Assembly: GCA_051294905.1 (NCBI GenBank)
Contig: CM119379.1
Span: forward strand, 18,290,001-18,354,000
Reading direction: 5' to 3'
Origin: Botryllus schlosseri
Taxonomy: Eukaryota
Length of the DNA: 64,000 bases
Of the stretch, positions 1 through 64,000 are shown one piece after another (position 1 is the first letter of the stretch; each line of letters opens with the position of its first letter). A model generated the notes under the pieces. That model was not told the DNA's origin. It searched no databases and saw only the letters and a list, made by a program, of their open reading frames with translations. A program made the translations under genes and the position numbers.

Positions 1-95
1 TCCCAACACTGGTCTGGACTCAAATTATGCGCAGCTATCAGCTCTGAGCCATGCCTGGAGGTATTTGGTGCGCATCTATCAGCTGCGTCCGGAGG
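1..95 (-). repeat. Degenerate reverse-complement copies of the 41-bp minisatellite unit (probable left arm of an inverted-repeat element that runs off the window)
   Basis: gcgcagctatcagctc at ~29-45 and gcgcatctatcagc at ~70-83 are reverse complements of the gagctgatagctgcgc core of the array at 1555-3060. Confidence 0.6.
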
Positions 96-813
96 TATAC
101 CCTAAATTTCGTCATCAGCACAACACCGATGGGCGAAAGCCAAGTTTGTGGTTCGAAATATTATGAAAAATTTACGACTGCTCCAAAGCCGAAATACCGA
201 AACATGACGACGATAATGAATATTGGCCTTGTGTAAAATGACCAAGGTTGTCGAATGAAACGAAATCAATATCAATACCAACAACGGCGTCAATAAGCTA
301 TATAACATTACTCAGGGGTAGTTTCCGAAGATTCTTCAGAAAGGTAGGCCTATATATAAGGCCCTTACGCAGCATTGGTTATTCGATGTGCTTTCATGAA
401 ACAGTGCGGAGTGGTTTCGCGATGTGTTTAACACAAGGCGACGAAGTTTTATACCGTACCAAGCTTAGCGAAGGATCTGCCACGGCTCGGATTTCGTGCT
501 AACACGTCGACGTAACATAGAGCTGAAGGGTCGGAGTTTCTCATTTACCTGTTTAAACGGTTTTTGCCATGTTTATTATGTTGACTTCCTGCGTATTCGA
601 AAAATTAAACATTTGCAACGCAGATGATACGGGTGTACGTTCTATTGTTAATCCCATTGTGTTTAATTCAACTCTCATTCAATGTATTAAAAGCATAAAA
701 AAACAAATGAAACGAAACATGAGTGCTACGAACAATGTGCAAAATTAAACAATAACGAATGGACTTAAAAACGAATGCAATTGAGTAATTCAATTGTTAT
801 AAAGATTGGCGTT

Positions 814-1110
814 TCACTGAAATATCGTCAGTTTTGTCTTGCGTTTTCGGCCGACATGTCCTGGTTTCTTTCCCGCATTTTTCTCAGGGACTGTTACCAG
901 CAATTTTCCATCGGATGATATCTGGCTTTTGTAATGACGCATGATACGCTCTGATAGGAATCTATCGAAGATCAATCTCCTGTCTTGTTCAGGTTTATCA
1001 TTCCATTCATGCAGGTCCATTTCATACTTTGAAAATCCCCCCTTAAGGCGATACAATCCAGTTTTATAAAGTAATCGTTGAAGGTCAATGAACATGAACA
1101 TGCTTGTCAC
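814..1110 (-). pseudogene. C-terminal remnant of a transposon-type protein (possibly MULE-like transposase tail)
   Basis: ORF ...DLQRLLYKTGLYRL...HEWNDKPEQDRRLIFDRFL...SSDGKLLVTVPEKNAGKKPGHVGRKRKT. It ends in a basic tail and resembles C-termini I recall from invertebrate transposase-like proteins (not verified by search). It lies between inverted minisatellite arms. Confidence 0.35.
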
Positions 1111-1554
1111 TGAGCTATATTCTATTCATGACATACCAATCAAAGTAATACACCCTTCTTCTGGTGCACCAGTATCGAAATATTGTCTTTGGAGTGTGCA
1201 TTATATTAATTAGATACGTATAAGGCCCGTGTAGTGAATAATAGGCCTCCATACCTGCAGTCGCACACGTCCGATATCAGATCAGTGAATATCTATGATA
1301 GGCAGAGCCGTTAGTAGGGAAAGCCTATACGCTACATCCACGGAATCGCACAGGTGTTAGTCAATATTATAACAAATATGTATTTACAGCTGCATAATTA
1401 TTCGTAAGCAGAGCTTTTAATACAAAGTAACGATTTTTTTTTTGATCCCGTGTGGATGTCAGAATATCTGTTCACCGCCCGTACACTGAAAATCACGAAG
1501 ATAGTCCTTGCATGCCGTGTAATGAATGAATCTGAATCCGGAAGTGCTCCGGAG

Positions 1555-3060
1555 CTGATAGCTGCGCTTTATTTCAATTCAGACGAACTCCGGAGCTGAT
1601 AGCTGCGCACTATTTCAACTCAGACTTGCTCCAGATCTGATAGCTGCGCACTATTTCAACCAGGACGTGCTCCAGAACTGATAGCTGCGCACTATTTCAA
1701 CCCGGACGTGCTACGGAGCTGATAGCTGCGCACCATTTCAACTAGGACGTGCTCCAGATCTGATAGCTGCGCACTATTTCAACTCAGACTTGCTCCAGAT
1801 CTGATAGCTGCGCACTATTTCATCTCAGACTTGCTCCAGATCTGATAGCTGCGCACTATTTCAACTCAGACTTGCTCCAGATCTGATAGCTGCGCACTAT
1901 TTCAACCCGGACGTGCTACGGAGCTGATAGCTGCGCACCATTTCAACTAGGACGTGCTCCAGATCTGATAGCTGCGCACTATTTCAACTCAGACTTGCTC
2001 CAGATCTGATAGCTGCGCACTATTTCATCTCAGACTTGCTCCAGATCTGATAGCTGCGCACTATTTCAACTCAGACTTGCTCCAGATCTGATAGCTGCGC
2101 ACTATTTCAACCAGGACGTGCTCCAGAACTGATAGCTGCGCACTATTTCAACCCAGACGTGCTCCGGAGCTGATAGCTGCGCACTATTTCAACTCAGACT
2201 TGCTCCAGATCTGATAGCTGCGCACTATTTCAACCAGGACGTGCTCCAGAACTGATAGCTGCGCACTATTTCAACCCAGACGTGCTCCGGAGCTGATAGC
2301 TGCGCACTATTTCAACCCAGACAAGCTCCAGCGCTGATAGCTGCGCCCTAAACGATACGTGACCTTTAAATTACCTGTATGTCTGCGGTTTTTCGTGATA
2401 GATGTGATAGCTGAGTATATCCACAGTAGTGATAGCTGCGCACTATTTCAACTCGGACGTACTCCGGAGCTGATAGCTGCGCACTATTTCCACTCAGACT
2501 TGCTCCGGATGTGATAGCTGCGCACTATTTCAACCTGGACGTGCTCCGGATCTGATAGCTGCGCACTATTTCAACCCAGACGAGCTCCAGCGCTGATAGC
2601 TGCGCCCTAAACGATACATGACCTTTAAATGACCTGTATGTCTGCGATTTTTGGTGATAGATGTGATAGCTGTGATAGCTGAGTATATCCACAGTAGCGA
2701 TAGTGATAGCTGCGCACTATTTCAACCCGGACGTACTCCGGGGCTGATAGCTGCGCACTATTTCAACCAGGAAGTGCTCCGAATCTGATAGCTGCGCACT
2801 ATTTCCACTCAGAGTTGCTTCGGATCTGATAGCTGCGCACTATTTCAACTCAGACGTGCTCCGGATATGATAGCTGCGCACTATTTCATTCCAGACAAGC
2901 TCCAGCGCTGATAGCTGCGCCCTAGACGATACGTGACCTTTAAATGACCTCTATGTCTGCGATTTTTGGTGATAGCTGCGATAGCTGTGATAGCTGAGTA
3001 TATCCACAAGTGATAGCTGCGATAGCTGCGGGAGCTGTGATAGCTGAGTATATCCACGGG
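1555..3060 (+). repeat. 41-bp minisatellite array (~31 units) in three blocks separated by a ~95-110-bp spacer
   Basis: Core ctgatagctgcgcactatttc recurs every 41 bp (1555, 1596, 1637 ... 2334; 20 units). The spacer ccctaaacgatacgtgacctttaaat...gagtatatccaca follows at ~2346, ~2605 and ~2920. Confidence 0.95.
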
Positions 3061-3509
3061 GCCGGGCAATCCGCTAATTTTACGTCATATCAATTCGGTA
3101 TTCCTTATGATCGAACCGGTTAAATTTGAATGATATATATAACGGTATGGCGCACGACCGGGTAAGCCGGTACATTATACGGCGGTGATTATATGCCGTT
3201 AACCAAAATCCGTGCCTAACGCTGCCGTATCCGTGGCGGTAGCGCGGACTTCAAGTTGATACACGTGCGTAACTAGGAAATCCAAAATACAATCCATTAG
3301 GTCTTCTTGTATACTCTCCAAACCTTAATAGACGAACGTTTTGTTAATAAACTATTTCATATTCATGTAATAACCCAAAGGATCGGTCATGGTTCAATGA
3401 TGTGACACGCAAGAAATCACATACCACCGGTGCCCGGCGGGAGTCGGGAAACCGGAGAGCCAAACTATGGGGGGAATCCCCGTCGTTTGATTTGCAGATT
3501 CTCATTCTC

Positions 3510-4301
3510 ACCACTGTGATTCTGCCAGAAAATGCTTACGTCATACTTCCGAAATTGCTGCGTCATTGTTGTCGCAATGATTCACTTGTGCTAAAATCAA
3601 ATATTATAACCGGAAAAACAATTTCGCGACAGATTTGGAGTGCAAACGAGCTGAAACACACGAGTTTTATCATTAAATGGCGCAAACGGTATGATCAATA
3701 CAATATGTAATCGAAACTTGAAGGAGTGCTTCATTTTACAACCGCCAGGTAGTACTTATGGCATCTAAATTTTCAGCCGTTACGTAATATACGCAGGCGG
3801 AGCTATCTCGATTCTCGCCTGTAGCCGAAGCATCAGAGGTTAATTTGTGTTCCTTCCCCCATGTGTGACTATTTCTTGCGGCGGCGAGAGGCCCGGAAAA
3901 AGACTCCACAAATGATTATACGTGATATCGAGGAGAAAAAAAGTAAAAATAATAATATTTAACGAAGACATCCTATCCAACACTGTCATAGGCTATATCG
4001 GCCAATTGGCTCAAGTCGTTTTTGATTAAAATACCATAATACAGGTAAATGCAACATCTTCCTGCCGGTCACCTGCATCGCATTGCACACTATGTGTCTT
4101 GAGCACATCAGAAAATAAATGCTTACGATTATTGCGATTCACGTCATGTTCGTGTTTAGTATAAGTCGACAGTAATACAGTATTTTATGAATTATTCAAT
4201 AAACAGTTAAAACAAAAAAGCAACGGCATTTCTTCTGCTTCGAACATTTTATATATTCGGAAAACTATTTCATCGTGGTTTTACGACGCCTACTTTTTTA
4301 A
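3510..4301 (+). repeat. Left outer (unique) inverted arm
   Basis: Reverse complement of ~12360-12910, apart from two segments present only on the left. Confidence 0.9.
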
Positions 4302-6000
4302 GATCAAAATGCATGATATTGCGTCAAATACGACTTTTCGTCAACTTTGATTTTCGGTCAGTTTCAATCAACAATTAGGACACCCAAAATGTAACGGCGT
4401 GCTCTCTGCTTTGGATATGTTATATATTTGGATAAGTGTTACATCATGATATTAACGATAATATCAAAAAGTTGAGAAATTGTGTACTTTTTGAGGATCA
4501 AAATGCATGATTTTGCGTCAAATGCGACTTTGCGTCCAATTCGATTTCCGGACAGTTTCAATCGATAATTAGGACACCCAAAATGTAACGGCGTGCCCTC
4601 TTCTTCGGATATGTTATATATCTGGATAAGTATTACATCATGATATTAACGATAATATCAAAAAGTTGAGAAATTGCGTACTTTTTGAGGATCGAAATGC
4701 ATGATTTTACGTCAAATACGACATCTCGTCCAATTCGATTTTCGGTCAGTTTCAATCGACAATTAGGACACCCAAAATATAACGGCGTGCCCTCTTCCTT
4801 GGATATGTTATATATATGGATAGGTATTACATCATGATATCAACGATAATATCAAAAAGTTGAGAAATTGTGTACTTTTTGAGGATCAAAATGCATAATT
4901 TTGCGTCAAATGCGACTTTGCGTCCAATTCGATTTTCGGACAGTTTCAATCGATAATTAGGACACCCAAAATGTAACGGCGTGCCCGCTGCTTCGGATAT
5001 GTTATATATCTGGATAGGTATTACATCATGATATTAACGATAATATCAAAAACTTGGGAAATTGTGTACTTTTTGAGGATCAAAATGCATGATTTTGCGT
5101 CAAATGCGACTTTGCGTCCAATTCGATTTTCGGACAGTTTCAATCGATAATTAGGACACCCAAAATGTAACGGCGTGCCCGCTGCTTCGGATATGTTATA
5201 TATCTGGATAGTTATTACATCATGATATTAACGATAATATCAAAAAGTTGAGAAATTGCGTACTTTTTGAGGATCAAAATGCATGATTTTGCGTCAAATA
5301 CGACATCTCGTTCAGTTCGATTTTCGGTCAGTTTCAATCGACAATTAGGACACTCAAAATATAACGGCGTGCCCTCTTCTTTGGATATGTTATATATCTG
5401 GATAGGTATTACATCATGATATTAACGATAATATCAAAAAGTTGAGAAATTGCGTACTTTTTGAGGATCAAAATGCATGATTTTGCGTCAAATATGACTT
5501 TTCGTCCAATTGGATTTTTGATCAGTTTCAATCAACAATTACGACACCCAAAATGTAACGGCGTGCTCTCTGCTTTGGATATGTTATAAATTTGGATAAG
5601 TATTACATTATGGTATTAACGATAATATCAAAAAGTTGAGAAATTGTGTACTTTTTGAGGATCAAAATGCATGATTTTGCGTCAAATGCGACTTTGCGTC
5701 CAATTCGATTTTCGGACAGTTTCAATCGATAATTAGGACACCCAAAATGTAACGGCGTGCCCGCTGCTTCGGATATGTTATATATCTGGATAAGTATTAC
5801 ATCATGATGTTAACGATAATATCAAAAAGTTGAGAAATTGCGTACTTTTTGAGGATCAAAATGCATGATTTTGCGTCAAATATGACTTTTCGTCAAATTC
5901 GATTTTTGATCAGTTTCAATCGACAATTAGGACACTCAAAGTATAGCGGCGTGCCCTCTGCTTTGGATATGTTATGTATTCGAACTAAAAGTTAGTCATG
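4302..6000 (+). repeat. 194-bp tandem array, ~9 units (left arm)
   Basis: gatcaaaatgc recurs at 4302, 4496, 4690, 4884, 5078, 5272, 5466, 5660 and 5854 (period 194). Confidence 0.97.
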
Positions 6001-6347
6001 ATATCAATGATCAGACAATACACACTGCGCCACTCGCATCCCCAATTTCCAAGTATGAAGTTGCCTGTAGACCATAGTTGTGTAAAATATGACTTCACGT
6101 AGAATTCGATTCCTGGTCAATTACTGTTTTACCATGCTGTCCTGTCCTGCTTTGTCATCTTCGTCCCTAATTTTTCTCAGCAACTCCCCTCGAATCAATG
6201 AGTTTCAGACGAATTAATATGCAGATTGAAAATGTGATTTCGAAACGTGCATTTTGTAAAGAACACTCGATGTAGATATAGGATTCTAGACAGGGACGTT
6301 TTGGAGAAAAAACGAATTATTTGAATTCATGCAGCATATCATTCCAA

Positions 6348-9300
6348 TTAATCCAATGAAAACCCAAAGTCTTTTGATATTGAATTGTAGTCCTGATTTT
6401 TCAGTGCCATTGCGAAAAATATCATTCCTTCAAAATGCAGCACTTCGTTTACATATTCTGGGAAATTTCGTTTTTTGTCTTTAAAACTATTAAGCAAAGC
6501 GTTCCCAAACACCTCAGGATTCGGATAAACGACTAAACTGTCTTTTGAGCTGTATAGGGACAATTTCCCGCTCATGTGCTTGAAATATTTAACGGTTCTA
6601 GTTCTAAGGCAAAATTTCGATTTAATGAATTTCAATAAATATTCCAGATGCGTTTCCGTAGTTTCGCTTTCGGCATATTTCAGAGTCGAATTGAATTTTT
6701 TCAGGGATTTTAGTTGTCCTTTCACGAACAGAGAAAGTCGATACCATTCTGCTTTCGTATTTCCATTTTTCATTGACGAGGTGGTAAGTTTTTTCAAATT
6801 GTTTAACATAGAATTCAACTGCATGATAGATGTTCCTGTCCATGTCATATTGTTGAGATTGTTTCCATACCGTGGAACATACGGCACATCTTTCTTTTTC
6901 TCCACAATTGTGCATGTGCCCAAATTAGGCGGCATGCGGCGACGAGGAATTTGCTTTGATCTTGCGTCCTTGATCGTCTCACCAGTTTTTACGTACATCA
7001 GGATTGTAGCATTTTGTTGCGTGTCAAATATTAGCCGATCAGTATTTACCACACGTAATGCGTCGTCGTCAAATACTGTGCAGAATCCATCATGATTGCC
7101 GGTATATGCGAGATAGTGCACCGATGCACACGACGTACCATGATGGATTACTTTCCCTTATAGTGTATAATGGGATTTCAATCCTTCTACTTCGATATCC
7201 ATTGAATCGGGTATCTGGACTGAGGTGATGTTTTTACCCTCTGGAGTTCCGCGACTGACATTTATCACCAGCATGTTGGGAAGGGTTCCGAATACGACAT
7301 GTTCGTCTACATCAGCGTGGCATTGTAGGGATCTGCTGTTAGTATTAACACATTGACGAGGAAAATTTGTGATCAGGTCAGAAATATCACTGTTTTCTTC
7401 AAATGTATGTAAAACAACGGATAGCCGATGTTCTATGAATTTCGAGGGAAATTGCAACGCTTGCAATTGACTTTGCGAATCAATCGAAATTTGGAAGTAA
7501 CCCCCATCTGCTCCATCGCATCGCTCAAGTCCGTATCGAGAATTCTGGTGATGAACTCTCCGGCATCTTGCTGCGTGCCACAATCCCATCCAAACTTTGA
7601 ACATATATCTGATACCAATTTTTCAATGTCAGATACGATGCACTGTTTGCGGCTATCTAAAGTCAATTGCATAATTAATTGCATGAAATCAGAGGTTATG
7701 GATGCGTACCGATATGGCCTTTCAGACATAATGCCAAGCATTGGGTGGTAGCATTGAACCAACAAGAATTCCCAATATTAGGCATACCTTTGGTGCAGGT
7801 CTTAGGGCAAAACGTATTGACAGCGATGTGTCTAATATCGCGGTGAACAGAATGTGACTGACTGACGACTTGAAAACATATCCATATCGGTACATGGTCA
7901 AAACTTTGCTGACATCGGTACCTTCAGAAGGTTGGTCGAGTCCGAAACAAACCCGATCCGCGACAACGCAAACGCAAACGCCGCAGCTCTCAAGATCTGG
8001 CTGCTTAATCGGACATTTTCGTGAAAACGAAACGACCTCGCACTTGGTTAATTTTTGCAGCTCGGGCATTAAATATTCGTTAATAGCCCGGTTAAGACCT
8101 TCGTTCACGTGGTCAATGGAGTCGTATAATGTAATAGTATTGTCATATGAATCAAATACAATCAGCTAGAAATGCCTTTCCCAAACTAATGGATAAAGTC
8201 GCGTCATGATAGCACATGACTTAACATCTGAAGCAGCATTCACTGTAGATAAGCTGGAGCTACGATTTGGAGATCTGAATCCTTTTCCCTGAAGAATCTC
8301 TCTGGTGTTGTCTGGATCAATGCATTCAAAAGCCTTCGACTCATTTTGCTGCGTGGCCAAGGACGCCGATCTTTTAATATAGCAGTATACAACATCCGAC
8401 GTCAGCCAGCCAAGAGGGTGGGATTTCTCAATTTCGTGAAAACTTACGATCGATTCACACATTGAAAGCGGTATGAGAGATTTCAAATCGACCCACAGCA
8501 GAAATGAATCACGTAAATATTGCACAGCAGTGTCAAACATTTGCTCGATTCGATCAAAGTTAGACATATTTTTCCAGATTGCCGTTACCATACCATCACA
8601 TTTTTGGAAGTCCAAAGTAGACCAAGGGTACGGTACTTTTGTTATTTGTGGCAAATCCAATGTAAATGGTACCAAATTGCGTTCTGAAGAGATCGGAGGG
8701 GATGATGGGGCTTGATCCGTCAGATCTATCGTTTCCGAGCAATTCAAGGCAACAGTTTTTGTTGTACGCTGATTGGCGTATTTGATTGTGCTCTTGATGA
8801 TGTTAATCCGATCGCTCGAATAGCATCCTTTACCGCGTGACTTCTTTCGTTTAAACTTTGATTGTACTGTTTTCGAAGTCTTTGATACGGACTGATCACT
8901 TAATTTGTATAAGAATGTTGCCAAATATCCATTTCGATAAAGTGCGTCGAAGAATTTTTTTTCTTGAATCTAAATTGAACGTTTATATTTGACAACGAAA
9001 CTATCCAAACGGTTTGCTCTTTCTTTCCTCGGTATAACATTTTTTAGGAAATCAAAGCTTTGCTCGACGCATCCCTGAGTTCTATTGTCAATTGTGATAT
9101 TGCGGTACCTGGACTTGGCTATCCGTCGGTAATTGTTCGAAAATCCGTTGTACATTTCGGTTTGATTAGCCGTTGAGAAATTGTTACAATGCCGGCTCAG
9201 ATCTCCAATCATTAATTCGGAAGTCGTTGGGATTTTACTTAAAACAAATTTTACAACGATGTCGCAAAAATTGCCATCGTTGTGTACATTCAACTGGCGT

Positions 9301-9556
9301 GACGATCCAGCAAGTTCTGATGAATGGGCTATGTAGTCCTGCGATTCCCGGAATGCTGCCGTCATAGTCCCATACCTGTGACGAAATGGTGATCGGAGCT
9401 CATGATACTCATCTTGCTTTTAAGATTCAATCAAAATAGTCTCGCTAGAGTCTGAGTGTGCGAAGTCTCTCGGGAACGAATCTATTCCATCTACATTGCT
9501 TCCATCTTCTTTCATTATATGGTCGAAATGATCATCAACAAAAGTTGACGAATACC
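6348..9556 (-). pseudogene. Disrupted polyprotein: transposase-like tail + Ulp1/SENP (C48) protease + USP (C19) deubiquitinase + C-terminal domain of unknown function
   Basis: One frame runs from ~9555 to ~7880 through stops at 9420, 8970 and 8166. It includes RTQGCVEQSFDFLKN, GWLTSDVVYCYI, RHF*LIVFDSYDNTITLYDS and KQPDLESCG. After frameshifts come GMPNIGNSCWFN, QQDAGEF, LPNMLVINVSR, YTL*GKVIHHGTSCASVHYLAY, FDD and ATILMYVK. Confidence 0.85.
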
Positions 9557-9667
9557 TGTAAAATATGAATATATATTCGAAGATACCATCACTGAATGAC
9601 ACATCATTTTACGCACCATATATGTAGGAATATGGGAGCACATATATGTGGAGGCTTGTGTAACTCA

Positions 9668-12360
9668 TCGTTAATATCATGATGTAATACCTATCCAGAT
9701 ATATAACATATCCAAAGAAGAGGGCACGCCGTTATATTTTGGGTGTCCTAATTGTCGATTGAAACTGACCGAAAATCGAATTGGACGAGATGTCGTATTT
9801 GACGCAAAATCATGCATTTCGATCCTCAAAAAGTACGCAATTTCTCAACTTTTTGATATTATCGTTGATATCATGATGTAATACTTATCCAAATATATAA
9901 CATATCCAAAGCAGAGAGCACGCCGTTACATTTTGGGTGTCCTAATTGTTGATTGAAACTGACCGAAAATCGAATTGGACGAAAAGTCATATTTGACGCA
10001 AAATCATGCATTTTGATCCTCAAAAAGTACGCAATATCTAAACTTTTTGATATTATCCTTAATATCATGATGTAATAGGTATCCAGATATATAACACATC
10101 CAAAGCAGAGGGCACGCCGTTACATTTTGGGTGTCCTAATTGTCGATTGAAACTGACCGAAAATCGAACTGGACGAGATGTCGTATTTAACGCAAAATCA
10201 TGTATTTCGATCCTCAAAAAGTACGCAATTTCTCAACTTTTTGATATTATCGTTAATATCATGATGTAATACTTATCCAGATATATAACATATCCAAGGA
10301 AGAGGGCACGCCGTTACATTTTGGGTGTCCTAATTGTCGATTGAAACTGATCAAAAATCGAATTGGATGAAAAGTCATATTTGACGCAAAATCATGCATT
10401 TCGATCCTCAAAAAGTACGCAATTTCTCAACTTTTTGATATTATCGTTGATATCATGATGTAATACTTATCCAAATATATAACATATCCAAAGCAGAGAG
10501 CACGCCGTTACATTTTGGGTGTCCTAATTGTTGATTGAAACTGACCGAAAATCGAATTGGACGAAAAGTCATATTTGACGCAAAATCATGCATTTTGATC
10601 CTCAAAAAGTACGCAATATCTAAACTTTTTGATATTATCGTTGATATCATGATGTAATACTTATCCAAATATATAACATATCCAAAGCAGAGAGCACGCC
10701 GTTACATTTTGGGTGTCCTAATTGTTGATTGAAACTGACCGAAAATCGAATTGGACGAAAAGTCATATTTGACGCAAAATCATGCATTTTGATCCTCAAA
10801 AAGTACGCAATATCTAAACTTTTTGATATTATCCTTAATATCATGATGTAATAGGTATCCAGATATATAACACATCCAAAGCAGAGGGCACGCCGTTACA
10901 TTTTGGGTGTCCTAATTGTCGATTGAAACTGACCGAAAATCGAACTGGACGAGATGTCGTATTTAACGCAAAATCATGTATTTCGATCCTCAAAAAGTAC
11001 GCAATTTCTCAACTTTTTGATATTATCGTTAATATCATGATGTAATACTTATCCAGATATATAACATATCCGAAGCAGAGGGCACGCCGTTACATTTTGG
11101 GTGTCCTAATTGTCGATTGAAACTGATCAAAAATCGAATTGGATGAAAAGTCATATTTCACGCAAAATCATGCATTTCGATCCTCAAAAAGTACGCAATT
11201 TCTCAACTTTTTGATATTATCGTTGATATCATGATGTAATACTTATCCAAATATATAACATATCCAAAGCAGAGAGCACGCCGTTACATTTTGGGTGTCC
11301 TAATTGTTGATTGAAACTGACCGAAAATCGAATTGGACGAAAAGTCATATTTGACGCAAAATCATGCATTTTGATCCTCAAAAAGTACGCAATATCTAAA
11401 CTTTTTGATATTATCCTTAATATCATGATGTAATAGGTATCCAGATATATAACACATCCAAAGCAGAGGGCACGCCGTTACATTTTGGGTGTCCTAATTG
11501 TCGATTGAAACTGACCGAAAATCGAACTGGACGAGATGTCGTATTTAACGCAAAATCATGTATTTCGATCCTCAAAAAGTACGCAATTTCTCAACTTTTT
11601 GATATTATCGTTAATATCATGATGTAATACTTATCCAGATATATAACATATCCAAGGAAGAGGGCACGCCGTTATATTTTGGGTGTCCTAATTGTCGATT
11701 GAAACTGACCGAAAATCGAATTGGACGAGATGTCGTATCTGACGCAAAATCATGCATTTCGATCCTCAAAAAGTACGCAATTTCTCAACTTTTTGATATT
11801 ATCGTTAATATCATGATGTAATACTTATCCAGATATATAACATATCCGAAGCAGAGGGCACGCCGTTACATTTTGGGTGTCCTAATATTCGATTGAAACT
11901 GACCGAAAATCGAATTGGACGAAATGTCGTATTTGACGCAAAATCGTGCGTTTTGATCTTAAAAAAAGGACGCAATTTCTCAACTTTTTGATATTATCCC
12001 TAATATCATGATGTAATAGGTATCCAGATATATAACATATCCAAAGCAGAGGGCACGCCGTTACATTTTGGGTGTCCTAATTGTCGATTGAAACTGATCA
12101 AAAATCGAATTGGACGAAAAGTCATATTTCACGCAAAATCATGCATTTCGATCCTCAAAAAGTACGCAATTTCTCAACTTTTTGATATTATCCCTAATAT
12201 CATGCTGTAATAGGTATCCAGATATATAACATATCCAAAGAAGAGGGCACGCGGTTACATTTTAGCTGTCCTAATTGTCGATTGAAACTGTCCGAAAATC
12301 GAATTGGACGAATAGTCGTATTTGAAGCAAAATCGTGCGTTTTGATCTTAAAAAAGTAGG
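9668..12360 (-). repeat. 194-bp tandem array, ~14 units (right arm, inverted relative to the left array)
   Basis: Units start at 9673, 9867, 10061, 10255, 10449, 10643, 10837, 11031, 11225, 11419, 11613, 11807, 12002 and 12196, and are the reverse complement of the left array unit. Confidence 0.97.
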
Positions 12361-12910
12361 CGTCGTAAAACCACGATGAAATAGTTTTTCGAATATATAA
12401 AAGCAGAAGAAACGCCGTTGCTTTTTTGTTTTAACTGTTTATTGAATAATTCATAAAATACTGTATTACTGTCGACCTATACTAAACACGAACATGACGT
12501 GAATTTTTACTTTTTTTCTCCGCGATATCACGTACACTCATTTGTGGAGTCTTTTTCCGAGGGGAAGGAACACAAATTAACCTCTGATGCTTCGGCTACA
12601 GGCGAGAATCGATGTAGATCCGCCTGCGTAGATCACGTAACGGCTGAAAATTTAGATGCCATAAGTACTATCTGGCGGTTGTAAAATGAAGCACTCCTTC
12701 AAGTTTCGATTACATATTGTATTGATCATACCGTTTGCGCCATTTATTGATAAAACTCGTGTGTTTCAGTTCGTTTGCACTCCAAATCTGTCGCGAAATT
12801 GTTTTTCCGGGTATAATATTTGATTTTAGCACAAGTGAATCATTGCGACAATAATGACTCGGCGATATCGGAAATATGACGTAAGCATTTTCTGGCAGAA
12901 TCACAGTGGT
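12361..12910 (-). repeat. Right outer (unique) inverted arm
   Basis: Reverse complement of 3510-4301. It lacks left-arm segments ~3860-3893 and 3951-4138. Confidence 0.9.
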
Positions 12911-14221
12911 TCATTCTCCGTTACGATCATGCGACGTGCGTGGTTCCCGTTCGCCTATGTTGCGATTCGAGATTAGTTTTGATTTGACTAATATTGTCAA
13001 CTGATGAGGTAAATTGCTCCAAAGAATTGAGTTGTATATTATATTATGTACTTAAACCAGGATTATTTCGCTCAAGTGAATACCAGGCCTGTTTTTTGTT
13101 GCTTCAATTTGTTAATTTTCCTGCCGTTGGTGTGTTGTGGTTATCTGTATATACCGTTGGAGGTTCGAGTTTGATTGATTCGTTACTCCAACTCATTCAT
13201 GGTATCGCGACCTTGTGGTGCGTGGAAACTGATGAAAATATTGATTATGAAATGAATATAAATGAAAAAATGGTCATATGCCTTAGGCTATTGATAGAAT
13301 AACTTGAATCAAAATTTAAATTTTATCTTGTTTTATTTGAGCAAAAAGCTACATATAATTTAGAAATATTATGTCAATGGCATAATGGAAGAAACTTTCA
13401 ATTTTTTAATCACCAATATTTTGATACAATGAAAAGACAGCAAGAACACGTAAATGAGCAGCATGCTCATTGCTCAACAGTGTTGTGGCTTGTGGTCAAG
13501 TCACTATTGTCGAGTCACAAAAACTTTAAAATTGGCTGGAGTCGAGTCAAGTGAGTCACTTTTAGGTCTACTCTACGCTGACCGCGACTCTCAGGCCAAT
13601 TCTGCCTATTTGTGACATTTTGTATATAAGCATTAAACTCCAGCGTGCATATATATCAAGTTTCATGGAGAACACAGTTGATGATCATGGGGAATGCTGT
13701 TTAAGTGTTTATTAGCTGTCATTGGGAGTATTGGTATTGGTAATCAATACGCGTCAAGTCAATAGTGTATCAATACTCAATAGTGCATCAAATGTACAGC
13801 AGTGCTGCAATGGTCTTACATACTGTAACTCTGTAACAATGTCGATTATCGGCTTTAAGATTGATTACGATATATTATGATTTACATTAAGGCCCGGTTT
13901 TATAAAATTTTATGCTCGGGTCACCAGATTTGAAAGATCACATATTATTATCAGAGACGGAGAGATTTATTTTGTCAACCGATAACGCGAAAAAATAGAA
14001 GACGTATCGGTGTATAAATATGCAGTATCCAACGTTGGTATTGACTGGTGTACCAGTGATACGATCATGACGATCTTCATGTCAACTGGAACCAGAGTGT
14101 ACGGTTAGCCTATTCAAAGAAAATAATTTCATAAACTAAAAATGATTCAACGATATATAATCAATTGTTTTATTTTTTAAAATGGTGTAGATATATTATA
14201 GTCGAATATCCTAGTGCGAGA

Positions 14222-14509
14222 ATGTTGTTCTACTCTTTTTTTAAATCCCTTGTGGGAAAAGATGTGGTCGTGGAATTGAAGAACGACCTCAGTATATGTG
14301 GAACATTGCATTCTGTCGACCAATATCTTAACATAAAATTAACCGATATAAGCGTTACCGATCCGGAGAAATATCCTCACATGTTATCAGTCAAGAACTG
14401 CTTTATCCGGGGATCTGTCGTTCGATACGTCCAGCTTCCCGCTGATGAAGTCGACACATCACTTTTGCAAGACGCCGCGAGAAAAGAAGCGACTCAAAGC
14501 AAGCAGTAA
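14222..14509 (+). CDS. LSM2: U6 snRNA-associated Sm-like protein LSm2 (95 aa, intronless)
   Basis: MLFYSFFKSLVGKDVVVELKNDLSICGTLHSVDQYLNIKLTDISVTDPEKYPHMLSVKNCFIRGSVVRYVQLPADEVDT is the near-invariant LSm2 sequence. True ATG is at 14222. Confidence 0.97.
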   Translation: MLFYSFFKSLVGKDVVVELKNDLSICGTLHSVDQYLNIKLTDISVTDPEKYPHMLSVKNCFIRGSVVRYVQLPADEVDTSLLQDAARKEATQSKQ

Positions 14510-14882
14510 TCAAATTGAAGATGGCTCAAATTACTTGTGGGATCGTTGATCACTGTTGACTATGAAGTAGAGCTACCTATTTATGAGTGTGGTGGAATTT
14601 TCGCAAACATATTAAAAATTATGGTATCAATCATATTCATCTGCACAGGTTATTGTGGCAATAAGCGTGCTTGAATAATGCCATTTGCTTCAGATTGTAT
14701 TCAATTTTGACTGACCCCATACCCGCCATAGCACACTGTCGAGGAAATCGCTGTTAGCTGTTTCTGGACGTTAAATTTCCATGTGACTACCATTTATGCT
14801 CGCCACTCTGACTTAAATTTCTAAAATTGGGTGTTGTCTTTTGAATTTGAAGGTTCTACTTGACATCTGTCGGATTCTGAAT

Positions 14883-14888
14883 AATAAA
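14883..14888 (+). terminator. Candidate polyadenylation signal for LSM2 (AATAAA)
   Basis: aataaa lies ~370 bp after the LSM2 stop and ~160 bp before the next ATG. Confidence 0.35.
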
Positions 14889-15044
14889 ACATTATCACCG
14901 ATTTCTTGATATTAGAATGATTCAAACTATTCTTTGAATGAATTATTGTATCTTTTACCAAGACGATGTAACAGCAGTACAATTTCTTATTTACAAATTG
15001 CGCCATTTCTCTTTTTAATAGGACTTGAGAAACTGTGAAGTGTG

Positions 15045-16895
15045 ATGCGTTGCGTGATCCTCGTTGCGGGCCACGGGGCTAGGCTGGAGGAAGACATAAA
15101 ACATGATACATCTGGGAAGTACAGCTCGTTGATCGGAATTCCGAAAGCTCTTCTGCCGGGTGTTGATGGAAGGAAAATAATGGATTATTGGTGGAAAATC
15201 ACGAATGTACGTCAAATCTTCAGTGACGTGTACCTTGTCACTAATGCCGCGAAGTACAAGCACTTTGAACGATGGGCTACTGCGAATGATTTTCCTGTAG
15301 CAAATATCATCAACGACGGGTCGACAACAAAAGATACAATGCTTGGTGCGGTGGGAGATTTTGATCTGGCTCTGCGGAATAAAAACGTTGACGATGATGT
15401 TGTTGTCGTTGCTGGCGACATGCTGTTTGAAGATCAAAATTTCGATATCTCGCAAGTTGTGCGATATTTTCGGCACAAAGCCGGGGATTTAGCGATCTAT
15501 TATGAGATGGATAGCAGCGAGCCGTCTACTTCTCGTGGCATTGTGGAGGTCGATTTTGCCACAAACAAAATCACAAAATTCTACGAGAAACCAAATCCAG
15601 GAGTCACAGAATCGAGACTTGCTAGCGTAGTGTTCTATTGCTTCCGTCAAAGTACGTTAAAGACCGTCCGTACGTATTTAGAGAGCCCACAATGCGGGCG
15701 TGCACCAAATTTTGGAAAATACATGGAGTGGCTTATAAATATCAAAAAAATTGATGTGTACGGTATGAAGTTGCCAACAAGATTCCAGCTCATTGGCGAA
15801 GTCACGTTGGCAGATTACCAAATGAGGTTGGATTACTTCGGTAAAATGAAAGAACTGAGTGCCAGGCAAAAACTGATAACCAACCGCGCCTACGCTAGAG
15901 TCGGACTCATGGGTAATCCTAGCGATGGATTTTACGGAAAAACCATTTCCCTCTCGATTTCAAACTTCTGGGCCGACGTGACGATAATGGAAAGCGAGAA
16001 ATTGGTGTTGACGCCGCATCCGCTTAACGACCCGACCACGTTTGGAAGCCTGCACGATCTCCATGGAATAAGCCGTAAAGAAGGATACCTCGGCGGGCTG
16101 CGCCTCTTGCAAGCTACTTGCAAGAAGTTCTATGAATTTTGCAACGAAAGAGGAATAGCCCTATACAAGAAAAATTTCACTTTGAGCTACGACACGAATA
16201 TACCCCGTCAAGTCGGTCTCGCTGGTAGTAGCGCGATTGTGTCGGCTACACTGAAATGCCTGGTGCAGTTTTTCAACCTGAACGAGTCCGACTTGCCAAA
16301 GCCGCTCCGTGCCACTTTTATTCTGAACGTCGAAACTGACGAGTTATTCATCAATGCCGGATTGCAGGATCGCGTGATACAAGTATATGAGGGCCTGATG
16401 TACATGGATTTCCGAAGAGAGTTACTCGAGGATAAGGGTTACGGGGAATATGAACGCCTCAGCGCCGAAGATCTGCCGCAAATATGGCTCGCATATCTCG
16501 CCGATCCGAGTGATTCCGGAAGGATTCACAGCACTGTCCGGCAACGGTTTGATGCCGGAGACGAAGACGTTCGAAAAGCTATGGTGAGATTCGCAAAATA
16601 TACGGATGACGCGAAAGAGGCGATCGTTGAGAGAAACTGGACGCAGCTAGCGTCGCTCATGAACGATAACTTTAATTTGCGCAAGGAAATCTACACCGAA
16701 GAGTGTATCGGCGAAATGAACATGGAAATGGTTAAGATAGCAAGGCGATATGGATCGAGCGCAAAATTTTCCGGTAGCGGTGGCGCTGTGATCGGGATTT
16801 GTTTTGACCGAGAAAAATTGGCAGCGTTGAAACTTGATATGCAGTCGCAGGACTTTGTTATATGTGATATAGTGCCGAATCTTCCGTCTGAGTAG
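15045..16895 (+). CDS. gkup: Bifunctional glucuronokinase / putative UDP-sugar pyrophosphorylase (nucleotidyltransferase-GHMP kinase fusion), 616 aa, intronless
   Basis: N-terminal ILVAGHGARL...PKALLP...VVVAGDML are sugar-nucleotidyltransferase motifs. C-terminal AYARVGLMGNPSDGFYGKTIS, PRQVGLAGSSA and KFSGSGG match glucuronokinase-type GHMP kinases. Confidence 0.88.
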   Translation: MRCVILVAGHGARLEEDIKHDTSGKYSSLIGIPKALLPGVDGRKIMDYWWKITNVRQIFSDVYLVTNAAKYKHFERWATANDFPVANIINDGSTTKDTMLGAVGDFDLALRNKNVDDDVVVVAGDMLFEDQNFDISQVVRYFRHKAGDLAIYYEMDSSEPSTSRGIVEVDFATNKITKFYEKPNPGVTESRLASVVFYCFRQSTLKTVRTYLESPQCGRAPNFGKYMEWLINIKKIDVYGMKLPTRFQLIGEVTLADYQMRLDYFGKMKELSARQKLITNRAYARVGLMGNPSDGFYGKTISLSISNFWADVTIMESEKLVLTPHPLNDPTTFGSLHDLHGISRKEGYLGGLRLLQATCKKFYEFCNERGIALYKKNFTLSYDTNIPRQVGLAGSSAIVSATLKCLVQFFNLNESDLPKPLRATFILNVETDELFINAGLQDRVIQVYEGLMYMDFRRELLEDKGYGEYERLSAEDLPQIWLAYLADPSDSGRIHSTVRQRFDAGDEDVRKAMVRFAKYTDDAKEAIVERNWTQLASLMNDNFNLRKEIYTEECIGEMNMEMVKIARRYGSSAKFSGSGGAVIGICFDREKLAALKLDMQSQDFVICDIVPNLPSE

Positions 16896-17535
16896 ACCGT
16901 ATTAATGTTCCTTGTTGGTGGGTATATTATGAGCTTAATGCAAATTTTGTTACTCTTTATTCGAGCAATTGTTCATGTCTTCAATTATTTTTATTGTGTC
17001 TGCACCAGCCATCGTAGTCATCAATTGAATTATCTTGTTGCAACTGTCACCTATCTCATATTTTTGCTGTTTCATAATGCATGCTCGTTTGTAGTTCTTT
17101 GTATCTATTCTGTATGTCTGTTCATTTTTATAGATCTTGCACCCGCTATTTTAAGTTCTTGGAAATTGTGCGATCCATGTATTGTATTACTCTAGTTTCC
17201 AATTTTGATATTTCATGCACATGCAATTGTGCATGCCCATTGCCCATTGCTCACTCGTGTCTGTAGATTTAATCTTTTTCCACCTGTACGAAACTTCTTT
17301 GCAGATAGTCAGTTTTATCCTATTTTTTTTTCATCTTCAAGTATCCGTAGTACAATCAATCTTTTGCAATTGTGTATCAATTACAATTTTGCAATGCTTC
17401 ATTGCAAAACATGTCATGGTAATTCATTTTTATCTCAAACCCATAATTCTAGTTGTTATTGCACTCAATTTCTGCCTGATATTCTGACACGCTGTATTTC
17501 TAGTTCTTGTTTTAATTATGGTGATGATGCATTGA

Positions 17536-35644
<18,109 letters not shown>

Positions 35645-37951
35645 CTGCAGCTTTAGTGATTCCTCAAAAGATTTCAAACTATATATGTCGTTCAAGCCGA
35701 TTTACTTCTGGAAGCTTCCTAGACTGATCGATCGCGGTCCAAGGGTAGTTTAAGGCATCGGTTGGGTCGCAAGTCAAGTTTGGTTACGACTAGCGAATTA
35801 CGATCATAATTGACTCAATAGGCTTATATCTGATGATCCCATCTAGTTTGTGATGTAGCTAAAGAACATGACGTCACTCTGTCGCGGAAATATTTTTGAT
35901 CACGATTGAATTTTCAATCTGCATACTTTGCGATATCCGAATGACAGTCACAGGTGTTAACTTGGTATGCTGCAGATCTCTCTCCCTCATTTTAGAGCTT
36001 GCTTTGAAAATTGCAATGCATCGTCAAGGTTATATTTTTAAACAAGGATAATTATTTATTGACGCGTTTCACCTAATTTACACAATTTTTCAACTGAATT
36101 AGAGCTTGGATGACATACATGTGGCGTACGCGACGCGGGGTTTGGATTTTATACGACTTACAATCCATTTCTGTATGGCTAATGAGCCAACTATTGTAGC
36201 CTACTGTTAGAACATATATTTTTGTACATCTATGTTAGAGTCAGTCTCGGGTTTCAGACGCTTCGGTTGTAGAACGTAATGAGCTGTTGCCAATTATGCT
36301 CATATACTGCTGGTTGAACTTGAGCAAGAATTGTCAATCATCCGAGACTGGTACTTTTGGATTTCCGCCTGTAACGAAGCAGTTTCCGTGAATTCAATCG
36401 ATATCCACACTGTGCCTTTTCGTACGCTTTTAACGTATCGCAAATGAATAGCGGTTTGTCGGTTTCGAATAATACTTGCCGAAAATGTATTGTCAGTGCA
36501 ATAAATTTCGCCCACAACTCAATTCTGTTTGTCGTCCTTATTGACATTTATTCCAGATGGATTGGATTAGCGCGTTTCACACTCAGCTCGAGTGGCTTCC
36601 AATTACAATCCATCAACAGGTGTCGATTTTGTGTTTGCTTCACCCGCTATCCAACTCAAATGCATCACACCGCCGATTTTGTACTTATAACTGTATTCGC
36701 GTTGGAGTACCATTGGAAGAGGTTAGAAGTGTGATTTCAGAATAGTGGGTAGTTAGTTTCGAAAAGCGGTTGTTGAAAGCCTCTCATTTTGCAGGGAGCA
36801 AAGTGTTCTCGAAAGCGAGAGTATGCTAGGCGAGGGTTACCTCAAAACCAGGGTTAGATCCGAGCAGTATAAACATCGTTACGGGAGATGTTTATTCTTT
36901 ATTCCCTGGCACAAGTGCTCTCCAAATACGCCCTATGCCCGGGTTGAAGAGGTCTCATAACTTCGGCTTCTGTTCTTCCGTGGGTTGAAGTATGCTACTC
37001 TTTCTATTTGTGTGAATCAGACTTTGGCGACTAAGGCGTAAGTCTTACTGGCCCTCTTTGTGTTCAGTTCAATATCTCGCGCTACGGATTTATCGGATTC
37101 GACTGAGACAGCGAGAAATCTAATGTATAAAATTCGCGTTTGGTATTTGTATTCGTGATATTAATGTTGATCTTTGTGGTAGGCCATCAGCGACGTGGAT
37201 GTACAAATAATAACACCGATGAGTCCATATAACCCCGAATCATTTCAAATGTTCGAATCCATGTCCATTGTCCACACCCCCAAATTCCAAAATCGCACGG
37301 AATCCAGGAAACATGAATGTGCAGATGATGTCTCTGAGAAATCATATATATTCCCTCTGAACCTATGCTTCCGATTTTGAGTTGGAGTAATATCATTGCT
37401 AACTGGCGGCAACACAATAACACACGCAGCGAAACTTCGTTAGGCCTGAAGTTGTCATACTTTTTTACAGCGGGTGTTCATTAAGGCTGTTCAAAATTAA
37501 CCATTTTTTTTTATTCCAGTCATTCACTTATTAAATTGTCAGGTTACCCTAAAAAAACGCTGCACACCAAATTTGGCTTACTGCCAACAAGCATAAGCCG
37601 CCGCAGATCCAATTTAAATTTTTAATTTATTAGGTGAAATTAAAAAAAAAAAAATCTTTCAACCCCACGAAATGGTTGAGTAGTCTTCAAAGACGATGCA
37701 AACCAAATTTGAATCAATTCCAACTAGTAGAAGCGGAGTTAATTGAGTTTTCGTTGATATTCTCGGATTATCCACCAATCAAGGATAATCCGAAAATTAT
37801 CAACGAAAAACTCAAATAAAAGTCAAATAGCAAAGCGATAACCCACACCTCCTCTCCTCTTACCCCAAAACAAGTCAGATACCACACCTCAAACACCTAG
37901 GTCTGCAAACGTGATCCAAGGCGTTACAGCGAACACACAGTTTAACTAACT

Positions 37952-38362
37952 TAGGCTTACCATATTTTGGAAATCTAAAAAGAGGACACTTTTTCAGAAA
38001 GCTGAGACTTGCAAAACCGGAGAAGAATTTTCAAAAATCGGTGAATTTTTTCCACTTTGTGATCGGTTGACTAAAAAAAAAAGAACTTTCCGCTCAGAGC
38101 TCAAAATATTGCTAGGCGGATGACTAATAAACAAAAATCAACTTTTTGCTAAGAGCTCAAATCGCCGTTTTTCACTCCGAAATACCTTCCGGAGCGTCAC
38201 TTCTGTGCATATCACTCGCATTTTGCTCTAAATGTCACCTAAATTTTCAAAAAGAAGGACAAAATCTCAAAAAAGAGGACAAAAGGGCGTCCTCCGAGGA
38301 CACTTTCAAAAAAGTCAAAAAAGAGGACAAATCCTCTTTAAAGAGGACGTATGGTAACCCTA
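37952..38362. mobile_element. hAT-type MITE (TAGGGTTACC family)
   Basis: TIR taggcttaccata...tatggtaacccta; exact 8-bp TSD aactaact. Confidence 0.85.
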
Positions 38363-38489
38363 AACTAACTAAGCTATCTTAACGAAACTTGACCTGGAAG
38401 ACCAGACACAACCTATTTCCGTTTGTGCGGCCAAAAACCGAGTAATAATTCCACTTCTGATTTAGTTCGTGCCCTGTCGTGCTTGGCTG

Positions 38490-39215
38490 GGGTTGTTGAA
38501 CGTATGGCTTGCAAGCCAGCTGCTGAGTCATAGATAACATTGAGATGCATCTTTGTTACCAATGCAAATCAAAGAGAATGGAACCACGCCTGTAACGGTT
38601 TTATAGTAGGGTTACCATATTTTGGAAATCTGAAAAGAGAATACTTTTCAAAATTTTCAGACTTTCAATACCGGAATGAAATCCTTAAAAAATGGTAAAT
38701 TTTTGCACTTAGTGGTCGGTTGTCTAAAAAAAGGGTCAACTTTCTGGCTCAGCTCACAAAATACAGTTTTTCTTTCACATTATCACTTGGTTGACTAAAA
38801 AAAGGTCAACTTTCCGGCTCAGCTCCCGAAATATAAGCCCGACCGTTACTCGTTACTTCAGTGCTGATTACCTGTATCTCAGACAAATTTTGCCCTATAT
38901 TTAACCAAAATTCCGAAAAAGAGGACAAAATCTCAAAAAAGAGGACATTTGGACGTCCTCCGAGGACGCTTTCGAAAAACTCAAAAAAAGAGGACAAATC
39001 CTCTTATGTGAGGACGTATGTTGACCCTATTTTATGGCATGTTTTTAAATCCCTCCTTTATATTATGCGCAATAGTTGATAAAATTCGCATTAAAAAGTT
39101 GCATGAAAAGCAAAAAAAAAGATTGAACAGCTTAAACACCTTATACTAAACATAAATTCGAGTATTTAGGAGGTTGCCGGAAGCTATAAAACAAGTTGCA
39201 AAACTTGCAAAACTT
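38490..39215. repeat. Dispersed repeat interrupted by a MITE; an inverted, uninterrupted relative lies at ~58715-59010
   Basis: tttgttaccaatgcaaatcaaagagaatggaacc | ttatggcatgtttttaaat...gttgcaaaacttgcaaaac matches the reverse complement of 58715-59010. Confidence 0.6.
38607..39029. mobile_element. hAT-type MITE (TAGGGTTACC family) with an internal duplication
   Basis: TIR tagggttaccata...tatgttgacccta; internal sequence similar to 37952-38362; flanks tttatag/tttatgg. Confidence 0.8.
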
Positions 39216-40686
39216 TGTCGATACTCGAGTCGACTGTAAGGTGAATGAAATCTTTCATAAATTTTCGAAGTCAGGGTCATTCGACGTAAAAACTAGCCTA
39301 CCTACTTTTCTCATATAATAGCCCTATTTCATTAATTGAGCCTTGCGACTGTATTGGTATTTGTGTTGACTCTTTTAGGCTGCTCGTCATCAATGTGTTT
39401 CCAAGTTTATATGTTGTTACTATTACTATTACTATTCTTTTTGTTTTGATTATGTAGAGACAGTGCGCTTGTTTGATGCTGGGTGATCAGACCAGTTGAC
39501 CTCTAAGGCCATATCGACAAAATGATCACTCTAAGTTCGGTAGGTGATTGGTCGCTGTAAATCCTGGAATGTGTGCGGTTAAATTAAAGATGACCATAGA
39601 TTTAGATTTGGATGAATGCGGATTGGAGTGGAAATTTTTGTTCGATCGATTTAGATCTGTGATTTCGACATAGGATTTACAACTGACTTTGTCTGCTATT
39701 ACTAGTACTCGCGGGACTTTAGACGTCAATTATGATTTTTGAAGTGATGAGAAACAAATTTAACCTTTTTTCATTTATTTGAGGCTCAAGTTCGGAAGAG
39801 CTTTGGGATTTGAAAACGTTAAATCCGATCATCGACGTCTATGGCGCGGGTAACTGTATCGTCAGTGACCTAACAAATAACACTGATCGATCACTAACAA
39901 CAACGCAACGTAACTCAGTAGCACCACCGAGTCACGTAATAGGGCTCGATAATTATGATTCAGGCCTTTTCCTAATAAATGTTCACAAAGGTAATGATAG
40001 AAACGAATCGATTTTTTGGCAAACACAATGACATTGATTACGTGATTTAACCTCTGAATACCAAAAATTCGTCGGTCCTTTGTAGCTCGCTGATGCACCC
40101 ACTCCCACACCTTTGTCACTGGCGTATTTATAATATCAATAATACTTCATTGTCCGTCGGCACGACTCCAATACACGATACCGCTGGGTTTGACACTTGC
40201 CAATTATATCAATGCTTGGAGGTCGCAGGTTCGGTCCCTATACATTTTCTAAGTAGGCTTAACTAGCCTATACGCTGTGCTCGTTGCAATCGTTTGATAT
40301 TCTGGCGACACGCTTGGCAGAGATATAGTTACGTAGTTTTGTACCTTACTGCCACTTAATTTCTAAATATATTTTGCCCGTCACACATTTCCATCGGAAA
40401 CGGGAAGGAGTAATGCGAAATTGAGAACATCACAGATTGACCGATACATTATATTTATGTAACGTTATCATTTTTGAAGAAGTGCCGCCGAATTTGGTTG
40501 TCATTTGAGTGCCCACTGGATGAGATCTCTTCTTGTCTACGCCTATTGTGTTTTAGTTGTGAAATCATAACTATTAGTCATTGACTTTCCGCAAAGTACA
40601 AATAGTACTGTGGATGGAGGTGATGGGTACACAAAACAGTTGCTAACAGTGCAGCGCCCCCTCCTCATTCACAGTAGCCTACATGG

Positions 40687-40992
40687 TAGGGTTAACATAC
40701 GCCCTCCTTTTTTCGGGTTTTTGAAAATGTCCTCCGAGGACGCCAAAATGTTCTAGTTTTTGACAATTCGTCCTCCTTTACAGCTATTAGAGCTAAAATT
40801 CGAGCGAAGATGGGCATAAATTACGCTAAACAGGAATTCGTGGTTCGAACGTAAGTGACGTCTTTTTTTTAGTCAACCAACCACCAAGTCGGGAAAAATT
40901 TACCATTTTATCCGAATTTTACTCCACAATTCTAAGTCTGAAAATTTTGAAAAAGTTTCCTCCTTTCCCGATTTCAAAATACACTAACCCGA
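40687..40992. mobile_element. hAT-type MITE (TAGGGTTACC family), opposite orientation
   Basis: Ends tagggttaacata...actaacccga; 8-bp TSD ctacatgg/ctacatag (7/8). Confidence 0.75.
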
Positions 40993-42621
40993 CTACATAG
41001 CCTATATGTGACTGGCCAGTGGCCAGTGTCTCTTGAGTCGCTCCGTATTAAACACAATATTATCATATGTTCTGCAGAACAGTTCATTCATGCATTCAGT
41101 GATAATGACACTGCTTAACCAGTGACACATCACACATGTCAACTTGCTTTAAAATTGAAGCGAAGAGACCGTAGGCTACGTCAAAGATCCATCGGTTTGT
41201 ACGATTTACACTGGAAATTGAAACAATCGGGTCAGTCACTGAGTTCATTGTATATAATTTAAAATATCAAGATTTCAAGTTGAGGTTGAACAAATATTTC
41301 TCAAAACAGAGTAAGGCATACTTAGCTACAAATGGAATTGCTCTCTTGAACACTCATAGCTTTATCTTTCCTTCTCTTGAAACAACGCAGTCACCTTTTT
41401 TCTCGCCGTCGAAAGCCTTTGCCTGGTTTGTTGATATCTGTATTTACGTTCGTCGTCACGCCAGTCAGCTGGGCGAATAAAACTCCCGGTCGAGAGATAC
41501 CGGAACGCCAGTCTCTACATGCTTTTGTTAGGAGCAGGAACGATTCGACGGTGAATTGCGTTATTGGACTAGGATATCGGTAAGTAAAATTACGATGCAA
41601 CTGTTGCAAATTGATTCAAGACTACCACTAGACCTGGGATTCGACGCTGTGACGGACTAAAATAGACTGGTATATTTCGCCAGTCGATCTCGTACGTTAG
41701 TGGTGTATTGGGAGAGATGTCAGATTCTATATTGGCGGTAGTTGACAGGCGCTCTAGAATACTAGCTATTAAGCAGTCTGTGAAATGTACCAAGTTATAT
41801 ATGCAACTTACTTGTATTCTGCACAAACCGCGAACCTTACGTAAATCTGAATGGTGCGAAATATTTCCGGCATTGTGAGGGGTCGAAGTTCAGCTCTTCC
41901 GTCGCTCAATATTCGTAAATTTTCGCGGTCACATCACCGTTCAGAGCATAGTAACGACCCTTGACTATAACATAAAGAATGTATTTATTTTATACGCAGC
42001 GTTGAATCCCTCGTGCTAGCTAATGTATTTAGCAAGTTCACTGGGACAAACTGGGTCTGCTCGAACAGGGTACTTGGGAACATAGTATGTCAAGACCGGC
42101 GTAGCGCGGTGGCTTCCAATGACGGTCGCGAGACAATCAAAGCTGTAAATCAAAGTAATGATCTGTCAATCAAATTTGCGAACTTCAAAGGCGATCGCTA
42201 TTTGAGTAAAACGCCCATTGTGTTGCTTTATGACGCTGGATTAATCTAAACATTCTATTTTGTAACAATGCAATGACTCTGAACTGTTTGGGTTCGAATT
42301 AGTACTTTGGTGTTCGGTGAAGTTGCCGGTCTATCATTTCCGAAAGTGAATGCATGACTGAATTTCAGGGATTGCATTACCTTTGAACATTACTATGGAT
42401 ATCATTTTCCCTCAAAAGGTATCAAGTCCCGGTTTATCGAGAGTAAACTCTTCGGTGCCTTACAAAAGTCATATGTCCGTGTGTTATTACCACAGATTCT
42501 GGGGGAAGATTTGCTGTTATCAAAGCTTCGCTCGCCGTTATCCGATATGTCATCGTCGAGACTGACACTACAGTTGCAGGAGCGATTCAAACAAAACTGC
42601 AACGCGTTTTACTCAAGGCCT

Positions 42622-45600
42622 ATGGTAAGATAAGGAGTAGTAACGTCTCTACGGCACTGTTATGTAACTATATACTCCTACCGGTACAGTGGCGTTGACT
42701 GCGTACCTGGGAGTATCGTCAGTATATTAACATGGTGTTTACTATTTGCTCAAGGCGTATGAGTCAGTAACTGAGTTTGCGCAAGCATTAAAATAGCGTT
42801 ACCGATTCCGTATGCTTCTTACACGGATACCATCTTGGACACGTTCTGAACGATAACCATCTGCATTTTACAACTTTTAGATTCCAAAAGAGGAGCTTTT
42901 TGATGACAGTTTGACGAATTTACAATGGTTGCAAAATCTCAACGTAAACATTGGCTGTCCGGTGCCGCCGATCCCATCCGGTGGCGTCGATTCCACTCGA
43001 ACGAATGGAGCTTGCCGGAGAATCCGGGGTAGCGGCGGTGTGCCGATTAACAGCAGACTGTCCAAACCGAAAAACTCGTCAAATAGTCCAAAAGACGCGA
43101 TTTGTAACAACGGCGAGCGGCGGAACGCTAAGTTGCAATCAAATTTATTGAACGGCAAATCAAAAGGACTGAAAAAACAGCCGCTTCCGCCTTTAATTCC
43201 ACAAAGTCGAACCCCTGTGCCAGGACAGTACCGATCACGGGTCGGTATGCCTAACAGGGACCCGCAGAAAGACTCCCTGCCGCGACTGAGCGGCAGCAAT
43301 GACAGCTTGAAGCTGAATACGAAACTCTGTGAAAACGCAATCATGCTGAACGCATCGCCTGAACTAGCCCTCCTGTCAGATGCCACGAACAATCAATACG
43401 TGCTGTCCCCCCGCCAAATGGACCTCGATTTGTTCCCGGGACAGGTGGACTACAAGAACAACCCTTACATAAAACCGCCTTATTCGCACCTGGCTTTGAT
43501 CTGCATGGCTTTGAGGCGAAGCAGGTCGGACAAAATGACAATTCAGAAAATCTGCGAGTGGATAAAGACCAACTTCAGCTACTACAGAGTGATCGGCTCT
43601 GATTGGCAGGTGCGATATTTTTACTCACCATATGCATGCATTTTACATCAATCTTGTTTCCAAGGGGTTTCTGTAAATAGTTATAATGAATCGGATACTG
43701 ACGTATGAGGTTGTCGGATACCTCCTGTTCGTTGAAATGTTAGCTGTCACATTGTTCATTTTGTTGGTCGTGTGTAGCCGCTGTCAACGATAAACTCTTA
43801 TCTCGTGAAAACAGTTTTATTCGCTATAAAATTTGACTATTAAACTAACAAAATAAATAGTCATTTCACCATGTAGTCAACCCTAAGAAGACCACAGAAA
43901 GCGGTTGTAACCAGTCGTTATTGCATGCCCAAGCACTTCCACGCCGCACAGGCAAGGCTAATTTTGCGCTGGTCTGAAATTGCGTCCCATAAACTCGATT
44001 CAACCCATTCATCGCTGCGGGAAACTGAGTTTAAGTTCTATAATCCCATTCTTTGCTTTTCATTCAAATTTTGTTCATCATTTCGCTAATAAAGTTTTCG
44101 CTGTCTCGCAACATCACAATATTCCGGCATTCTGTAAAAGACATGTAGGAAAGTGTATAACGACTAATTGCACTTAATTCGTGAGACGGTACCGGCCTCA
44201 GTGTTGTACAATATATCTAAAATATCAAAATTAGTCTCAAAACAGTCATACGCGGTCCACATCAAGCGAGGAAATACAGTGATGGTCACAAATACATATA
44301 TCAGCATTCTGGGAATATATTTTGTAATCGTTTAGTTCTAAAAGAATCCCGTAATAGCTTAACATAGGGTCATATCTATCACAATTTTAATGATCAGTTG
44401 AATGGTTTGCAAAGCCTTCCTCTGGAGGCAATCGTCAATGGATATATGGTCACCCGGCATCCCAAGCACCTGTATGGCTGTATACATAACTACAATAAAC
44501 TCTATTGTGCACCGGTGCCCACGTAATTCATACCTGTGTCATGATAAACTTCCGGTATGTGTAATGTAGCTCCCGGATTCGTTACTTTCTTTCGATTTAT
44601 CCGCAAGGATAACTCGCAAAGTCATAACGTCATATCTCGAATTGTCTTGATGTTTTGATTGGCTATTATGCGACGAGTTATAGCGTGTATGTGTTGTAAT
44701 CTTTTCTGATATTCATCTCGAGCCGCCGCTGCCACAAACATTCATTAATAGGAATTACGGCTATTGTCGCCAGGATATTTTTAGCGATCAAAGTCTTCCA
44801 CTGTATTATAGTCCGGCACTCCTGTTGGACTGTGGTCATTTGATCGTTCGCTCGGATTATTTTTTCCAGGGCAATCAAAGCAAGATTAGCATTGCCCTCC
44901 ATTATTTGTCTTTCGTGCTATTGCAAGTATGGCGTTTCGATTTAAAAATGAATGGTACTGTGATGAAATTTGCAATATTTAAGGTTCACCACATAATATT
45001 ACTGTTGTGACGAAGTTTGGAATCCAAAACAGCGATTTTTATGCGCGTATTTCGACTATCAAATTGTCTGTATTCTACCCTTTCGCTAGCCAGGTGGATA
45101 TAGGAGGTTCTTTGATTGTACCAGTACATCTGCCTTCAACACCGCAACCTAATGCGCATTTAGCTTCTGGTATACTCCTCTGATCCCCTGTAAAAACGTG
45201 TTGGCTGGCGCGCTTATACCTTTACCGTAATCATCCTGTGTAAACACGCAGTATATTATGTCTATATATAGTCGACGGCTTGTCAAATAATTTTATAAAA
45301 CAAGTACCAATGGTATGAATAGTTAGGACTCGACGCATGGGGTAACCGCAACGTTTGTCGGAACTTGGAAGCAAAAGGCCCAACCTCATCGTTGAGCACT
45401 TTCGGTAATATATTAATCTGTGTCAGCGAAGGAATGCGTCATCATCACATCCCAATTGGAATAATGTTCTTAATTGAGTGGAATTTTACAGGAATGTAGC
45501 CTTCGAAATGTGACGGCTATTTATATAGAGTAGGTTACGCGATGTCGAATCAGCTTATAAGACAAGATATAGTTGGGACGATTTTAAACGTTTGCGCCAT

Positions 45601-48600
45601 TGGCACTGTCGTCACGGCAGGCTTCTTCGCCCCGTAAGTGCGCGGCTTAAAACGACCGCCGACTTTACGGGACGCGCCTTCAGAAATACAATTCACTGGT
45701 CTGTATTTGACCTCTAAACAAACATTCGCGTCAAAGTAGGCTATTATTCCTTGCGACTTCGCGAATCGAATTTTTATAGGCCTTTATTGAAGTTAGTTGT
45801 TGAACGCTGTTCCTGCCGCTTTATCTACGGTTTTACGGCGTGCCCCGCGTGCGTGCAAGATTTCGGATGAATTCCACTTTCTCCCAAATCCGATCCAATT
45901 TCTTGTTAAGCTGAACCAACACTCTAATCACGACCAGTCGACTATGTAGAACGCATGCGCCTTATACTTCATATCTGTATTTGCGATTCTTATGCGAACC
46001 TGGTAGTGTGACTATTGGCCAGGGTAGGTATGATTTTTCAGATGATCAGTAACGAAGTACTTCTACTTAGTCTATTTCCATTTCCACTTGATCAGTTTTA
46101 AGGCAAAACTACTTGCTTTCTACAATTTTGACTTCCAAAATTATAAAGTAGTTTTGTCTTAAGTTTTGATCACTTACCACGCGAAATAGCCCGTGTATAT
46201 GTATAAGCATATGTCTGAAGATTGTATGTATTTCTAGTGTCGTGTTATTCGTTTTGCATTCGTCACTAAAATACATTTGCCATTCCGGAGTAGTCACCTT
46301 CGATCAACTGCTAAAATTAGACCACCATACGACCAAATCTACTTTTTCAAACTACCTTGAAGTAGTTTTGAGTGTTTCGGAAATAGCTGCAGCCTGCAGG
46401 TCTATAAATTTACGGCGTTACTCCTAGACTTGAGTAGCAACGCTGACTACTTTGACCATATTTGTGGTTTTGTAGAAATACAGTCGACACCGGTATACCC
46501 TTGTCCCTTTTAAGCTGGTTTCGTATATTGGTGTCCGGCCTGCTGCATATGTCCGAATGCTATTGTGAAATTAGATCTCTATACTTGTACAAACGGTATG
46601 TAACTCCTCAGCACGGGGTGCTAGCTGCGGACGTATCGAGTTGCAATACATAATTGTAAATGGCGTAATATGTCCTGGGCGGAATGCGATGCTGACCGGC
46701 GTGGTAGGGCGAAAGTGTCGGGTTGCAAGCTGTCTTTTGTGCCCTGCGCCATTGATAACAATGCAAGAATATGTTCTGCTACGTAAACCGGCGAAATCCC
46801 GTACCGAGACACCTTCGCATTCAGCCGCGAGAGCCATGAGGATGCTCACAACAATTGGCCGTTCTTACCGTGAAATGGATCCGTTGGAATTGTGAAGCCT
46901 CATCCTTGTAACATCAGCCTCGGTTATGCGATACCTTCACCCGTAAAGGGCACATTGTTCGGATTTGAAAAAAAGCCATCGGTATTGCGGATGGGGCCTG
47001 CGGCTTTAAATTGGAGCGAATCATAATCCATGAAAGGCGATTGCGCACAATGAAATCGGTCGGAAACAACTCGATGTCTGTAACAATTGTTCATTGTGTT
47101 GCGTGCGTCCATGAAGCTTGTCCCGTTTGTTTTGCTCGACCATCTTGAATTCCACGAGAGCCACTTGAAGCGCTGTGAGAGAGTTAACCGTTGGGTTTAC
47201 CAATAAAATAATACAGGCCACAATATCTGTACGCAGATGTGGGATTAATGCGTTTGCTCGCGAAAGCCGCTACACTTTGTAGCGACCGTTGTAACATTGT
47301 TGTATTATTAGCTTAATACCCATGCTTCGTGACTGTTTTCCGGCCTACTCAATAAGCTCAAGCCATGCTAGCCTGTTCCTAGTGTGTCATGGTTGCAATA
47401 CATCGATAACACTGTCAGATGGTCGGTAACGAATACTTTTACATAACCTGAAATCGCTATTTCTACTTGTACTTGAGTATATATTAGTGACGTTTCTTCT
47501 AGTTCAATTTGAATATCAAAAGCGACTTCTTTGACCATCTCTGTTCATAATACTGTCCCACAGAGTCGTTTTTAAACGTGTGACGAAAATGAAAAGCATA
47601 CTTTGTGAAATTATGGCAACGGGTTTTGCTGTAATCGATTCCCGGAAGATATCGCTGTTATTTCAGCGAAATCGGACTGAGAACACGGATATGTCCGTAA
47701 ATCCTAATTGTTGGGTTAGCGTTCGATTATACTGCACAGGGCTTTCTAGGATAGCTAAGCGCGTCATTATCGACGGGGCCGCATTCGTTTGAATAGCCCA
47801 TTGTGAACTCACAACAAAAGGTTTCAACACTTCTTATCAGCTGCGCTTACGCGGACAGTGTAGTTCCAGAACAAATCAAATTTGCCAGCTTATCGGGCGA
47901 TGCTTCGCTGAAAATGTTCCCTAATCGCTAAGCAAGGAACATAAAATGTCCGGATTGTCCGTCTTGTTAACACATTAACCCATGCGACATCATCTTAACA
48001 CCATTACTAGTTCTAGAAAATGTGTTCTCGCCAGTGTTTACCGAGGCTTCGGTGAGGTAATAAAGGTTATCAGTCGCCCGTATTGTTGCGGTTGGCAGAA
48101 GCGCTGACCGAAGCCAGCGCGATTTATGACGTTGGGTGTTGGTTTGGCGCAGACAAAAGAAGGGTTTGGTTTAACGCCGATTCCATCCCTCCGTGTATTG
48201 CTTCGTAGGCCAGACGGGACATGTCGCGATGAATGACACTAAAACACACAAACCTTACCTCTTTATTCCAATTAATTACAATAACAAATATTCCCTTGAT
48301 AAACAAAGGCGCAGCGTCGTCGCAATTTCGATTTCTGAACTGGGATTGCTAAGGACCGTTCAGAAGCCAGATTTAACGTGAGAGATATGATGTGCGCATG
48401 AGACAAATTACTAAATCATGTGTTGCTCGCGTTATTGCATGTTTACGGGTTTGTATACTGTATAAGTTACAGTCGCGATTCGTACACCATGTGGTTAGGA
48501 CACTATTCCCGGAATATTCACCATTACAGTTATCCATATCAGTTTGATTCCACAAACTTATGTTATAGCGCGTTATTATATTAGCCCTGTTTTAAAGCAT

Positions 48601-51028
48601 TGGAGATATTATCGTGCGGCTCAAATGCTCGATTTCGTTTATTGCTACTCGTTGTATTTACGGATCGTGACAAATAGCGTCCGTAATAAGCAAAGGGCTA
48701 GGCATAGATTGATAGAATCACGCTGATACTAAAATAGGTTGTAAAGCAACTTATCCGGCAGCCTGTTTGTGTAAGTCGTTGGGAAATCCGCACAGTAGCC
48801 GACACCAGCCCATTCTCTTACAGAACTCAGTCCGCGACAACCTGGCGCGTCACAAATGCTTCGAACGGGTCGGGAGAAGTGCCGGAAAGGCCGCTTTTTG
48901 GCGGATTCACCCGAAATACGAGGAAAAGCTGTCGGAAGACGTGCTTCGGAAACGGCGACTCGCGTCCGCCGGCGAAGACAAGGGACAGCCTTCCACGGTC
49001 GCAGGTACGGTAACTCGATAGACTTGGGCCCGATATGAATAATAAACTCATATCTATTTGAACAATTTTTGGCGAAACCACTTACTTTTCCCAATTTGGA
49101 TTTGAAAAAGTGGAAAGCAGTTTGGGGATTACTTTGCATCAATTTTATGACTAAAACTGTCGTAACAACTAGTCGAAATAGTCCCACTCCTGTAACGGTA
49201 GGGTTACCACATTTCAAGATTCGAAAAAGACGAAAAAATATAACTGGTTATTTAAAAAAATTTCGACCAATAGTACTGTGTTGACTAAAAAAAGGTCATC
49301 TTTCACATATCAACTCCCAAAATACCAGTCAAATTCCAAGAAAAGGGGACATTTAGTCGTCCTCCGGGGACACTTCCAATTTAATGAAAAATGAGGACAT
49401 ATGGTAACCCTAGGTAACGGACTATATTACGTTTGCAGTGTCATCAGTTATTTTGTATTACTCTCCAAGGTACATGTTGCATTTTTGAAATTTGCCGCCC
49501 CGATTAGGCCTACCCGCCAAAAGCATGCGACATCCGGCCTAATCTACTTTATGAAACTGAGTAGTTGAGTACTTTTCAGCCCTTTCATACTTACACTTGA
49601 AGTAGGTTACTTTTGACATGTCTCGGATTCGCTACTTCTGCTTGTAATTGAGTTGAAATTTACGACGTTAACTGTTCTGCTACGCGAGCAGCAGCGGTCA
49701 CTGCTTGGACCACCTCTGTTCATCAGCATTGCATTACTGTCGAGGCTAATTTACAAATCCATATTGTTTGAACAATTGAATTCCACTCTTGATTTGATCT
49801 CAATTTCTCGTTTCATCCCTTGAGATAACATGACGAACCTTTTCCAGACAAGTCCTCCGCCCGTACGTGCAGTCCCGCCATCGAGCCCGTCAGCGACTAC
49901 GACTTCCTGCGCCCGGAAGACTTCGACCCGGACGACGACTTTCTCGACAACGAAAAGTTCACGAACGCCAAGAAAACCTCGTCCGCCGGCAGCTCGTCTT
50001 CCAACAACGGCTCGGCCGGTCAAAAACGCAAACAGGCCACCCCACACCGCAGGCCAGGCAACAAAAAAAGCAAGCGAGTCGTGAACCACCCGTCTCACCG
50101 CGCGCCCAATCCGAACCCCCTAGCCGACCAGGCGCCGGAACTGGGCTCACTAAAGGGCGAGTTTAACTTCGTGAACATCTTAGAAGATCTGCGAGTCCAC
50201 GGCAGCTTAGGCGGAAGTTCTGTGAACTCGTCTTTGTCCTTACCTGCTACCCCAGTGTTAGCGCCTAACAGGAACAGACACCTAAACCCACACCAGGCCA
50301 GCAATCCGGGGGTATCCGCTCCTGTGACCTCATCATTGGCCTCCGCAAGTGAGAGCATGCTCACAGACGTGATGCTGCCCATAGACCCGAGCCTCATGAT
50401 AAACAGAAGTAGCGGTGGAGCTATCATACCGGAGCTGTGCGGAGAGAATTTACCTCCGGAGTTGGACGCGGAAAACCGGGACATTCTAGAAGAGTTTCTG
50501 AACGCGGACAAGCTGACTAGGTCTTCCCTCGAATCACTGGGGCGGCGGCGTGGCGCTAGCTTGAACACCCCCACTTTCGAGCTTGAGACTAACGAGGAGG
50601 AGATATCCAAAAGCGTGGAAGCTTTGGACCTCACAGTGCGCGGGAACAAGATCGAAAAGCCGGCGCATTGGAACCCGGAAGACTCCCTGGATTTGTTACT
50701 GGGCGAGCAGGTAGACCACGTGACTTTAGACGAAAATGATCTGGGCGTGGGTGCGCTTGATTTTCTGGAACACTGGGGTATTCAAGATGGGGTCGCGGAC
50801 GAGAATTCGCCTCGTGGTAGTAAGAAAAGCGGCCGGAGGCGACCTGGTTCGGGATCTTCAAACCGCGCGTCTCCGAGACAGTACACGCCCACGAATCATC
50901 TCTCCCTGACCCCGCAGCTTCAAAATCAGTTGAGGAACAGTTCACTGTCGTCCTCGTCCGGATTGTGGCAAGAGGCGAGGTTTGCGGCCGATACGATACA
51001 GTCGATTCTGGGCGACGATTTCGAATGA
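42622..51028 (+). CDS. FOXJ1: Forkhead box J1-like transcription factor (~697 aa) with a divergent recognition helix
   Basis: Exons: 42622-42624 (ATG only, tentative), 42881-43609, 48824-49004, 49848-51028; total 2094 nt, in frame. FoxJ1 hallmarks: DDSLTNLQWL, DYKNNPYIKPPYS, KRKQ, DLTVRG. Forkhead domain ...WQ|NSVRDNLARHKCF...GKAAFWRI. Confidence 0.82.
49199..49412. mobile_element. Short hAT-type MITE (TAGGGTTACC family) in a FoxJ1 intron
   Basis: TIR tagggttacca...tggtaacccta; 8-bp TSD tgtaacgg/ggtaacgg (7/8). Confidence 0.8.
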
Positions 51029-51600
51029 GGCCTTTTCGGCGTTTGCACTTTCACTTCCATTGGTCCGCGTGTTTTTACTCTTGGACTACTTTTCACTCTT
51101 CAAGTATCTTCACTGTAAATGCCTTTTATTTTCTATACGTATATACATCTTGCGCTGTTTTTACCGCACTTCTTCAGGCGTCTCTTTTTTTTATCCCGAT
51201 AATGTAGGTTTCGTAATGTCTCGAATCACGCTTTTTTTGTAAATATTTAGGTAGCGCCAGCACAGCTTCTAGTGTTTGCTTCACAGATTTGCATGGCACA
51301 AGTGCCAGTCGCTACTGTATCTGGCACTATCATTGCCGCGGGAGGTGGCTTATTCCTCATTGTGGTCTAGTGAACGGACGGTCGTTCACGGTGTATTTAT
51401 GTGTAGGTGTACTAGTGTTGATGGTAATTTATTTATGGATTGTATTTCGCTTTGCTCTCTTTTTTACGCGTACTTTTGCAGAAAGATTCCCCATATTTCC
51501 CCGTTTAGCCCTCTATGGAACGTACTCTTCTTAACGCTGTGGATGAAAACATGTGCATTGTGATCCGACTAAGTATTTGTATTATTTCTAATGTATTTTC

Positions 51601-51606
51601 AATAAA
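51601..51606 (+). terminator. Candidate polyadenylation signal of the FoxJ1-like gene
   Basis: aataaa ~570 bp after the stop, at the end of a U-rich 3' UTR-like tract. Confidence 0.5.
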
Positions 51607-52429
51607 TCTATTCCTCCGATGGCTGGGGTCGGTTCGTCGGTGGCTTGTGGGTCAATTAGCGACGTTCAGCGTGGTATGAATTGATCGATTAACGCTCATA
51701 ATGTTAAATGAGAAAGGCGAATTCTGCTTTATTGGATAGATTGAGTCGAAGAACATAGGCAGATCGGAATCGTTAAACCTTACTTGACGTTGGGGATGAT
51801 TGGTTGTTCGTCGCGTTGATATTACGTCTATATCAGGAAACAATTTCCGGTTGGTGAACTTGAAGTTATAATTCATGTCACTATCAATCAACTCAGTCGG
51901 TAACTTCATTACGAGGAGATTAATCAAATTACAGAAGTTCAATCTCACCTGCATGCACGATGGCACAATGGCACTTTTTTACACGACTAAATCGGAAAGC
52001 GTGATGGGCGACTGTATGGTGCCCTCTTTCATCGCAGACAGCCGCTTGATGCGTCGAATAGTTGTATTGTAACGACGGGGTCGGTTAAATTTGAGTCTTC
52101 ATGGCGTATTGCTGATTTTTTAACCATATGAATTTCTACGCAATATAAGTCTCAAAATTTCAAAAATTCTGGCTCTACAGTAGCACATAATGTAAACGAA
52201 ATAGGTGTAAGCTGGATGTGCTTTATACCCACGGGGTTGTTTCTGTAACAGCCCATTTTTTAAGCGAAGTGACTGCTGCCCCGTACAGAAGTAGGCAACC
52301 TGTGAGTGTGTGTGTGTAGGGCTACCGGTGACTGTAGCCTATAATGCCTTCGGAAACTACAGCTCTTCGTTACTAGGTAGTGAGGTACTCCGGGGTCTAC
52401 CCAGGATTATAAAGGCTTTGAGTCATGAC

Positions 52430-52936
52430 TAGGGCTGGACAAAATGATTCTAGTACTCGAATCTGAATCGAGTATTACTTCTAATGATGAGAGTCGAGTG
52501 GTAAAAAACGGATTTTTCGAGGAATGAAATTATAGGCTCCTCACCATTGAAAGTTTATTTATTAGCGAGAGTTATAATTTCGATGCTATTTTCCACTGTG
52601 GAAGCCTTGAAACCTAGACTGGCCGAATCGCAGCATACGAAACATATTGTACAAAGCTACGCACGTTAGTGGAAATAACACATTTCCGAAGTCATGATTA
52701 TCCCACAATGTTGTCACGAAGTGCAATGAAATCGGCAGTGTCAAAAAAATACCAAAGTATCTGTGATGGATAACAGGCATCGTATTCTTTGTGGTGGCAT
52801 AAATGGTAAATATTTGAATTTTGACATATTCCATTCTGTTATGAAGTCATAATGCGTGACACTCGAATGCTCGATTCGAAGCATATTACGTGATTCAGAA
52901 TCGAATCACTCAGTTACTCGATTTTTTCCAGCCCCA
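52430..52936. mobile_element. Degenerate MITE (tagggctgga...tccagcccca)
   Basis: Inverted ends with subterminal actcga/tcgaatc motifs; degenerate 8-bp TSD gtcatgac/gtgattac (6/8). Confidence 0.5.
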
Positions 52937-53073
52937 GTGATTACTCGACTCGATGAGTCACGATTTTGTGGAATAGGGCCCGTCCATGAAGGTCTGAAAC
53001 CACTGTTCTATGCAACTCTATAGCGTCATTTAGCGGTTGATATATCCGTCAATGGCAACACGACACCGGCGTC

Positions 53074-56000
53074 ATGGCAAGTAAGGTTGTTGTTTATTGA
53101 AAGAAAAATTTGGCGGATATCACCTTTTGGTCTTTTGCACCACGGTCAATAATGGCGAACGGAATGGAGAGAATACATAATGTTCTGAGAGGAAAATACG
53201 GTAAATAATGGCGTAAAACGGCATTTCAGCACCGCGAAAAAATATCAAGGCTAAAAAAGGGAAAATTTCAGCACGGCTGGAAAATAAAGCAGTCACGGCT
53301 ATTCACAAATGATGGTAACAGGATTACACGAATTTAATGGAAATGGGGCATCTTTTTCATCCGTGAGGAGACTTCTAAGGCAAAAATTTGGCAAGTAAGG
53401 TGATAGCCTTCTGAAAATACCATCTGGACGTCAACTGCTCGAATATCTTTCACCGAATTTTCTATCATAATTTTTGCAATAACTTTAAAATGTGGATTGC
53501 ACGTAGAATTGTAGAGACTAGCAATGGCACCGTTAATGTCGTTGAATTTTCGAGTCCTTTAAGAGAATTATTTGCGTTCTCAGTTCACAGACATCGACTA
53601 CTGCATAAGTAATAATTAGCCTATATTCATGATTTCGATTTGAAATAAATCCCGGGGAAATCAGCTCACGCAAACATAACTGATTGCAACTCCTACAGCA
53701 GGCTTCTTGTTTGACTGCGATCACGATTGCAGCCAGTAATTTATTGTAAACATGCATTTCAAGTGTATATTTGTTGCGACGATTTTCATTGTCTCAATAT
53801 TTGCTCTATTAGCGGAGGTATAGGCTAAGTGCACATCTGCTGATACGATCAATCGCTCTATCAACCACACAGCCACGCGAAACTGCATGTGCTTGTGTAC
53901 TACGAGGATAGATTTTACGGGATTACAATCGTTCAATATGTCACTTACAAGCTTGAAGGTATTCCAAGTTATCAAGATGCTAGAGATGCAATTCAATACT
54001 TTTTGATTCTACAGGTCCTTTTGTGGGTCGTCGTAGTGACAGACTTCGTAAACAGCTCGCCCCTTGACGACTACGTCCAACATGACGATGGCTTTTTCAA
54101 CTATGAGATACTTAGGGACCAAACGTACGTCTCCCCGGAAGTAACAACATACGTGCTGAATATGACTTCGCAGAAATGGTTAACTGGTAGGCTCCTCATA
54201 TTGCGTACAAAATGTTTGACATATCCATAATATATGTACCAGTACCGTATTATGAATAACCGTATGGCATTTCACATTATACCAAGAGCAAGAGCTATGA
54301 CTTCTTGTCTTATCTGTCTAATCTACAATGAAATCCGAAATATTTAACGCCGACAGAGAAGGAAGTGTCAAGATCGATATGGTGGCATTATTTGGTGATT
54401 CATGTTCCGAATGAGATCGACCCAGATTTGAAAAAATCTGCATTTTTGTTCGTCGATGGGGATGAAAACAAACCCGAGCCTCCGAAACCCGACGATATAT
54501 TTGTGGAGCTATTCAGACTCGTTGCAGTATCGGCAAAAACGTGAGAACATATATTTCCTGCTTCGTGGTATGCTTCGCGAATTTGTTGGTATATTTGAGA
54601 AGGTTTATTCTAATTGATAAAACCGATATAATTGAGCATCGTACCAAACACGGCAATCTATTATATATGCTGAGATGAAATATGGTTTTGTTGCGTTTGT
54701 GTTATTCGACTGTACCGCAGCAAATAGCGAAAATACTTGCTCAATGTGCATGATATAGGAAGCATCAATGCCGTATCCGTATGCTTTACACATCCCGCTC
54801 TCTAGTGATCAAAACTATTTTTAGGGTTACGGCGGTGTTAAAGAATATTCCAAATAATCGGATTGTATTCGCAGCCGATCCGGAACACAAAGCTCTTTCT
54901 GATATGGACATTCTGGCGTTTGGTTGGAAGTAAGTTATTAGCACACTGTCAGCAAGAGAAGCATGTAAAATTCTAGTCATAGGCTACATAGCCTATATTT
55001 AATAACCCTGTGATACAGAATTTGAATGTTGCAACGAACAATGCATTCATATCGATATATTTATTCATATAAACTCTTTTCAACTGAATCTCATCGGGAG
55101 CGACCATCATTAAATGCATATAGCCTAAACCCTTAGCGAAAAGAGTGTGCATTCACACCCAATTTGTGGTATACGAAAACAGCACCTAACTTAGAATTAT
55201 ATCGCGGTTATAAATCCGTCGTGCCTAAGTCCATGCGTACAAGCGTCTTTTGGATTAAAATTTTGTGTTTGAATTGTACCGTGGTGTAAGTCTGAGGCAG
55301 GTCTTGTCTGGTATACTCGGGGGTGCATATTCACACCTATATATCACGGGTGGTACACGGGTGTCAATACACACTCTTTTACTGTATATCCAACTATTTG
55401 TACTATTGTACTATTTCGGATGGTTTGCAGATTTTTAATTGATTTCATTCGCTGCTAGATTGTTCATCGAGAATCCAAATAAAACGGAATACATTCCGCT
55501 GCTTCCAATGGCGAAATCTGGAGTAAAAGCGATGGATGCAGTTACCGGTTTTGCAAGCAAGTTTCTGGATTTGGAGATCAATGATTTCTGTGTATCTGGC
55601 GCATCAAAAGTAAATATTATGCAGGACTTTCGACTATGACTCTGCGCATGTACTGTACCTTCAGACGGTGACGCTAAAGTTATTTTCTACAGCGCGGTTG
55701 GGCAGCCTGGTTGACGGTGGCAGCAGAGTACAAAAATCGGGTAAAATGCTTGACACCTGTTGTCTATGACTACTTGAATATGAATAAGGTGAGACGGTTG
55801 AATAATTGTATTTGATGGTGTAAGGCTTTACAAATCACTGCGTTTGAAAATACGCAGAATTTCCACCACCATTATCGGGCATACGGCGGTTGGTCATTTG
55901 CAATGAACAGCTTTTGGAAGTACAATCTAACAGGAAGGCTGGATGACGAAGAAACGTTAAGAATGATGGAAATCGTTGACCCGCTGAGTAGGTATTTTGC

Positions 56001-59000
56001 CAGATCTATACACCAATACCAACTATATTTCTAGTGTTGGCATGACTCGAGTCAACTTTTTCGTATGACTTGACTTGACTCGAGTCACTTTGCAAAAATG
56101 ACTTGACTTGACTCGGCGCTTTAGAAATGTGGATTGACTCGTGACTCGGAGCAAAATTTACGAGTCAATTTCAAGTCAATAATCAAACGGTGTCGATTAA
56201 ATCATCCTATCTTATGTATGTTCGGGTTGTTCGATATACGGCGGCGTCACTTGTGAGAGCAACCAGTCATTCACTGATTGTACGTTTCACTGATCCTACA
56301 TTGTTACATCACAAAAAAATTGACCGCAAACGAAACTATCACAGCTTACTTTGTCGTAGTAGAAGTAGAATATTTTACTAGCAACGTATCTTTGTTTCTT
56401 AGACGGCTCTGTGCTTACATTGCGCAGTGCTCACCTTTACCGACACTCTATTACAGTGGTTCCCAACGTGGGCGATTTGGCGGTCTAGGGGGGCGAAAAT
56501 GACGAAGGGGGCGACAGGGGGGCGAAAATGGACAAAGGGGGCGACGGGGGGCGAAAATAGCGAAGGGGGCGATAGGGGGGCGATGACGCGTCAAAACGGC
56601 TGACCTTTTTTTTTTTTTTTTTTTAGTCAACCCACGCAAAATTTAGTTACAAAAATGTGAAAAAGTGTGTCAAATCAGACATCGAGCCGAAAATTTGCCT
56701 TTTTTTTTTTTAGTCAACCCGCCGGTGATTGCAATTTGTATGCCCAATTTTCGGTACACAAAATTTGGGGGGCGATGATCGGTGTTGACCTTGAAAAGGG
56801 GGCGATGGGTCGAAAAAGGTTGGGAACCACTGCTCTATTAGTATGATTTAAATCGATCGAATATAGTTTATGCGTTTATATTCTCACGGATGTGTATAGA
56901 TGGGTGGCGTATTGTACCACATCAATTTGTTCAACTTCTCGAGGCTCTGTATTCGATCCTCTATATTCGATCCTCTATATTGGCTGACAATAACATACTG
57001 TAGCATGTAGCTATACAGTTACTCACGTATTATATTACCAGTTACACGTGTGGGTGAGCGATACAACACCTTTTTGCATGTATATTTAACTTTATATTCG
57101 TTATTTGATTCAAGATAAATGGCCAATTAATCTGTTCTTCACCCAGTTAACAAAATGTAATCACTTTGCATCATAACTCATACTTCGACAATTCAATTTT
57201 ACTTGAATCTTTACTTGACTCGTGACTTGACTCGACTTGACTCGAGTCACCTCCAAAAACGAGTGACTTGACTGGACTCGAGTCACCTTTGAAAATCCAT
57301 TGACTTGACTTGACTCGAGTCAAAATGTGCAATGACCCGAGATGACTCGTGACTCGAAGGTGGTGACTTGATCCCAACACTGTATATCTCAACGTCGAAA
57401 TTATATAGGGGATATGAAATTCCGTTTGTCCGTGTTAATTTGTTTGATATTTGCATAGTAGCATATAGGCTTTTCGCATACGCAATTAATTCCGACTTGC
57501 GAGAGTTTTGGTTTCTGAGAAAGATATTTTCTGATTTTTGGGTGTAAATCGAGTAGCCTAAGTTTGGACCGACGTAAACATTTTGTTTGCATATTTCAAC
57601 ACGAAAAAACCGGCAATTGGGTGCTTTTCATACAGTAGACCAAATTTACTTATTCACTCAGAACCGGTAGGTCTATCATTCAATTTGGAGTACATTGTAC
57701 TTATACAGCATGCATATACAATACAGTGCATGCACTGTGCACATTTCAATGAAAAAACGAAACTGAGAATGACCAATAATTAATCATGATGAAAGTCCTG
57801 AAAAGTTTAAATCGCAGCCCAGAGTAATTTGGGTTTACGTAGCCTAGTCATATAGCTGCAATGAGGTAGACTTCGACAATGCGATATCCATATAATCATT
57901 GCAATTTTGCGATCACCACCATACTATCTCATTCTATCAGCGTATAAAGATCGGTTAACGATGCCAAAAATGATGACGAGCTCAACCGGGGACGAATATT
58001 TCCTTCTTGACGACTCACACTACTATTTGAACCAGATGGAAGGACCAACATATGTCAACATGCTGCCAAATACTGAGCACACCATGGTCGGTCATGAGTT
58101 TCAATTGGCTGCGAACCTCGAGGTCTTTTACTTGCATGCAATGAAAGTAAGGTGTTCAACTGTTCAACTTACCACATCAGAGCTTATTACGAACTATTTG
58201 TATGTTTTTATTTTCAGAATTTAAAAATGCCGAAATTATCATGGAATTTCGGAAGTACAGCTACAGGCGGTGTTATCGAAGTGATCACTGATACTAAACC
58301 CACTCTGATCCGTGCGTGGCACGCCACTACACCAAATAACACAATGTAAATATATCATCATTTGGGTAGCCTATAAAGATATCAGTTTCGAGGATATCGG
58401 AACTAGAAGTTTATTTCAGGCGAGATTTTCGACTTCTAATCGCCAATCCCAGTAACCCAACGAAATCCTTATTTCGCCCACTGCTTTGGGAGTCGGCTGA
58501 TGTAACCAAGACAACTGATAACACGTACAGTTTCGAGATGGATTCCCCGAATAAAGGATGGGCTGCATTTTTTATACAAGTGAGTAAGATAAATTAAACT
58601 TACGCCTAACTGTTTGTAGTTTCGAGAAGCGAGAAGAAAAAAGCCTATAGATTATGTAGTCGCTTCCAGGCCACGGTGCTGTACGCTAATTATTGGTGAT
58701 ATGATAACTAGAGCAAGTGTTTGCAACTTTTGCAACATTTTTTACAGCTTCCCAGATACTCAGAATCTATGTTCTATGATGTTTTAAGCTGTTTGAAGTG
58801 ATTTTATAGTGCAACTTTTCTCTATTTTTCACACCAACTTTTACTGCAACTTTTATCAAATATAGCGTAAAAATGCAAAGGAGTGATTTAAAAACATGCC
58901 ATAAACTATTTCTAGTCTGGTTCTATTCTCTTTGATTTGCATAACAAAGAGCTCTATGATGGGACAGCTGCATCTCACTGTTATCAATGACACAATGGCT

Positions 59001-59815
59001 TGCAAGCAAGGAGTTCAACTAGGCTACCTCTGTCAAGCACGACCGTGTCCGAACAATACGCAAAAAGATCGCTTGATTAATTCTGTGGTTTAAATTTGAG
59101 ATAGTTTCCCATTTCACAAACGCCAATGCGAGACCGCCGAAAACTGCATTTTCACTGGTCACCTTATTCAGGATATTGATTTTGTAAAAGTCGCCAAGAG
59201 TGAGTTTTTCTGCAACGCCTCGGGTCAAGTTTGCAGAGCTAGGGGGTTTCGGGTGTGTTATTTGACTTGTTTAGGGGGGATGGGATATCGATATGCTGTT
59301 GGGCTTTTTTTTATAAAATTATTCCCGCATTGCGTCATTTTCTTGCTGTGTACCTGGAAAATTTTTTTTTGCGGTCTCGCCAGAATGTCCGTGAAATGGC
59401 ACTGTAACAATTTCGACAGCTCTGCAGGAACTAGGTTATACAACGGAACCTTTCGAGTATCTCATACCCTACTAATTCAACAATAACTATAAATGCTACT
59501 TTTGTCAAAATTAAGTGCAACTTTCTCGCGATTTTAGTGCCATAAAAACTTGCCCTATAGTGATAGCTCGACACAGTCGATGTGTGGAAGTTGCGTGTGA
59601 AAATTGAAGTGATCTGTCGGCCCCTTCAATTTATAATGAAATATTCTTAATATTCCTAACCAAATCATAACTTTGCTCTGTGCTACTTATTGCAGGTGAC
59701 ATTTTTAGGCCAGGACGGCAGAAGCTTCGAATGCACAACTGAAACGAACGTGATCCCGGACACATTCCCGTTTCCAGATTGCAAAGGAAGAGGTTGTCAA
59801 GGGACTCTGGTCTGA
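53074..59815 (+). CDS. AprA/PqaA-family secreted alpha/beta-hydrolase-like protein (autocrine proliferation repressor A-like), ~487 aa
   Basis: Exons: 53074-53085 (tentative), 54015-54186, 54357-54540, 54825-54929, 55459-55609, 55693-55788, 55858-55987, 57941-58146, 58218-58345, 58420-58579, 59696-59815; total 1464 nt, in frame. Motifs SPLDDYV, NMTSQKW, GASKRGW, YGGWSFA, GDEYF, PNTEH and C-terminal IPDTFPFPDCKGRGCQGTLV. Hydrophobic N-terminus. Confidence 0.82.
56032..57382. mobile_element. hAT-type non-autonomous element with gactcgagtc-rich subterminal regions, in an intron
   Basis: Ends tagtgttggc...tcccaacactg; 8-bp TSD tatatttc/tatatctc (7/8). Confidence 0.7.
56454..56832. mobile_element. 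hAT/Charlie-like MITE with gggggcga repeats, nested in the 56032-57382 element
   Basis: TIR cagtggttcccaac...gttgggaaccactg; exact 8-bp TSD ctctatta. Confidence 0.9.
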
Positions 59816-60091
59816 CGACATGTAGACAATACATATCGAGTCTTTTTCTTATATTAATATAATCAAAGCTGTAGCTGTAGCATACAAAAACTACCGCACT
59901 CGCCGCCGACCGCCGAGCTTGGAGTGAATAAATTGCCGTACTAGCGGCATTCATGCAAATTGCAACGTAAATTGGCTGTAATGTTTATGTAAGGTTGTTC
60001 AATGATGTCCATGTCCATTGTCCATTGTCCAATGTCCATTGGCCATATTAGGATGCTAGTTGGAGAACTCCCAGTGTGCCCCAGCATGTGG

Positions 60092-60164
60092 GTTTCCGTA
60101 GTGTAGCGGTTATCACGTTCGCCTCACACGCGAGGGGTCCCCAGCTCGATCCCGGGAGGAATCA
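60092..60164 (+). tRNA. tRNA-Val(CAC)-like gene, probably a pseudogene
   Basis: gtttccgtagtgtagcggttatcacgttcgcctcacacgcgaggggtccccagctcgatcccgggaggaatca closely follows the metazoan tRNA-Val(CAC) sequence. It has two acceptor-stem mismatches, one T-stem mismatch and T54>C in the B box. A T5 run follows at ~60167. Confidence 0.75.
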
Positions 60165-61410
60165 TATTTTTGATTACAAAGAATGTTCGATGCAATGTCA
60201 TCTCCGTCGCCGCAAGCATCGTAACACAGGTAGAAGGGTGAGACACAACCTTACTGAGATTCATCGAAACGATCGACGTATATGATGCGAAAATTATGTA
60301 ATGTTCTGGCACACGGAAAAGTACTCCTACAAAGAGACAGTTAATATATATTTTCAACGCACACAGCTGACATTCGCGGCATTCCGTAATTAAGTGATAC
60401 TCTTGTTTAATTATCATCATCAGGTGCGAGACACTGTAACGACACCGCAGTTTTGTTTATTTTATTTGCAAAATGTTCAGAGAATGCTATACGACTATAT
60501 AATTCGAATACAATGCGATAAAACCGCTTTATCGGTATAGCTGCTTTGAGCCGCGGGACCAATTTAGACAAGGGAGGATTACGTTACCACATTTTTATGT
60601 ATTCGATGTTGATAGTAAACACAACCTCGCGAAACATTTCAAGGTTGTAGGAGAGATCTACAGAATGGGCCATTGGGCCTTCATAAACAGTGGACAATAG
60701 TACGGTTGTTTTAGCTTATCTAATTCAAGTGGTGTGTAAGTGCGGGAAAGAAAGTTAATGTTACTCCGGGTTTCTGTGGATATAGAGCTTCAGTAAAATA
60801 TAATATTTGTACCAAAATTTCAAGGATTATAAAGGCATGGGATCATTATCATGGAGTATTTGAAAGATATACTGTGATGTTAAGAATTATATATAACATT
60901 TTCTCCGAAGCTATGCAAAGTCCGTGAATGTTTTTGATGAATGTATAGTGTGTGGATGATTCAGAAACGGGGTTGCGAGAAAATGACAGCACGCATGATC
61001 GATCGGCGATTCGATTGTGGTCTAGGAATCGAGACAGATACACAATTACACATGGATTTCAAATTTGAGTGCGCTATGCACATAAGACAGGCCTAAAGCT
61101 AAATAGCGAATTAAGTAAGATACATTACGAATTATGAATACAATTAAGACAAGCTTAATAGTTATTGCTGCAACGCTAACTAGTCAACATACATCTTCTG
61201 TATATAACCGTCAGTATAGATATACAATTATTGGTGCAATTAAATTGCTGATATCATAAAGACTACAGTTGAACGCGGCCAAGATTGAGAACTGGTTCCG
61301 CAGTACGAAGGAAATATTGAGAAAAATGTCATTTCCTCTAGGCCTACTATAATATAGTGCGTGGGTCTGTATATGGTATATGAAGATCGGCGTAGCTAGA
61401 AACAGTTGAA

Positions 61411-62410
61411 ATGTACAAGTCAATTCGTCGACGAGTGTCTCAGACAAAAAACGGCACATATCGAAGAAACGATTGGTTCTTGGACTTCGAGAAATTGCCA
61501 TGGATGGAATGGATGGATATGCGTAAGTGGCCTATATGAAACTTCTAAGCTTAATTTTGCCTGGGTAGCTGGCGTTTTTTGTCGATAACTGGACAGCTCC
61601 GTAGGCTGTCGCAGTGTCATGAAGTTAGTTACGATCACGGCTTTAAGCTTAAATCAGAATTCTCTTTACTACTTTTGACTATTAGCATTTATCCGCGCGT
61701 ATTTTATTGACCGCTGACCAAACTAAGAAACTACCGAAATCCACTCTCAGAGCCTATGCGAAAAGGTCAACGCGTATCGCTTCATCTTCTGTACCCAATA
61801 CTACTGCAAGAAATTAATATTGCGAAACCGTCGAAGCTTTTGCACTTCTTGATTGGTAAAGGTATTCTACACTGGCAAGATGTCGTCGTCATTCAGCACA
61901 ATAGACAAACTGATTTAGAGATGAATCCGTAAGTAAAATTTTGCGTCTGATAGATCGTATTGTCAGTGCATGGGCCCTCACCACAGTCCCCTATATTCAA
62001 TTGATCACATGTAAGAATCTGGATTCTTGTATATACCCAACACACGCATGTTGTGAAAACCGTTTTAGTTCACGATATTTATTTTGATCAGGGCATTCCT
62101 GCGTATAATAATGACGCGTGGCCAAGAAGGGTTTTACGCCTTCATTGATGCTTTGAGATCTAGACACGGGGCGTGGCAAGGATATTTAGCCGACATGATA
62201 GAAATGCAATTCAACCCAGCTATTGTGAGAGGTTTGAAATATTTAAAAATACACATTCATCGTGAATACCTCATGTATATTTGCCGAAATACATTTACAG
62301 ATTTGTTGGACATTTTCAAGATCGTTTGTCATGATCTTACAAAAATAATGCCTGCGGGATGGTCAGCTCTTCCGAGAATCCTCGGACTTCCGGTTGACAA
62401 AATCGAAATT
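61411..62410 (+). CDS. CARD + death-domain adaptor (RAIDD/CRADD-like architecture); 3' end not found in the window
   Basis: Exons 61411-61522, 61751-61928, 62092-62231 and 62301-62410 splice in frame. CARD-like LLHFLIGKGILHWQD...AFLRIIMTRGQEGFYAFIDALR...YLADMIE, then death-domain-like start IVCHDLTKIMPAGWSALPRILGLPVDKIEI. Confidence 0.7.
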
Positions 62411-62572
62411 GTAAGTATCCGTGGAATATAGTATAAATCGCCGCCGCCCATACGACCGAAATTACTATAGCGATACGTGATGACTGTGCAGTGTGCATGT
62501 GCATGTGCACGTGCAGTGTGGTTATAGGGTTGCATTTAAAAAAAATGGTGTTTTAAAACACTCTGTTTGAAT

Positions 62573-63254
62573 CAGGGTTTACCAAACTTTTTATGGTCGC
62601 GACCATTGTTCCCTTTAAGCTCCGCACGTGCGCAAATGCTCAGTGCGGACACGGTTTCTGCGCACAGAAAATCCAAGTTGCTCACAAAAAATCCGAAGTG
62701 ATGACCTTCTGTTTAGTCGTTACGCACTGTCGTCCAAGGGTATGCGCAGTGAGTCGGTGAGTGTGCGAAGACTCGTCAAAAATTTGAGGGAACATTGGTC
62801 ACGACCCCAAATTTTGATTTGAAAATGTTTCGCCACCCCACCTCTCAATCTGGGGTGCTGAGTACTACGGGCTTATTTACGTGATTATTACGCGTGTCTT
62901 GTGTATGTATTATATTGTTAACACATAGCACTACCGGTCGCTTGTAATTTTCCCAGAAGGAAACATAACCGTCCTATTGGTTTATATGCTCCCGACACTT
63001 TAATGTTCATACTAATGACCAGAAACCAACCTTGCGTTATAGTAGGTGGCGCTTTAAATGGCGTTTCGACTGATCTGGTACCGTATTTGCCGGGTTCGCA
63101 TTAGCTTTTCCTTCTATTTTGAAATATGAACCAAAATATTCAGAAATGAGCCGCCGATAGCATCCGCTATATTAGCATTCTTCATTGGTATTTAATTTTC
63201 GTCTCCCCGACCCCAGAGAATAGGAAGCGACCCAGTGGGAAAGTGAGACCCCTG
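62573..63254. mobile_element. hAT-type MITE in an intron of the CARD-DD gene
   Basis: Left end cagggtttaccaaactttttatggtcgcgacc, right end ...gagacccctg; degenerate TSD gtttgaat/gtttaaac (6/8). Confidence 0.45.
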
Positions 63255-63325
63255 GTTTAAACCATGTTTTCAGCAGTGCCTTTTTAAAAATTGCATTTTT
63301 TTCAAACGTTGTATGCCATTACTGT

Positions 63326-63620
63326 TAGGGTTGCCATACGTCCGGAATTTCCCGGACATGTCCGGAATTTCACTGTTGAAACTAGCGTCCGGGAGGAATT
63401 TCTATAATATGCCAAATGTCCGGAATTTTGACGTAGGCTCATAATTTTTTCGTGAATCAGCATAAAAACAATATGTTTTGGGAATATTTATGCTGATGCA
63501 TGATATTTTTCTTCGCGCTGCGCGCGATTTACTATCTTATTTATTGATTTCAATATGGAGACTACCACCCTCGCGAAAACTGCCATAAAATATAAAAATA
63601 TTCATTTACTGGAATAAGCC
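63326..63620 (+). mobile_element. Truncated hAT-type MITE end (tagggttgcca, ccggaattt repeats)
   Basis: TIR-like tagggttgccatacgtccggaatttcccggacatgtccgg; no partner end found; right boundary approximate. Confidence 0.45.
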
Positions 63621-64000
63621 TAATTGCAATCGCAATTATAGGAGAACGGTATATTCCTAGAGATCGTTAAGGCCGTGTAAATGCTTTATTCAAAGATAGT
63701 GGTTCAAAACGGGGGTCGCTTGCCTTTATTCTAGGGTTTGCGAATATGTTGAACGTAATCAGCTTCCACAATAGCCCGTGAGTCAGTCTGGGCAAAGGTG
63801 CTGACTTATTTTAGTAATCAGCTCGTCTAATTTTGATCCGTGCTACACGGCACATTTTCAAATTGGAGGTGGAGTCGCGACCATAAAAGGTTGGAAACCA
63901 CTGAATGTGGGGTGTTTATAAAGCTCCGTGGTGCGCACCGGCATAAGGCTGATAAACAATCTTATCGGTAGGACATTAACGTAACATAATATGTGCAAGT

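What the first reader, a model, noticed from the sequence alone, without database searches (positions are those of the whole stretch)
3510..12910. 9.4-kb foldback transposon with kb-long satellite-containing inverted arms and an exact 8-bp TSD
Seen: 36-bp perfect terminal inversion, ~2.5-kb and ~3.2-kb inverted arms made mostly of 194-bp arrays, TSD tcattctc on both sides, and a ~3.6-kb coding core. Established: Zisupton elements combine 8-bp TSDs, terminal AT-rich minisatellites and a SUMO-protease domain, and some MULEs have long TIRs and carry Ulp1 proteases. Inference: this is a member or relative of one of these groups. Arms this long could form large hairpins and could seed a satellite family.
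Basis: partly seen in the sequence, partly recalled or inferred. Interest (0 to 1): 0.8.

Follow-up and report, generated by a model that had tools for sequence, protein, structure and literature searches.

The report
Defective foldback Mutator-type transposon copy
This is a real 9.4-kb jumping gene of the already described Foldback/NOF/Rehavkus branch of Mutator transposons, with long inverted arms made of a 194-bp repeat. This copy has lost the front half of its transposase gene and the rest has decayed, so it is a clear but ordinary example.

Summary
Window 3510-12910 is bounded by a perfect 36-bp terminal inversion and an exact 8-bp duplication, TCATTCTC. Its inverted arms (2.5 and 3.2 kb) are mostly 194-bp tandem units, 8.8 and 13.8 copies.

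The 3.65-kb core is not an intact gene. It is one decayed minus-strand reading frame with 4 in-frame stops and 3 frameshifts. It aligns with the C-terminal ~900 residues of 1,700-2,070-aa proteins from marine metagenomes, whose order is PHD finger, transposase, Ulp1-like protease, USP protease.

A predicted structure of the relatives' transposase region matches the Drosophila NOF-FB protein best (E 1e-22). FAR1/FHY3, ZSWIM and IS256 transposases follow. The family therefore belongs to the Mutator superfamily (NOF/Rehavkus-like), not Zisupton.

The window copy keeps only the catalytic-E segment. It lacks the PHD finger and both catalytic aspartates, so it is non-autonomous.

Public contigs show a high-copy family: other copies end at exactly 3510 with different flanks, including in a second species label.

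Two relatives with intact genes carry 5-kb arrays of 176- and 186-bp units upstream.

Foldback elements with satellite-filled arms are described in beetles and flies. This scan already reported the same kind elsewhere in this genome. Verdict: new member of a known kind, low interest.

The parts
3502..3509 (.). Left target-site duplication TCATTCTC
   Evidence: Read directly; identical to 12911-12918.
3510..3545 (+). Left terminal inverted repeat, perfect 36-bp terminus
   Evidence: 0 mismatches, 0 expected by chance; contigs of other copies have loose ends exactly at 3510.
3510..4290 (+). Left outer (non-array) domain of the arm. 3510-3859 matches the right end at 96%. It holds two segments (about 35 bp and about 170 bp) that the right arm lacks.
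   Evidence: I25, I17; read side by side.
4291..6011 (+). Left array of the 194-bp unit, 8.8 copies; the innermost unit is cut at monomer position 160
6012..9666 (.). Middle domain (core), not repeated in the arms
6351..9608 (-). Decayed, 5'-truncated reading frame. In-frame stops at 9422-9420, 8972-8970, 8168-8166 and 7160-7158. Frame changes within 7947-7875, 7700-7675 and 7454-7433. Terminal stop at 6350-6348.
   Evidence: Colinear with P0002 residues 1162-2045 (E 4e-42), P0003 and P0004.
8973..9551 (-). Remnant of the C-terminal part of the transposase. It includes the conserved motif DNRTQGCVEQSF (9089-9054), which aligns with the family's invariant Glu (P0002 E1327).
   Evidence: E 3e-21 to P0002 1207-1357; invariant D986, D1060, E1327 in the family.
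7947..8624 (-). Ulp1/SENP-like (C48-like) protease region. His codon 8174-8172 is followed two codons later by a stop (8168-8166). The Q..C motif KQPDLESCGVCVC has its Cys codon at 7985-7983.
   Evidence: the nine best PDB matches of the family profile are all SENP8/1/5/2, E 0.01-0.05. SENP1 E 0.26.
6954..7800 (-). USP/UCH-type (C19) protease region spread over three frames: Cys box GMPNIGNSCWFNA (7788-7750), QQDAGEF box, His box VHYLAY (His codon 7118-7116)
   Evidence: Relatives hit Pfam UCH at E 1e-19 to 3e-20.
6351..6953 (-). C-terminal tail after the USP domain, conserved with P0004 up to its end
   Evidence: P0004 1549-1896 vs 7358-6366, E 2e-9.
9667..12358 (-). Right array of the 194-bp unit, 13.8 copies. 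The innermost unit is cut at monomer position 160. Three blocks share 100% identical monomers (9827=10409=11185; 10021=10797=11379).
12359..12910 (-). Right outer domain of the arm, with the perfect 36-bp terminus at 12875-12910
12911..12918 (.). Right target-site duplication TCATTCTC
   Evidence: Read directly.

Best explanation
Window 3510-12910 is a non-autonomous, internally deleted and decayed copy of a foldback-type cut-and-paste DNA transposon. It belongs to the NOF/Rehavkus-like branch of the Mutator superfamily.

Intact relatives encode one long protein: PHD finger, DDE transposase, Ulp1-like protease, USP protease.

In this copy a deletion next to the inner edge of the right arm removed the promoter side, the PHD finger and the part of the transposase with both catalytic aspartates. 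What remains (the segment with the catalytic Glu, the Ulp1-like region, the USP region and the tail) has since gained 4 stops and 3 frameshifts.

Inferred: the element moved, and could only move again, if a transposase from an intact sister copy acted in trans. That enzyme would bind the termini and probably the subterminal or array repeats, pair the two ends, excise the element and insert it at a cut staggered by 8 bp. Repair of that cut gave the TCATTCTC duplication.

The arm arrays change in place by unequal exchange or slippage. This explains the 8.8 versus 13.8 units and the 100% identical blocks in the right arm.
For: Shown:
- Perfect 36-bp termini, 350-bp ends at 96% and an exact 8-bp duplication.
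- Inverted 194-bp arrays whose inner edges fall in the same monomer phase.
- The ORF remnant is colinear with P0002 1162-2045, P0003 951-1568 and P0004 702-1896. Homology always starts at window 9551-9575.
- Nothing matching the N-terminal 700-1,160 residues occurs anywhere in the 64-kb window.
- In the family, D986, D1060 and E1327 are invariant. The window keeps only the E segment.
- An AlphaFold model of the family's transposase region (pLDDT 74) matches NOF-FB protein P16320 best (E 1.1e-22, TM 0.55). K. lactis alpha3, FAR1/FHY3/FRS, ZSWIM3/9 and IS256-family transposases follow. The best solved structure is the IS256-family ISCth4 transposase.
- The PHD finger is found in 5 of 6 relatives, UCH in 3 of 6 and C48 in 1 of 6.
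- Relatives with intact genes have arrays of a 176-bp unit (at least 5.6 kb) and a 186-bp unit (5.3 kb) upstream of the gene.
- Public contigs: summed depth over 3510-4290 is 50- to 1,000-fold that of the flank. Contigs from other copies break exactly at 3510 with differing flanks in three runs.
- Right-arm monomers include 100% identical blocks.

From the literature:
- Rehavkus elements have a PHD finger, minisatellites and long TIRs (PMC6446971). They are described as foldback elements with subterminal tandem repeats (bioRxiv 10.1101/2024.12.02.626372).
- Muta1 makes 8- or 9-bp duplications (PMC5225508).
Against: - The duplication is 8 bp, whereas Rehavkus is tabulated with 9 bp (PMC6446971). 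Only this one copy's duplication was seen.
- Pfam's MULE model hits a relative only at E 0.048. Superfamily placement therefore rests on a predicted structure of a 26-30% identical relative and on motif layout, not on the window's own sequence.
- No intact sister copy from this genome was examined here; earlier scan notes report them, but I did not see their sequences.
- Transposase binding to the 194-bp units is inferred. The unit sequences of the three relatives share nothing significant.
Confidence: 0.84

Rival explanations
1. The element is a Zisupton (KDZ-type) transposon: 8-bp duplication, terminal minisatellites and a SUMO-protease domain.
Against: No KDZ family was hit in any of six full-length relatives at E up to 1. 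The relatives' transposase region folds like NOF, FAR1 and IS256 transposases. A PHD finger and a USP domain are present in the relatives; my recollection, not checked here, is that neither is described for Zisupton.
Confidence: 0.02
2. The arms belong to an unrelated 8-bp-duplication superfamily (hAT or P). On this view the NOF-like gene fragment in the core is captured or nested foreign DNA, not the remnant of the element's own transposase.
For: hAT and P elements typically make 8-bp duplications (established knowledge). The copy has no catalytic core of its own. P element and Hermes transposases appear as weaker fold matches (E 3e-5 to 4e-4).
Against: Two distant relatives with intact genes show the same pairing of gene and adjacent kb-long arrays of 176-186-bp units, so gene and arms travel together. 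No second set of termini or duplications lies inside the core. MULEs also give 8-bp duplications (PMC5225508, PMC4079207, PMC3169594).
Confidence: 0.05
3. This is not a decayed by-product but one member of a protease-only sublineage. On this view a deletion derivative keeping the Ulp1-like and USP modules amplified as such, perhaps because the proteases help mobilisation in trans.
For: Exact 31-mers of the core are widely held: 0.26-0.46 in many samples, 0.34 and 0.32 in two other species labels, and 0.36 in a probable RNA run. So this form of the core, or parts of it, is not unique to this locus.
Against: This copy has 4 stops and 3 frameshifts, including a stop two codons after the Ulp1-like catalytic His and one just before the USP His box. 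The shared 31-mers could equally come from full-length copies. No breakpoint-spanning evidence was obtained.
Confidence: 0.08
4. The structure is an assembly artefact or a non-transposon inverted duplication.
For: Long inverted arrays are hard to assemble. No single public contig spans the stretch that was laid.
Against: The exact 8-bp duplication directly abuts perfect termini. An independent contig runs from the flank into the terminus (3320-3537, 28 nt inside). Several contigs from other loci and runs break exactly at 3510.
Confidence: 0.01

Closest known systems
Rehavkus elements (Repbase; treated as the sister or outgroup of MULEs in PMC6446971; foldback elements with subterminal satellites in Tribolium, bioRxiv 10.1101/2024.12.02.626372)
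   Same: Long inverted termini that hold variable numbers of tandem repeats; a single long ORF with a PHD finger in the relatives; Mutator-type DDE fold; arm repeat numbers that differ between ends and copies.
   Different: Rehavkus is tabulated with a 9-bp duplication and reported from arthropods and annelids; here the duplication is 8 bp and the host is a marine invertebrate (a sea squirt according to earlier scan notes). The relatives add Ulp1-like and USP domains, which the papers I could read do not describe for Rehavkus. Direct sequence comparison with Repbase Rehavkus was not possible.
FB-NOF of Drosophila melanogaster (Foldback arms plus the NOF 120.7-kDa protein, P16320)
   Same: Best structural match of the family's transposase region (E 1.1e-22, TM 0.55). 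Arms built of tandem repeats. Most copies lack a working coding region.
   Different: Only 15% sequence identity. Recalled, not checked here: FB arms use much shorter repeat units (tens of bp) and FB makes 9-bp duplications. NOF is 1,056 aa, whereas the relatives here are 1,700-2,070 aa and carry two protease domains after the transposase.
Tetris foldback transposon of Drosophila virilis (PMC4079207)
   Same: Non-autonomous foldback element. TIRs have an outer domain, a variable number of ~220-bp tandem repeats and an inner domain. Duplications are 8-10 bp. The arm repeats are a source of satellite DNA.
   Different: Tetris has no coding remnant and its transposase is unknown. Here a transposase remnant ties the element to a NOF-like family.
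Muta1 (Aedes aegypti), an experimentally active animal MULE classed as a type 2 Foldback element (PMC5225508)
   Same: 8- or 9-bp duplications; subterminal tandem repeats in long TIRs; many non-autonomous derivatives that share only the ends.
   Different: Muta1 is 3.2 kb, with 145-bp TIRs, 12-bp repeats and a 504-aa transposase without PHD or protease domains.
Zisupton (KDZ superfamily)
   Different: The transposase type differs: no KDZ family was hit and the fold is Mutator/IS256-like.

Membership tests
Mutator superfamily (MULE, including NOF/Rehavkus) | DDE transposase with the Mutator/IS256-type fold | tested here: met
   Met for the family, not for this copy. The model of P0002:780-1400 matches NOF (E 1.1e-22), alpha3, FAR1/FHY3/FRS, ZSWIM3/9 and IS256-family transposases, and ISCth4 in the PDB. 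Pfam MULE alone is weak (E 0.048). The window holds only the segment around the catalytic Glu.
Mutator superfamily (MULE, including NOF/Rehavkus) | Target-site duplication of 8-11 bp | tested here: met
   8 bp exact. Range from PMC6446971; 8 or 9 bp shown experimentally for Muta1 (PMC5225508).
Mutator superfamily (MULE, including NOF/Rehavkus) | Long terminal inverted repeats (often hundreds of bp) | tested here: met
   350-bp ends at 96%, and whole arms of 2.5 and 3.2 kb.
Rehavkus | PHD finger in the transposase protein | tested here: inconclusive
   Present in 5 of 6 full-length relatives and in P0020. The corresponding region is deleted from the window copy.
Rehavkus | Tandem (mini)satellite repeats in or next to the inverted termini | tested here: met
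   194-bp arrays in both arms. 176- and 186-bp arrays next to the genes of relatives.
Rehavkus | 9-bp target-site duplication (Table 1 of PMC6446971) | tested here: not met
   8 bp here, and no 9-bp reading fits. Only one copy was seen; related foldback MULEs vary between 8 and 10 bp (PMC4079207, PMC3169594).
Rehavkus | Sequence similarity to the Repbase Rehavkus transposases | not testable with these tools
Foldback (FB-type) elements | Arms made largely of tandem repeats in inverted orientation around a middle domain; arm lengths vary | tested here: met
   61% of the element is arm; 8.8 versus 13.8 units.
Zisupton / KDZ | KDZ-type transposase | tested here: not met
   No KDZ family among the Pfam hits of six relatives at E up to 1. 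The fold is Mutator/IS256-like.
hAT | hAT transposase with C-terminal dimerisation domain | tested here: not met
   No hAT family hit. Hermes is only a weak, lower-ranked fold match (E 4e-4, TM 0.19).
Autonomous transposon | Intact open reading frame with the complete DDE triad | tested here: not met
   4 in-frame stops and 3 frameshifts. The region with D986 and D1060 is absent.

The most novel reading that the evidence does not exclude
The nucleosome-length unit of the arm arrays (194 bp here; 176 and 186 bp in two distant relatives; 195 and 163 bp reported for other elements in earlier notes on this genome) may be a selected trait of this transposase family. On this reading the arrays would position nucleosomes, which the enzyme reads with its PHD finger and edits with its SUMO-type and ubiquitin-type proteases, to open its own ends for excision or to escape silencing.

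A second uncommon reading is also not excluded. Near-identical core 31-mers under three species labels could reflect recent horizontal transfer rather than close kinship.
Probability: 0.1. Interest if true: 0.65.

Novelty: new member of a known kind. Interest (0 to 1): 0.25.

Why it matters
As a single locus it matters little. It is a dead copy of a transposon kind already described in flies and beetles, and this scan already reported the kind elsewhere in the same genome.

It is useful as a clean annotated example:
- exact termini and duplication;
- arm arrays with the same inner phase in both arms;
- recent in-place expansion of one arm;
- a mapped deletion that turned an autonomous element into a non-autonomous one.

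It also extends a little-studied family to marine invertebrates. In that family a Mutator-type transposase is fused to a PHD finger and two ubiquitin-like-modifier proteases, and the element carries kilobase arrays of ~180-195-bp units. This is relevant to how transposons seed satellite DNA and cause inversions. The function of the protease modules has, as far as I could find, not been tested.

Tried and rejected
- Pfam on the window's ORF pieces gave only sub-threshold UCH hits and noise.
- PDB sequence searches with single pieces gave SENP1 at E 0.26 and nothing else useful.
- The ESM Atlas search of the 267-aa piece scored below the level at which hits mean anything.
- The exhaustive HMMER search with that piece found only two weak hits. 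One (P0001) is a low-complexity false positive. The other (P0002) opened the family.
- I suspected a shared motif (TTTGCGT..AAATA.CGAC) between the 194-bp unit and the 176-bp unit of L002. Comparison of the consensus units gave only chance-level 8-9-mers, so I dropped it.
- CGTCA motifs all point one way in the arms (24 vs 0). That mostly follows from the repeat itself and is not evidence of a binding site.
- I tried to find both ends and a duplication for the relative on L001. It holds two small palindromic elements but no clear termini or duplication.
- L002 and L003 end about 1 kb after the gene, so their second arm and duplication could not be read.
- Literature searches for a described Ulp1 + USP transposase fusion found nothing relevant in the open-access library.
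- The search of earlier findings by sequence returned nothing.


Full report
**1. Observation**

The element spans window 3510-12910.

- The 36-bp terminus occurs exactly twice in the window, in inverted orientation, at 3510-3545 and 12875-12910. It has no mismatch, and none is expected by chance.
- The inverted match extends over 350 bp at 96% (I25).
- The octamer TCATTCTC directly abuts both termini, at 3502-3509 and 12911-12918. A 9-bp reading does not fit.
- Tandem Repeats Finder gives a 194-bp unit at 4291-5979 (8.7 copies) and 9667-12358 (13.9 copies). The two arrays are inverted relative to each other at 88-94%.
- Mapping the unit consensus back shows that both arrays end at monomer position 160 at their inner edge, at 6011 and 9667. 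The inverted symmetry therefore covers the whole arms: 2,502 and 3,244 bp around a 3,655-bp core.
- Nothing else in the 64-kb window resembles the element.

**2. The core**

On the minus strand almost all long open stretches lie in one frame.

- They are interrupted by in-frame stops at 9422-9420, 8972-8970, 8168-8166 and 7160-7158.
- The frame changes three times, within 7947-7875, 7700-7675 and 7454-7433.
- These gaps are too short to be introns, and the stops lie inside conserved domains. The core is therefore a pseudogene.
- Recognisable motifs are a Ulp1-type set, a USP Cys box, a QQD box and a His box.
- The Ulp1-type set reads GWLTSDVVYCY, then HF-stop-LIVFDSYDNTITLYDS, then KQPDLESCGVCVC.
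- The USP motifs read GMPNIGNSCWFNA (Cys box), QQDAGEF (QQD box) and VHYLAY (His box).
- Pfam sees only sub-threshold UCH matches in the pieces.

**3. Relatives**

- An exhaustive HMMER search with the 267-aa piece found P0002, a 2,074-aa protein on a Tara metagenome contig.
- BLASTP and TBLASTN show that the window's frame is colinear with P0002 residues 1162-2045 (E 4e-42). It is also colinear with P0003 (1,735 aa), P0004 (1,905 aa) and others at 25-30% identity.
- The C-terminal tail after the USP domain is conserved up to the stop at 6350-6348.
- Among six full-length relatives, five have a PHD finger, three hit Pfam UCH (E about 1e-20) and one hits Peptidase_C48.
- A profile of the region that aligns with the window's Ulp1-like part finds only SENP8, SENP1, SENP5 and SENP2 as its nine best PDB matches, over the catalytic segment. 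The E-values are marginal, 0.01-0.05. The C48-like assignment is therefore probable, not proven.
- Members named by a source come from a sea cucumber (P0005) and from the sea squirt Styela clava (P0020).

**4. Superfamily**

- The family alignment has invariant D986, D1060 and E1327 in P0002 numbering. They sit in the motifs LDATGS, IDGSxA and TQGIIEQHF, with an HxCxxH-like motif after the second Asp.
- Pfam MULE hits only at E 0.048.
- I therefore modelled P0002:780-1400 with a 21-sequence alignment (mean pLDDT 74, pTM 0.65).
- Against Swiss-Prot models the best match is the 120.7-kDa NOF-FB protein of Drosophila (E 1.1e-22, TM 0.55 over nearly the whole model).
- The following matches are all known Mutator-derived or Mutator-related proteins: K. 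lactis alpha3, eleven FAR1/FHY3/FRS proteins, ZSWIM3/9 and a dozen IS256-family transposases.
- Among solved structures the IS256-family ISCth4 transposase ranks first, ahead of the P element and Hermes transposases.
- No KDZ (Zisupton) or hAT family was hit.
- The family therefore belongs to the Mutator superfamily and is closest to NOF.

**5. What this copy lacks**

- Homology to every relative begins at window 9551-9575, which corresponds to P0002 residue about 1162. That point lies after both catalytic Asp residues and before the Glu, which the window retains in DNRTQGCVEQSF (9089-9054).
- Only about 100 bp separate this point from the inner edge of the right array.
- TBLASTN of all relatives against the whole window finds no trace of the N-terminal part.
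- The copy is thus an internal deletion derivative and cannot supply its own transposase.

**6. Family layout elsewhere**

- The contigs with the intact genes of P0003 and P0004 carry, upstream of the gene, at least 5.6 kb of a 176-bp unit and 5.3 kb of a 186-bp unit. Both contigs stop about 1 kb after the gene.
- The pairing of this gene with kilobase arrays of ~180-195-bp units therefore recurs in distant relatives. This argues that the arms and the gene remnant in the window belong together.
- The unit sequences themselves are unrelated.

**7. Copies in public data**

Contigs of four runs were laid on 2930-4290.

- The single-copy flank has depth 9-11 in the likely source sample. Summed depth over 3510-4290 is 460-12,000.
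- Contigs with unrelated upstream sequence break exactly at 3510 in runs X1 and X5, and in X6, which carries another species label.
- A 355-nt contig of X6 matches 3510-3864 with 8 differences.
- A contig of X1 runs from the flank into the terminus (3320-3537). With 28 nt inside, it falls just under the tool's 31-nt bridging rule.
- A contig of another individual (X8) covers 3369-3509 and then continues with 11 letters unlike the element. This may be the empty site, but the letters were not shown.
- Exact 31-mers of the core are held at 0.26-0.46 by many samples of the same species. They are held at 0.34 and 0.32 by two other species labels, at 0.30 by a marine metagenome and at 0.36 by a probable RNA run.
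- The family is therefore abundant and recently active. Whether the cross-label sharing means close kinship or transfer cannot be told with coded names.

**8. Arm dynamics**

- Monomers of the two arms intermix in identity, with means of 90% within the left arm, 93% within the right arm and 91% between arms.
- The right arm contains three blocks whose monomers are 100% identical (9827=10409=11185; 10021=10797=11379).
- The extra five units of the right arm thus arose by recent duplication of blocks of 3-4 units. This is the kind of in-place expansion reported for foldback arm repeats in Tribolium and D. virilis (bioRxiv 10.1101/2024.12.02.626372; PMC4079207).

**9. Comparison with what is known**

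- Rehavkus is described as a MULE-related group with a PHD finger, a single ORF, TIRs of 26-400 bp, a minisatellite and 9-bp duplications (PMC6446971).
- It is also described as a foldback transposon with variable subterminal tandem repeats and inverted termini that can exceed 11 kb (bioRxiv 10.1101/2024.12.02.626372).
- Tetris has ~220-bp arm repeats and 8-10-bp duplications (PMC4079207). Tm1 has 8-10 bp (PMC3169594). Muta1 makes 8 or 9 bp in yeast (PMC5225508).
- The 8-bp duplication here departs from the tabulated Rehavkus value but lies within the Mutator range.
- I therefore file the element as a member of the Mutator superfamily of the foldback NOF/Rehavkus kind, without claiming strict Rehavkus membership.

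**10. Earlier scan notes**

- After my first look, notes from this scan pointed to NOF/Rehavkus elements with PHD-transposase-Ulp1-USP proteins in the same genome.
- Later notes pointed to foldback elements with 195-bp arm arrays and to another copy that lost the front of its transposase.
- I used these as leads and tested the classification independently, as described above.
- The scan has therefore found this kind before on other DNA of this genome.

**11. Verdict**

The element is a new member of a known kind and of low interest as a single locus.

Noticed in passing
window 1544-3060: A 41-bp tandem satellite (33.7 copies, 79% matches) lies directly left of the insertion. In public contigs its right end (2930-3067) has summed depth of 5,000-44,000 against 9-11 for the neighbouring unique flank. 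It is also present under a second species label, so it is a major satellite of this genome.
   Followed up: partly
window 15042-16895 (+): An uninterrupted 617-aa ORF with nucleotidyl-transferase plus GHMP-kinase N and C domains (Pfam E 2e-11, 8e-8, 3e-7), in a stretch of raised G+C (0.44-0.49). An intronless, bacterial-looking sugar-activation fusion in an animal genome could be a horizontally acquired gene or contamination-like cargo.
   Followed up: no
window 28222-30123 (+): A 633-aa open reading frame without any Pfam match at E 0.01.
   Followed up: no
P0006 versus P0002/P0003/P0004 and the window: The order of the two protease domains differs within the family. P0006 has transposase, then USP (1058-1368), then C48 (1645-1822). 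The others and the window have the Ulp1-like region before the USP domain. The modules were therefore shuffled or acquired twice.
   Followed up: partly
L003 58-184 and 784-910: Telomere-like TTAGGG-type repeats in inverted orientation lie near the end of the 3.5-Mb contig that carries the relative P0004, about 2 kb outside its 186-bp array.
   Followed up: no
L001 33-2209 and 11272-11728: Two small palindromic elements flank the P0002 gene: a 2.2-kb element with 59-nt inverted ends, and a 457-bp hairpin. Both contain a CAGTGTTGCCA motif, loosely similar to the window terminus CACTGTGATTCTGCCAGA. No clear duplication was found.
   Followed up: partly
window 3860-3894 and about 3950-4130: The left arm's outer domain has two segments that the right arm lacks. 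Public contigs of other copies often end or skip here (ends at 3864; a joint 3920 to 3989), so this is a variable spot among copies.
   Followed up: partly
window 6012-9666 in runs X6, X12, X14: About a third of the core's exact 31-mers are held by runs labelled as two other species and by a marine metagenome. This means either very close relatives or recent spread between species.
   Followed up: no

What the first reader, a model, noticed from the sequence alone, without database searches (positions are those of the whole stretch)
6348..9556. Transposon-borne tandem deSUMOylase + deubiquitinase in one ancestral polyprotein
Seen: reading through four nonsense codons (9420, 8970, 8166, 7158) and about three frameshifts (~7880-7800, ~7740-7700, ~7445) reconstructs a ~1070-aa protein. 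It has a Ulp1/SENP domain with His (RHF), Asp (LYDS), oxyanion Gln and Cys (KQPDLESCG). A complete USP domain follows, with Cys box (GMPNIGNSCWFN), QQDAGEF, a CKRC zinc-finger pair, His box (VIHHG...HYLAY) and FDD. All catalytic residues are still present. Established: Ulp1-type proteases occur in Zisupton, some MULEs and Helitrons, and SUMO and ubiquitin signalling are used in transposon silencing. Inference: an element carrying both a C48 and a C19 isopeptidase could remove both marks as an anti-silencing device. I do not know of this fusion being described, but could not search.
Basis: partly seen in the sequence, partly recalled or inferred. Interest (0 to 1): 0.9.

Follow-up and report, generated by a model that had tools for sequence, protein, structure and literature searches.

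The report
Dead transposon copy with two proteases
This stretch is the broken remnant of the single long gene of a foldback-type jumping gene; in intact relatives that gene joins a transposase to a SUMO-type and a ubiquitin-type protease, an unusual combination, but this copy is dead and has lost the transposase core.

Summary
On the minus strand of 6348-9602 a roughly 1085-codon reading is broken by four stop codons (9420, 8970, 8166, 7158) and three frameshifts (7886, 7705, 7448). It carries a Ulp1/SENP-type (C48) domain followed by a USP (C19) domain, both with their catalytic residues.

It is the inner part of a 9.4-kb foldback element (3510-12910) with 350-nt terminal inverted repeats, an exact 8-bp target-site duplication and inverted arrays of a 194-bp satellite.

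Three intact or near-intact relatives from other samples (2074, 1905 and 1735 aa) and one decayed locus show the same order in one reading frame: PHD finger, Mutator-like transposase, Ulp1-like domain, USP domain. The fusion is therefore a family trait, not a captured fragment.

The window copy begins at the equivalent of residue 1162 of the 2074-aa relative, so it has lost the PHD finger and the transposase core. Sibling copies in the same species are unbroken at four of the seven lesions.

The C48 assignment rests on motif register, a profile search, language-model features and a fold match to SENP/Ulp1 structures. Pfam's C48 model itself does not match.

The anti-silencing role is untested. 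This scan already reported an intact copy of this family on other DNA of the same genome (s1-234232). I found no paper describing the tandem C48+C19 transposase.

The parts
3502..3509 (.). Left target-site duplication, TCATTCTC
   Evidence: Exact 8-bp match with 12911-12918; lengths 3-7 and 9-12 do not match.
3510..3859 (+). Left outer terminal inverted repeat (350 nt)
   Evidence: 95.7-96% complementary to 12561-12910.
3860..4290 (+). Left subterminal spacer, partly matched in the right arm
   Evidence: 3894-3950 pairs with 12559-12503 and 4137-4299 with 12504-12350. 3951-4136 has no partner.
4291..5979 (+). Left arm: array of a 194-bp satellite, 8.7 copies
   Evidence: Tandem Repeats Finder, 91% matches. 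It is inverted relative to the right array at 90-93%.
5980..6347 (-). Non-coding stretch downstream of the gene remnant
   Evidence: Unique in the window. It lies between the stop codon 6348-6350 and the left array.
6351..6960 (-). Conserved C-terminal tail after the USP domain, function unknown
   Evidence: Aligns with the tail of P0004 (BLASTP E 2e-4, 24% identity over 193 residues; alignment). P0001 lacks it.
6961..7815 (-). USP (peptidase C19) domain remnant, broken by a stop at 7158-7160 and frameshifts at 7705 and 7448
   Evidence: Colinear tblastn with the UCH domains of P0001 and P0004. Cys box, QQD motif, CxxC, His box and DD are all present. Weak Pfam UCH hits on two pieces, in the right order along the profile.
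7860..8600 (-). Ulp1/SENP-like (peptidase C48) domain remnant, broken by a stop at 8166-8168 and a frameshift at 7886
   Evidence: Aligned with P0001, P0003, P0004 and P0005; His, Asp, Gln and Cys are conserved. Profile search of solved structures hits only SENPs, best E 0.007. Model of relative P0005 matches SENP/Ulp1 folds at E 1e-7.
8601..9551 (-). C-terminal part of the transposase region plus a basic linker, with stops at 9420-9422 and 8970-8972
   Evidence: tblastn: window 9551-7947 equals P0001 residues 1162-1699 and P0003 residues 951-1492. The DDE core of the relatives (weak MULE hit near P0001 1015-1074) has no counterpart here.
9552..9666 (-). Deletion junction between the gene remnant and the right satellite arm
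   Evidence: Homology to the relatives ends at 9551. Contigs of other copies leave the window sequence at 9660/9661 with two other continuations (table 7).
9667..12358 (-). Right arm: array of the 194-bp satellite, 13.9 copies
   Evidence: Tandem Repeats Finder, 92% matches; inverted relative to the left array.
12359..12560 (-). Right subterminal spacer
   Evidence: Pairs with 3894-3950 and 4137-4299.
12561..12910 (-). Right outer terminal inverted repeat
12911..12918 (.). Right target-site duplication, TCATTCTC

Best explanation
Shown. The stretch is the decayed 3' two-thirds of the single long gene of a foldback-type DNA transposon of the Mutator superfamily, closest in layout to Rehavkus/NOF-like elements. 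The copy spans 3510-12910. It inserted by cut-and-paste, leaving an 8-bp target duplication. An internal deletion removed the 5' part of the gene (PHD finger and DDE transposase core), and the copy carries seven disabling lesions. It makes no working protein and could move only if an intact copy supplied transposase. In relatives, one reading frame encodes PHD finger, Mutator-like transposase, a Ulp1/SENP-fold cysteine protease, a USP-type deubiquitinase and, in some, a conserved tail.

Inferred. Both protease domains keep their catalytic residues across relatives only 27-50% identical, so both are probably active isopeptidases selected for the element's benefit. The most likely role is that they travel with the transposase to the element's chromatin, perhaps guided by the PHD finger. 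There they would strip SUMO (or NEDD8) and ubiquitin from the transposase itself, from histones or from silencing and repair factors. That would keep the transposase stable and the element accessible, and would bias how the excision break is handled.
For: Element anatomy: inverted repeats, satellite arms and target duplication.

Homology of the remnant to three long proteins with the same order of parts: tblastn E 3e-41 and 2e-44.

Domains in the relatives:
- Pfam UCH at E 9e-20 in P0001 and 1e-19 in P0004; PHD in all three, above Pfam's cut-off only in P0004.
- Weak MULE hits at the same profile positions in P0001 and P0003 (E 0.077 and 0.033).
- Language-model neighbours of the transposase part are MULE clusters (score 0.93).

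Ulp1-like domain:
- Catalytic His, Asp, Gln and Cys are conserved in all five sequences.
- All nine hits of the profile search of solved structures are SENP1, 2, 5 or 8 (best E 0.007).
- Atlas score 0.97 with 200 of 256 shared features to Peptidase_C48 clusters.
- The AlphaFold model of P0005 (pTM 0.70) matches SENP5, SENP3, Ulp1, SENP2 and NEDP1 at E 1e-7 to 1e-6. The 50 best of the 54 hits at E <= 0.001 are listed and all are clan CE proteases.

Family context:
- A fourth colinear locus, L004.
- Relatives L002 and L003 carry 176-bp and 186-bp satellite arrays upstream of the gene.
- Sibling copies in the same species are unbroken at 7160, 7448, 7705 and 7886. One 2445-nt contig from an RNA-labelled run spans the Ulp1-to-USP junction at 97.4% identity.

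Literature: Rehavkus elements are foldback transposons with long inverted ends, subterminal tandem repeats and a PHD finger (PMC6446971; bioRxiv 10.1101/2024.12.02.626372).
Against: - Pfam's Peptidase_C48 model hits neither the window pieces nor the relatives, even at E 10.
- The MULE assignment of the transposase is below Pfam's threshold.
- The target duplication is 8 bp, whereas Rehavkus is listed with 9 bp (PMC6446971).
- No Repbase Rehavkus or NOF sequence could be compared.
- Whether the other three stops (9420, 8970, 8166) are open in sibling copies was not in the rows shown.
- The intact copy in this genome is known only from an earlier unchecked note.
- Nothing here tests enzyme activity, substrate or any effect on silencing. 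Clan CE enzymes can act on SUMO, NEDD8 or ubiquitin.
- The RNA-labelled runs may contain DNA, so transcription is not shown.
Confidence: 0.85

Rival explanations
1. Function rival A, steering of DNA repair. The two isopeptidases act after excision and integration. They would remove SUMO and ubiquitin from repair and checkpoint factors (PCNA, H2A/H2AX and similar) so that the donor break and the insertion gaps are repaired in the element's favour, rather than countering silencing.
For: Bao, Kapitonov and Jurka proposed this for the Ulp1 and OTU domains of transposases (PMC2836005, read). The fusion to the transposase in one reading frame puts the proteases at the site of DNA cleavage.
Against: There is no direct evidence here. 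The PHD finger suggests chromatin reading rather than recognition of repair factors. This role is not exclusive of the anti-silencing role.
Confidence: 0.3
2. Function rival B, self-processing polyprotein. One or both proteases cut the long protein into a separate transposase and accessory parts, as clan CE proteases do in adenoviruses, poxviruses and Polintons.
For: The Foldseek list includes pox core proteases, which have the same fold (ranks 41 and 47).
Against: No Gly-Gly is conserved at the domain junctions. The only aligned GG lies inside the transposase core. USP and Ulp1 enzymes cut after a folded ubiquitin-like domain, and none is seen in the protein.
Confidence: 0.1
3. The protease-coding part is a host gene fragment captured once by this copy (Pack-MULE style), or a host pseudogene that happens to lie between two inverted satellite blocks.
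For: Mutator-like elements are known to capture host fragments (PMC6446971, PMC8277862). The window copy has no transposase core.
Against: The same order, transposase end then Ulp1-like then USP, is found in one reading frame in P0001, P0003 and P0004 and in L004, from other samples. The window remnant still carries about 270 residues of the transposase region directly upstream, in the same frame. Sibling copies of the same sequence exist in the species. The terminal repeats and target duplication bound the whole unit.
Confidence: 0.03
4. In intact copies of this species the Ulp1-like and USP parts are two separate genes or are joined only by splicing, so the fusion in the window reading is an artefact of reading through breaks.
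For: The junction region 7900-7700 holds two of the three frameshifts. P0003 ends inside its USP domain.
Against: P0001 and P0004 run through the junction without a stop. Sibling contigs in four runs carry +1 nt at 7886; three of the runs carry +1 nt at 7448, and one contig (X2) shows +22 nt at 7705. Together these 24 nt bring the three parts into one frame, and the 2445-nt X6 and 2106-nt X2 contigs, each with 24 gap letters, span the junction.
Confidence: 0.05

Closest known systems
Rehavkus / FB-NOF-type foldback transposons (Mutator superfamily, Repbase)
   Same: [quoted passage not shown] A single long gene with a PHD finger and a distant Mutator-type transposase. Found in invertebrates (PMC6446971; bioRxiv 10.1101/2024.12.02.626372).
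   Different: The target duplication here is 8 bp, not the listed 9 bp. The published descriptions I could read mention no protease domains. No Repbase sequence could be compared, so membership is by layout and weak MULE similarity only.
Ulp1-bearing Mutator-like elements (plant KI-MULEs/CUMULE; hydra and lancelet MuDR) and Ginger1 transposases with Ulp1, with or without PHD
   Same: A C48 Ulp1-type domain, sometimes with a PHD finger, on or beside a DDE transposase (PMC2836005).
   Different: Those carry Ulp1 alone (in Ginger1 either OTU or Ulp1, 'but not both'). Here a USP/C19 domain follows the Ulp1-like domain in the same reading frame.
Transposases or Helitron-like elements with a ubiquitin hydrolase (Trichomonas IS5-like transposase + Peptidase C19; Helentron subgroups with UCH)
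   Same: A C19/UCH deubiquitinase domain carried by a mobile element (PMC2836005; PMC11417382).
   Different: The transposition enzyme differs (IS5-type DDE or RepHel), there are no foldback arms, and no tandem C48 domain is reported.
SENP/Ulp1/NEDP1 proteases (MEROPS C48, clan CE)
   Same: Fold match at E 1e-7 and TM 0.53-0.70. His-Asp-Cys triad and oxyanion Gln in register.
   Different: Sequence too far for Pfam PF02902, at 14-18% identity to solved structures. Substrate unknown.

Membership tests
Peptidase C48 (Ulp1/SENP) | Match to Pfam PF02902 above the gathering score | tested here: not met
   No hit for the window pieces or for the Ulp1-like parts of P0001, P0003 and P0004, even at E 10.
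Peptidase C48 (Ulp1/SENP) | Catalytic His, Asp and Cys plus oxyanion Gln in the canonical order | tested here: met
   H(F), DS and Q..D..SCG are conserved in the window copy, P0001, P0003, P0004 and P0005. They align with the same residues of SENP1 in the HMMER alignment.
Peptidase C48 (Ulp1/SENP) | Clan CE / Ulp1 fold | tested here: met
   AlphaFold model of relative P0005:30-262 has pTM 0.70, with the core at pLDDT 60-85. Foldseek against PDB: 54 hits at E <= 0.001; the 50 listed are all SENP, Ulp1, NEDP1 or other CE proteases, best 1.3e-7. A first model of P0001 failed (pLDDT 44). The window copy itself was not modelled.
Peptidase C48 (Ulp1/SENP) | Isopeptidase activity on SUMO or NEDD8 | not testable with these tools
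   Needs enzyme assays.
Peptidase C19 (USP/UCH, PF00443) | Pfam UCH match above the gathering score | tested here: inconclusive
   Window pieces score 16.8 and 12.6 bits against a cut-off of 23.9, in the right order along the profile. Relatives P0001 and P0004 pass clearly (71.8 and 71.4 bits), and the window pieces align colinearly with them.
Peptidase C19 (USP/UCH, PF00443) | Cys box, QQD motif, His box and catalytic Asp | tested here: met
   All are present in the window copy at 7750-7788, 7553-7573, 7104-7151 and 7062-7076. The Gly before the catalytic His is Val here.
Rehavkus / NOF-type foldback Mutator transposon | Long inverted ends with subterminal tandem repeats | tested here: met
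   350-nt outer inverted repeats plus inverted 194-bp arrays of 8.7 and 13.9 copies.
Rehavkus / NOF-type foldback Mutator transposon | 9-bp target-site duplication | tested here: not met
   An exact 8-bp duplication; 9 bp does not match. Eight bp is within the range I recall for the Mutator superfamily (from my own knowledge, not checked here).
Rehavkus / NOF-type foldback Mutator transposon | Transposase with a PHD finger | tested here: inconclusive
   That part is deleted from the window copy. It is present in relatives: P0004 25.9 bits (passes), P0001 22.2 and P0003 17.5 bits (below the cut-off of 24).
Rehavkus / NOF-type foldback Mutator transposon | Mutator-type DDE transposase, related to Repbase Rehavkus or NOF proteins | tested here: inconclusive
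   Pfam MULE at E 0.033 and 0.077, at the same profile positions in two relatives. Atlas neighbours are MULE clusters at 0.93 with 161-168 shared features. The core is absent from the window copy.

The most novel reading that the evidence does not exclude
A lineage of foldback Mutator-like transposons of marine animals carries, fused to its transposase, two different ubiquitin-like-modifier proteases (a clan CE Ulp1-type and a USP). Together they would work as a counter-defence module, erasing SUMO-dependent and ubiquitin-dependent silencing or degradation marks at the element. As far as I could find, this would be the first mobile element described with a dual isopeptidase.
Probability: 0.3. 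Interest if true: 0.75.

Novelty: new variant of a known kind. Interest (0 to 1): 0.45.

Why it matters
SUMO and ubiquitin conjugation are central to transposon silencing and to the handling of DNA breaks. Single Ulp1, OTU or UCH domains on mobile elements have long been noted, but their role has never been tested. A family that keeps two different isopeptidases in one transposase, across relatives only 27-50% identical, argues that removing these marks is worth a great deal to the element. It also offers a compact natural system to test that idea. This window's copy adds only a dead, truncated example. Its value is that it confirms the architecture independently and shows that the family is multi-copy in this genome.

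Tried and rejected
- Pfam on the seven separate pieces gave only weak UCH hits and no C48 hit.
- phmmer of the 252-aa piece against 1.84 billion representatives gave two hits. One (P0002) is a repetitive protein and unrelated.
- A second word-based search from P0004 found only P0004 itself. A profile search with the Ulp1-like alignment found only P0005, another element fragment, and no canonical C48 protein.
- The scan of metagenome contigs with the Ulp1+USP alignment returned 22 loci that match the USP part only. These are generic USPs, not relatives of the family.
- The first AlphaFold model (P0001:1480-1750) was unusable (pLDDT 44) and was not searched.
- Adding P0005 to the profile did not improve the search of solved structures (best E 0.013).
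- Locus L001 shows no terminal repeats or arrays; the contig is probably too short.
- The satellite monomer and the inverted-repeat tip of the window element have no DNA similarity to loci L001-L004.
- Rfam found nothing in the window.
- Five literature searches found no description of a tandem C48+C19 transposase.
- I built no repaired or joined reading of the gene. Breaks were marked with X, inside scripts only.
Full report
**What is in the sequence**

Translating the minus strand of 6200-9700 in three frames shows one main reading frame from 9602 down to the stop at 6348-6350. It has four in-frame stops: TAA 9420-9422, TAG 8970-8972, TAG 8166-8168 and TAA 7158-7160. It also has three changes of frame.

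- Ulp1-type part: GWLTSDVV, His in WERHF, Asp in TLYDS, Gln and Cys in KQPDLESCG.
- USP part: Cys box GMPNIGNSCWFNA, QQDAGEF, CKRCN, His box VIHHG...SVHYLAY, FDDD.

Pfam on the seven open pieces, searched apart, gives only sub-threshold UCH hits (E 0.005 and 0.11). These fall in the right order along the profile. There is no C48 hit. The stretch is unique in the window.

**Surroundings**

The stretch is the core of a 9.4-kb foldback element, 3510-12910:
- The outer inverted repeats are 350 nt and 96% complementary (3510-3859 and 12561-12910).
- Inside them lie inverted arrays of a 194-bp satellite, 8.7 copies on the left (4291-5979) and 13.9 on the right (9667-12358).
- The element is flanked by an exact 8-bp duplication, TCATTCTC.

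This agrees with an earlier first-stage note on the same stretch (s1-278711).

**Relatives**

phmmer of the 252-aa piece against 1.84 billion representative proteins found one real relative, P0001. It is 2074 aa and comes from a TARA marine metagenome scaffold. A word-based search from P0001 added P0003 (1735 aa) and P0004 (1905 aa), each from a long contig of a different ENA assembly.

Pfam on these relatives:
- UCH at E 9e-20 (P0001) and 1e-19 (P0004).
- A PHD finger near the N-terminus of all three.
- A weak MULE hit at the same profile positions in P0001 and P0003.
- The language-model neighbours of the transposase part are MULE clusters.

tblastn of the three proteins on the window is colinear:
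- 9551-7947 equals P0001 residues 1162-1699 (E 3e-41) and P0003 residues 951-1492 (E 2e-44).
- The Cys-box piece follows in the next frame, then the middle of the USP domain in the third frame, then the His-box part back in the first frame.

A fourth locus, L004, is a decayed copy with the order PHD, transposase, a 3.9-kb interruption, Ulp1-like domain and start of USP. L002 and L003 carry 176-bp and 186-bp satellite arrays upstream of the gene.

The order PHD, Mutator-like transposase, Ulp1-like, USP in one reading frame is therefore a family trait.

**What this copy is**

Homology starts at the equivalent of P0001 residue 1162. The window copy therefore keeps only the last ~270 residues of the transposase region. 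It lacks the PHD finger and the DDE core.

Contigs of other copies in the species leave the window sequence at 9660/9661, just where the window runs into the satellite. That marks an internal deletion.

Laying contigs of two DNA runs and two RNA-labelled runs of the same species on 5990-9680 shows a multi-copy family about 2.5% diverged from this copy. The sibling copies are unbroken at four of the seven lesions:
- 7160 A>T, turning TAA into AAA.
- One extra base at 7448.
- 22 extra bases at 7705.
- One extra base at 7886.

A 2445-nt contig from an RNA-labelled run and a 2106-nt DNA contig each span the Ulp1-to-USP junction with exactly 24 gap letters. The other three stops were not among the rows shown.

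No contig in the RNA-labelled runs is 99% or more identical to the window. This copy is therefore not shown to be transcribed, and DNA carry-over in those runs cannot be excluded.

**Is the first domain really C48?**

Pfam's model does not see it. Four other lines agree that it is:
- The catalytic His, Asp, Gln and Cys are conserved in the window copy and four relatives at 24-51% identity.
- A profile of the domain hits only SENP1, 2, 5 and 8 among 177,635 solved sequences (best E 0.007), with the catalytic residues in register.
- The protein atlas places it with Peptidase_C48 clusters at 0.97 with 200 of 256 shared features.
- A second AlphaFold model (P0005, pTM 0.70) matches SENP5, SENP3, Ulp1, SENP2 and NEDP1 at E 1e-7 to 1e-6. 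The 50 best of its 54 hits at E <= 0.001 are listed and all are clan CE proteases.

Substrate is open, because CE enzymes act on SUMO, NEDD8 or ubiquitin.

**The USP domain and the tail**

The alignment with P0001 and P0004 shows every catalytic element. The Gly before the catalytic His is replaced by Val.

After the USP domain, about 200 residues align with the tail of P0004 (E 2e-4). P0001 lacks this tail, and its function is unknown.

**Mechanism**

Shown: the anatomy, the family architecture and the conservation of catalytic residues.

Inferred: both proteases are active and serve the element. I favour removal of SUMO/NEDD8 and ubiquitin at the element's chromatin and on the transposase. 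That would be counter-silencing and stabilisation, with the PHD finger as the chromatin reader. Steering of DNA repair (Bao et al., PMC2836005) is a close second and not exclusive.

Self-cleavage of a polyprotein is unlikely. No Gly-Gly is conserved at the junctions, and no ubiquitin-like domain is seen.

**Compared with what is known**

- Rehavkus elements are described as foldback transposons with long inverted ends, subterminal tandem repeats and a PHD finger, placed in or beside the Mutator superfamily (PMC6446971, PMC4455052, bioRxiv 10.1101/2024.12.02.626372). This element fits that layout except for its 8-bp duplication.
- Ulp1, with or without PHD, on animal Mutator and Ginger1 transposases is published, as is a C19 domain on a Trichomonas transposase (PMC2836005).
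- UCH and C48 occur separately in Helitron-like elements (PMC11417382).
- I found no paper describing both in tandem on one transposase. Repbase entries could not be read.

An earlier follow-up in this scan (s1-234232) reported an intact 11.6-kb copy with a 1674-aa four-domain protein elsewhere in this genome. I used it as a lead and confirmed the architecture independently through other relatives, but I could not see that copy.

**Verdict**

This copy is a dead, 5'-deleted member of the family. The family is a new variant of a known kind, Ulp1-bearing Mutator-type transposons with an added USP.

Noticed in passing
window 1544-2924: An array of a 41-bp tandem repeat (33.7 copies, 79% matches) lies about 600 bp left of the element. 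It is unrelated to the 194-bp satellite.
   Followed up: no
window 4291-5979 and 9667-12358: Several 194-bp monomers of the left arm (five rows between 4512 and 5907; the call covered the right arm too and listed none there) hold a short internal direct duplication of about 17 nt, consensus TTTGCGTCAAATGCGAC. These could be transposase-binding sites. The 40-70-aa ORFs listed inside the arrays are by-products of the repeat.
   Followed up: no
L002:1-5700 and L003:3218-8539, compared with the window arrays: Three distant relatives carry arm satellites of similar unit length (176, 186 and 194 bp) without detectable sequence similarity. Unit length, rather than sequence, may be what is kept.
   Followed up: partly
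window 6351-6960 (- strand) and P0004:1690-1905: A conserved tail of about 200 residues follows the USP domain. It is shared with P0004 but absent from P0001, and no family was assigned.
   Followed up: partly
L004:2998-10900: This is a decayed copy in the same assembly as P0004. Its transposase is closer to P0001 and P0003 (55%) than to P0004 (44%). About 3.9 kb is inserted between the transposase and Ulp1-like parts. Two lineages of the family seem to coexist in one sample.
   Followed up: partly
L002:10001-16193: P0003 ends inside its USP domain, and a further ORF is called right after it up to the contig end. That copy may carry a stop or a frameshift.
   Followed up: no
window 15042-16895 (+): An uninterrupted 617-aa ORF has a nucleotidyl-transferase domain followed by GHMP-kinase N and C domains, the layout of a sugar-1-kinase/pyrophosphorylase. 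It is unusual as an intron-free ORF in an animal-like window.
   Followed up: no
window 28222-30123 (+): A 633-aa ORF with no Pfam match, in a stretch of raised G+C content.
   Followed up: no
window 42911-43708 (+): An ORF with a partial Forkhead domain (E 8e-12). It lies just upstream of, and overlaps the start of, the stretch 43440-48940 where the scan noted a FoxJ1-like forkhead domain.
   Followed up: no

Follow-up and report, generated by a model that had tools for sequence, protein, structure and literature searches.

FoxJ1, a regulator of motile (beating) cilia, is very strongly conserved in animals, and so is the forkhead recognition helix. A locus in the genome of Botryllus schlosseri, a stolidobranch ascidian close to Styela, raises the question of what has become of a FoxJ1 gene whose recognition helix departs from the canonical one at a central base-contacting position. 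The locus lies in a 64,000-nt stretch of contig CM119379.1 (assembly GCA_051294905.1, positions 18,290,001 to 18,354,000), here called the window, whose coordinates are used below.

The gene is encoded on the + strand of the window by four coding exons that specify 722 aa, and all introns are GT-AG. The first coding exon (42547..42624, +; 26 aa, beginning MSSSRL) starts with the ATG at 42547 and is followed by a GT donor at 42625. Its residues align to the N-termini of the Styela clava orthologue P0002 and of orthologue P0161, and RNA contigs reach at least 194 to 234 nt upstream of exon B. Exon B (42881..43609, +; 243 aa, phase 0) carries the FoxJ1 N-terminal motif, a linker, and forkhead helices 1 and 2, and its final residues, GSDWQ, end at 43609 before a GT donor. 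A GT..AG intron of 5214 bp (43610..48823, +) cuts the forkhead domain between WQ and NS. Exon C (48824..49004, +; 60 aa plus 1 nt, phase 1) opens at 48824, after an AG, with NSVRDNLARHKCFERVGRSAGKAAFWRIHP and encodes helix 3, the shortened wing 1, and the basic LRKRR patch. Exon D (49848..51028, +) encodes the C-terminal ~393 aa, with the motifs KRKQATP, LGSLKGEF, LDLTVRG, and LWQE and the stop codon at 51026-51028. An earlier note on this sequence had described an intact single ORF of ~697 aa; the frame is indeed intact, but it is divided among four exons, and ~697 aa is the length of exons B to D minus the 26-aa first coding exon.

This structure is supported by RNA. The joint 43609/48824 is present in spliced contigs from three studies (runs X5, X2, and X10), and past 49004 the X2 and X10 contigs continue as a loose end reading ACAAGTCCTCC, which matches the window at 49848. 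RNA contigs cover exon B at depths of 35, 8, and 41. No alternative helix-3 exon was found anywhere in the window. Raw RNA of a further run, X23, yielded 13 reads, all partly aligned, that add no support; these reads have a 29-nt loose end at 43448 that is absent from the window and from the genome.

The unusual helix could be a product of decay or of error. The forkhead domains of the tunicate orthologues score 87 to 94 Pfam bits over profile positions 2 to 87, compared to 128.5 for canonical FoxJ1, as would suit a decaying pseudogene or codons misread in sequencing or assembly. The 722-aa frame is unbroken and has canonical splice sites, however, and the spliced contigs of the three studies list no difference from the window at 48836-48847, the stretch with the Asp and Ala codons that the earlier note wanted confirmed in cDNA. 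Over exon C, 7 other letters were reported for the X2 contig piece; the 4 places listed for them all lie outside 48836-48847. The coding polymorphisms seen were synonymous in six of six cases, including five of five sites in exon C, and three other species have the same helix. Selection was also assessed by comparison with other stolidobranchs, whose orthologues P0162 and P0161 derive from intron-free RNA contigs. The earlier note had called for dN/dS; the ratio has no value because synonymous sites are saturated against both orthologues, and only dN by region can be given. Against P0162, the forkhead domain has a dN of 0.066, compared with 0.166 for the N-terminal part and 0.238 for the C-terminal part, and is the slowest-evolving portion of the protein in this comparison. 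The intact frame, the transcripts, the regional dN, and the synonymous polymorphisms contradict decay or error, to which we assign almost no probability. This is an intact and transcribed gene under purifying selection, and both sequencing error and relaxed selection on a silent gene, which the earlier note had named as possible refutations, can be dismissed.

The identity of the gene as FoxJ1 by descent was assessed from its N- and C-terminal signature motifs, intron position, best database hits, and tree, which together place it in this class. The N-terminal signature DDSLTNLQWLQ (42902..42934, +; residues 34-44) aligns to the DDSLTSLQWLQ or DDSLTSLSWLQ of bat, shark, amphioxus, and annelid FoxJ1 and is found in most of the FoxJ1 representatives returned. 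In alignment with FoxJ1 of the same four animals, the motifs outside the domain (DDSLTxLxWLQ; KRKQ..P, LKG-F, LDLT..G, and PW(Q/E)E) are all present, which bears out the earlier claim of a FoxJ1-class gene with FoxJ1-specific motifs. With Branchiostoma FoxJ1 (P0013) and mammalian FOXJ1 (P0181), the protein shares the forkhead domain, DDSLT(S/N)LQWLQ, the domain entry VDYK-NP-KPP(Y/F)S, the intron between WQ and NS, and KRKQ..P, LGSLKG(D/E)F, LDLT..G, and PW(Q/E)E. The best database matches of exon B are FoxJ1 proteins, and the best of those from outside the tunicates carry that name. FoxJ1 exon fragments of many animals stop at the same place as exon B, although this intron position alone is not diagnostic of FoxJ1 because FoxJ2/3 has it as well. 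The tree gathers the tunicate sequences into a single group (93/90), which falls on the FoxJ1 side and is separate from every other Fox gene of this genome; the split that unites them with the FoxJ1 references has a bootstrap value of 74% and an SH-aLRT of 97, and long branches meet there. Because its helix 3 departs from the canonical NSIRHNLSLNKCF, the gene is classified as FoxJ1 by descent and not as a biochemically canonical FoxJ1.

A second, canonical FoxJ1 could perform the ordinary function and leave the divergent protein to oppose it, and the earlier note had indeed raised a possible dominant-negative FoxJ1 and the search for a canonical paralogue. Whole-genome scans of the 495-Mb genome with PF00250, exon B of the gene, and amphioxus FoxJ1 as queries found neither a canonical FoxJ1 nor a second FoxJ1 of any kind. 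Candidate paralogues on C4, C13, C12, and C14 proved to be FoxJ2/3, FoxG, two FoxO genes, and FoxP, and four further half-domain matches (two on C13 and one each on C1 and C15) belong to an unrelated divergent forkhead-like family. Searches of Styela and Clavelina likewise recovered only the divergent form of FoxJ1. The altered helix is all that speaks for a dominant-negative paralogue, and the idea fails because the genome contains no canonical partner to antagonize; we regard it as extremely improbable. The gene is the single-copy FoxJ1 orthologue of a stolidobranch ascidian.

The forkhead domain itself is recognizable in both exons. Pfam Forkhead (PF00250; cut-off 27 bits) matches the exon B half with 44.6 bits (profile positions 2-48) and the exon C half with 32.2 bits (positions 49-87). 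The first half (43472..43609, +; residues 224-269) contains helix 1 as KPPYSHLALI, in agreement with the SHLALI reported earlier. Recognition helix 3 (48824..48862, +; residues 270-282) reads NSVRDNLARHKCF in place of the near-invariant canonical helix, with four replacements: His to Asp, Ser to Ala, Leu to Arg, and Asn to His. The first two of these replacements had been claimed in the earlier note, and the codons read accordingly: Asp274 is GAC (48836-48838) and Ala277 is GCG (48845-48847), followed by Arg278 and His279. In the helix-3 contact set N-x-x-R-H-x-x-S, Asn and Arg are thus present, with Asp274 in place of His and Ala277 in place of Ser. The Lys of KCF, the wing Trp, and the basic LRKRR patch are also retained. 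By alignment, wing 1, noted before as shortened, has three residues fewer than its counterparts in Styela and canonical FoxJ1, and the PGKGG run is missing. The protein further differs from canonical FoxJ1 by a Tyr-to-His change in helix 1, by IC(E)WI in place of IY(K)WI, by about 300 additional residues, and by a Pfam score about 35 to 40 bits lower.

Solved complexes indicate what these positions do. In the FOXC2 crystal structure, His122 hydrogen-bonds two thymines, as the earlier note had stated for this His; the helix-3 Ser, for which it had also stated base contact, touches the phosphate backbone and not a base (PMC6468292). The FOXC2 changes S125L and K132E greatly reduce binding (PMC6468292). 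The winged-helix fold (H1-S1-H2-H3-S2-wing-S3) is predicted to be preserved, as modelled through the nearest full-length orthologue, P0162. The AF2 model of P0162:205-325 has a block-mean pLDDT of at least 90 over helices 1 to 3, and Foldseek aligned the P0162 model to the DNA complexes of FOXK1, FOXC2, and FOXN1 with target-normalised TM scores of 0.81 to 0.92.

The conservation of the motif RDNLA in related species, proposed earlier as a check, was borne out by orthologues. Seven of the seven tunicate or tunicate-like orthologues recovered have a non-canonical helix, in two different forms. Styela clava and two other stolidobranch transcripts have R-D-N-L-(A/V)-R-H-K-C-F; across the four stolidobranch species, 11 of the 13 helix-3 residues are identical, and the Asp/Arg/His pattern is fixed throughout the stolidobranch orthologues found. 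The other form, in Clavelina and two tunicate-like contigs, has Leu or Val at the His position and Lys for Arg, and the basic wing-2 patch is absent. Styela clava LOC120346425 (XP_039272091, "uncharacterized protein"; helix NSIRDNLVRHKCF) resembles the Botryllus gene in architecture, as does Clavelina lepadiformis LOC143445910, which differs by its helix NSVKLCLTQSKHF and by the missing patch; the two are about 706 to 728 aa long, and neither is named FoxJ1 at its source. Word-indexed searches that took the Styela and Clavelina proteins as queries found no Ciona or other named phlebobranch orthologue, a result that is uninformative on absence. Among the sequences recovered, the helix change is not private to one gene copy but lineage-wide. 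Branches of 0.24 and 0.44 lead to the stolidobranchs and terminal branches are 0.02 to 0.07, a pattern that points to a long tunicate stem branch followed by short ones.

Since helix 3 is rewritten both in this gene and in related sea squirts, the regulator probably reads DNA differently. The likeliest reading, with chances that we put at about even, is that the gene encodes a functional FoxJ1 with changed DNA recognition, a prediction made from sequence. Rapid change along the tunicate stem would have been followed by the settling of the domain in a new constrained state, in which it would still bind DNA but read it differently. Asp274 and Arg278 are one helical turn apart (i, i+4) and, judging from helix geometry alone, could pair. 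Such a pair would hide the negative charge and bring a guanidinium group to the spot where His formerly met the thymines, and the site preference would shift away from RYAAAYA. With RFX factors, the protein would probably still drive the motile-cilia program via the conserved motifs at its N and C termini. Binding could also just be weakened by an acidic side chain in the central base-contacting position.

The main rival, possible but rather unlikely, is that DNA reading has been largely abandoned and that the protein acts as a cofactor that RFX or other partners recruit to the promoters of cilia genes, with the forkhead domain kept for nonspecific DNA or chromatin contact or for protein contacts. 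Such a role agrees with the replacement of His, which has become Asp here and Leu or Val in the second tunicate clade, where Arg has also become Lys and the wing-2 patch is gone; that second helix fits a loss of base reading equally well as a re-specification. In Xenopus, Foxj1 is stabilised at promoters by Rfx2 and not by its own sites (PMC5245798), FOXO1 H215R induces some genes without DNA binding (PMC10626282), RFX DNA-binding domains occur in the Botryllus genome, and the FoxJ1 motifs outside the forkhead are conserved. However, no part of the protein is more constrained in stolidobranchs than the forkhead domain, and the retained Asn, Arg, Lys of KCF, Trp, and LRKRR are DNA-contact positions in solved FOX complexes (PMC6468292). 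That the new Asp, Arg, and His are themselves fixed argues for a specific new surface.

The substitutions might instead be near-neutral and tolerated in an ordinary FoxJ1 that still reads a forkhead-type site via Asn270, Arg273, and the backbone. The preserved fold and many contact residues are compatible with this, as is the variation of forkhead contact patterns by site, for example, FOXC2 on GTACACA (PMC6468292). Against it, His is invariant in the other Fox genes of the genome in which helix 3 was read, which have NS(I/V)RH throughout except for the NAVRH of FoxP. Among the genes so read, the alteration is confined to FoxJ1, and the intact forkhead domains of the other Fox genes score 105 to 141 Pfam bits. 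Nearly all FoxJ1 representatives returned keep the His as well (exceptions P0072, P0089, and P0134). Four helix-3 positions changed together, and the stem branch is long. The same His is replaced in FOXO1 H215R, a standard DNA-binding-deficient mutant in which the change to Arg abolishes binding (PMC10626282). That mutant was engineered, with a single change to Arg in a different Fox class, whereas the tunicate change is a natural His to Asp with three further helix changes, and it is conserved. We therefore consider near-neutrality improbable.

Changed recognition in the gene itself leads to a broader and more tentative reading, held at somewhat below even probability, in which the tunicates' only FoxJ1 lost the base-contacting His on the stem and now either reads a new motif (the stolidobranch Asp-Arg form) or no longer reads bases (the Clavelina type). 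If so, the cilia gene network would have been rewired around an altered master regulator, in a chordate lineage that is rich in motile cilia and has a single constrained FoxJ1 with a central base-contacting residue replaced. This lineage offers a natural case for asking how a master regulator can change its DNA specificity, or its dependence on reading DNA, with its program kept; what share of FoxJ1 function needs its own motif as opposed to RFX partners; and which helix-3 residues determine forkhead specificity.

The altered helix is undescribed in the literature searched on FoxJ1 of ascidians, tunicates, Ciona, Botryllus, and Styela, a search that many subscription papers lie outside. FoxN1/N4, FoxN3, and FoxH1 read noncanonical sites with the canonical helix-3 Asn, Arg, and His unchanged. 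These proteins are precedents for forkhead domains that read sites other than RYAAAYA (PMC7062188, PMC9701222); in tunicate FoxJ1 it is helix 3 itself that has changed.

The gene lies in the window at G000:C9:18290001-18354000. It has four coding exons on the + strand, separated by GT-AG introns throughout, and encodes a product of 722 aa. A first coding exon of 26 aa (42547-42624, +) is followed by exon B (42881-43609, +), which ends ...SDWQ at 43609, exon C (48824-49004, +), which starts NSVRDNLARHKCFERVGRSAGKAAFWRIHP at 48824, and exon D (49848-51028, +). The forkhead domain (residues 224-314) is interrupted by a 5214-bp intron, and each of its two halves exceeds the Pfam Forkhead cut-off. 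Helix 3 reads NSVRDNLARHKCF, with Asp274 encoded by GAC (48836-48838, +) and Ala277 by GCG (48845-48847, +). The earlier note is therefore correct on helix 3, on SHLALI in helix 1, and on the shortened wing 1; its ~697-aa ORF holds for exons B to D but omits the first coding exon. No second helix-3-like exon was found in the 64-kb window. Within the intron, a ~30-bp stretch (46428-46458) was touched alone by many unrelated contigs, each continuing with a different loose end, and is probably a short dispersed repeat.

RNA contigs from three runs, each from a different study of the same species, were compared with window positions 43200-49150. The 43609|48824 junction, with GT..AG ends, was present in contigs of all three runs (depths of 35, 8, and 41), and intron depth was 0 to about 11 per bin. 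Exon B has a single copy in the whole-genome scan; therefore, these contigs are spliced transcripts, and a retrocopy is ruled out. In two contigs, the sequence past 49004 was identical to that found at 49848 in the window, and the position of the following acceptor is thereby fixed. The claimed Asp and Ala replacements were borne out, as no difference was listed at either codon in contigs from the three studies. All six coding differences listed (43238, 48866, 48874, 48929, 48937, and 48970) were synonymous. Raw reads of RNA run X23 match up to 43448 and then run on for 29 nt (TTTCTTCATGTTACGCACCACTCGAGCAA); this continuation was not found in the window or the whole genome and may reflect strain divergence or an artefact of the library.

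Outside the domain, the product carries the FoxJ1 signatures DDSLTNLQWLQ at the N terminus, VDYKNNPYIKPPYS leading into the domain, and the C-terminal blocks KRKQATP, LGSLKGEF, LDLTVRG, and LWQE, all alignable to FoxJ1 of amphioxus, bat, shark, and annelid. Exon B as query in an exhaustive HMMER search retrieved FoxJ1-type proteins, and named matches include Branchiostoma FoxJ1 and vertebrate FOXJ1, J1-A, and J1-B. A forkhead-domain tree unites the tunicate sequences (support 93/90) and places them on the side of FoxJ1, separated from all the remaining Fox genes of the genome by a split that has support of only 74/97 and at which long branches meet. In many animals, FoxJ1 exon fragments stop at the WQ|NS intron position, which is also found in FoxJ2/3. 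The nearest named orthologues, annotated as "uncharacterized," are Styela clava XP_039272091 (728 aa, 77% identity over exon B) and then Clavelina lepadiformis XP_076801422 (706 aa), which places the genome in a stolidobranch ascidian close to Styela.

Helix 3 reads NSIRDNLARHKCF in the stolidobranch transcript orthologue P0162, NSIRDNLVRHKCF in a second such transcript (P0161) and in Styela clava, NSVKLCLTQSKHF in Clavelina, and DSVKVNLTQSKYF and NSVKLNLNQSKFF in two Clavelina-like contigs (L051 and L052). With the gene under study, the His is missing in all seven tunicate or tunicate-like sequences, and each of the seven has Cys in place of Tyr in IY(K)WI. Among the other full-length FoxJ1 representatives retrieved, nearly all have NSIRHNLSLNKCF, the His exceptions being database proteins P0072, P0089, and P0134; the 71-sequence "canonical" alignment set was chosen by the helix-3 motif, so its 100% helix-3 conservation is by construction. 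P0072 and P0089, with Cys or Tyr for the His and N-terminal extensions unrelated to FoxJ1, are FoxJ1 copies that appear vertebrate-type in sequence and may be mis-joined or decaying. Another protein, P0003 (774 aa), is matched by exon B in six distinct stretches and has an unusual multi-forkhead architecture in which forkhead-like first halves recur (e.g., PPFTYIELIAQAL... and IPFSFESMAELAI...).

Saturation of synonymous sites relative to P0162 and P0161 (proportion about 0.9) precludes a dN/dS value. The forkhead domain had the lowest dN; in the closest pair (versus P0162) it was 0.066 there, and the N-terminal and C-terminal parts gave 0.166 and 0.238, respectively. Branches to the stolidobranchs measured 0.24 and 0.44 substitutions per site in the forkhead-domain tree and terminal branches within the clade 0.02 to 0.07, a pattern of rapid change and then stasis. 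Combined with the finding that every polymorphism is synonymous, these comparisons exclude a decaying domain. We conclude that the gene is FoxJ1 by descent, with a recognition helix remodelled lineage-wide and constrained; no description of this helix was found in the literature searched.

The genome (495.5 Mb) was scanned with PF00250, exon B, and amphioxus FoxJ1, and none of these queries found a second FoxJ1. Split-domain candidates proved to be FoxJ2/3 (contig C4), FoxG (C13), FoxO (both candidates on C12), and FoxP (C14). As no canonical partner was found, the dominant-negative role suggested earlier is unsupported. In the genome's Fox genes for which helix 3 was read, NS(I/V)RH(N/S)L is retained, FoxP having NAVRHNL; the helix-3 change is therefore specific to FoxJ1 and does not reflect general tunicate drift.

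For AlphaFold2 modelling, the gene's own domain was represented by that of P0162, which is nearest among the full-length orthologues (90% domain identity). The model adopts a winged-helix fold, its block-mean pLDDT is at least 90 across helices 1 to 3, and the structures it matches best are those of DNA-bound FOXK1, FOXC2, FOXN1, FOXN3, FOXG1, and FOXA. In FOXC2, helix 3 contacts the major groove through Asn118, Arg121, His122, and Ser125; His122 hydrogen-bonds two thymines, Ser125 binds the backbone, and S125L and K132E each greatly lower binding (PMC6468292). FOXO1 H215R, a standard DNA-binding-deficient mutant, still regulates some genes (PMC10626282). The gene's domain retains Asn270, Arg273, Lys280, the wing Trp, and the LRKRR patch, and helix 3 replaces His with Asp, Ser with Ala, Leu with Arg, and Asn with His. 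We infer that the domain would still sit on DNA and read it differently. Asp274 and Arg278, one helical turn apart, may pair, which would place the Arg at the former His position. The main rival reading is a possible dependence on partner proteins, RFX among them: Rfx2 stabilises Foxj1 at Xenopus promoters (PMC5245798), RFX domains were found in the genome, and the Clavelina-type helix and missing basic wing-2 patch fit such dependence better.

Four loci carry a very divergent forkhead-like first half (26 to 31 Pfam bits, ending at profile position 47-48; e.g., KPPLPYDVIIFLAMEI... and KPPVTYDILIYLAF...): L041 (G000:C13:16489030-16489167), L042 (C13:16653410-16653547), L043 (C1:8405138-8405278), and L044 (C15:4284398-4284535). 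No second forkhead half was identified at these loci, which may represent a lineage-specific family. A FoxG-type gene (L020/L025, G000:C13:6012464-6013605), with pieces at profile positions 1-43 and 24-75 plus a third, appears to have introns within the forkhead domain. Several Fox genes have local duplicates: two FoxO-type copies 33 kb apart (L046/L047, G000:C12:10225179 and 10258196), a near-identical FoxD-type pair 75 kb apart (L002/L004, C12:25.12 and 25.19 Mb), and three related Fox genes in 35 kb (L001/L003/L010, C6:22.24-22.28 Mb). In the window, the adjoining downstream gene (53844-58594, +) is a multi-exon member of the PhoPQ-activated pathogenicity-related family (PF10142), with exon pieces at profile positions 1-39, 40-96, 207-257, and 255-316.
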